This document shows positions 1-48,649 of a DNA stretch of 48,649 bases, one piece after another (the first letter of the stretch is position 1; each line of letters starts with the position of its first letter). The notes beneath the pieces were generated by a model. That model was given only the letters and a program-made list of their open reading frames with translations. It was not told where the DNA came from and made no database searches. The stretch is from Hydrurus foetidus. Lineage: Eukaryota. A program made the translations under genes and the position numbers. Location: the NCBI GenBank assembly GCA_900617105.1, contig UYFQ01000184.1:1-48649 (forward strand). The letters are read 5' to 3'.

Positions 1-3000
1 TTCATCAATGCAGAAAGAAACGGACCGAACGCATCCGTTTTGTCATCATCAATCTCATCTCCATTGAGATTGATTCCGCACGGCAACACGCTCGCGGCGT
101 TAAGTGTTACTGTGTTCACTCTCGTCCCGGTCTCAGAAGGGGGGCGGTTAAGACCACTGCCCGTCCATAGCGCAGATGGACCCCACTCTTCTCCCACTGT
201 TGGAATACGGTGGGTGCTCGAGTGACCTTCGTCTCCATTGTCAGCAGTGTCGGTAATTAGGCGACACTGTGTACAAGGACTACGCGATCCGACAGCGTCA
301 CTATGATGACAACAGACGTCGGTATGTGGATCTGTACCGATGTCGGACTCTGCCCTTAAGGGAAGTAGACCGATGTCATCTGGGCTGGGTGACGTTTCGA
401 TTAACGTAGGGTCAAAGCCCATACGTTTCGGCGTCAGCACAAACAAGTTGTGTTGATTCAGGGACTTGCGTCCGATGATCAGATCCAATTGTGCAAAAGG
501 ATTAACACTAAAAGTGATATAGATAGTGTGCTTAATATTACTATCATCGAGAAAAGTAAGGCCTAAATCGACTAAGGTATTACACCTATAACAAGTGCCA
601 TCAAGACCGCTACAAACGTTAAGTGCGGTTGAAGACACATAACAATGAGCAAGTGCATCAAGTGAGACAAGCAGTGATTTGGAAACAAAATCGCCGGCCA
701 TGCTACCCGTGTCTAGGAGCGCGTGCGCTGTAAGACTAAGTCCCGTGGACTGGGGTGCTGACGCGGCTGTGGTGGGGGCGTGTCCCTGCAAGGTTCTTCG
801 TTCATCCTTGAACACCAATAATGAAAGAAGTTCATTAGGATTTGTTGAGTGTACCGCTGCTACAAGTGAGTCAGACGGTAACGTACCTATGAGCGGTATT
901 TCCGACATGTCGGTCTGGTTATGGCATGCCGCCAGCACCTCCGAGATTAGAGGCAGGGAGGTATGGAGTGGCTGTAACACGTGAAGACATGTGGGAAGAA
1001 CATTGTTAGTGTTATCCGATATAGTATTGGAGGGGTTGAGACCTCCAATGTATCAGTTATGAGTATATCAGAGTTGAGTATACATAAAGGTGGTGGTGTA
1101 TCGGTAGGGTTACATGTGCTAGCAGCATGTATCGCCACTACCAATGACTCCACCACCGTGACATGAGGTAACGTACCATCATATGCGGCTGCGGGCGGTA
1201 GACCACTGTGGGTTGCGTTGATGGAGGTGTTGTTGGCCAACGTGGTGTTTTGTCCACCAGAACCGTATCGCGGTTTGTTGGTGGGACTCGATTATGAATG
1301 ACCACCCACCACCCTGAGGTTTTATTCAGTACCTCATCAGTGAAATTTGTTTCACGACGGGGTATGTGGATTTTGAAGCGGCCCAGACCAGGGATGCGAT
1401 CATTGATAGGGTAGGTCGCATGACCGTATTGTGCCCACGTGCGACCCATGTTGGAGTGGTCCCACGGAACATTGTGGTTGGTGTTTGAATCCACCATCCA
1501 CATGTGTGGGCAGTTTTTCAGCAGATGGTCCATGTGTCCACACGAGTTACACTGTCGGAGTGGTGTTGTTGGCAGTGCCAGCGGTGGTAAAGCTGGGAGT
1601 GCCGCACCAACCAACAGGGTTTTGGGGTTCGTCGTGAGAGACAACCCGTATGGATTTTGGGTAGCGGGGTGACAATAAATGTCGTTGGGGTCCCCAAAAG
1701 CCGCTACGTGTAGCTGAAGTTGGCGTACCGCATTGACTTGGGAGAAGAAGCGACGCATCGCGAATTCCCAATCGTCCACGTCATGCGGGTTGACGCGTTT
1801 ATGCTCTTTGTATTTGGCGGTGATGGCACCGTTAAGAGGCATCTTTTTCTCGAAGATGAGAGTGAGTGCAGCATGGTCGGAGGTGCTGAGTGGGCCATGT
1901 ACTTGTACATGGTTCTCCACCACCTCACGAAACTGAGTCATGCAGCGCATCTCAATCTCCCTTTTTTGTAACAAAAGGCGAGATGGACTTCCGAGAAATG
2001 CTCAGCTAGTGACTGCCCTAGCTGTGTGTCCGCGCGAAAGTAGCGCAGGACTAATTGCGCTACTTGAGGGACAGTCAGTGTTTGGAGCCACACTTTACGT
2101 GTCTCTTCCGCATATGGATAATCTTGATCCGTATGGATCTGATCATCGATACACCTGACTGCTTTAGTCGAGATGACTTGACCAACATCATAGTTGTTGG
2201 TCCACCTCTGGGAGTGTTCGAAAACTCCCGTGCGGCCTCTTGTCCAATAATGCCTGACGCATTTACGTTGAGAACGTAAAGTACCGTTTGCAAGGCAATA
2301 GCGGAGATGGGTCGGGAACCATCGTCCACAGCACGGCCACCCACTACAAGCGCTGTAGGTGCCGCATTGGGTGTGGCAAACTGTACCGCGGGTACGTTGA
2401 TCGGTGACGTACGATCGTGTATGTACCGTGGTATCGGTGGTCGTACCGGGTGCGCTGCATTGGGGTCGGGACCGCCCCCTGCAGCTCGGAATGCTGCTGT
2501 TTGCTGCTCGTAATCGATTATGCGAGCTGTTGCAGGCAGTATCACGATGTCTGGAGGATCCAAGGGGAGTGGGTTAGGAACCCGAATTTCCCGTGGGATC
2601 TCCTGGATGACTCGTTGGGGTTGTGGGTTGTAATCCGTGTCACCGGTGAACGTACGTACGTATGTAGGCCGTTCCGGTGACCCTGGTGGGAAGCTTGTCG
2701 CTTGCGTGATGTGGGACCCTCTTGTGGAGGTGACGCGCGTTTGCGAGGAACGTCCGCTGTGCGGGTTATTGTCTCCACATTTTCGGGGATGCGCGTATCG
2801 CGACTCTCGAGTAGTCGAGAATTGTCGGTAACGCGTACGGTTGCCCGTGGAGTCGCACGTTCGTCCTCGTACTGGTTGTCGTTGTACTGACGACCGTCAT
2901 TACGGTTGCCCCGGTTGGAGGTATCCTGTTGGCGACGATTGTCTCCTTGAGGATAATCCCTTGGGGACTGTCATCGTAACCCTGTGGGGTTCTCGACGAC

Positions 3001-4159
3001 TTCTCCTATTGGGGTTGTTGTCTCCCTGACGGAAACTGTCGTTGTTGTCGTCGCGAAATTTATCGAAACCGCGAGTGTTAGTCGAATAATTTCCCCTGTT
3101 TGGGTTGTCATTACGACGAGAATCCTCGTAATTACGATTATCCCTTTGGGGGTTATCGTTGTGACGTTGGAAGGTGTCTCTGCGATTATCCCTGTTAGGG
3201 TTGTCGTCTTGTTGACGATAGTCGTTATCGCGACGCCCGTCATTCTGACGTGGGTTGTCGTCGTTGCGACGATTGTCGCTGTTGCGTCGATCGTCGTATT
3301 GACGTCTGTTGTCGTCGTTGAATGGGTGTCGTAGCCGCGACGACCATCGTTGTCGTAGTCGTGACTGTCGTCATTCTGACGGTAATCGTCGTTATAACGA
3401 CGATTATCGTTCTGACGTTGATTGTTGTCAGTGCGTCATCTATCGCGACGAGTGTTGTTACGGTGCTCCGTACCGTATGAAGGGCCCGTATTACGGTTGT
3501 CCCTGGGAGGGTTGGAGTCATCGTAAGTACGACGATTGTCGTTGTGACCTTGACGATTGTCATTTAGAACGCTGATAATCGTTGTTGTTTCGATTATCGT
3601 CATTGTATGGACGTTGGTTACAATCGTTGTTGCGTTGACGGTTATCGTAACGATTATCGTCACGACCGTCTTCGCTACCACTCTGTTGGTTGGGAGTGGG
3701 CGGGTAGTCGCCTGCATCATCCCCTTCCAAAGGGTATTCTCGACGAGCTATATTGTCATAACTGTCGAGGCCCTTACGCTGTAAGAATCGTTGGGGGGTG
3801 AATCTATACGGTGGCGAGGGTTCTCGTCGCCGTCGTCATCATCCCGTTCAGTGTCGCTGTTATGGCGTGCTGTTGACGGTTGGAGTTGGCGTCTGACGAA
3901 CGCAACGTGACATTGTCATGTTGTCGCGTTTGCGAACGTCGTCGTCGTGACGATTAGGCGGCGCCTGATTGGAACTGTTGGTAGGTCCCAGTATTGTTAC
4001 TGGGAATACCGGTCGATCAGTTCCATCAGACGCAGCTAATGCTGTCGGCGTTGTTGTTGTCGACTGGATTGTCGCAACTGTCGTCGCTGCCGGTACTGTC
4101 GGAGTAATTGCTTCAGCGAGCGACGGCGAGATCTCCGAGGAGTCGTCGGATAACGGCAT
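1..4159 (-). pseudogene. Frameshifted gag-pol of Gypsy A copy 1
   Basis: Starts MPLSDDSSEISPSLAE like ORF 12629. Broken into fragments (3860..4159, 2542..2778, 2075..2563, 1138..1974, 947..1240) collinear with copy 2. Confidence 0.9.
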
Positions 4160-4707
4160 CGTTAAATGACTTACGTCTTGACAATTTTAATGGCGAGAGT
4201 CGCCAAAAAAATTTGCAAGGGCTTCGCCTCGTGCCGTTTGGATGAAAATCAAACAGGCGATTAGGCGAAGCAAAGTAAGTCAAGTGTGTTCTGGGCGGAT
4301 GAATGAATCAATCCGCTTAAAATGAGCCGGGATTGGGAGACTTGCTCGACCAAACACGAGAACAGCGTGGAAGACGAAGCTATCCACGGACGTCTATCAA
4401 GCCAAGCTTGAAGCGAAACTGGGCAGAAGTTAACGGAGTTAACTCTGCACAATGGTATGGGATTGCTGAGATGAAACTCAAGCAACCACAAGATAGTCAA
4501 GTATCGGGAGATTTCGAGTGACTAAATTTACGGCGACCAGACTTCGGAGACTTGCTCGCGACAGTAAGAATTGCTCGCAAACGAGAATTTCGAATAAAAT
4601 TCGAGATTCTCCACGCAGGGTAATCGGGAGAGTTAGGGCAGCAGGGTAGCGTAGAGGATGGTAGCTTAGAGTAGGAGAATAGGGTCTAAAGAAGAGAAAC
4701 TAAAGGA

Positions 4708-4719
4708 AGTAGATCTACT
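4708..4719 (-). promoter_or_regulatory. Palindrome AGTAGATCTACT at the PBS position of Gypsy A copy 1
   Basis: GTAGATCTAC (4709-4718) abuts the LTR end. Identical in copy 2. Function inferred. Confidence 0.7.
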
Positions 4720-4928
4720 GTGACCTTGGAAGGCAAAGCGAAGGGAGGTCTAAAGGCTAAAAGAAGCTTGTTAGTTAGGGATGCAACAGAAGGTACGCTA
4801 GTAACTTCTGCAAAGCAGCACAAACTAGCTAGTGACTGATAGTCGTGGCTGTGAACACGAAGGTACTAAGGTGGAAACAGCATCTAACCTAATCGCTGAA
4901 TGAGGTAGCAGACCCTGAGGGAGTCACA
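4719..4928 (-). repeat. 5' LTR of Gypsy A copy 1 (210 bp, TGTGAC...GTCACA)
   Basis: Reverse complement of the LTR at 12061-12272 with a few differences. Confidence 0.95.
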
Positions 4929-4972
4929 GACCCACGAACTAAGCTCAAATCGGAATCAGAGTTTATTAGTTT

Positions 4973-5932
4973 TTGGAAAAGTGCAAGGAGCGCTCTCAAT
5001 TCATTTCTGACCCGACACTCAATACCACCACATCCAACTCACATACAAACGGGGACTATCACTCATCGGCCACAATTTGTTTATACCCCCTCTCTTCCGC
5101 TTCGTTCATAGGTAGCGATGGGGTCATATCACTGCAGAGTAAAAAAGACCTGTCGACGTTCATAGCGACGTCTGTGCTACCTAGAACGAATCGTACGTAC
5201 GAAAGTCATTGGAACGCGTGGAAGCAGTTCTTAAAGAGCGAGTTGAATCAGGACGATCCTTTCCTCAGAGCACTGACCGAGGATGAGAAGGCATCTCTCG
5301 TTAGTATCATGATGCTCAGGAAGCACCAGGCCGGGCATAGAGGAAGAGCAGCTGCGTCGTTCACAGCGGGCATTAGAATGAGGTTCGCTCAAGAAACCCT
5401 CCCTACTGGGTTCCTGGACTCTGCAGTCGTTGCGACAGCTAGGACCTCGTGTTTGATGAAACCGGAGGAGTTGAGAGCAAAACGCAACAGTGCCCCATCG
5501 TGCACAGTCAAGCTCCCGATATGCGAGAGTGTGCTCGTTGAGATGAGGCAGCAGCTATGGGTTGGACGGACATGGGGTTACGCAGACCTCGCCTTGAGGA
5601 TGACACATCTAGGATGCATGTACGGTTTCGAGTTGTCAGCTCGTGTGGGGGCTTTCATGTATGGAGAAAACGGAGGGACTGACCACTGTATAAGAACAGA
5701 TGACCTGTCCTTCGCAGTTGAGACCCCACCCGAGTCAAGAAGTGTTGTGGGGAGCGAGTTAGCGGATCTTCCGCAAGTAAGGGCGGGTGAAGGGTACAGT
5801 CAGATTGTGCAGTGCCGTGTCCTAGGAGCCAGCACCAAAGGCAAGGTGACAGTCAAGGCGAAGCTTATTGGGCGCAGGTCACCCAAGGAGAGTGAGTTCA
5901 TAGATGATCTGATCGACTTCATCATCCACTAG
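4973..5932 (+). pseudogene. C-terminally truncated tyrosine recombinase, DIRS/Ngaro retrotransposon type
   Basis: TNRTYESHWNAWKQFL (SAM-like N-terminal domain), KLPI, GCMYGFELSARVG (catalytic Arg box), DHCIRTDDL. Stops before the HxxR and Tyr boxes. Confidence 0.75.
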
Positions 5933-6543
5933 ACAAATATCAAGGTAGGATTGGTTGGCTGCGGGGTGAGAAAAAACAGGCGCTAAACTTAGTGCAAATG
6001 CGGATACTTTTATGGGAGTGAGACTCTTTGCACTGAGCGAGTAAGCGGGTGCCAAAAACGATTCAGCACTTCTCTCTCGTTTGGCACCAGACATAATTCT
6101 GTGGTTGCGGCACTTGGGGGGACTCTCAACTGCCAGTGACTTGCGGGGTTAATTTGGCCCCCCATACTATTTCCCCCCCCTTCGACTAATCCCCCTGGGG
6201 TACTACCCAGGCTTGGCTCCGGTCAGCGGTCCTCGCTCCTGCCGCTCCAGAGAACCTATCCTACCGTAAAGGTATCCTCCAATTCTCTTCTACTCTCGAA
6301 ATCCCGTCCCTCTGGGGAAATCGATTCAATCTGTATTTCCTCCCTCCACACATCCCTGTGCTTCACTTCGTGTATAGTGGGAGGAAGATCGACAAAGGTA
6401 AATGGTAATATTATCTCACATGTGGTGCGCTGAAGCGCCAGTGGTTATTCGACTCTCCCGCCCCGCTCTTTTCATCTCTTGATTTGAGTTAGGGGTTATC
6501 GGGGGATCGTGGGTCCCTATTCCCTTCACCCATTTCTTACCAA

Positions 6544-6808
6544 TGTGGTCGTTGGTGACCTGAAGGCGAAGGACGAGGACGATGGACGAGGACGGAGGGC
6601 GAAAAACGAAGATGGAGGAGGTGGAAGAGTATTCTTATAGTTTACAGCAAGAAACAAGCAGCAGTATCTACAGTGATGTGTACTCGCGTGGAAACGAAAA
6701 GAAAAGAAAACTGTACCGGACTTTGGGTCCGTTCTAGAATCTACAGTACAGGTATAGTATACAGTCACAGTGTATCCGTACATGCAGTACAGATGCAGTG
6801 AGGCTACA
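6544..6808 (-). repeat. 3' LTR of Gypsy B
   Basis: Direct repeat of 11437-11701, TG...CA termini, purine tract GAAAAGGGAAGAAGGGGTAG immediately upstream on the minus strand. Confidence 0.95.
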
Positions 6809-7030
6809 CTACCCCTTCTTCCCTTTTCTTTTCCAATGAACTCTACTAATATTTGTATGAGAGTGGGAAAGAAAGACGAAACAAAACACATTTTGAAAAA
6901 AAAAATGAGAAACTTCGAAAACGATGATGTCAGACTCTTACTGACTAAATTCCTCCAAAAAAGAATATAAAAAAAAAGGAGGTAAATTCTTCATGAATAA
7001 CGTTTCGAGTGAAGAAATCAACGGTGTTGT

Positions 7031-10000
7031 TTATTGATTAATTTGGTTTTGATGAAGTAAATCTGTACGAAGAAGTTCTTTGGCCGAAGCTTTGAGAAGA
7101 CTATCTTGTATTTTTAACAGATTGCTCATACGTGTTGACAAAGGTTTGTCATTAATAACAAGTCTCTCAGATGGAGGAAGAAATATTCCTCTGTCTAATT
7201 TGAGTATATTGCCGAAAAGCAATTGAGATGCAGAGATTTTTAAACGATCACTGTGATTAGAATTTAAAATAACTTCGGAAATGAAGTGTGGCCCATTATC
7301 AGAACGGAGTTGGAGAGGTGCGCCGAAACGACCGAAATGTTGCAAAAGGCATTGAGCAGTCGAAAGTGCCGAAGCATCTTTAGTATGAAACAGCTCAACC
7401 CACCTTGTGAACGTATCGATAATTACGAGTACGTACCCCCGTCTGGAAACGGTCCTACGAAGTCTATGTTAAGGCACTCCATAGGTGTGTAAGTAGAAGT
7501 CGAAAAGCCGTGAGCATGAATTGGGATCTTTAACATGCTCATCTTTTGACAACACGAACAGTGATCTATGAACCACCTGACATGCTGTCGTTGAAACTGC
7601 CACACCTTGTTGTTGTCTTTGAGACGCTTTAAAGTGCGCTCAAGACCAAAGTGACCAACTTGTGAATTGTGTACATTACTTATAGTATTGTATTGTTCAC
7701 GAGTCAGTTTGAATTTTTCAATAATATTGGCAGACATGATTGTCTCAAGTGAATATTCTTGAGGATGGTCAATCATGTTGTTACGACAGAGTCGAGACAT
7801 CGAATCGGCTATGTCATTGTTAACACCAGAAATGAATTCAATTTTAAATGAGAATTCTGATAAAGCCATAAGCCAACGAACAATCATTGGATTTGAATGA
7901 TTTTTAATGTATAACAAGTTACGATGATCGGTGCGTAAAGTAAACATCCGATCACGTAATAGCGATTTTAAATACGTGCACGCAAAGAAAATAGCATATG
8001 CTTCTTTCTGTATAACTGCCCACCTAAGTTGAGCTTTGTTAAGCGATTTACTAACAAATGCTACGGGCGTCTCTTTTCCGTCAACTAACTGAAAAAGATA
8101 AGCACCTACACCGTAATCCGATGCATCAGTGTGCAAGTAAATCGGATCGGTGTCACTTAAAAAGTGCATTGTCGTGCATTTTGCAGTCTCAGATTTAATT
8201 AACTCAAATGCTGAGTCAGCTTCTGGTGTCCAAACTATTTTTTTAGATTTATTATAATCAACAAGCAACTGGTGTAATGGATATAGTACACTTGAAGCAT
8301 TTTTGATAAAATCGCGAAAATAGTTTACCAAACCTAAAAAGCTTTTAAGTTGTTTAGATATATCTGGTTTTGGAAAATCTAAAACTTGCTGTATTTTTTC
8401 TTGTGACATTTTTAGTCCATTCGACGTAACATTCAGCAGAAAGGACTTTGCCAACATAATCAATTTCGGAATAGCCAAGATAACATTTATTTGGTTTAAG
8501 AAATATTTTATGTTGTCGAAAGCGTTGAAAGACAAGACGGAGTCTAAAAACTAATTCGTCAGTGTCTTTGCCGAAAACATTGCAATCATCAATGTACATT
8601 TCGCATATAGTGTAAATCAATCCAGCTAATACAACAGTTGCCATGGTCTGTTGAAAATAAGAAGGAGCTCGTTTAGGCCCGAAGGGCAGACGAGTGAATT
8701 GATACACGCCACAGAAAAGTATGAATGCCGTGTATGCGCGTGCTGCAAGTGTAAGCGGTGCTTGATGATATCCTTGAGTGAGATCAAGTGTAGCGAATAC
8801 TTTAGCTTTATGAGCACCAATTCGATGTAACATTTCATTTATGTTAGGAATGGGCCATGATGCATCTTCGGTACAATCATTAAGATTTCGATAATCTATA
8901 CACATGCGTTTGGTTCCGTCAGATTTTGGAACCATAAGCACTTGGCTGTAATAAGCCGCATTTGATTTCTCGATAATCCCTTGCTCTTCAAGTTTCGCGA
9001 GTTGACGTATAATGTCAGCTTGATTTGCAGTGGATTGAGGTCGAGGAGGTGTTCTATTACGGGAGACTTTCCATTTTACGTCATCCACGTTAAGTTCAAA
9101 CGGTGGGATATCAGCAGGGCTAGCCGGAAGCTCACTGCTAAATATATCCCTAAATTCGTTACATAGTAAACGGAGTTTATTTTTCTGATCTTCATCACCT
9201 GCTATGTGTATTAGCGAGAGTGAATCTGTATCAAGAAATTCATTAATCCATGGTGAAAAGGAGTCATTTAATGAATCATCAATTTCATCTTCATCAGGCG
9301 GCACAACTCCAAATAGTTGTTCCGACTCTTGAATTAACGAAGCTAGTATGACATGTGTTTGGGTGACTGCCGGATCTTTCATTTGGGTTAATGAAAGATC
9401 TTTTGGGGTTCCTTTAGAGGTTTGCAAAGTCTCTTCAGGCTGACAGCCACATGTCATGACCACATCTTCAGAAGTCGAGACTCCCTTTATTGGGGTTGGT
9501 CGCGATGAAGTGCTGGATTTTATTTGATCTGGGAAAATCGAGAATAGATCTAAATCTCGTATAATTTTTCTTCCCACTATCAGATCAATTTGTGTTTGTT
9601 CTAAAACATAAGCCGTGATTTGGAAAGAAGAATAATTATTTAAATCAGGGCAAAAATAAGAAAGGTTTAAGTCGATGGTTTCAGAAATTTCATAGCAATG
9701 ATTATCTAAACCACTACAAACTTTACACGCTTTCTTAGATGATTTAGAAACATGTTGTGTTAAGTTAAGATTATTTATAACACGCCTAGCTATGAAATTG
9801 CTGGCGATCGATCCCGTATCCAATAGAGTGAAGACTCTATTTTTCTCTTCCAGCGAAGTTTGCTGAGAAATATGAGAAATAAAGAAAGGGATAGGATGTT
9901 TATCCGATGAAACGGAAGGGTTGTCAATTGACGACATATTAAGGTTGTAAACGTAGTCACCTTTTTGTTTCTTCGCGACACGAGTAGTGTCTGCTGACGA

Positions 10001-10063
10001 AGCAGCGGTCTTAGAAGACGTAGAAGAAGAGGAGGAAGCGGAAAACCGCTTCCTCCTCTTCTT
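7031..10063 (-). pseudogene. pol of Gypsy B (protease, RT, RNase H, internally deleted integrase)
   Basis: LLDTGS, RMCIDYRNLN, EMYIDD, LHTDASDYG, HHCC (VHNSQVGH...CSCCQ), NIDFVGP, RSDNG. Frameshifts near 8430 and 7430, deletion near 7265, no GPF motif or chromodomain left. Confidence 0.93.
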
Positions 10064-11360
10064 AGGCGTTTGTTCCGTAGGCGTTTGGGATGAACGCCGC
10101 TTTGGGATCGATCTTGAAAAGATCTTTGCCTCCTTCCGACTGAAGGAAAGGTTTCTCGGTACTGTTAAAGTACGGAGAAGAGCCGAACCGACAAGTGGCT
10201 ACTAAGTGGCCAAGTCTCCCACAGCCAGTACAGTGGGGTTTGTCAGATTGCTCAGGCTTCTCGTCCTCTCGTAGCCGTTTTTTAATTCGTGACTCTTGAG
10301 GAGGACGGTTAGAGTTTTTGATCTGGCGAGAATGATCGCCATAAGTCGGGTGAATGTCTACAAACCGTAAAGCATCAATTGCTTCTCGTAGCTTTCTTGG
10401 TTGCGCACGCCACACGAATCGAAAATCATCGACCGTGATAAGACGTGGCATTCTATCGAGAGTGCGGTACAAAACTGACCTCCAATTAATGGGTTCAGCT
10501 GGCAACTTATCAATAAGAATTTTAGTTGCTGTTAACTGCATGGCAGCTGACACCTCAGGGAATGCATCGACAATATCAGCTAAAAGCTGGTCTGTCTTTT
10601 CTTCCACTGATGGGTTCTTCAGGTCAAATTGAATTTGAACCTGAGTAATGGATTCAATGAATCCTAGTTTATCCGTTCTGGACGTAGCAGTTGCAGGAAT
10701 TGCCAAATTCAATTCTCTACAAAAATTCTGATTAGTCCAGTTTCTCCAGTTGTTACAACTGTCTCGACGATCAGGGTCGGTTGCAAATCGAAGTTGCAAA
10801 AGGGTTCTAAAAGATTGGAAGTTGCTGTGATGAACGACATCAACTGGCCGAAACGGCGTTCCATTCGAGAGGAGAACCTCTGAAACTCTTTGAACTTCTT
10901 GCCAAGACGGCTTGGCGCTCAACTTAGGAGCTTTCTCACCAACTTGCACGTACTGAGTTGGTGGTGCCAAAGCACGTTGATCAGCAGATCTATCGACCGA
11001 AGTCAACGTGATCTCAGCCGAAGCTGGTGTCGCAGCCGAAGCTGGTATCGCAGCCGAAGCTGGTGAAATTGTTAATGCAGACAACGCAGAAATTACAGGA
11101 GCATCAACGACAGACACGACCGCAGGCCCCGACGTCAGCTGAGACGCCGGCGCAGACAGGTCTCCGGCGGGGTCCTGAATCGCAGGTGATCCAGGAGACT
11201 CTATGTCTTGGACGTTGCGCTGCGTATGCTTAAGATACGCCTTCCGTGCTGCGACGGCGACAGCGCGCGGCTGAGCTCGTCTTAAGATGGCGCCGGTGTT
11301 GTCGGTGGTGTTGGTGATGGCTTTAGCCGAGGCATTGGCACGGATACGGCGAATAGCCAT
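10062..11360 (-). CDS. gag of Gypsy B
   Basis: 432-aa ORF just inside the 5' LTR with CCHC knuckle CTGCGRLGHLVATC. Confidence 0.85.
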   Translation of the reverse strand: MAIRRIRANASAKAITNTTDNTGAILRRAQPRAVAVAARKAYLKHTQRNVQDIESPGSPAIQDPAGDLSAPASQLTSGPAVVSVVDAPVISALSALTISPASAAIPASAATPASAEITLTSVDRSADQRALAPPTQYVQVGEKAPKLSAKPSWQEVQRVSEVLLSNGTPFRPVDVVHHSNFQSFRTLLQLRFATDPDRRDSCNNWRNWTNQNFCRELNLAIPATATSRTDKLGFIESITQVQIQFDLKNPSVEEKTDQLLADIVDAFPEVSAAMQLTATKILIDKLPAEPINWRSVLYRTLDRMPRLITVDDFRFVWRAQPRKLREAIDALRFVDIHPTYGDHSRQIKNSNRPPQESRIKKRLREDEKPEQSDKPHCTGCGRLGHLVATCRFGSSPYFNSTEKPFLQSEGGKDLFKIDPKAAFIPNAYGTNA

Positions 11361-11425
11361 GCTCCGAGAAATTTCCCGAGAAAAGATGAATGAGTAGAAG
11401 GAAATAATTTTGGTCGTAGGAACTA

Positions 11426-11437
11426 AATATCGATATT
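11426..11437 (-). promoter_or_regulatory. Palindrome AATATCGATATT at the PBS position of Gypsy B
   Basis: ATATCGATAT (11427-11436) abuts the LTR end. No TGG tRNA-type PBS. Function inferred. Confidence 0.7.
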
Positions 11438-11701
11438 GTAATCGTTGGTGACCTGAAGGCGAAGGACGAGGACGATGGACGAGGACGGAGGGCGAAAAAC
11501 GAAGATGGAGGAGGTGGAAGAGTATTCTTATAGTTTACAGCAAGAAACAAGCAGTAGTATCTACAGTGATGTGTACTCGCGTGGAAACGAAAAGAAAAGA
11601 AAACTGTACCGGACTTTGGGTCCGTTCTAGAATCTACAGTACAGGTATAGTATACAGTCACAGTGTATCCGTACATGCAGTGCAGATGCAGTGAGGCTAC
11701 A
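11437..11701 (-). repeat. 5' LTR of Gypsy B
   Basis: Direct repeat of 6544-6808. Confidence 0.95.
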
Positions 11702-12060
11702 CCAAGGCAATTCACCCAGTCATGTGGTGACTGCGATTATTAGATAGTTAGTCTGACTGCTGGGATAAGGCGCATAGGTCGAGATGGGAAGAAAACCAAA
11801 ACCTCCGATTTCAAAAACCTCTCAAAAACCTCTTTTGAAAAATTTACCGGTTTTCGATTTCGGTTTTGGGGTAGGTTTTGACGTCGACAATTTTCGTACC
11901 GTCGAGTGCTCTTTGTTTGCGCTCAAACGTGGTATTAGGATTTATCGGAAATACACTTAAAATCACGGAAAACTTTCTCCCCGTTTTCATGTGGGAAATT
12001 TTGACCTCTGTCAAAATCACTGTTTTCGCTCCAAAATGGACGATTTTGAACTCGAATAGC

Positions 12061-12272
12061 TGTGACTCCCTCAGGGTCTGCTACCTCATTCAGCCGATTA
12101 GGTTAGATGCTGTTTCCACCTTAGTACCTTCGTGTTCACAGCCACGACTATCAGTCACTAGCTAGTTTGTGCTGCTTTGCAGAAGTTACTAGCGTACCTT
12201 CTGTTGCATCCCTAACTAACAAGCTTCTTTTAGCCTTTAGACTTCCCTTCTCTCTAGCCCTCCAAGGTCACA
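12061..12272 (+). repeat. 5' LTR of Gypsy A copy 2
   Basis: TGTGAC...GTCACA, repeated at 20583-20789. Confidence 0.96.
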
Positions 12273-12283
12273 GTAGATCTACT
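12272..12283 (+). promoter_or_regulatory. Palindrome AGTAGATCTACT at the PBS position of Gypsy A copy 2
   Basis: GTAGATCTAC at 12273-12282 directly after the LTR CA. Absent after the 3' LTR. Function inferred. Confidence 0.7.
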
Positions 12284-12628
12284 TCCTTTAGTTTCTCTTC
12301 TTTAGACCCTATTCTCCTTCTTCTACGCTACCCTGCTGTCCTAACTCTCCCGACTACCCTGCGTGGAGAATCTCGAATTTTATTCGAAATTCTCGTTTAC
12401 GGGCAATTCTTACTGTCGCGAGCAAGTCTCCGAAGTCTGGTCGCCGTAAATTTAGTCACTCGGATTGAGATTTATCTCCCGATACTTGACTATCTTGTGG
12501 TTGCTTGACGATTGTACTTCGCCTAATCGACTGTTTGATTTTCATCCAAACGGCACGAGGCGAAGCCCTTGCAAATTTTTTTGGCGACTCTCGCTACTTA
12601 AAATTGTCAAGCAATAAGTCATTTAGCG

Positions 12629-15600
12629 ATGCCGTTATCCGATGACTCTTCGGAGATATCGCCGTCGCTCGCCGAATTCACTACTCAATTAGTTCCGGCA
12701 GCGACGACAGTTTCAAAAACTCAGTCGACACCAACAGCGCCGACAGCAGTAGCTGCGTCTGATGGAACTGATCGACCGGTATTCCCAGTAACAATACTGG
12801 GACCTACCAACAGTTCCAATCAGGCGCCGCCTAATCGTCATAACGACGACGATGACGACGTTCACACAACGCGACAACAAGACAATGTCACATTGCGTTC
12901 GTCAGACGCAAACCGTCAACAGACACGCCACAACAGCGACCCTGACCGGGATGATGACGACGGCGATACAAACCCTCGCTGCCGTATAGATTTACCCCCG
13001 CAACGATATCTCCGTCGTCAGGGCCTCGACAGTTACGACAATTCAACTCGTCGAAATAATCCCTTCGACGGAGATGCAACGGGCGACTATCCGCCTACTC
13101 CGAATCAACAGAGTGGTAGCGAAGACGGTGGTGACGTTAATCGTTACGATAACCGTCAACGCAACGATTCTAACCAGCGTCAACACAATGACGATAATCG
13201 AAACAACAACGATTATCGGCGTTTTAATGATGACAATCAAAGTCACAACGATAATCGTCGTAACTACGATGACACCAACCCTCCTAGGGACAACTGTAAT
13301 ACGGGCCCTTCATACCTTCATACGGTACAGAGCACCGTAACGACAACCGTCACGATAACGATGAACGTCAATATAACGATGATCGCCGCAACGACAATCA
13401 ACGTCAGAGCGATAATCGTCGTTATAACGACAATTACCGTCAGAATGACGACAGTCATGAGTACGACAACGAGGGACGTCGCGGGTACAACACCCAATTC
13501 AATGACGATAACAGACGTCAATATGACGATCGACGCAACAGCGACAATCGTCGCAACGACGACAACCCACGTCATAATGACGGGCGTCGCGATAACGATA
13601 ATCGTCAACAAGACGACAACCCTAATAGGGATAATCGTAGAGACACCTTCCAACGTCCCAACGATAACCCCCAAAGGGATAATCGTAATTACGAGGATTC
13701 TCGTCGTAATGACAACCCCAACAGGGGGAATTATTCTACGAACACTCGCAATTTCGATAATTTTCGCGACGACAACAACGACAACTTCCGTCAGGGAGAT
13801 AACAACCCCAATAGGAGCAGTCGTCGAGAACCCCCACAGGGTTACGACGACAGTCCCCCCAGGGACAATCACCAAGGGGACAATCGTCGCCAACATGATA
13901 CATCGAACAGGGGCAATCGTAATACTGACAGGCGTCAGTACAACGAAAATCAATATGAGGACGAACGTGCGACTGAGAGTCGTACGACTCCACGTGCGTC
14001 GATACGCGTGACCGACAACTTTAGATTGCTCGAGAGCCGCGCTATGCGCATCCCCGAAGATGTGGGGACAATAACCCGCACAGCGGATGCTCCTCGCAAA
14101 CGCGCATTACCCCCGCAAGAGGGTCCAACGTCACGCAAGCGACAAGCCTCTCCACCAGGGTCACCGGAACGTCCTACGTACGTACGTACGTTTACTGGTG
14201 ACACTGATTATAACCCCCAACCCCAACGAGTCACCCAGGAAATTCTACGGGAAATTCGGGTTCCTACCCCACTCCCCCTGGATCCTCCAGACATCGTGGT
14301 GCTACCCGCAACCGATCGCATCATCGATTACGAGCTGCAAAGAGCAGCGTTCCGAGCTGCAGGGGGCGGTCTCGACCCCAATGCAGCGCAACCGGTACGA
14401 CCGCCGATACCACGGTATATACATGATTGTACGTCACCGATCAACGTACCCGCGGTACAGGTTGCCACACCCAGTGCGACCCCTACAGCGCTTGTTGTGG
14501 GTGGACGTGCTGTGGATGATGGCTGCAAACGGTACTTTACGTTCTCAACGTGAATGCATCCGGCATTATTGGATAGGATGCAGCGCGGGAGATTTATGAG
14601 CACTCCCAGCGCTGGACCAACAACTATGATGTTGGTCAAGTCATCTCGACTAAAGCAGTCAGATGCATTGATGATCAGATCCATACGGATCAAGATTATC
14701 CATACTCCGAGGAGACATGTAAAGCGTGGCTCCAAACCTTGACGGTCCCTCAAGTTGCGCACTTAGTCCTGCGATACTTTCGCGCGGAAACGCAACTCGG
14801 GCAGTCACTGGCGGAGCATTTCTCAGAAGTACATCTCGCCTTCTGTTACAACAAAAGGGAGATTGAGATGCGCTGCATGACGCAGTTTCGTGAGGTGGTT
14901 GAGAATCATGTACAAGTACATGGCACACTCAGCACCTCCGACCATGCCGCACTCACTCTTATTTTAGAGAAAAAGATACCTCTTAACGGTGCCATCACCG
15001 CCAAATACAAAGAGCATAAACGCGTCAACCCGCATGACGTGGACGATTGGTGTGAGTTGCCACGGGTTGGCACGAAGTCGGGAGGACATATCGTGGATGG
15101 CCAAATTAAGATGGAAAGGTTTGGTTAGTAAATTTGATTTAAGAATTAGAAACTGGCACGGAGGCCACAAAGCATAAAGTCATGTTGCACATCATTCCTA
15201 CCTGCCGTACAATGATAAGATCTCAATCGTCATGCGCATGCAATTTGACTGGCTCTCGTAGATTTGCATCTACGTTGTTGTATAGGCGAGATAGTAGCTA
15301 CTCAACTGTAAATATGACGTTTGTACTAAAAGCTAGACTTTTGGTACGAAGTACCGGATAAATACTATACAGCTGTGGTTATTATGGTGTAACAATGGCA
15401 ATATACGTGATACGAATTGGCATTGAGGAAGCGACTTGGTGCACATTGCACACCAATAACAATCTACAAAATGTGTATACTTATGATATCCTATCATGCT
15501 AATTGTTGCTTATACAAATGGTAATATACAGCTATAACTAGCACTTATCGCTGTTATATACCGACAATTGGGAATTCGCGATGCGTCGCTTTTTCTCCCA

Positions 15601-18600
15601 AGTCAATGCGGTACGACAACTCCAGCTACACGTAGCGGCTTTCAGGGACCCCAACGACATTTACTGTTACCCCGCGAGACGAAACCCGTATGGGTTATCT
15701 CTCACGACTAACCCCAAAACACTGTTGGTTGGTGCGGCACTCCCAGCATTACCACCGCTGGCACTGCCAACAACACCATTCCCGCAGCGTAACTCGTGTG
15801 GGCACATGGACCATCTGCTTAAGAGTTGCCCACACATGTGGATGGTGGACTCGAACACCAACCACAATGTCCCGTGGGACCACTCCAACATGGGTCGCAC
15901 GTGGGCACAGTACGGTCATGCGACCTATCCTCTCCACGACCGCATCCCTGGTCTGGGCCGCTTCAAAATTCAGATACCCCGTCGTGAAACAAACTTCACT
16001 GACGAGGTACTGAATAAAGCCCATCCCCCAGGAGGTGGTCATAAGAAAAAATACCAAGGGAACCCCAATCATGGGGGGAACTTTAACCGGAGCGCCACCA
16101 ACAAACCGCGATACGGTTCGGGTGGACAAAACACCACGTTGGCCAACAACACCTCCATCAACGCAGCCAACAGTGGCCTACCACTCCCAGCCCCATACGA
16201 TGGTACGTTAACTCATACCACGGTGGTGGATGCATTGGTAGTGGCGATACATGCGGCTAACACATGTAGCCCTACCGATACACCACCATCGTTATGTATA
16301 CTCGACTCTGATGTACTCATAACTGATGCATTGGAGGTCTCTACCCCTTCCAATACAGTATCGGATAACACTAACAATGTTCTCCCCACATGTCTTCACG
16401 TGTTACAGCCACCCCATACACCCCTACCGCTAATCTCGGAGGTGCTGGCGGCGTGCCATAATCAGACCGACATGTCGGAAATACTGCTCATAGGTACGTT
16501 ACCGTCTGACTCGATTGTAGCAGCGGTACACTCAACAGTTCCTAATGAACTTCTTTCATTATTGATGTTCAAGGATGAACGAAGAACCTTGCAGGGACAC
16601 GCCCCCACCACAGTCGCGTCAGCACCCCAGTCCACGGGACTTAGTCTTACAGCGCACGCGCTCTTAGACACGGGTAGCATGGCCGGCGATTTTGTTTCCA
16701 AATCACTGCTTGTCTCACTCGATGCACTTGCTCATTGTTATGTGTCTTCAACCGCACTTAACGTTTGTAGCGGTCTCGATGGCACTTGCTATAGGTGTAA
16801 TACCCTAGTCGATTTAGGCCTTACTTTTCTCGATGATAGTAATATCAAGCACACTATCTATATCACTTTTAGTGCAAATCCTTTTGCACAATTGGATCTG
16901 ATCATCGGACGCAAGTCCCTGAATCAACACAATTTGTTTTTACTGACACCGACTAACGTATGGGCTTTGACCCTACGTTAGTCGAAACGTCACATAGCCC
17001 GGATGACATCGGTCTACTTCCCTTAAGGGCAGAGTCCGACATCGGTACAGATCCACATACCGACGTCTGTTGTCATCATAGTGACGCTGTCGGATCGCGT
17101 AGTCCTTGTACACAGTGTCGCCTGATTACCGACACTGCTGACAATGGAGACGAAGGTCACTCGAGCACCCACCGTATTCCAACAGTGGGAGAAGAGTGGG
17201 GTCCATCTGCGCTATGGACGGGCAGTGGTCTTAACCGCCCCCCTTCTGAGACCGGGACGAGAGTGAACACAGTAACACTTAACGCCGCGAGCGTTTTGCC
17301 GTGCGGAATCAATCTCAATGGAGATGAGATTGATGATGACAAAACGGATGCGTTCGGTCCGTTTCTTTCTGCATTGATGAAAGACCCTACCCCAACAGGT
17401 AGGGCGAACGATGTCATCTCGACAATCACCTTTGGTGGGTCGGACGCTCTGCAAACAGCATGCAGAGCATTATGTACCGAATTTATTGACATCTTTCAAG
17501 ATGAGGTGGCCCGTGAACCGGCCCGTATACCTCCTTTTGACATTGATCATAAGGCGGCACAATGGGAAGTACCTGGTAACAGGACCCCGCTCCGCCCCCA
17601 ATCCTCACAGAAGGAGGAGGCGATTCACAATAACCTTCAGGATCTGATACGGATCGGGGTGGTTGAGAAGTCTAATGCGGTATACTACAGTCACCCTGTA
17701 GTAGTACAGAAGTCACCCGGACAATACCGTGTATGTATTGACTTCCGGCCACTTAATAACTGTACGGAGTCGGCCAGTTGGCCACTCCCCAACATTCCAG
17801 CAATGTTTGAACGCATTGGCGCTCGTCAACCTGACATCTTTGGAGTTATGGACTTAACGTCCGGCTACCATCAAGCACCCCTTACGGCATCAGCCAAAAT
17901 CCTGACTGCATTCATATGCTTCTCTGGAATTTATCAATTCACTCGATTGCCTTTCGGCCTCAAACGTGCCCCATCATACTTCCAGGAGATGATGGCCACG
18001 GTTGTCCTTGCGGGCCTTTTATATGTAACATGTGAGATGTATCTCGATGATTGCATTGTATTTGGTAATGGACCTGACGAGTTTCTGCAGAGACTTCGTG
18101 ATGTCTTCATCCGTTTTCGAGAAAAGAATTTATTCTTGAAAGCTAAGAAATGTAAGTTCGGAGTTACACGCCTCGAATACGTCGGACGTGTGATCTCCAA
18201 AGAGGGGTTATCTATGTCGGCTGAGAAAATAAAATCTGTTTTAGATTTTCCTCGCCCTAAAACCGTCACTGCCCTTAGGGGATTTCTCGGTTTGGCGAAC
18301 TATTTTAGAGGTTTCGTACCAAACCACTCCAACATAGTGGCACCGTTACATAAAATGACGGTGTCTACAACTCATAAACATTCCAGAGTAACCTGGAATG
18401 CTGAAACCATTAAAGCGTTTCAAGACATTAGGCAGGCAATCTCTCAATGCCCCCTGATGCACTTCATTGATAATGTATCACCAATACATTTATACACCGA
18501 CGCATCTGATTATGGTGTAGGCGGTGTATTGTTCCAAAAGGTTGGAGATGAGATGAAACCCATTTCATTTGTGAGTAAGTCACTCACCTTCTCACAGTTG

Positions 18601-20217
18601 AACTGGTCAACAATCCAGAAAGAAGCTTATGCTATCTACTTGTGTTGTACAAAACTTGATCCACTATTACGTGATCGCAAATTTACGATTCATACAGATC
18701 ATAAAAATCTGACGTACATGAAATCCTCCCCTAACTCGATGGTAGGGAGATGGTCCATGGCTCTACAAGAGCTGGATTACACTATCGCATACGTGCGAGG
18801 GTCTGAGAACACGGTCGCGGACGCTATGTCCCGCCTCTGTCCTAATCTCTCCGACCTTGTCATCAAGGTCCACCCAGCCACCACTGACACAGAACCAGAT
18901 AACTTGCCGGGCCCGTTTTGCGGCGCCCTCAAGATCATATCGCAACGCGACGCACTCAACATGTGCCACAACAAGTTTGTCGGACACGGGGGTATTAAAC
19001 GCACCGTAGAAAAGCTTATAGGCTTACCCATTCAGTGGGAACACATGGTCCAGCACACCCACTTGTTTATACAACAATGCGCGTGCTGCCAGAAGATGAA
19101 CGCTACACGCGTACCGATACGTGTACACAAGTACGTTACTTCTGCGTAGAAACCTTTCCATGTATTGAACATCGATTTCATCGGACCCTTCCCCGATGCC
19201 TCACACGTTCTTGTCATCATCTGTGCTTTCACACGATGGACAGAACTATTTTGGTGTGCTGATAATACGGCCAAATCGGCTACCGACTGCCTTCATCAAC
19301 ACTTTGGAAGATACGGTGCACCCCAAATGATCAGATCTGATCGGGGTTCACATTTTGCTAATGAACTGATCAAACAATTCCTAGTGTCAACGGGTACACC
19401 CCACAACCTGACACTAGCATACCCTAAACAAGAGAATGCAATAGTTGAACGAGTTAATAAAGAAATTAACTGGTACTTACGGTCGTTCCTGTATGATACA
19501 AACGACGTGTACCAGTATAAAAACTGTTTACCGTTTATACAGCGCATTTTGAATTCCTCAATTCACAGCAGTACAAATGCTTCCCCAGCAAGTTTATTGT
19601 TTGGTAACGAAATCAATCTTGATTCTGGAATACTTTCACCATTTCCACAATTACCGGAAGTTGAAACTCCCGCATCCAAAGTGATCTGTGAGATGTATAA
19701 CATCCAAGACACCCTGATTGCCCAAGCACAAACTGCTTTGCGCACAATGGACGCGGCGCACATTGCCACAAGTCCACAAGATATAACAGTTTTTCCTGTA
19801 GGTTCATATGTGTTGGTTAGATACACCACACAACCGCCCACACGCTTACACACGTTGTGGCGGGGACCGTTTCAAGTGGTATCGATCCACAACTCTGATT
19901 ATACGTTGTTAGATATAACTACGAAGAAACATAAACATCTTCATATTAGTAATCTTAAACAATTTGTTTTCAATCCGAAACATACGGATCCTGCTGATGT
20001 AGCACGCCGCGATTATATGGAATTCTTTATTGATTCCATTCTTCAGCACCAAGGCAATTCCAGACGAAAAACCCAAATGCGGTTTTTAGTCAAATGGACT
20101 GACTTTGACGACTCACACAACACGTGGGAGTTGTGGAAGAATCTTCGTCTTACAGACGCTCTTCACACATATTTACGCCTTCACGGCATGTCGAAAATAA
20201 CTCCGACAGAAAAGTAA
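12629..20217 (+). pseudogene. gag-pol of Gypsy A copy 2 with C-terminal chromodomain
   Basis: ALLDTGS, YRVCIDFRPLN, EMYLDD, YTDASDYG, CHNKFVGH...CACCQ, NIDFIGP/RSDRGSHF/VERVN, WRGPF, chromodomain FIDSILQH...FLVKWTDFDDSHNTWE. Disrupted by frameshifts, a solo LTR and a stop at 19147-19149. Confidence 0.95.
15051..15566. mobile_element. Solo LTR (516 bp) of another family inserted in Gypsy A gag, 5-bp TSD ATTGG
   Basis: TG...CA ends. ATTGG at 15046-15050 and 15567-15571. Absent from copy 1, which reads DVDDWEFAMRR uninterrupted. Confidence 0.9.
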
Positions 20218-20524
20218 GTTCCCCAGGAACGACCTACACATTATCTTTTGAAGATTCCTCCTCATTTTTACAGCGTTACGTTGCTTTTCAGGAGGTTTAG
20301 TCAGTAAAAATCTGACATAAATGTGTAGGGGAACACTTAGTTCAAACACATCTAGGCACTCTCGTTTCCCACTTTCCCCATCTCTCAACATGTACAAATA
20401 TCTGTATTTATCGTACGTATTTATTTCTGTATTTTTTTATTTTTTTTATTGTCTTTTTCTGAATTTTTCTTTCTCACGCTTGAGTCGTATTTGTTTTGTT
20501 ACACATTGTAGCTAGAGACTCGCC

Positions 20525-20582
20525 AAGAGAGAGAGAGGGTGAGGGAGAGAGAAATGAGAAAACGAGAGATAAGTAGGGGCAG
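20525..20582 (+). promoter_or_regulatory. Polypurine tract of Gypsy A copy 2
   Basis: Purine run ending GAGATAAGTAGGGGCAG immediately before the 3' LTR. Confidence 0.85.
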
Positions 20583-20789
20583 TGTGGCTCCCTCAGGGTC
20601 TGCTACCTCATTCAGCCGATTAGATGCTGTTTCCACCTTAGTACCTTCGTGTTCACAGCCACGACTATCAGTCACTAGCTAGTTTGTGCTGCTTTGCAGA
20701 AGTTACTAGCGTACCTTCTGTTGCATCCCTACCTAACAAGCTTCTTTTAGCCTTTAGACTTCCCTTCTCTCTAGCCCTCCAAGGTCACA
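20583..20789 (+). repeat. 3' LTR of Gypsy A copy 2
   Basis: Direct repeat of 12061-12272. Confidence 0.96.
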
Positions 20790-21012
20790 TAGCTGCTGAG
20801 CCAAAGATCAGTTACAAGATTTGTTAAGATCTTAATGTCTCACGTATCCCAAAGTTGACGATTCTCGAAGAAAGTTGAGTTGCGCTTCACTGCTACTCTT
20901 GAAACGTGCAAAAATGATCATATTTTGGCTGATATCGGAGAAAATAAAAAAACGTAATATCACAATTGGGCGCAAACAAAGGGCACTCGACGGTATATGG
21001 GCGACGGTAGAC

Positions 21013-21712
21013 TAGGCCTTTGTACACCAGTCGAGAAAAAAGAGCCCTTTTGGTTGGCAATCAAAAAGCCGTTTCAGGCACTTTTGGCAGTTTTGAGTAT
21101 TTTCTGCCAATTTGCCTGACGGCCCAAAAGTGTGACATTTTACAACAGAAGTTCACTCTTCGAGACCTTCCGGCAAAATGTGGCCGTAAAATACCGCTTT
21201 TTACGGTTAAACATGCAGTCAGTTCGGTATAAATCTACCGGATTTACGGTAAAATTCAGCCGGCTACCGGAAACTCCCAGCCAAATTTGAGATTTGACGC
21301 GGGAGATTTTAGATCCATGGTCTATTTCACTTCCGATTGTCCTTTTTAGGACTGTTTTGTACTTCTCCAGATGTTTTATATCAGTTTGCGATCGTTTTAT
21401 CAGTTTGTTATAAAGTTTGACTGTTTTAAGACGTTTTGGCAAATTGGCCGCCCAAAAATCGCCAAAAGGGACTCCCCTCACACTGAGGATATACGGAAAA
21501 TATCGACACGGAAACTGACGCAAAAGTGACCGAAAAGTGTGAAAACCGAGAACTTCAGTTCCTGAATTGTTACTTTTCACTTTCCGTGGCAGCTGGCCAC
21601 GGGCTAGTGGAAGAGGAAAGTTCACTTTTCCGTCGAAAGTTCACTTTTCCGTCATGTCGACATTTTCCGTATATCCTCAATGTCAGGCAGGTGACTGCTG
21701 TACAAAGGCCTA
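21013..21712. mobile_element. hAT-type MITE (700 bp), 8-bp TSD CGGTAGAC
   Basis: TIRs TAGGCCTTTGTACACCAGTC and GACTGCTGTACAAAGGCCTA. CGGTAGAC at 21005-21012 and 21713-21720. Internal 25-bp inverted repeat at 21484-21508 and 21655-21679. Confidence 0.9.
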
Positions 21713-21720
21713 CGGTAGAC

Positions 21721-21894
21721 CGTTTCTTACGCACCGAAAACTAAAACCAAAAACCCACGAGCTTTCATTTTCGGGGAGTTTCGGAATGAGAAAACTGTGA
21801 AAACAGGCCTGTTTTCACAGTTTTCTCATTCCGAAACTCCCCGAAAATGAAAGCTCGTGGGTTTTTGGTTTTAGTTTTCGGTGCGTAAGAAACG
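21721..21894. repeat. Perfect spacerless 174-bp palindrome
   Basis: Two 87-bp arms centred on AGG|CCT at 21807/21808. Confidence 0.95.
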
Positions 21895-21897
21895 TCA

Positions 21898-23210
21898 GGC
21901 CGTTACTTATAGCATCCACAATCTTGCATCCAAAATCGGCAATTTTGGGTTGAAATTTGTTCATTTTTTTGGATTCTTAATTCTGAATGGTGTCTCTTAT
22001 AGCATCCAGAATCAATCTCCCAAAATCGGTCATTATGGATGTTGTGCCTTACAGTATGAGCCAGAATCTTATCTAAAAACTTAGAATCGATTCAACTGAT
22101 TTCAAATTTCAAATATTTTATGGTTGTCAATAGTAACATGGTTGTCCTATTCTGGTCTTTCAACACAATTTGAACCACATATCATCATCATGGAGCTCCA
22201 ATGTCCTATTTCCCAGTGGATAGGGCCTTGAAATGGCTCTTGGAGGAGGTCATTTGCTCTCGGGGTGTCATGACACTGTTTGATGACTGAGATTCAGAAA
22301 TGACTGTAATTTGTGCCTCAGAAACCTCGTCTAGTGCTTGAACTAATATATTTAGAGAAGGTTATACTTAGGTTGACTCAGATTCGAAGGAATCAAGTGC
22401 TAAAAATGACTCACCAAAATTCTCAAATTCGTCACTGTCGTGATGGTTAGCATTTCGATTACTATCAGTAGGTTTGACACTAAGGGTAGTTGCAGCCACT
22501 ATCGGAGTTGAGATATTATTAGCTTGAGATGGTTTAGAAGCATTGGATGATTGTTCGCGCTGTGCTTTGTTGGCGGCTAGTCTCTTTCTCAGTAGATCCC
22601 CCTCATGTAGTAAGAACTCTTTGTAGTAATCGTCCACTAAGCTTTTTTCCTCCTCAGATGTAGCGTTGGATTGAAGGAGCTGAATGATTCTCAAATTGTG
22701 GGAGCTGCTTGCGATTTGTAGCTCTTGATCTACTTGGAGAAGTCGGTGGGACATCATGGTATTACTGTCGGCGGAAATTTTGGTAACTGCCGTAGCTACT
22801 GATTCGACGTCTCGTTGATGAGATCTACCCGCTGGTTTCTTGGACACCCGCTTCCCTTTTTCGTCGGTAAAAAAATGCTCCGAATCAGTAGGACCTTCGC
22901 TAGTAGGCAGGTAAAGTTCCTTCACTGATGTAGCTGTGTTCGTCGGCATCTTCCTCGTCCTCATTTTCCGTAGCTCGATGTAGACGTAGCTCGACTCTTA
23001 CGGGCGTTGAATGCATGACTATAAATTCTGGCATGACGTCTACCATGCCGGAATATTGGTCCAATTTGTGGATGATTTTTCGCATCCATTTCTTCAAATT
23101 CAAAAAAAATTGTGGATGCAAAATTTAGGGTCAGTAAGGAATGCATTCCCGTAAAACCCGCCCAAAATTACCGATTTTAGACGGGATTATGGATGCTGTA
23201 AGTAACGGCC
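21898..23210 (-). mobile_element. Non-autonomous PIF/Harbinger-like element
   Basis: Imperfect TIRs of about 50 bp starting GGCCGTTACTTA(T/C)AGCATCCA. Flanks TCA and TTA (imperfect TSD). No transposase. Confidence 0.75.
22368..22964 (-). pseudogene. Probable remnant of the Harbinger accessory (DNA-binding) ORF
   Basis: 198-aa ORF inside the TIRs with a basic KRVSKKPAGR patch followed by a helical region. Upstream part frameshifted. Assignment is by context. Confidence 0.45.
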
Positions 23211-23226
23211 TTACGTACGGTCACAC

Positions 23227-23647
23227 TGTTCCGAAAACGGTGAAAACACTTTCGTTTCTCGCTGGTGACTGATGCAGTCAACCTCAGTAGCGAGAGATTG
23301 TGTTTGATTTGATCCTTGTCTTTGTAATATTTAACTTGAGCCTCCTTTAATACCAGCCTCTGACAGTATAGGCGCGCTTTCCTATACTCTCTGGAGACTG
23401 TGCAAAAGGAGTGGTCGGCAACGATGTCTAATTACGTGACAAAGAAATATAACAGTTGCAGTGAAAAGCACTAACTATTTCTTCGGACGAAACCGCGTAT
23501 TCGCTATGTCAATACTGAATCGTGAAGATACACTCAAGTTGTAGTTTCGTACGCTAAAACTATAGATCGTTGAGCTCATCACTTCAACCGGTATCACTAT
23601 AGTGTTATACGGTATTTGCATACATGTGAATCTGTCATTCCCAAACA
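23227..23647 (-). repeat. 3' LTR of Copia
   Basis: TG...CA. Short PPT AGGGGTA precedes it on the minus strand. Confidence 0.97.
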
Positions 23648-23859
23648 TACCCCTTGATGAGGTCATACAGTTCTCATAGTGACGTTTCAGAATTGAAGAA
23701 CGTTCTTCCGTTAATTCAAAACTGAAAACTCTGCCGTTTCAGAATTTCATGGCATGAAAAATGAAAAGTGTTGACGCAGAATGTCGAAGTCGAATCGCGA
23801 ACATCTCTCGAACTCTGCAGAACATTTCTCGAACATCATCTATCTCTCCTGTGATTAGA

Positions 23860-26800
23860 TCACAATTTCATTCCTCGGGAGCCGGTGACTAGGTCTCGCA
23901 GCTTGACAAACGTTGTTCCATGGAGGGGCTTCGTCAAGAGATCCGCTACCATCTCTCCAGTCGGCAGGTACTCAATGCTGATCTCTTTCTCTTCCAAGTA
24001 ATGTTGAATGAAAAAATATCTGATCTTCACATGGCGTGTTCGCTCACTTGTTGACCTCCCCTTATTGGCCAGGCATATTGTCGACTTGTTGTCCTGATAT
24101 ACTGTCGCTGGTCCAAGGCGCAGTCCTTGGTGTAGCAGGAATTCTCTCGTCCAGAGAATCTGAGAAAGCGCATCGGACACCCCGACCAGTTCAGCCTCAG
24201 TGGAAGATCTAGTAACGATCTTTTGCTTGCCACTCTTGACATAAATGGTAGCCTCACCGATCATGATCACAATTCCTGTCACCGACTTCATGTCTTCATA
24301 TATTCCAAAGGATGCATCCACATAAGCCTTTACTTCACAAGTCTCTCCAACTTTTAATATCATCTTCTGATCCCTTGTGAACAACAGGTACGACAGGATC
24401 CGGGCGAGTTTCTTAAAGTCGTCTTCATTCGGAGAAAGAACCCTTGTCGCACAGAAGGACACTGCAGTCAGGATATCTCCTCGTGTCCGCTTCGCAAGGT
24501 AGTGTAATTCCATTACGCAGGAATGAAATATCTGCTGAAGTTTATGACTGAGTTTTGGGCAGCTTTCGTTGCTTCGAAACAACATCTCTGTCGCTGGAGT
24601 CATTGCTTTCTTCGACACATCGTACTTGTTCAGAATATTGCTGACGTAACCTTCCATGCTTAAACTCACTTCTCCAGGTGTTCGGAAGTCCCAATTAATT
24701 CCGAGGAAGTTGTGTTCCTGGCCACTTCTCACTGTGACTCCTCCATATCGCTCCCGTAAAGCATTTGCAACCAACTCCAGATCGGATTGCTTCGAGGAGG
24801 TAAGCAGGAGGTCATCGACGTAGACAAGAATTGTATTTGTCTTTCCATCACTAACTTTGTTATATACACATTTATCATAGGGGTTCCTGCAGTACCCAAG
24901 ACCCTCTAGTGTGCTCGACAGTTCCTCGTACCAGAGCACAGCTGATTGAATACAGCCGTAGAGAGCTTTCTGCAGCTGTACAAGGATGGTCCCATTATTG
25001 CGACGGTAAGCTTTGTATTCCTCACAAACCTCGCACAACATTTCAGATACTTCGCTTGATAACATCATTCTCACTTCTGGACCTTTCATTGTTGCGTTCA
25101 AGTAAGCCGCCTTATGGTCCAGAGTCATGACGAAATCTCCGCGATGAGCAGCAATTGCTGCTTGGGCAAAAACAGCTGTCAGGGAGACAGTTGGCGATGA
25201 GGTCTCCTGGTCTGAGTACAATGATCGGTCCTGCCGATGGCCACCGGCGACTAGCCGTGCTTTCATTCTGTCAAAGATTCCGCTTGGAAGCTTCTTTTCA
25301 GTAAGGAACATTTTTGACGGAATGGCTCCATGGGCATGATCTGATGGGCTGAGCCCTTTGAATACTCTCTTCGATACGCAGTGAGTAAGTTCCAGAATTA
25401 CTGCGTCCCGAACGATGGCTTCTCCGTACGTTGCTGTGGCTGCCTTGATGGTAAGTGCTGCGTACACGTGTTGCACTTTTGTCGACTTGCGTAGATTGTA
25501 ACCTTTGTTCAGCTCGTTTCTCATCTGTGCAACCTCCGATGCTATATCCCTAACGGCAAGCTTCTCATTATCAGCTGTATTATCAACTTCATTTTGTTCT
25601 ACTACTCTCGTTGCCAATTCTTGTGTAATCTGTTCCCTGTCTTCCGCAGGGTCGGTGGCGGGAGCGTCATCCAAGTCAGACTCTTCTATTGGGATGGTAA
25701 ATTCTGCTGGATCCAACTCGGTCTCTGCTGTTGGATTGGTCGATTCATCTAGATTCAAATCGTCTGGAGGATCATTGGCAGATACCAGGACGGGCAGTGG
25801 TGATGTCACAGTGGAGTTATCCTCTGCTACCCCTCGATTTGGGTCTAGCGCATAGGGGCTGTTCGGATCCGGCAGATGTGGTTCTGGATCGTTCTGCTCG
25901 TTTTGGTGGAGTGGGGGAGTGCCTGCAAGGCGGCGCAGTCTTTCGATTGCTTCGTTTGTCAGCGGTGCAGGGCGAAATGTATCGCCGGTTACCTCTGCCA
26001 GAGTGCCGAGGTTGAAGCAACGGTGGGTTCCTTTCAGGTTGCGTGTGGTACCCAGCCATATGCAATAGTCGGCACGTGGCGCAGCGGTGTTGGTGTGAGT
26101 TCCTGGGGCACGCTGTAAGAATCCTGATGTCCCGAAGGCATGCGGGGCGTCAATTTTATAGCTCGGAGTTCTGCCTCGGAAGGCAGTGTATGCTGGCAGG
26201 TGTCCCGGTGCGTTGGATTTAGGGACCATGTTGGCTGTGTGCACGACAAATGCGATGAGGGCAGGAGCAAGCCTTAACGGGAGTGGAAACGGTAAGCTGA
26301 ATAGCGTGCTCCTTGCTTTATTCTTCACGTGTCGAATAGCTGCCTCAGCATGTGGTGTATGCGAGCCATGTCCTAAAATATTCAATTGAGCACCTAATTC
26401 CTCTACTGATGTTCGTGCTGATTTGATTGCACCTTCACCGTCCGAAGTAACTGTTCTTATATGAAATCCCTTTGCCTTGTACTGATTTATATGCAGGAGT
26501 AAGGCTTTACCGGCCTTGGACCTAGAACCTTCGGAGGGCTTGAATCCAGTTGTCTGTTCATGTCCTGAGCCTAAATGGGTCACCATTATCAGCCCCAAGA
26601 GTACTGAGATGCTCAGAAAGAAGACGTTGCCCAGGAAGAAGAACAAGTCGACTTGGAGTTCTTGAGCAACTGACTCGTGTACGGGGATTTGATCGTCTTC
26701 TCGGCTTTTTGTGGTGCGTTGAGTACCCTGCCCCAGCTGGTTTGCCGCTGGCGTCCCATAGATATTCTGGGCATTTACAAGGTCAGCCCTCGTAAAATCG

Positions 26801-28518
26801 ATATCTTTAATGCATCCTCTTTGAACCATCTCAGCTGCTCCTTTGTAACTGACGTATCCCATGCGTGTAATGAATTCGTAGGCATGTCGAGCGCTCGCCA
26901 ACTGCCGAGCGGAATATTTGGCTGGACTGTTTACTACGTAAACTGGAAGAGATGCGACCATGTCCATCACGTAATGACCGTTTACGCAATGGAAGGTAAG
27001 TTTTGGTCCAGTGGATGCAACGGCAACGAATGTATCGGTGTCTTCGTCGTAATATACCGAGTGCGTTTCTTTCAATTTACTGTAGCTGATGATGTTGGCA
27101 CTCATGCGTGGACTGTAGTAGCCTTTAATGCCAATGTCTTTTATGGTAGCTTCCTCTGTGATTCTAACTCTATTCCCCGTGATTCCTTGGATTGTCACAG
27201 GCGATTGGGAATCTTGGATGTCAATCGCTATCACGGGGCTGTGAAGTAAGTGGATTCCGGATTGGGTATCCAACAAGATGACGGTGTCATCTTCTCTTGT
27301 TGCTGCAGAGAGGAGTACGTGGCTGACTACATCAGTTGCGATCGATTGGACCGCGGAGTAGTAGATGATCTCATCTTCAGCGAGTCCAGCAAAGTGGACT
27401 TGTTTGACTGGACACTTATTGGACCGATGGCCCTTTTTGCCGCATGTCCAACAGACAATGTTGTCTGGGGTAATTGAAGGTGGGCCTTTGCCTTCTGTCT
27501 CGGTACCTTCGGTTCTCGGTTTCGCAGGAACGCTTCGACCGCGTCCTCTGCCACCGCGACCTCGTCCGGATCTACCCCCGCGCCCTCGTCCTCTGCCACC
27601 ATCGATGTTCAGGTCGTCTGCTCTTGATAGGTAAACACTTTCCAAACCGTTTCCTGCATTTCCTCTGAATCGAATTATCTGAGTATCTTTTATCTCCTTC
27701 CACAGTGTCGAGCTGGCTTCTGGAAGGTCTGCGATACCTCGCCTTTCGTTGTCAAAGTAATCCTTTGTCAAGGATGCGTATCTGGCCATGTCCAGACGAT
27801 TCAAGATGCCGATGACGAGTTCATCTTCGGGAATCACTGGAAGGCCGACAGCAGACCGCTCGAGCTGATGGTCCTCCACTCTCTTCCGGAACGCGAAGCT
27901 TGTTTCGTGAGGCTGCATCCGCAGAGTGGACCAGAGTTGGCTGACTCTTTCTCTGTCTTGTCCAGGGTTTCCACTTTGCCGCGCGATGTGAGTCGCTCGA
28001 ATCCTGGCGATGAGGTAAAGGAGGTCCCTTGTGTTGTATGCTTCTTCCCAGTCTTCATCGTCCTTTATTTCACACCTTGATGATTCACTCAATTGAGCAT
28101 AGACTAGGGCAAATACCGCTTTCTTTTCTTCTACAATCTTCTTTGCATCCGTTTTATAATCTTTGCGGTCACTTATAGAACTTGCCAAAATCATTTTACC
28201 CAGGTTGCCGGTCGGAATGTTGTCTGGCATTTCTGGCTCTTCTTCTTCTGCCCCAAACTCGGGGGGTGTAGACCAGAAGGCGTAGCATATAGAGGGTTTA
28301 TAGCGGATGGCCACGTGTTCGCCCATTGTTTGTAAGAACTCTATGGGTTTGTTATCTTTGCCCGATGCCCCAAAGTTGAGGCTTGGCAGATCGGGGTCGC
28401 TACCCCTAAATCTAGGCTCTCGATCTACTCTTGTGTTGGTAGATGATGGGGACTGTCTTCCTCGACCGGCTCCCCTGCCTTGGCCTCTTTGGCCTCGACC
28501 GTGTCCGCGTCCAGACAT
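23860..28518 (-). CDS. Copia gag-pol polyprotein (1552 aa)
   Basis: RGG tracts, CWTCGKKGHRSNKC, protease LLDTQS, integrase VDLFF/SDGEG/AEAAIR, RT YVDDLL, RNase H YVDASFG/SSTEAE/QDNKS/ADLLTKPL, in Copia order. Confidence 0.97.
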   Translation of the reverse strand: MSGRGHGRGQRGQGRGAGRGRQSPSSTNTRVDREPRFRGSDPDLPSLNFGASGKDNKPIEFLQTMGEHVAIRYKPSICYAFWSTPPEFGAEEEEPEMPDNIPTGNLGKMILASSISDRKDYKTDAKKIVEEKKAVFALVYAQLSESSRCEIKDDEDWEEAYNTRDLLYLIARIRATHIARQSGNPGQDRERVSQLWSTLRMQPHETSFAFRKRVEDHQLERSAVGLPVIPEDELVIGILNRLDMARYASLTKDYFDNERRGIADLPEASSTLWKEIKDTQIIRFRGNAGNGLESVYLSRADDLNIDGGRGRGRGGRSGRGRGGRGRGRSVPAKPRTEGTETEGKGPPSITPDNIVCWTCGKKGHRSNKCPVKQVHFAGLAEDEIIYYSAVQSIATDVVSHVLLSAATREDDTVILLDTQSGIHLLHSPVIAIDIQDSQSPVTIQGITGNRVRITEEATIKDIGIKGYYSPRMSANIISYSKLKETHSVYYDEDTDTFVAVASTGPKLTFHCVNGHYVMDMVASLPVYVVNSPAKYSARQLASARHAYEFITRMGYVSYKGAAEMVQRGCIKDIDFTRADLVNAQNIYGTPAANQLGQGTQRTTKSREDDQIPVHESVAQELQVDLFFFLGNVFFLSISVLLGLIMVTHLGSGHEQTTGFKPSEGSRSKAGKALLLHINQYKAKGFHIRTVTSDGEGAIKSARTSVEELGAQLNILGHGSHTPHAEAAIRHVKNKARSTLFSLPFPLPLRLAPALIAFVVHTANMVPKSNAPGHLPAYTAFRGRTPSYKIDAPHAFGTSGFLQRAPGTHTNTAAPRADYCIWLGTTRNLKGTHRCFNLGTLAEVTGDTFRPAPLTNEAIERLRRLAGTPPLHQNEQNDPEPHLPDPNSPYALDPNRGVAEDNSTVTSPLPVLVSANDPPDDLNLDESTNPTAETELDPAEFTIPIEESDLDDAPATDPAEDREQITQELATRVVEQNEVDNTADNEKLAVRDIASEVAQMRNELNKGYNLRKSTKVQHVYAALTIKAATATYGEAIVRDAVILELTHCVSKRVFKGLSPSDHAHGAIPSKMFLTEKKLPSGIFDRMKARLVAGGHRQDRSLYSDQETSSPTVSLTAVFAQAAIAAHRGDFVMTLDHKAAYLNATMKGPEVRMMLSSEVSEMLCEVCEEYKAYRRNNGTILVQLQKALYGCIQSAVLWYEELSSTLEGLGYCRNPYDKCVYNKVSDGKTNTILVYVDDLLLTSSKQSDLELVANALRERYGGVTVRSGQEHNFLGINWDFRTPGEVSLSMEGYVSNILNKYDVSKKAMTPATEMLFRSNESCPKLSHKLQQIFHSCVMELHYLAKRTRGDILTAVSFCATRVLSPNEDDFKKLARILSYLLFTRDQKMILKVGETCEVKAYVDASFGIYEDMKSVTGIVIMIGEATIYVKSGKQKIVTRSSTEAELVGVSDALSQILWTREFLLHQGLRLGPATVYQDNKSTICLANKGRSTSERTRHVKIRYFFIQHYLEEKEISIEYLPTGEMVADLLTKPLHGTTFVKLRDLVTGSRGMKL

Positions 28519-28606
28519 CGGTTCTCCGGATCAGATGCTCTCTGAGTCCGTCCAGATACTCTCTGGATTAGCTAGCTTAAGTAGCCTTTTGCTTCTGCTA
28601 GCAATG

Positions 28607-28617
28607 TATTTCTTTGT
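28607..28617 (-). promoter_or_regulatory. Non-tRNA PBS complementary to the element's own LTR (28829-28839)
   Basis: + strand TATTTCTTTGT (28607-28617) is the exact reverse complement of ACAAAGAAATA (28829-28839). Confidence 0.7.
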
Positions 28618-29037
28618 GTTCCGAAAACGGTGAAAACACTTTCGTTTCTCGCTGGTGACTGATGCAGTCAACCTCAGTAGCGAGAGATTGTGTTTGATTT
28701 GATCCTTGTCTTTGTAATATTTAACTTGAGCCTCCTTTAATACCAGCCTCTGACAGTATAGGCGCGCTTTCCTATACTCTCTGGAGACTGTGCAAAAGGA
28801 GTGGTCGGCAACGATGTCTAATTACGTGACAAAGAAATATAACAGTTGCAGTGAAAAGCACTAACTATTTCTTCGGACGAAACCGCGTATTCGCTATGTC
28901 AATACTGAATCGTGAAGATACACTCAAGTTGTAGTTTCGTACGCTAAAACTATAGATCGTTGAGCTCATCACTTCAACCGGTATCACTATAGTGTTATAC
29001 GGTATTTGCATACATGTGAATCTGTCATTCCCAAACA
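28617..29037 (-). repeat. 5' LTR of Copia
   Basis: Identical to 23227-23647. Confidence 0.97.
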
Positions 29038-29232
29038 CACACGAGTCGAGATCACAGTAGCGGAACAGAACTGTGGGCTGCTGCTGCTGCCGATGCTCAT
29101 CAACTATTTAACTCAGAAATCAACTACTGTTCTGTCAGGAGCTGTTTTCTGACCGCCAATCTCTTAACACAGTTCGTTACTGCGGAGAAGAGCCGATTTC
29201 GACATTTGTGTCGTATTCTTTCGCGAGATCCC

Positions 29233-31700
29233 ATGAAACTGTTTCCGGTGTATGGCATTAACTTGGTGCCGTTGTATGTCCTACTGGTTGCTGAAATGGT
29301 ACACTCTTTTGCTTTGAAGGCACAATCACGACATGATCACAGATTTTTTTTAAAGAGTCGAAATTTTGGCCAGAAAGGAAATTCTCCATTAACGATGTCA
29401 AGCAATGCTGGTGGTACTCTTTGGTGGACGGAGGGACTGAAATTTGGTTGTACTGCATGTGGGCGTTGCTGTCAAAATAAGGGAGAAGTATGGTTGAATG
29501 GCGATGAATTCGCTGATTTGGCACTGTACATCTCAGAATCTCCACTTCAATTACTGGAGAGGTACAGTGAGAAAGTTACATCTGGCTGGGTGAAGGTGAA
29601 AACGGAAGTAAACCATGATCCGCTAATCTCGAGTCAATGTATATTTCTTGGTGATGATGGGAAACAGTGCTCCATATATGATGCGCGACCAACTCAATGT
29701 AGGACCTACCCTTTCTGGCCAAGTCTTTTATCAAATCGTGAAAGCTGGAGGAATGAATCAGTTCAGTCAGTAGAATCACGACGTGATGGAGATTTGTTAT
29801 TGAAGCAATATGATAGGATATCATCTGAAGAACGGCACTCAGGACGTGATGATTGTTCGTCGAAAGAATCGACTGATGAAAGATTTGAAGATTTACCAAT
29901 CGAAAAATCTGCTACGAAACTTGCGATAGACGAGGACGGCGGAGTCGCTGCACTTTATTGGACAGCAGGCACTGGAGGCTGCGAGGGCGTAGAGGATATC
30001 AACGCTCATTTAATCGACTCCTCCGTTGTCCACAATAATCTGGAGCTATACAACGCTTACACGAAATCCTTCCCATTCAGGGACGTGGGGAACGATTCGC
30101 AGAAGCTTCTCGTACGGACTGCCACAGTCATTGTAAGCACATTACCTCCACCGCTAGAACAACTTATACAGAGCAGGACATTCTCACACATTTCACCACC
30201 GTGGTAATCATGCGTACTATCAATTTTTCTCTGACCACCAAAAGGATGTGATCAAGAGTTGCCGATCCTGGATGGAGAGCTCCCTCTCCCTTCCGAACAT
30301 CACAGCAATGATTGGCACAGGAAGAATAAAGAACAGGTGATGGAGGGATGCTAGTATCTGAGGCTTATCGCGAGGATGCGAAAACAGATAAACAAGTTTT
30401 AGGAATGAATCACCCACCCGACTTACTCACTGAATCAAGTCACAACATTTAAATGCATTTTCTGCCAGTAAACACTATTTGACACTCTTTCCCAATTCTC
30501 TGATATCGTTGTGTGCACTGCATTCGAGAGTTGTTATTGCCATTGTTCCTCGTCACACTTTATCCTGCTCTACATAAGGGTTCTCAAACCATTTATTACT
30601 CCGTGTAACATGTCCCACTGTTGGTCGCAGGGTTTGTCTGAGTGACGATGGAAGGGTGATCATCGAACAGCTCAGATACGAGGTGCCTGCGATTCCTCTT
30701 TCTCCATCTTTCTCATGCGCATTCCCTTGAGCCTGAACCGTTATTTCCGTTCCTGCCATTTGACCGTTTGTTCACAGATCCTGGACCTGAAAACCACCGG
30801 ACAAGGATCAGGATCAGGACCTGAAAACTCTCCCTCCACTGTGCTCGTTATTCCAAACGCTTTCCGATCTCTAAAGGTTCGCACAGCTAAGAACACAAAA
30901 ACCTCCGAACAAATGTTGTGAACATATCGTGATTCTCTTCTTTACCTCAACTCTACCGACACTTCTCGTAGGACTTCAAAGAATATTCTCGGAACATCCT
31001 AGAGAACATTCTCCCACTGATAGAGCGGAGTCTGTCGCTTTCGGAAAGAGACCATTACATCGACTACAACCCTGTCCCTTCCAAGCATATATCCATCCCC
31101 ATCCCCTCGTCATCATCAACATCGCCATCAGCAGTTAGATTAGGGGTGACGTCCATTAGTTGGAGAGATGTGACCGCTGCCGCTGCCAGCACCATGACAA
31201 CAGTAACCACTGCTGACCACCCTCCGATACGAGACTCTTCCTCCTCCTCACCTTTTCCCGATCTGCCTCTCCCTCCTGTGCCACGTCCCCCTCAAGCACA
31301 ACTATCTGAAGGACCAGTCCTACCCACTAGGGCAGTTTCGCAATACGCACTGGATTCCTCAGCAGGGTCCAAAGTCCTCATTTCCTCCCAACCCGAGTCA
31401 CGTTCTGCATCACCGCTGCCGACAGCTGCCAAGGTGATTAAGATGTATCAAATGATCACGATGGTTGAACCAGCTCTCGTCAATTCCAGTTGACAGCTCT
31501 TTATTTATGATGGCATATTAGCGTATTCGAGAAACAAGAAATCGACTAATACTAGAGCAATTCTATTTTTTCTCCATCAGCTGCTGTTCTTCCACCCATC
31601 GGCCTCGTCTGACGGACTGCTGACAGCTCTGCACATGGGTGTGGAGTGGGAGAAAGGACAAAGCGTCCCATACCCCTTCATACTGATACAGATGGGGTGA
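29233..31700 (+). CDS. Multi-exon gene: YkgJ-family CxxCxxCC cysteine-cluster protein with signal/transit-like presequence and probable DUF1415-like C-terminus
   Basis: Exon 1 (29233-30132, donor GTAAG) has WWTEGLKFGCTACGRCC, CIFL...CSIYDARPTQCRTYPFWP and GGCEG. Later candidate exons give DVIKSCRSWMES, TVLVIPNAF, DFKEY, KLLFFHP and ASPYPFILI. Downstream exon structure is tentative. Confidence 0.75.
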
Positions 31701-33249
31701 AGTAATGTCCATGGGGGAAGGGGAGAGGATAGATACTGAACACCAGGGATCGAACGGACAGAATAGAGGCAGTTCGCAAAGTGCATCGCTATCAGCCACG
31801 GCAGCGACAATCACTTGCTTCGTCATTAAGGCGATAGAGATCTCTGATGCACTGAGATGGCACTGACCGGTCTCACCAGCAGCGAAGAACGTGCGAGGAT
31901 CGTGATGAGATATGCTGTATTGTGGATGTGTGTTGCAGCATAAGCAATTTTGATCCACCGACTGTTATGTTGCGATCACGGCCTATGTTGCCCTGTGGTC
32001 TGATCTGCACTCCATACTACGCCCAATTCATCTGCACAGCAATGGCGCTCGACCAACTCTTTAAGCTGTGCCTCTCTACCGCATTTTACACTGTGACATA
32101 CATCAGCGCAGAAACTCTCAGCAGCAAACACGCATATGCGCTGCCACGATATTGTGATTGGGAGAAATGGGAAGGAGGGAGGGGGAGAGGGAGGGAGGAA
32201 AGATGTGAAGGGATAGTGCGGTCTGGCTGTCTGGAGACAGCATCAGTAACTGAGCTTAACTGTGATGTTCCACATATTTCCACCGTTGATATGAAGTGCG
32301 AGTAGCGTGTATCAAATTCTGCTCATATTTTTGAATATAAGCATCATCTGTTTTGTTCCTGCGGTAGCTCCGAATGAAATTACTCGGATTGGAAATATTT
32401 CGCAATCCTCTGTAACATACAAGAAGGGAGACGCACGAAATCCACAAAACTTTACCTTCCGATTCGTTACGTTCAGGGAATTCTCGTTAGCCCTCATTTT
32501 CCCTCTTTGCATCGGAGTGCTTGCATCTTCCCATACAAAATGACTCCAACCCATTTATGCACGTTCTGCTCCTTCGTCACGCGGTTAGTTCTTATGCAAT
32601 CCGTGAGAGACCGCCCGGCCTCGATTATACATCTACCCCGATACTAATGTGAAGGAGTGGGTCAGTAGATGAAGTGAGAGCTGTTACGTTGCGGTGACTG
32701 TACTGGAAGTTAGTGTCTGCGTGGTTTCCTGTGTGATTCATAGTCCATGTGATGTGAACATCCACTGTGTGTATGCTTATCAAGCAGTGTAACAGCATCC
32801 ATAATTATTTCCAACGTCTTATGTTATGGCCATCAAGGAACGGTGCAGTTCGTATGGTTTCAGTGTTCTCTTAGTATATTTACAAATGCCGACATCTTAT
32901 AGTGGCCACATAGAGTATTCTACGGAAAGTTGCGTTGTGTCAATAACAGTGTGATTTATATGTCCATGTTTTCTATACAGGTGGTGCGAGGGTGATGAGT
33001 GATGCGCTCTCGACATGCTGGGCGATTCCGTTTTGAAAAACATGTAATTCCGTTGTGAAGTACACGCTGGCTTCTTCAAGGGGTGTCTTCGTCGTAATAG
33101 AAGCGCATCCGAAACGTGGATATGGACAGTTAGTAGGGGTAGTACTCTCCGGGGTTTCCGAAATGTCCCGAAATTAGTGGCAGAATACAAAATTTGTTGA
33201 GGGGAGGGAAGGGGAGGGGAGCTGACGCCAACAGCAATGTTCTGAAGGG

Positions 33250-34587
33250 TCATATGGACATTACTACTTCTAGGCCTGCCTGTTCGTAGAAATTATTTTC
33301 CGCGCACATTTCGTCAAAATTTGTCGAGGACCATCTAAGAGGGGGATCTATTGTGGGATATTGTCTTCCAGAGAATGGTAGGAAGTCCATGAGGTGGCGG
33401 TATGCTTCGCCTATATCGTCCCAAACTATCGAAAAAGTTGCACCGTTGGAAACTGTGGGGTCGTTGTAGATGACAAGGGTTAGATCCACCCATTCGGGAT
33501 CCCAGATGTTCGCAAGCCTATTTATCTGCCCTTTTCCCCGATAAGCGGCGCGTATGTTTGTTTGCCTCTCGCTCATTAGGGTGGCGTCGACTACGCCATT
33601 GTTACTGAAGAAAATTATCGGCCGTCTATCTGCGGCAATCCACGAATGAAACTCGTATGAGTTTGTGACGTCGACAGTGAAAGAGAGCTGCGCTGCTGGC
33701 ACGTTTGGATCGCCCGTCACCTTCAGGCCATCGATTACGTAATATGGTTCGTCGCCACTTGCACTAGAATTCTCCTCTGATATTCGGCAGTCGTTTTCTA
33801 TTAGGGAGATGTGAAGAAGTTCCAGTCCGTGAGAGCCAAAAGGCGCGACGAAAAGACCAGTTATGCGCTCTGCATTGCCAAGTATATTTGATCTGTGAGG
33901 AGAATGATCCATGTCTTTCTTCTTCGAGGGTTGAAATTTATTTGGAAGTGGCTGTAGAAAATAACTGTTGCTCGTTCCAGGAACACTCGAGCTTTGGTAA
34001 AGAGGTCGTAACTCGATTTCCCCCCGTTTGTTAAACTCGAGAGTGAACAGCCCTTCGTCATTCTCATGAAGGTGGCAGACTAGTCGTTTATGCCGATGGC
34101 TGTATTTAATTTTCATGGAAGAAACGCATTCTCCGGATGCCTCAATGACTTCCAGTGTTATAATTCTTTGCGCGCAGCCTCTAATTGTGTTTAGCCGCAT
34201 GCAGACGAGTCCACCGCACGACTGACTGTGATTGCCTGGAATATTGCTTTCTCCTTCTCTCGGTGAAATCATGTACCATCCGATGAGACTCGTTCTTGCC
34301 TTGTGCAGGCAAAGATACAGAGATTTCGGGTCCGGAAAATGTAAAGATATCAGTGCCTCCTGAACGAAGCGTTCTGTTCTCGTGGGTGACTGGACATAGG
34401 CGAGTAATTTTTCACCGTAAGAATACCATAAGCGTTGATCATTGACAAGATTTTTTGCCAGTTTTGATGTCGCGCCAAAGCGGGATGCATCTGCAGGGTT
34501 CAGAAAACAGATGATTTCAAAAAGCCATTCAGACGCTAGCATCATCATTTGCAGGGGCTCTGCGGATGAGCCACTTCGCACGATCAT
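33250..34587 (-). CDS. F-box protein with cyclin D1-binding/DUF3506 domain (FBXO31-like)
   Basis: N-terminal F-box (LASEWLFEIICFLNPADASRFGATSK...LW), then GLFVAPFGSHGLELL and GLKVTGDPNVPA motifs. Confidence 0.85.
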   Translation of the reverse strand: MIVRSGSSAEPLQMMMLASEWLFEIICFLNPADASRFGATSKLAKNLVNDQRLWYSYGEKLLAYVQSPTRTERFVQEALISLHFPDPKSLYLCLHKARTSLIGWYMISPREGESNIPGNHSQSCGGLVCMRLNTIRGCAQRIITLEVIEASGECVSSMKIKYSHRHKRLVCHLHENDEGLFTLEFNKRGEIELRPLYQSSSVPGTSNSYFLQPLPNKFQPSKKKDMDHSPHRSNILGNAERITGLFVAPFGSHGLELLHISLIENDCRISEENSSASGDEPYYVIDGLKVTGDPNVPAAQLSFTVDVTNSYEFHSWIAADRRPIIFFSNNGVVDATLMSERQTNIRAAYRGKGQINRLANIWDPEWVDLTLVIYNDPTVSNGATFSIVWDDIGEAYRHLMDFLPFSGRQYPTIDPPLRWSSTNFDEMCAENNFYEQAGLEVVMSI

Positions 34588-34821
34588 CTTTTCAAATTCG
34601 CTGTGTATGATTGGGCTCTAAGATGTATTGTAATTCTGTTCTCAATGGGTACTGCCAACCCGAAGTGCTGTTCGGGTGATACCAAAGTATTCAGTGTGCC
34701 CTTCTACGAAGACAGGGTGAGAACTCCTCCTGCTGACTGATGACATACAAGATCTCGCGTGTTTTCGACCAAAAGGTGTTCTCGTTGAGGAACGAATCTT
34801 TCTCTGGAAATTACACGGTTA

Positions 34822-35021
34822 CAGCGAAACTATACGAAAATTTTCGCACGAAAAGCGACCGAAAAACCGGCTGAAAAGCGACCGAAAATGAAAACCTCGG
34901 TTTTCGGACGGTCGCTTTTCCGTTCGCTGCACCCAAATCGTGGGGCACAAAAGCAAAACCGGGACAAAACCGCGCTTTTCAAAAACCGGCCTTGTGCGAA
35001 AATTTTCGTATAGGTTCGCTG
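34822..35021. mobile_element. 200-bp MITE, superfamily uncertain
   Basis: 28-bp TIR CAGCGAA(A/C)CTATACGAAAATTTTCGCAC. TTA at 34819-34821 and 35022-35024. Confidence 0.8.
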
Positions 35022-35881
35022 TTATACAGATGTATAAAGCAAGGGGGACGGGGGGGGACCCACTTGTATAAATTATAAAATGACGACGTGTGTGTGTGTG
35101 TGTACATGAGCGAGTCTAAGTAGCTGGCCGCTTTTTTGAGAAAATTAGTATTTTGTAATTTGTATTTTGTATTTTGTATTTTGTACTTCGTATGCCGGTG
35201 CCATAGGTATCCGGTTTACGTTTTAGGTGTACATACTTCGACAAAACTTCATTGAAAATCGTGCATAAAATACAATTGAGGCAATGTTTTTGATGATAAC
35301 AATCAAACATCTGCAGCTGTAGAAAATCTATCGAATAGTCCCAACTCGTCTTCGGCTATAATTCCCCAGAAATTGTTATTATTCCAATTGTTATTTACAA
35401 CGTTTGTACATAAGATTCCATCGAGTAGACACAATCAGCATGAAGAACCAACGAACACATAGATTTTACATTTTATCCATGCAGAAGTAGATAGAAACCA
35501 TTAAATAGAAAAAAAATGCTCGCAACAAATAAAGTCAACTTTTCTCTTCCCTCCTCTAAGAAAACCTGCGGAATGTAGAACCAATGGAACTCTGAACTGG
35601 TTGGAACCATGTAAACACTGTAACACTACGGTATGTTTTGACTCGTGACCACTCAAAGGGGAAACGGTAATTTTAACTGTGTTCAATCACAAGCTGGGCT
35701 TCACACGGAAACAGGCAGCCAATCAATTTTGACGCAGAGCTTTACAAAATGTGGCAATGAGTACCTCTGTCGACACTCGATGATGGTCAGGCCATAGTAA
35801 CGAGAATAGCCAGTGATCGCAAAATCTGTGAGGCTTCTCCACCCAGAGTCACCGACTCCCATTTGAAAAAATATATCAACA

Positions 35882-36368
35882 ATGGCTGAAGTGAACCCAA
35901 AGGCATATCCCCTCGCCGATTCGGAGCTGACCGTGGCAATCCTCGACCTCGTTCAGCAAGCCTCAAATTACAAACAGCTGAAGAAGGGGGCAAATGAAGC
36001 GACGAAGACATTGAACAGAGGAATCACAGACTTGATCATCATGGCTGCGGACACTGAACCATTAGAGATTCTACTACATCTGCCCCTACTTTGCGAGGAC
36101 AAGGTAACGGAGAATCATCTGCAATTCGAGAACGAATAGCAAGCAGTCCATAATTTTGAAGCTCTTCTCCAGTCCCATACTTTAATGACCCATCCTTTTT
36201 TACTACCAGAATGTGGCTTACGTTTTCGTCCCATCCAAGATAGCTCTTGGACGTGCCTGCGGTGTCTCACGCCCTGTCGTCAGCTGCAGTATCCTTTCCA
36301 ACGAGGCCAGTCAACTGACAGCGCAAATCCAGAACATACGAAACCAGATTGAAAAACTACTTATCTAA
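35882..36368 (+). CDS. SNU13: U4/U6.U5 and box C/D snoRNP 15.5K protein (exons 35882-36103 and 36210-36368, 126 aa)
   Basis: [10 protein letters not shown]...[16 protein letters not shown]...[10 protein letters not shown] spliced through a GT-AG intron to [23 protein letters not shown]. Confidence 0.97.
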
Positions 36369-36793
36369 AGCATTCCGTTGTCTCATTTGTATTCCAGTGA
36401 CTAAATTAAAAATGAAGAAAATTGAATTTTAAGTTCTGAGCGATAACTTATAAATTATTCACACTGCAGTTAGCTCCAGAGACAAAGAGTGATGAATTAA
36501 TTACGGCGATGGGCTAGCGATTTTGTTACAATCTTCCGCCAAATGTCGAGTTTCCTTACTTATATTTGTATGAAAGGAGCGTGTCCAACACTTCAATCCA
36601 TTAGCCTTCGTCACCCTGAAACACATTACGGATACGAAGTGCCTTCTTGACGATTCACGGCAAATTGCGGCTACCTTCTTAATTATGTCAAAAACGCACA
36701 AAAACACCATGGAAGAGTATTCCATGTCAAACACAAAAGCGCCTTAGTGCAGATGAATCAGGTAATTGACGTCAACGATTCGGGAGTCGAGAA

Positions 36794-37423
36794 TCATTTT
36801 CGAAAGCTGTAGCAAATAAAAGCTATCAGTCCAAGGGTAAGCAGCATTCCTCCATAAACGATCCACTTGTCAACGGAATCTCTCCTTTCCACATTCTTGA
36901 TTATAGTATTACTCAAACCGAGGTAATTGAGGATATCGAAGACTTTGCGCTGTATAGATTTCATCCGTTCCCGTTGCGAGAGCAAATTCCCTAACGTTTC
37001 TTGTCCTGAAGATATGTAGTCATTCATCATGCGAGTGGAGTGACCAAGTGAAGAGTTTTCTGCAATTATTGAATCTCTCATTGTTCCATTTTCAACATCA
37101 GCTGCTCCAAAAAGGTCCTTTTTTTGTGCATCAAAGTTGTATTGGCTGTTTCGTCTGATCCAACTGTCCAACGAAACTTTTATGTGCTGATGTGAGTTAC
37201 GAAGATGCATGATTCTACGTTTGAAGTCCTCCCTTCTATCTTTCGGTTCTGATATTACTAATTTGTCCAACTGATCAAACCTCATGCACATTTCTGTGAG
37301 GCCCAGCGAAACGTCGTTAATATGACTGTAAGAAGATCCTTTCTCGACCTCATTGAACTGTATCTCGAGATCATGCAATCTTCTCTTCTCCTCAGGGAGC
37401 AACTCGCTCAATGCGGGCATCAT
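36794..37423 (-). CDS. GOSR2: Membrin/Bos1-type Golgi Qb-SNARE
   Basis: SNARE coil (LLSQRERMKSIQRKVFDILNYLGLSNTIIKNVERR), DKWIVYGGM and a C-terminal transmembrane anchor. Confidence 0.9.
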   Translation of the reverse strand: MMPALSELLPEEKRRLHDLEIQFNEVEKGSSYSHINDVSLGLTEMCMRFDQLDKLVISEPKDRREDFKRRIMHLRNSHQHIKVSLDSWIRRNSQYNFDAQKKDLFGAADVENGTMRDSIIAENSSLGHSTRMMNDYISSGQETLGNLLSQRERMKSIQRKVFDILNYLGLSNTIIKNVERRDSVDKWIVYGGMLLTLGLIAFICYSFRK

Positions 37424-38019
37424 ATTGGGCGTCGAAGATTAAAAATTTCGATTCTCGCGGAATACAATTGTTTAAAAAAGCTACCGCATGCAGAGACGCT
37501 GGTTCTGCTGCGACTCACATGGCATGTCAGCCGTTGTCAGTTTCATCTCCTCAGGCAAATTATCATGTCATCGCATCTCTCTCAGAAAAGTCCGGGGATA
37601 ATCTTCTGCGATCTACAATCTGCAGTCTGCAATCATAGGGTCTGACAGATCGATCCAACGTTTCAAAATTCCAAAACGATAGGGCTGGTGGCCGGGCCGA
37701 GCTCAGCTCGGCCAAGCATGCTCGGCCACTGGCCGAAGGACTTGGCCGAGGATGCTGTCATTTGCTCGGCCGGCCATCGTGGCCGAACTGATCCTCATTT
37801 GCTCGGCCGGCCGAGGTCACTTAGGCTACAATTCACCGCAACGTCTAAACGGAGTCGGTGTAGTATAACGTAGATTCTGACCGTGTGCTACAATTTGACT
37901 TAATTCACCGTTCTCCGGAATATATCTTACGTTATAATTCAAAATTCGAAAATTTGAATAATTTCTCGACTTTTACCGACCGTTACATCATTTCTAAGCA
38001 ACATATGCTATAGCTTCTA

Positions 38020-39513
38020 GTGACTTCTGATGCACAAATTTTTGAAGTCGGTTCGCTCCTCAGGATGATTTATTCTCTCAGTCAGTTTTCTGCCATGATG
38101 ATGATCATGCTAAGGGTCATCAAGAGGCGCAAAGTTGCAAAGTCAAGTGCAAAGCCACGGCGTAGTCCTACGTCTGTTCCCCGATTGAAGGCAATCGATT
38201 ATTGGTACTCTCCATGGGGTCAGCTTCTGAGGCGTTTTGCTGCAATTGATGGTGGACCATCAATTGCATCAAGAGACGGCAAATTGTTCAGGCGCCGATT
38301 TCGAGTCCCATACAGCGTATATCGCAATTTGGTGCAGAAATGCCACGAGAAGAACCTCTTCGGTGAGAATTCTTCTAAGGAAAAGGATATTACTGGGAGA
38401 AGTATTTGTCCTGTTGAAATCAAATTATTGTCGGTACTTCGAGTACTGGGCCGGAATTGGAATTTTGATGACATCGCTGAGGCAACATTCATGGGGGAGT
38501 CGACTGCAAGGAGAATGTTCCACACATTTTGTTCTAATTTTGTGGAACACTTTTATTCGGTGTTTGTTTACAGACCAACTGGTGACAAACTATCAAGAGT
38601 CATGAAAGTTTTTGAGCAAATGGGATTACCGGGCTGTATTGGCTCCACAGACTGTGTTCATTTAAAATGGGATCGGTGTCCTGTTGGACTTGCTCAACTA
38701 TGCTCTGGTAAGGAGGGATTTCCTACTCTTGCATATTCTTGCACAGTAGATCATCACCATAGGATTTTAGCATCTACTACTAGTTATTGGGGTGCAAAAA
38801 ATGATAAAACGATAGTGCGTGGAGATACTTATATTACAGATGTGAGAGAAAAAAAAGTACACGATGATGTAGAGTTTAATGTTTATGTAAATGGTGTATT
38901 GAAACCAATGAAAGGTGTGTATTATATTTGTGACGGTGGATATCATAAGTGGACATGTATGATAAATCCTATGAAACATACATCTGTTAGAAGTGATAGA
39001 TTGTGGTCGGAATGGCTTGAATCTACAAGAAAAGATGTAGAATGTACGTTTGGTAGTCTTAAAAGTAGATGGAGGTTTTTGAGAAATGGTATTGTGTTAC
39101 AAGATCAAAATTCTATAGATAATGTATTTTTTACTTGTTGTATATTGCATAATATGATATTGGAGTGTGATGGATTAGATTGTAGATGGGAGAAGGAAGT
39201 TGATTGGGAAACATTAAACCCCCAACCAACAAATTCTGATGAAGGATTTGATGAAGACACAGAGACTGTAATTAGTAATCAACAAATTTTAATTACTCGA
39301 CGTGTTACAGAATGGGTATCACCAAGAGAAAACACTGTAGAGGAGGACTTCGAGTTGGGAAATGAATTTGTTGAAGAGTGGGATAATGACTTTAATGCTA
39401 AACGTAGAATACTGGTAGATCATTTTCAATATGCTTATAATTTAGGTTTAGTCAAGTGGCCTAGACAATTTACTGAGCAAAAAAAGGCCATATACAATAA
39501 AGGGAAAGTGTAA
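38020..39513 (+). CDS. PIF/Harbinger DDE transposase (start codon uncertain)
   Basis: FRRRFRVP, GCIGSTDCVH, YYICDGGY, RKDVECTFGSLKSRWRFL, CCILHNMI. Confidence 0.95.
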   Translation: MTSDAQIFEVGSLLRMIYSLSQFSAMMMIMLRVIKRRKVAKSSAKPRRSPTSVPRLKAIDYWYSPWGQLLRRFAAIDGGPSIASRDGKLFRRRFRVPYSVYRNLVQKCHEKNLFGENSSKEKDITGRSICPVEIKLLSVLRVLGRNWNFDDIAEATFMGESTARRMFHTFCSNFVEHFYSVFVYRPTGDKLSRVMKVFEQMGLPGCIGSTDCVHLKWDRCPVGLAQLCSGKEGFPTLAYSCTVDHHHRILASTTSYWGAKNDKTIVRGDTYITDVREKKVHDDVEFNVYVNGVLKPMKGVYYICDGGYHKWTCMINPMKHTSVRSDRLWSEWLESTRKDVECTFGSLKSRWRFLRNGIVLQDQNSIDNVFFTCCILHNMILECDGLDCRWEKEVDWETLNPQPTNSDEGFDEDTETVISNQQILITRRVTEWVSPRENTVEEDFELGNEFVEEWDNDFNAKRRILVDHFQYAYNLGLVKWPRQFTEQKKAIYNKGKV

Positions 39514-39632
39514 AAACATAATCACAGTATTGCTTGCTAATAATATTGTTAACTCATACCATGCTGTAGGATATCATTAACTTTCAATTAATAATATAAT
39601 TTCAATTTTGCGAAAACTAAAAGTTTTTTTTC

Positions 39633-39859
39633 AGTGGAGTGTCTTGTGCTGAGGAGTGCAGCAAGCAGTGCAGTGCAGTTAGCAGTGCAGTGGAGTGTCT
39701 TGTGCTGAGGAGTGCAGCTAGCAGTGCAGTGGAGTGTCTTGTGCTGAGGAGTGCGGCAAGCAGTGCAGTTCAGTGCAGCTAGCAGTGCAGTGGAGTGTCT
39801 TGTGCTGAGGAGTGCGGCAAGCAGTGCAGTGCAGTTGAGCTGAGTAGTGTCTTGTGCTG
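39633..39859. repeat. Imperfect tandem repeat with a core unit of about 39 bp
   Basis: AGTGGAGTGTCTTGTGCTGAGGAGTGC(A/G)GC(A/T)AGCAGTGC in 4-5 copies with variable CAGTG expansions. Confidence 0.9.
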
Positions 39860-40086
39860 TTTGAAAATTAAAATATATTTTTGGAGCTAAAGCTGATTTG
39901 TTAATTATAATATGAGATGGATTCGTTAAAGAGAATATATATATCTAAAAAAAATAGAAAAAAAAAATAGAAAAAAATTAAAATATCGAAAAAAAAGGTC
40001 GTTGACGTTGACAAAAAAAACCGCAGGGGAATACTCAATCGAGTACCGAGAGGAAGTTACAAAACAGTGCAATAGAAATGTAACAT

Positions 40087-40448
40087 CGAGTGGAGTGGAG
40101 GAGTGTCTTAGAAGGGAGAGAGCACCGAGTGGAGTGGAGGAGTGTCTTAGAAGGGAGAGAGCACCGAGTGGAGTGGAGGGGTGTCTTAGAAGGGAGAGAG
40201 CACCGAGTGGAGTGGAGGAGTGTCTTAGAAGGGAGAGAGCACCGAGTGGAGTGGAGGAGTGTCTTAGAAGGGAGAGAGCACCGAGTGGAGTGGAGGGGTG
40301 TCTTAGAAGGGAGAGAGCACCGAGTGGAGTGGAGGAGTGTCTTAGAAGGGAGAGAGCACCGAGTGGAGTGGAGGAGTGTCTTAGAAGGGAGAGAGCACCG
40401 AGTGGAGTGGAGGAGTGTCTTAGAAGGGAGAGAGCACCGAGTGGAGTG
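40087..40448. repeat. 39-bp minisatellite, about 9.3 copies
   Basis: CGAGTGGAGTGGAGG(A/G)GTGTCTTAGAAGGGAGAGAGCAC. Units 3 and 6 carry the G variant. Confidence 0.97.
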
Positions 40449-40518
40449 TGCTGAGGAGTGCAGCTAGCAGTGCAGTGGAGTGTCTTGTGCTGAGGAGGAT
40501 GGCGCAGCCTGCAGGCTC

Positions 40519-41751
40519 CTAAATTGCGACAAAATATTCATCTTCGTATACATCTTCGTCATATTCCCACCTTGTCTCCGACTCTTTACGGTTCGAGTCA
40601 ATGTTGCAAGGGAGAAGAAAGTCGCATTCCGGCTCCGCCTGTGTAATTATGCTAGAAGACGAGGTCGCTAATGATGAAGCAGGTGTTGAGTAAGATAGTG
40701 CAACAACATCATTGGTTAGTTTGTCATCAAAGAGTTTGATTCGCTTTGGATCACCGGTGGGTTTGTCTGGTTTGACCTCTTCTATTGGCCGCTTTAAAAA
40801 GTTGTACAATTCCCTCATGTTCGCTGACTTCTCGGTATCAGGAATGTCGGACATCTGTCTGCCCATCTCAACTAGGGCCGTTAGTCGCTCTCTCTCTGAG
40901 GTCCACTGTAAGTTTGCGCGTATTTTGGTCTGCTCCACAATGCTCTGTGACAAAATAGACAATTCGGTTTCGCCCTCAACAACCGCGCAAGTAGATTCTG
41001 TTTTCAAGTTTGCCAACCGACGTTGGTTGCGACCGCCTGTTGCCGCCATAGTCTCTCTCATTTCATCGGCAGGAATAGCTTTTTCGGCTTCCTTTGATCT
41101 CAATGGTCCGCTACCTGGGGCAGGAGTTTTGAGAATTTGGATGCATCGGGCCCTTCGTGAGAGACATGAGATTCTGTCAGTAACGGGTGAGAAATGATTG
41201 GTCAATTAGATTTACCTTCCAGAGGGTAAGCCCACGTAGCGGAAGGCAAGCCATTCCTTGAGCTGCCAATTAGGATCAAATTTGCGAATGATGTACTCGA
41301 CATTCCGCTTCGCGGCCTGTTTCTTCTTGTCTTCCTCGTTGCGCTTCCACGCAGCTTCCTTGCAGACGGCAAGAGCGTCACCTAGTTGAGTTCCTGAGGC
41401 AAACGCAACTGGATCCTTCCAAGCAGGATTCAGGACGTTAATGATGAGAGTCACCGCCTCCTTGGCCTTTCGCAACATTTGCACGCCAGTATCCTTGTCA
41501 ACCAATGTTGAAAGGACTTCGGGCGTCGCGTCCTTTATTGGTATGTATCTATAATTGTCGTAGATCTCCTTTACCCAGTCCGCGGCTCTCACTTTCAGAG
41601 ACTGTTCAATTTGAGGAACACTCTGCTTCCCTCCGTTGGTGACAACGTCATTCCATGCGAGGAGGAGAAGAAGTGTGTATGCTTCAACCAATCCTCTTGT
41701 CGATCTAACCATACGAGCAGTAACTTCCTCCGACATTCTGTGGCTGTGCAA
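40519..41751 (-). CDS. Harbinger accessory protein (two exons, 42-bp intron 41174-41215)
   Basis: GTAAAT...TACTGACAG intron joins ORFs 41212..41751 and 40519..41205 in frame. Convergent with the transposase inside the TIRs. Myb/SANT identity not confirmed. Confidence 0.7.
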
Positions 41752-43072
41752 TGTGGCTACGTCGCCCCATTTGATGATAGCGTTTTATAAAAATAGAGAA
41801 CGCTATATATCTATTTTTGACGTTGAAGATTTGAAAATCCGATCCAAGATAACGTCGAAAAAAATGCCGGGAGTCCGGCGAACCAGCTGTTTACGTTAAA
41901 AAACAACACGTTATACTACACCGACTCCGTTTAGACGTTGCGGTGAATTGTAGCCTTAGGCCGGCCGAGGACAGCTCGGCCAGGGTACATCTACGTATAC
42001 AGTATACAGTACCGTCTCCCTTCCTTTTATTTATTTCATTCGGGTGGTGTGTTGTGTAAACCACTTTATTTTCCCCGTCATCACTATGCTCTCATATTTT
42101 AGAGATCACTGCAGGAGTGATACAATACTGAGTTGAGGATAGCGAATGTCACAGGAAACCTTCGTATTTTTGGAACGCTCGTGAAATCTCATCCAATTCT
42201 GTACAAAAAATTTGCGATTCGGACGTTCTTCTCTCCAGCGAGGAGGAAAGAAACGTTCTCAATTGTTTTTCCCGAAATCGTCCGAGTTGAACTCGAATGC
42301 AGATCATTTCGTCAAGTATCAGATGTTTCTAATTGGCGATGGGTGCTTACAACAGGATTCCGTGATGTCCGGAGATTTCGAAGCTGACCTTGTTGCTTCA
42401 TTCTTTATTTCAAAAGATGGTTCCTGTCATGCGATTCCGCAGCCACGCTGGCGGCCTGTTTGCGCTTGACAAATCGATCAAAGTTAGGATTGGAGAGTAC
42501 TGTGGATTGCGGAGGAAGGCGAATAAATTGCATGGTCAGCTGCATGGCTAATTTTATCTGTTTAGTACGCTATAATACTGTTGCACACATGTCCGATTTG
42601 AATAACGTACTCAGCAGCTGCCTATGATCTGCTTCACAGATGCCAATTGCACTGAGTTGGTAGCGCCCACAATTTCTTGGATCCTTCTCAGGGAAGCTTC
42701 ATTCCTAGGGAGCACATCAGTCACATCTCGAGGAACTTCGCAAAAGTTCTTGCATCTGTTATAGATAGACATCACCTCACTGTATCTTTCCAAGGTCATC
42801 TTGCACACAACGAGTTAAATCATTCTAGACTAGGTAACGACATCGATATCATAGTGCTGAGTAATAACACCGAAGAATTCAATCATGATTTGTATCAGAA
42901 ATTCTGCGAGATGGAATCGAACCCTACTAGAATTCTAATCAATTGTGGGCGTTTATGAAAATTTATTCATGTTTTCGCTTTTTTTTTGCTTACCTCTGTT
43001 GTAGTATCAAATCTCTCATTTTGATTTTAATGAATTATAATTAATATTTACAAAATGATACCAGCATAAATA

Positions 43073-45656
43073 TCAAAGATTTAGTATTGCATTCATAGCA
43101 GACTCGTCCTCGCTGTCATAATCTAGAAAATTATTCATAGCTTGAACAATGCTCAAATTCTCATCAATTACTGAAGTATCGCTATAGTTCGTTGTCCCGA
43201 TTGGAGTAATTTTCATTGTACCGCTATTTTTGTGCTTTATGAAAGGTAAAAAATTAATGACAGTGGGATCATCATGCAATTCTTGCAAACATCCAGTACT
43301 TATAAATGATCTATTAATTCCATCAGTGAATTTCTTTTCTTTGAAGCCATTAGCAAACAAATTAAATAAATCTTGAATTCCCTCTAACATATCAGGTTTG
43401 GGAGGCTCAAACTCAAGAACGTTGCGTTCTGCAGCAGGTTTTAATGACTCTAAGTGATGAAGCTCAGCAAATTTTTGAAAGCATGCAACAATGCGTGATC
43501 CTCGGAGCTTTCTACTGTGAGCTTTAAGAGGACCATTCACTACTAAATCTAAGACTTGCAGTACACCAGTCATGTTAGGGGGTAAGCAAGCAACATGCAC
43601 ATGTAGACTCTTTATGACAGAATCAACTAATGCTGTTTTATGGCATCCACAGTTATCAAACCATATCAATAACTTTCCTAATCTTTCTTTCAATGGTGCT
43701 ACAATGGTTTCAAGCCACATTATCATTCTAACAGTGTCATTCCAAGCCTTAAACTGGCTAGTTATGACTGCACCAGTCTCATCATTGATAATGTAATAAC
43801 ATTTATGAATGGCTGTAACATCTCCTATAGTCAACTCTTTCTCCCACAATACTAACTTCCACCCATCACTAACACCAAATCCGTCATTTTTATTGTACAA
43901 AGTTTTAATCACTTTCATACCTGATTGATCAGGTCTGTCAAGTGAACTGACAGTGTGTTTGATGATGATAAAGAGTGGCGCGAAAACACCGGAACCAAAG
44001 ACAGCAACAACTGCTGTGATACGTAGTTTCGCATTGGGGACACCGATATTCTGTGCCCTATGTTGGTCCCCCGGAACGTACATGTACTCCGGTCCGATGG
44101 CGTACGTAAAAGCCGTCTCGTCCATGTTCAATATATTGTCGGGTCCATATCCGAACTCTCTTATCAAATTTTGTCCAATGCTCATAATTGCTGCAATTTC
44201 TTCTATGGATGGAATCTTCTTATCATCGGTTGTTATTTTTCTCCGTCTTAGATTTGCTCGGTTCAGGAAACCTCGTACCCAGGCTGAACTGAATTTCAGA
44301 TCACTTATACCCGATTCATCCTCATAATGGTATAATTGTTGCACGGATCTTGCAGCCTCAATTATAACAGCGTAAGAATAAACAACACTAACCAAGATGC
44401 GTGTTTCACTTATTTCATCTCCACCTTCATCCTGCAGCATTAAACATTTTTGAATAATTGAATTTAGATTGATTAACTAAAATAAATGTCAAGTGAAATA
44501 AAAAACAAATAAAGATGACATACTTATGAATATGTCAAATGAAACAGCAACATAAATTTACCGTTTTTGTCTCATGTTCACAGATCATCAATTTACCCCA
44601 GACTGATGCTTCAAAATTCGAATTTATTTTGTGTCCCGTTTTTTTTAACACTTTTCTCCTATTACGGTTCCACCTTTCTATTGATGAAGGGACCAACTCA
44701 GAGAAGCCTGCTAAGGAGCTCAGTACATCTTTAGTTATCAAACTGGCGTGAACGTTGATTTCCGCGTGGTGTTGGCCATCAATTTCCAAGAACACTTCGC
44801 GAGTAATGTCGAATATCTTAAGCACCGCATCTTTCTCCTCGGAGCTGAACGTTATGTACTTTTTCGGTAATGCAGATACTGATGTGACGACTCTTACGTC
44901 GTTGGAAACCTTCTCATACGTTGGTTCAAAATCGTCGTCAATTTCCCTCCCAGTAAATATAGCTTTGCAGACTGAGTCGTATGGATTTCTTGTTTCTTTA
45001 ATTGCAGCAATTAGATATCCCAATGGATCTTCATTATTTACGCAAAGTTGACTTGACACCATTTTTATGACTTTTTTACCGCAATTACTCAGTTGTCTAC
45101 CGGCTAATTCATTGCTGCACTTTCTCCTTTTGTGATGAACGATGTCCGGCGTCTTTTGGATTATCGGTGAGACGATCGGTGGAGGCCTGCACGTAGGAAG
45201 CTGTCTCTGCCAAAGTACAGCACCAATCTCAGATAGTGATGAATATTGTGCTACTGATCCCTTCTGCCTCATGAAGTAATGCGCCTTTGTCGTCACTTTC
45301 AACATAATCTCTGAATTCGTGAGAAGTTCTTGATCACTCTGGAAGAATACTATATCCCATCCAATTTCAGCCTCTGGAAGATCCATGAACTCTGCAACAG
45401 AAGGTATCCCTTTACAACCCATTTGAATCATAGTATGTCCCAGCTTACGAATAGAATTTTTGAACAGATGAAATCCCTGATGCAACGCTAAGGGATTGAC
45501 TGCAAAATCCGGCGATATACTATACTCCGAGTTATTTACTTCAACAGACAAGTCATTCGGCGAAAGTTGACCTAACCCTAGCGTTGCTACTATCGGAAGT
45601 AGAACGATGACAATTGCAGCAGTGTACGCACAATACTCTCTCGCTAAAGATTCCAT
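43073..45656 (-). CDS. pogo-like DDE_1 transposase, DD35D (exons 45656-44562 and 44431-43073, about 817 aa)
   Basis: CENP-B-like LKFSSAWVRGFLNR, NMDETA, WFDNCGCH, LPPNMTGVLQVLD with 35 residues between the last two Asp. Phase-0 GT-AG intron at 44432-44561. Confidence 0.9.
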
Positions 45657-46324
45657 CTCACTCCTAAGGAGACAGCATTCAGTGTCGTAAAATTAGAAAC
45701 GATAAACATCTCAGAAATCTCCGGACAAAATTTAGAATGCACTCTTATATGCGATGGTATCTGGATTGCATGTCACATTTGAATCAAACATCGTGCAGTC
45801 ATTTCAATGACCTCCGACCTGATATCTTCTTGTAATAAAGCTGTTGCTGCGCCAAATAGAAAACAGAATTGATTTTTACAGTGAAAGAAGAATCCTTCGA
45901 GATATCTGCGATTGAAGGTTGCGGTCGTCCAGAACGCTGAACAGCGTGAGATGGCTTGGAATATTCACTAAACTGCTGTACTTTTTAGATTGTGAGATGT
46001 AGTGTCAACTACTACTTCCTGTGCACAGTATGGAGACCAGAAGTGACCGGATTACCAAAAATGAAATAAATAAAAGGAGACGGTATATACGTACAGTATA
46101 TACAGTATATACTTCCCATACAGTACGTTCTACAGTACGTTCTACAGTAAGTGTCCTCGGCCGGCCTAAGTGTCCTCGGCCGGCCAAAATGACCTAGGCC
46201 GGCCGAGGACATCTCGGCCGGCCGAGACATCCTCAGACGGCCTAGTGGCCGTCGGCCAGTGGCCGTGGGCCGAGCAATCTCGTGCTCGGCCAGGGCCGAG
46301 TTCATTTTCGAGCTCGGCCACCAG

Positions 46325-46537
46325 TGTAGTCCGAATGGCAAAAGAGAAAGGAGAGAGGAGCTGAAGTCTTAGTTACAGGGGGAAGCCGTAGCTAGGGTAA
46401 CTTCTACGTGGACTAGCTAGATGATAGCAGAGTACACGTTGTAAGGGTGAGGCTGGAAGCCTACGACCCTGTAGACCGATCTGTAGACCGATAGTCCTAG
46501 AAGCTCATAATGCCATACTAAATGGCATATGGCTACA
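46325..46537 (-). repeat. 3' LTR of Gypsy C (213 bp, partner outside the window)
   Basis: TGTAGTC...GGCTACA termini. Adjacent PPT nearly identical to that of family A. Confidence 0.8.
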
Positions 46538-46923
46538 CTACTCCTACTTATCTCCACAGAGAATGACCCCACTTATCTCTAATTAAGCTATTTTTCAAAA
46601 AAAATTAAAAATTAAAAATTACACTAACATATTTACATGAAAAGTAATTCGATTACAGAAATATGAAAGAAAAAGAACAGATTTCAATATAAAATAGTAT
46701 AACAAAATTTAACAAAATAACAAAATTTAAAGAGAGTCGGGAGTGGTCGTGGAAATAAGTTTATTTTGTAAATCAATACAAATTAATGTATGTAAAAAAT
46801 ATCATATATTATGATGTGGGTATGTCAGATTCTTACTGACTAAAAAACCATAAAAACCCAGAGGGCAAAAAATTAGGCTAAAAAATCTTCAAAAGATATC
46901 ACATCATAATAACAAATTAATGT

Positions 46924-48646
46924 TTAGAAGTTTTTAGGCATCAATTTCTTGAGCTTTTGATTTGAACGAAGATAATCGTGTAGTTTGTCGCATGTTCTTA
47001 ATGCATTCCATGGTTCCCATGAATTATGTGAATCATCGTAATTGAGCCATTTTACTTTTAAAAACAACGGATTTAATCGTTTTGTGTCTCCACGATGTTC
47101 TACAATGGATTCAACAAAGAATTTCATATAATCTCGTCTAGCAATATCTGGAGCAGATGTTCTTGAAGGATCAAAAATAAACTGCTTTAGATTACTTGCA
47201 TGGGTAATTCGTTCAGATTTATTCACTAAATTAAGTAATGTGTATTCTGAATCGATATACGAAATGACCTGAAATGGTCCCTGCCATTTAGTGTGTAACC
47301 GAGTGGGTGGCCCCACAGCATACTTTGCTAAAACATATGAACCAACTGGAAATACAGTTAATGGTTTGGCATTTTTCACTAAATGTCTTGCTTTTGCTAG
47401 TGTTACTTTTGCAATAGCATTCAGCATTACTTGATCTTGTATGTATAACATATTAGATATAAGAGCTGAGCTTTTTTCAGTGTTTCGAATTACCGGATTG
47501 GGTATAAGAATACAACATACTAGCAGGTGCTACGCCTGTAGTTTCATGTATAGAACTATTTATAATTCTTTGTACAAATGGAAGACTTAATCTGTAGTTA
47601 TCTACATCATTAGTTTCGAAGGTTAATGCGCGAAGATGTCTGTTGACTTCTCTATTAGCACGTTCAACTACCCCATTTTCTTGTTTAGAATAAGATAATG
47701 TAAGGTTGTGTGGAGTACCTGTTAAAACAAGAAACTCTTTAATCAAATCGTTTGCGAAATGAGAACCTTTATCAGATCTAATCATATTGGGAGCGCCGTA
47801 GCGACCAAAATGTTGCAAGAGTGCCTCACATGCTGATTTAGCAGTGGCATCTTTGCAATGGAAAAGTTCAATCCATTTAGAAAATGTGTCAATAATAACA
47901 AGAACGTATGAATCGTCTGGGTATGGCCCGATAAAATCGATATTCACGACGTCAAAAGGTCGGTTAGAAGAAGTCACATAATGTTGAACTTCAACCGGTA
48001 CCTTTATCATGCTCATCTTTTGACAGCATGGGCAAGATGCAATGAACATACGTACGTGCTGTCGCATATACTTCCACGCATGACCTAAACTGAAAAGTTT
48101 GGTAAGAGTTCTAGAAGAACCACCATGTCCAACTATTGCGTTGTGACATTGTTCCATCCATTCAAGTTGTTCTGGATTAGGTTCAGGTATAACTGTCAGT
48201 GCAGATAATACTATTTCATTATTACTAGTAGCTACCGGTGTGAACGGTAAAGCTAACTTAGCTATATTGGGACAAAGTCTTGATAGACCGTCCGCTAGCT
48301 GATTTTGTGTGCCTTTCACAAATATAACTTTGAAATTTAATTCTTGTAAAGCTATAAACCACCGTGACACCATTGAAGTTGGTGTTTGTTTCATATATGT
48401 AATGTTTTTGTGATCGGTATGTATTTCAAACTCACGATCTCTAATTAAAGAATCAAGTTGTTGACACGAGTAATAGATAGCATAAGCTTCTTTTTGTATC
48501 GTGGACCATTTTAATTGTGTTGCAGAAAGTGACTTGCTAATGAAAGCGATAGGTCTCCATTCATTGTTAACAACTTGAATTAACACACCACCGATTCCAT
48601 AATCTGATGCGTCAGTGTATAACTTAATAGTTTGACTTTTCATCAA
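46924..48646 (-). pseudogene. pol of Gypsy C (RNase H, integrase, chromodomain), frameshifted near 47480
   Basis: YTDASDYG, CHNAIVGH...CPCCQ, NIDFIGP/RSDKGSHF/VERAN, WQGPF, LKVKWLNYDDSHNSWEPW. Confidence 0.93.
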
Positions 48647-48649
48647 GAA

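Follow-up and report, generated by a model that had tools for sequence, protein, structure and literature searches.

A palindrome at the primer-binding position of a Gypsy retrotransposon clade: a likely substitute for a tRNA site and a candidate for priming between two genomic RNAs

Two Gypsy retrotransposon families in a 48,649-nt stretch of DNA from Hydrurus foetidus (contig UYFQ01000184.1; hereafter, the window) carry a perfect palindrome directly after the 5' long terminal repeat (LTR), at the position of a tRNA primer-binding site (PBS), and what then starts their reverse transcription is the question. A sequence-only reading of the window had proposed that two RNAs pair at the palindrome and that a cut 3' of it supplies the primer. 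We find that the palindrome is real and clade-wide; it is likely a covarying substitute for the tRNA PBS, and likely both primer site and primer.

The Gypsy elements of the window and their palindromes

The window is a cluster of transposons amid intron-poor eukaryotic genes, one of which, a host SNARE gene, has its best named relative in Mallomonas (56% identity). Family A is present twice. The whole copy, A1, lies on the plus strand at 12061–20789, with LTRs of 212 and 207 bp and the target-site duplication (TSD) TAGC on both sides (12057–12060 and 20790–20793); its 5' LTR (12061–12272; 212 bp) reads TGTG...CACA, and a polypurine tract (PPT) and the 3' LTR (20583–20789) together occupy 20566–20789. 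Between them are a gag and protease region split over several frames (12602–16981), which includes a long Asn/Asp/Arg-rich repeat stretch, and a pol region (16957–20217) in which Pfam domains and the YLDD and TDAS motifs mark RT, RNase H, integrase, and a chromodomain, with one stop at 19147–19149. The family A repeat stretch (13300–14553 and 2900–3435) precedes the gag core; no aligned relative was seen to have one so long. The second copy, A2, is inverted and truncated by the window start; its part at 4708–4928 (minus strand) comprises the 5' LTR (4719–4928) and the palindrome (4708–4719).

The family B element (6544–11701, minus strand) has LTRs of 265 bp and the TSD TTGG on both sides, the 5' LTR lying at 11437–11701 (TSD at 11702–11705) and the 3' LTR at 6544–6808 (TSD at 6540–6543). 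Its gag-pol (6809–11360) is frameshifted, with the gag ATG at 11360 and a polypurine tract immediately before the 3' LTR; in this copy, the integrase is degraded and the chromodomain is missing through damage. A third Gypsy family is represented by its 3' part only (46325–48649, minus strand; RNase H, integrase, and chromodomain by Pfam, then PPT and 3' LTR). Its 3' LTR (46325–46537) ends in GGACTACA, the 5' end and primer site lie outside the window, and the LTR had no match in the five MAGs searched or among the collected loci. By Pfam domain order, A1 and the third family are Ty3/Gypsy elements with a chromodomain, and the TSDs are of 4 bp. The pol of A1 has RVT_1 and an integrase after RNase H and is thus not of Copia type, and the best solved relative is Ty3 RT (E 7e-69). 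Pol identity between families A and B is 50%, and the chromodomain (PF00385) is present in most relatives.

Both copies of family A read CA-GTAGATCTAC-T and family B reads CA-ATATCGATAT-T, each a perfect 12-bp palindrome if the last A of the 5' LTR is included. The A1 palindrome, A-GTAGATCTAC-T, runs from the A at 12272 to the T at 12283 on the plus strand (inner 10 bp at 12273–12282), that of A2 is identical to it, and the family B palindrome, A-ATATCGATAT-T, lies at 11426–11437 on the minus strand (inner 10 bp at 11427–11436). The LTR ends of A1 and B were set independently of the palindrome, from the second LTRs and the TSDs; for A1, the contigs of 4/4 public runs also depart from the reference behind 12272. 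The claim of the sequence-only reading that two families share a 10-bp palindrome (12 with the last A of the LTR) in the same register was therefore borne out, as was its second family A copy at 4709–4718, where we find the same motif. Its estimate of about 4^-5 for the chance of a palindrome at a fixed site agrees with our recomputed 1.0e-3 for 10 bp; for 12 bp, the figure is 2.6e-4. Position, not mere presence, is what counts because the window holds 83 perfect palindromes of at least 10 bp. In the contigs of four runs, family A has 14 variable places in 12180–12380, and no substitution at 1% or more is listed at 12257–12296.

Other features of the window were noted in passing. The 5' LTR of family B ends in GATTACA and its 3' LTR in GACCACA (11440–11441). 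Contigs of three runs carry B with the 3' LTR form (GACCACA) and another letter at 11424, a variant in which the U5-leader stem is cleaner and has a bulged C; the copy in the window is altered on both sides. A Copia element (RVT_2; 23227–29037, minus strand), with an unbroken 1556-aa frame, LTRs that are 99.8% identical, and the TSD GTGTG, has CAAAGAAATACATTG after its 5' LTR, which is neither TGG nor a palindrome. A perfect 174-bp palindrome at 21721–21894 stands beside an inverted repeat pair (21892–21949 and 23161–23216), possibly the termini of a DNA transposon that received the Copia insertion. The 320-aa frame at 4970–5932 (plus strand) had no Pfam match, and we take it to resemble the N-terminal portion of a DIRS/Crypton-type tyrosine recombinase. 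Transposase frames of PIF/Harbinger-like and DDE_1 types and tandem repeats of 17/22 and 39 bp are found at 38014–39513, 43073–44476, and 39609–40526.

Distribution and covariation of the palindrome

A Pol search gave 1029 proteins, and the scans for loci found 2 in viral contigs, 66 in metagenomes, and 80 in MAGs; in the viral collection, a single-protein query had no match, and the two loci were obtained with alignment queries. These two (L001 and L002) are circular assemblies of this retrotransposon clade. The 80 MAG loci (L069–L148) are eukaryotic Gypsy contigs in many bacterial and archaeal MAGs, likely through binning contamination.

The unbiased count was made over the 28 loci that cover the whole element circle, 26 of them in the clade and two outgroups (L119 and L129). 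Between the PPT and gag, a CA-anchored palindrome of at least 10 bp was present in 22/28, compared with 1.4 expected from shuffles, and one of at least 12 bp in 19/28, compared with 0.36; one of the 22 matches, that of outgroup L119, lies inside the LTR and is due to chance. The enrichment that the sequence-only reading proposed to test for in related families is present, and the symmetry is kept. Within the 26 in-clade loci there were 21 CA matches and one TA match, and L032 and L100 have the site even though the automated LTR/PPT caller failed there. The inner palindrome is perfect in 26/26, and it is perfect with the last A of the LTR (A0) included in 24/26; L019 and L036 have a perfect inner 10-mer and lack the A0 pair, which is broken in L007, L017, L019, and L036. 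LTR ends were fixed independently in L013, L043, and L062 and in the pairs L099/L105 and L034/L006; those of L017, L019, and L036 were placed by homology to L023 only. In these last three loci, another CA lies ~20 nt past the palindrome with an imperfect inverted repeat after it, an alternative LTR end, and the TT centre of this later repeat appears to covary between L019 and L036. The LTRs of L002, L023, and L084 apparently end in TA, not CA, with the palindrome still in register. In L068, ATTCGATAT follows the 3' LTR, one letter short of the palindrome of its family, and then unrelated DNA; it is possibly a primer-site remnant on an integrated cDNA end, or chance.

Two checks were blind to symmetry. 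A profile of positions -6 to +3 placed its top site on the perfect palindrome in 19/26 loci (16/23 without the training elements) and picked another site in the other 7/26. A pattern with four free centre letters had 46 matches in 10 MAGs: the centre was palindromic in 6/7 element-linked matches (two of the six being contigs already in the collection) and in 0/39 others (Fisher p = 7.5e-7), and the seventh element-linked match lies 52 nt inside an LTR.

On a FastTree phylogeny of 91 RT-RNase H-integrase sequences, from which L116 and A2 (too little Pol) and named reference elements were left out, all palindrome-bearing elements fell into one clade with support of 1.0; a comparison with the Atlas gave generic RT clusters only. 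L119, L126, and L129 lie outside it and carry TGG where the clade has its palindrome. The trait is thus clade-wide in one Gypsy clade.

Symmetry is conserved and sequence is not. Among 53 junction copies, retained after 7 duplicate rows were dropped, there are 23 different palindromes, and 12 of the 16 possible centres are used. Grouping at 80% Pol identity gave 37 clusters, with palindromes of 12 bp in 28, 10 bp in 6, and 16 bp in 3; position -1 is C in 34 clusters and T in 3. The outer letters are near-fixed (A0, then R-T-A) and A0:U11 is near-invariant, while the centre varies: the two central pairs change most often, and always together, and the four centre letters are self-complementary in all 28 twelve-mers. 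A 41-tip tree requires at least 16 paired changes at P5:P6 and at least 12 at P4:P7, counts biased by selection in that the rows were chosen as perfect palindromes. Even L014 and L015, which are 98.5% identical, differ by a compensated centre. One-step mirror copying was considered for the compensated pairs L014/L015, L054/L055, and L046/L049 and is not proved, a change of CG to TA being possible via a G:U intermediate; the leaders of L054 and L055 differ at 16/73 sites.

The pattern of change bears on whether one RNA or two are paired. If a single RNA, cut after the palindrome, folded back as a hairpin primer, conserved outer pairs would be expected, and these are indeed the most conserved; monomer folds also often have a 4-bp stem and a 4-nt loop at the site. 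The loop letters should then be free, yet they are the very ones that remain self-complementary and change in pairs. A fold-back primer is thus very unlikely because the central bases cannot pair within one strand and because 22/23 palindromes have no stable hairpin alone. Pairing at the palindrome is most likely between two molecules, as judged from the covariation of the central pairs, which a hairpin loop cannot explain. The clade-wide covariation, central pairs included, supports both the independence from tRNA and the two-molecule pairing put forward in the sequence-only reading.

Candidate primers and proposed priming between two RNAs

Known primer signatures were looked for around the palindrome. 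TGG was absent from positions +1 to +5 in 37/37 clusters, and neither the A nor the B motif begins with it, as the earlier reading had said. ARAGORN found no tRNA in the window and three in 1/30 loci, which is a MAG contig and not demonstrably from this host. A fragment cut in the anticodon loop of a tRNA is a further candidate, as in Ty5, copia, Bianca, and fungal Helenus/Copia. We take the GATCTAC of family A to resemble the complement of the anticodon arm of tRNA-Tyr. Fungal Copia and Helenus elements are described as using the anticodon loops of tRNA-Tyr, -Ile, -Asp, and -iMet as primers (PMC10886601). However, 23 symmetric variants of 10–16 bp, differing even between L014 and L015, cannot all match tRNAs, and half-tRNA priming was confined to Copia lineages in the plant survey as cited here (PMC6317226), so that we give a tRNA fragment very little credence. 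A fixed tRNA, or a DNA-binding protein, would be expected to fix the sequence and not symmetry alone.

Ordinary self-priming of the Tf1 type, from the 5' end of the transcript, would suit elements with a chromodomain, as in the Tf1/sushi group. A complement of at least 9 nt in the 5' LTR was present in 1/19 families (L023, 9 nt); the remaining 18/19 have no more than 7 Watson–Crick nt and none reaches 11 even with G:U, two of the 19 LTR starts being possibly miscalled. In A and B, the anchored complement in their own LTR is 4 nt each, and exact complements of the first 25 nt anywhere in that LTR reach at most 6 nt in A and 5 nt in B, in accord with the earlier finding of no complement there. 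The 5'-transcript complement, which the sequence-only reading had named as evidence against itself, was accordingly not found beyond L023, and Tf1-type priming supplies no reason for symmetry; we regard it as scarcely credible here.

Homodimers of the palindromes have a predicted mean of -11.2 kcal/mol (about -5 to -16), compared with -1.6 for mixed pairs and -1.4 for A with B. A U5-leader stem beside the palindrome is better than that of the median foreign leader in 28/37 clusters and in the top tenth in 8/37, which is only a tendency; it is absent in A1 (rank 0.72).

The reading that we favour, with a probability of roughly 55%, is that two packaged RNAs anneal at the palindrome and that one of them, cut 3' of the site, primes its partner. 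The two genomic RNAs would form an antiparallel duplex centred on the palindrome, with P1 of one opposite P10 of the other; Gag/NC would anneal an inner duplex of 8–14 bp, closed by A0:U11 and often by the U5-leader stem. This U5-leader pairing in the dimer may take the role of the flanking duplexes in Tf1, where the RNase H of RT cleaves an 11-nt RNA:RNA duplex that two more duplexes flank (PMC7175516; bioRxiv 2022.12.06.519325). Here, RNase H would cleave one of the RNAs immediately 3' of the palindrome, the junction of P10 and U11 being the most likely place; the resulting 3'-OH would face the first base that follows the LTR in the partner, and the first template base would be the last A of the LTR. 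Only one RNA could be cut because the template must keep its site, and the intact partner would be the template. Plus-strand strong-stop DNA would then copy the primer's palindrome and anneal to the minus strand's copy, which would need strict Watson–Crick symmetry because both DNA copies would have the same sequence; this last step is not guaranteed in a Gypsy element because the PBS of Ty3 is not inherited from the primer (PMC5371799). G:U pairs make up 0/127 inner pairs in 25 clusters (p = 0.0015 at an assumed 5% wobble rate, the pairs not being independent), an argument weakened because a symmetric dimer also pays each wobble twice. In favour of dimer priming, the palindrome keeps a constant register to the LTR end, which is required of a primer site but not of a dimerisation signal; against it, many of the duplexes are weak and the flanking stem is a tendency.

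The main rival makes the palindrome a signal for dimerisation or packaging, like the retroviral DIS or Ty1 PAL1/PAL2, or confines its action to strand transfer, the primer being something else. All of the covariation results fit it equally well, and homodimers so much more stable than mixed pairs are what a family-specific address would give; moreover, the palindromes of the Ty1 5' UTR are described as needed for dimerisation (PMC6844567). On the other hand, it leaves the elements with no primer site, TGG and an LTR complement both being absent, it does not account for the fixed register at the LTR end, where the outgroups bind tRNA, and most of the palindromes are AU-rich. For MMTV, dimerisation is reported not to need the palindromes that lie within the PBS (PMC8096270). 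Overall, we judge dimerisation alone to be possible and distinctly the less probable of the two.

Alternatively, the primer could be a sense-RNA piece of the element itself that stops at the palindrome and is produced by a host nuclease, a small-RNA pathway, or early termination, or be recycled plus strong-stop DNA, with no RNase H cut in a dimer. Such a piece would be complementary to the site of another copy and so predicts the symmetry, the covariation of the centre, and the register. However, at Rfam gathering thresholds the window and 14 loci had 0 matches and thus no known ribozyme, and the near-invariant A0:U11 with the outer R-T-A suggests a structure read at the duplex end; we consider a sense fragment unlikely. 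No fold-back or strand-switch joint at the palindrome centre is listed, a weak negative for dimer priming in that the public runs were available as contigs only and the four contigs of the RNA run lie off both palindromes.

Comparison with known systems

The primers recognised for LTR elements are of three types (PMC6317226): a whole tRNA, a half tRNA, or the 5' self-primer. If dimer priming is true, the partner genome would supply one more type of primer, dimerisation would be tied to initiation, and the element would probably escape both its dependence on host tRNA and silencing by tRNA fragments. Should the site serve dimerisation alone, a large clade is left without any known primer. Annotation tools that demand a tRNA PBS would miss such elements.

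The anatomy has one precedent in the open PMC and bioRxiv full texts, the fungal GalEa elements of Ty1/Copia. Their Conserved Hairpin Site is a 9-nt sequence after the 5' LTR that is palindromic with the last A of the LTR, and no model fitted it (Donnart et al. 2017, PMC5445492). As in the present clade, a tRNA PBS is absent and the palindrome, proposed there as a stand-in for the PBS, directly follows the 5' LTR and includes its last A. In contrast, GalEa is Copia and the present clade is Gypsy; the GalEa site is 10 nt and nearly fixed (CTGATCAGT or CTAATTAGT), compared with 23 palindromes here, and is followed by a second arm, CHSeq2 (PMC5445492), which was found in 0/37 of our clusters within 70 nt at no more than one mismatch. 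The main GalEa variant, CTAATTAGT, occurs mostly in low-GC families, which suggests an origin by RIP rather than by covariation; the present clade supplies real covariation, unlike GalEa variants that RIP possibly made. In the passages cited, the GalEa authors mention the DIS and propose no dimer priming (PMC5445492), and a paper on bivalve TRIMs cites the GalEa site without a mechanism (PMC6934838). The sequence-only reading knew of no description of the priming mode; the anatomy itself is already on record in GalEa. In open PMC and bioRxiv full texts, neither a Gypsy case nor a dimer-priming proposal was found; subscription journals and Repbase Reports could hold one.

To our knowledge, Candida Tca3/Tcd3 are also Gypsy elements with neither tRNA nor Tf1-type priming. 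Cryptococcus Tcn2-5 (via the review PMC7175516) and SM-Tcn1 (PMC2864245) are reported as Gypsy elements of the same kind, and no palindrome is mentioned in the relevant passages. Two other candidates were set aside as precedents: Troyka is unrelated, with CG...CG ends, a 3-bp TSD, and no primer-site palindrome in the passages cited (PMC12440569), and the description of Helenus, as cited, contains no palindrome (PMC10886601).

Retroviral DIS and Ty1 PAL1/PAL2 resemble the present site as self-complementary RNA that joins two genomes (PMC6844567, PMC8096270), but those signals are described as standing beside a tRNA PBS, whereas in this clade the palindrome itself lies where the PBS would be, and a separate primer site was not seen. 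The Tf1/sushi group (Tf1, Tj1, and Tosmo; in plants, Tcn1 and TAR) is likewise one of chromodomain Gypsy elements that use no tRNA and form an RNA:RNA duplex of ~11 bp at the PBS (PMC7175516, PMC4600332, PMC6317226, bioRxiv 2022.12.06.519325). There, the primer is the first 11 nt of the transcript, acting in cis at a PBS that is non-palindromic in the accounts cited; here, no such complement is present, and a second RNA would act as the partner. The clade would work like Tf1 self-priming moved in trans if the RNase H cut falls at the end of the duplex.

More broadly, we would give even odds to a fourth start mode for LTR reverse transcription, in which a dimer primes at a palindromic PBS and one genome is sacrificed as primer. 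The site would double as a family-specific pairing address, mirror copying would turn single mutations into new perfect palindromes, and the mode would have two separate origins, one in Gypsy (this clade) and one in Copia (fungal GalEa), explaining the GalEa site. That site and other elements described as having no PBS would become directly testable in a two-RNA complementation assay. By the features tested, the clade lies outside the Tf1-type, tRNA-primed, and GalEa groups.

Follow-up and report, generated by a model that had tools for sequence, protein, structure and literature searches.

Introduction

Self-priming of reverse transcription was established experimentally for the Gypsy element Tf1. 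The first 11 bases of its RNA pair with its primer-binding site (PBS); RNase H makes its cut between bases 11 and 12 (as described in the available portions of PMC7175516 and PMC4600332). A tRNA site is missing from Tf1 and Tf2 of Schizosaccharomyces pombe, from Tj1 and from the Tf1/sushi elements, and the sequence that follows their long terminal repeat (LTR) is complementary to the start of the RNA. The Copia element described here shows the latter complementarity, relative to its predicted RNA start, and its predicted primer, like that of Tf1, is 11 nt long; the predicted primers of its relatives span 10-19 nt, in contrast to the fixed 11 nt of Tf1. However, Tf1/sushi elements are Ty3/gypsy chromoviruses, whereas the present element matches RVT_2, carries its integrase before the reverse transcriptase (RT) and has no Chromo match, placing it outside that group. 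Self-priming by Tf1 is experimental and that of the present element is predicted from sequence.

Among Copia elements, self-priming has been suggested for Houba and Osr-1 of rice and is predicted throughout the TAR lineage of plants, on the criterion of an LTR complement of at least 10 bp that starts 0-5 bp after the 5' LTR (available text of PMC6317226). The element studied here has a complement of this kind; the TAR hosts are plants whereas the host here is probably a chrysophyte alga. In the literature searched, Copia self-priming is only predicted, for TAR. The statement on TAR, Houba and Osr-1 reportedly goes back to Capy 2005.

Two further Copia groups bear comparison. CoDiI and CoDiII (PMC2806351) are, like the present element, Copia elements of stramenopiles, but the CoDi hosts are diatoms and the host here is probably a chrysophyte. 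A preliminary description of this locus had allowed that self-priming might already have been suggested for CoDi elements. This suspicion was not borne out: the main text of PMC2806351 has no match for tRNA, Tf1, priming or primer binding. More broadly, the literature searched (outside Repbase and most subscription journals) held no report of self-priming for a diatom, chrysophyte or stramenopile Copia element. The second group, fungal GalEa, is Copia without a tRNA primer site, as the present element probably is too. According to the portions available of PMC5445492, GalEa carries a palindromic hairpin that includes the last A of the 5' LTR and has no LTR complement, whereas the element here has an LTR complement and no palindrome.

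Results

An intact Copia element in a probable chrysophyte

The window, by which we mean the whole 48,649-nucleotide stretch of DNA analyzed, contains on its minus strand a Copia element that is intact, as the preliminary description had claimed. Its 5' LTR (28617-29037, minus strand) and 3' LTR (23227-23647, minus strand) are identical over 421 bp, beginning TGTTTGG and ending CGGAACA (TG...CA ends). They are flanked by a 5-bp target-site duplication, GTGTG, with its upstream copy at 29038-29042 and its downstream copy at 23222-23226 (both minus strand). A single gag-pol open reading frame (ORF; 23860-28518, minus strand) encodes 1552 amino acids counted from the first Met. The short polypurine tract AAGGGGTA lies at 23648-23655 (minus strand), a place mostly occupied by GGGGTG in relatives. 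The element is apparently young and recently inserted. Contigs from three runs have a 21-nt in-frame insertion at 25703 that is absent from the copy in the window.

Pfam searches matched RVT_2 at residues 1067-1307 (E 5.7e-24) and zf-CCHC (E 3e-4), with the CCHC knuckle at residue 360. The RT carries YVDD, and RNase H spans residues 1405-1530 with its acidic residues present. We take LLDTQ at residue 419 to be the protease-like motif and D628, D697 and E729, located by eye and with a D-E spacing of 32, to be the acidic residues of the integrase, a domain for which the 1552-residue ORF had no Pfam match. The resulting order, Gag-PR-IN-RT-RH with a copia-type RT, is that of Copia. When the RT-RNase H part was compared with the Atlas, the top cluster (score 0.97) has Bacillariophyta as the commonest phylum among its 3 known members, and the next two clusters, with the same score, list Ascomycota. 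No named CoDi protein appeared among the matches listed, and a PDB search gave no useful match.

The host is probably a chrysophyte and not a diatom, judging from one gene: the organism-named matches nearest to a neighboring SNARE gene are from Mallomonas (56%) and Ochromonadaceae sp. CCMP2298 (51%), with closer matches unnamed. Most of the runs in which the Copia element occurs are metagenomes from freshwater, sediment, biofilm and air. In the region 29038-30207 (plus strand), the element lies head to head with a host ORF that encodes a CxxCxxCC domain and has a likely start codon about 190 bp away; the insertion may affect the promoter of this ORF.

Complementarity between the 5' LTR and the nucleotides that follow it

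Read on the element strand, CAAAGAAATA (28616-28607) comes directly after the final A of the 5' LTR (28617), and no TGG is present. These 10 nt are complementary to 28839-28830 inside the 5' LTR. The complement extends to 11 nt (TATTTCTTTGT, 28839-28829, located 198 nt from the LTR start) when T28829 is paired with the LTR's own terminal A, and in this form it agrees with the preliminary description. Among 31 cluster representatives (see below), 21 have a T just 3' of the paired stretch that could pair with the LTR's final A, suggesting that this 11th pair is common and not required. The primer sequence recurs at 23450-23440 in the identical 3' LTR.

The earlier chance estimate for the match, 421/4^11, was about eightfold too optimistic, because, when the LTR was shuffled 20,000 times with its dinucleotides preserved, the 10-mer lying outside the LTR turned up in 17 of the shuffles (0.00085); a match beyond chance for one locus nevertheless stands. 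The duplex at this locus is weak (-8.6 kcal/mol). In the predicted RNA, the helix is present in both the minimum-energy and centroid folds, the leader has a z of -5.7, and the mean pair probability of the helix is 0.94 (above 0.5 in 30 of the 31 representatives). There is no palindrome of at least 12 nt at 28617 and no tRNA within the window.

Sister copies of the element provided a second view of the pairing. Among the best-supported 40 of 72 sister-copy variants, none falls in either arm; the arms make up 22 of 361 nt, and the observation is weak taken alone. Three variants flanking the arms (28841, 28843 and 28606) improve either the initiator or the +1 pair. The neighboring pair between A28840 and 28606 is a mismatch in the window copy and a match in other copies: 28606 is G>A in 4 of 4 runs compared, giving a T on the element strand that would pair with A28840. 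We delimit the putative PBS as CAAAGAAATA(C) at 28606-28616 (minus strand), directly after the LTR, from its complementarity and its helix in the predicted folds.

Complementarity is conserved across the lineage

The preliminary description had proposed looking for compensatory changes in related families. A metagenome scan yielded 78 loci, 51 of which have a readable non-coding stretch from the ORF stop to the gag ATG; the other 27 were left out, being without a whole stop-to-ATG interval of 200-1400 nt. The relatives tested have 36-49% RT identity to the element and form a sister radiation. The closest subclade (50-88% identical proteins), which is its own branch with 99 support in a quick RT tree built without an outgroup, lies outside the count. 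Scanned viral and prokaryote genome contigs contained no relative. Every CA up to 250 nt before the gag ATG was treated as a possible LTR end, and the longest perfect upstream complement was measured. LTR ends in collapsed contigs were mostly inferred, while four LTR starts and the end of locus L065 were confirmed by true flanks. A terminal-inverted-repeat rule for finding LTR ends was discarded, having picked several ends wrongly and missed 7 LTR starts.

A perfect complement of at least 10 nt to the element's own LTR was found at a CA end in 35 of the 51 testable relatives. With the window included, 36 of the 52 sequences reached this length (range 10-33 nt), as did 31 of the 41 clusters formed from them. 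By comparison, in controls that were given an equally free choice of LTR end, cross-pairings with the LTR of another cluster reached at least 10 nt in 45 of 2628 cases (1.7%) and shuffles in 20 of 1560, and wrong-orientation controls did so in 2/52 (same strand), 3/52 (complement only) and 0/52 (reversed). An unbiased scan placed the start of the helix, in most loci by far, precisely on the base that follows the LTR end. The primer sites of the 31 cluster representatives all differ in their first 10 nt, none starts with TGG, and their A+T content is 70-100%. The expected compensatory series was thus recovered, with complementarity kept while the letters differ: the complementarity is real and is conserved through compensating changes across the lineage. 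The primer site of one relative, L008, has a 33-nt perfect complement in its LTR, far beyond the other relatives.

Sixteen of the 52 sequences missed the 10-nt cut-off. On re-inspection, eight of these had complements of 10-17 nt at a junction without CA or with a mis-called ATG; these were recognized after the fact and are uncounted, as is the 15 nt of L044, also among the misses. L033 and L075 reach 9 nt each, L026 is untestable, and L030, L035, L048 and L053, from two clusters, have only 7 nt at the likely LTR end. By eye, the pairing in L065 and L063 contains an internal mismatch. Among the loci left out, L002, L012, L013 and L064 have complements of 10-15 nt across contig ends, and the others are fragments or unclear.

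Several relatives have no CA at the junction of 5' LTR and primer site (CG, TA or a missing A: L044, L064 and L072; L001, L068 and L071; L023 and L037). In L044, the 5' junction (127-131) reads CCATC followed by the site, and the 3' LTR (7055-7065) has CCATCA before the flank. One possible reason is a flank that matches by chance, another a terminal A untemplated by the RNA.

The predicted RNA start lies at an initiator-like step

We then considered where the RNA would begin. In 24 of the 31 representatives the paired stretch has a CA step no more than one base from its 5' end (background 0.16), and in 1 of 31 at its 3' end. The same start, an A preceded by C, was seen in 8 of 8 further loci that were rescued later and stand outside the 24/31 count. 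In the start-site columns of 28 representatives, the A is preceded by C in 24 and before that by T in 14, with W at +3 in all 28. This (T)C-A-N-W pattern, with the start at the A, resembles stramenopile initiators, for which TCAHW has been described in diatoms (PMC4686930, available text) and YCAYTYY in an oomycete (PMC3599244, available text). The matching A in the window is 28840, where the base at -1 is T and not C; the sister-copy variants at 28841 and 28843 (phase unknown) would give CTC directly before this A.

The RNA start is thus likely to be A28840. The preliminary description had placed it at about 28839, which is near the predicted site; the C-A step in relatives and the sister-copy variants favor one base earlier. 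Because of this step and the variants at 28841, 28843 and 28606, the predicted self-primer is the 11-nt ATATTTCTTTG (28830-28840, minus strand), corresponding to the first 11 nt of the predicted RNA and composed of the PBS complement 28839-28830 and A28840. Predicted primers in 28 representatives measure 10-19 nt. No TATA-like column was found 40 nt upstream of the predicted starts in the representatives. We also considered a U3 hairpin that would hide the primer copy in the 3' LTR and rejected it as a general property: the window has an 8-nt upstream complement (28873-28864 region), but such a complement was found in only 2 of 31 representatives, which averaged 4.8 nt compared to 4.5 nt in cross controls.

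A model for self-priming and its alternatives

Collectively, we consider it highly probable that the element primes its own reverse transcription. In the model, transcription would start at A28840, and RNA bases 1-11 would fold back, across a loop of about 210 nt, onto the primer site after the LTR. By analogy with Tf1, the element's own RNase H would cut after G28830, and RT would extend the freed 3' end at G28830 into U5, so that the 11-nt 5' end of the RNA replaces a tRNA as primer. Given how LTR elements replicate in general, a near-perfect match between sites this variable is what one would expect if the primer were copied into the daughter's primer site in every round. The self-priming inferred in the preliminary description is strongly supported here; its remark that this is not the standard Copia mechanism is to be qualified by the precedent predicted for plant TAR elements (available text of PMC6317226).

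The helix could instead be a structural element that closes the 5' leader and acts in packaging, dimerization or translation control, with priming by a host RNA fragment or a protein. The strong predicted folding of the leader and the four relatives that keep only 7 nt are compatible with such a role. Moreover, fungal GalEa (PMC5445492, available text) and Skipper (PMC5006619) have neither a tRNA site nor an LTR complement, and because some LTR elements lack both, priming routes of unknown kind must exist. However, the pairing in most loci by far begins with the base next to the LTR, is almost always perfectly Watson-Crick and starts at an initiator-like step, and nothing else that looks like a conserved primer site follows the LTR. 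We regard this explanation as unlikely.

Priming by a host tRNA half or another small RNA, with the LTR match incidental, would be in keeping with the half-tRNA priming that is common in Copia (available text of PMC6317226). It is very improbable here: a conserved tRNA cannot explain AT-rich sites that differ in all 31 representatives and match their own LTR, while fitting so few of the LTRs of other clusters. Fainter still are the prospects for transcription starting downstream, near a TATA-like TATTAAA (28742-28736), which would put the LTR arm outside the RNA 5' end and make the match a DNA-level or historical one. That motif is present and one RNA contig ends at 28730, but contig ends do not mark starts and TATTAAA is altered in many sister copies (28739). 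The predicted upstream starts have no TATA-like column of their own either; in an oomycete, TATA boxes went undetected (PMC3599244, available text).

Self-priming, the reading we favor, is itself a known mechanism; new here are another Copia lineage and host in which it very likely operates, and the variable length of the primer. An intact Copia element with dozens of relatives constitutes a natural series of compensatory mutations with primers of 10-19 nt. If the model is right, one more Copia lineage has become independent of host tRNAs, and the way in which RNase H cuts an RNA-RNA duplex to free the primer could be studied with another enzyme, unrelated to the first, and with substrates that vary. 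LTR finders that require a tRNA site would be expected to undercount such elements in algal genomes. A broader proposal, to which we give about even chances, is that self-priming evolved in a large radiation of stramenopile Copia elements without shared origin with either Tf1 or TAR. Its primer would be free in length (9-19 nt), with the 5' end set by the host initiator and the 3' end by the LTR boundary, and the Copia RNase H would cut the RNA-RNA duplex by position, neither counting a fixed 11 nt nor reading the sequence.

Transcripts over the element

Assembled contigs from two metatranscriptomes cover parts of the Copia element, and the ends of these contigs do not mark transcript starts. 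One RNA contig spans the junction of LTR and PBS (28553-28730) and would have to extend another 110 nt to reach the predicted start. The spliced RNA contigs run antisense to the element. They skip 23968-24072, 24248-24387, 24499-24677, 25006-25102 and 27631-27705 (plus strand). These stretches have GT..AG ends and pyrimidine tracts when read antisense to the Copia ORF, and three of the joints are common to both metatranscriptomes, which come from different studies, and none was present in two other runs compared. All three frames of one exon contain stops, and the transcript thus looks like a multiply spliced non-coding antisense RNA.

Other repeats in the window

Three Gypsy-type elements in the window also lack a TGG site, and none has an LTR complement above 7 nt. 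Each has a perfect 12-nt palindrome that starts from the last A of the 5' LTR (11437-11426, minus strand; 12272-12283, plus strand; 4719-4708, minus strand), among 30 palindromes of at least 12 nt in the window. The palindrome is AATATCGATATT in one family and AGTAGATCTACT in the other two copies, the same geometry in different letters. This arrangement recalls the palindrome of fungal GalEa Copia elements (PMC5445492, available text) and is possibly another tRNA-free priming signal or a dimerization signal. One Gypsy family is present as two inverted copies (1-4895 and 12061-17381) that are 85-99% alike and have 18-nt tandem units in gag. Finally, the window contains a perfect 174-nt palindrome without a spacer at 21721-21894, as well as two DDE transposase-like ORFs and arrays of 17-22-nt and 39-nt repeats (38014-39513, 43073-44476 and 39609-40526).
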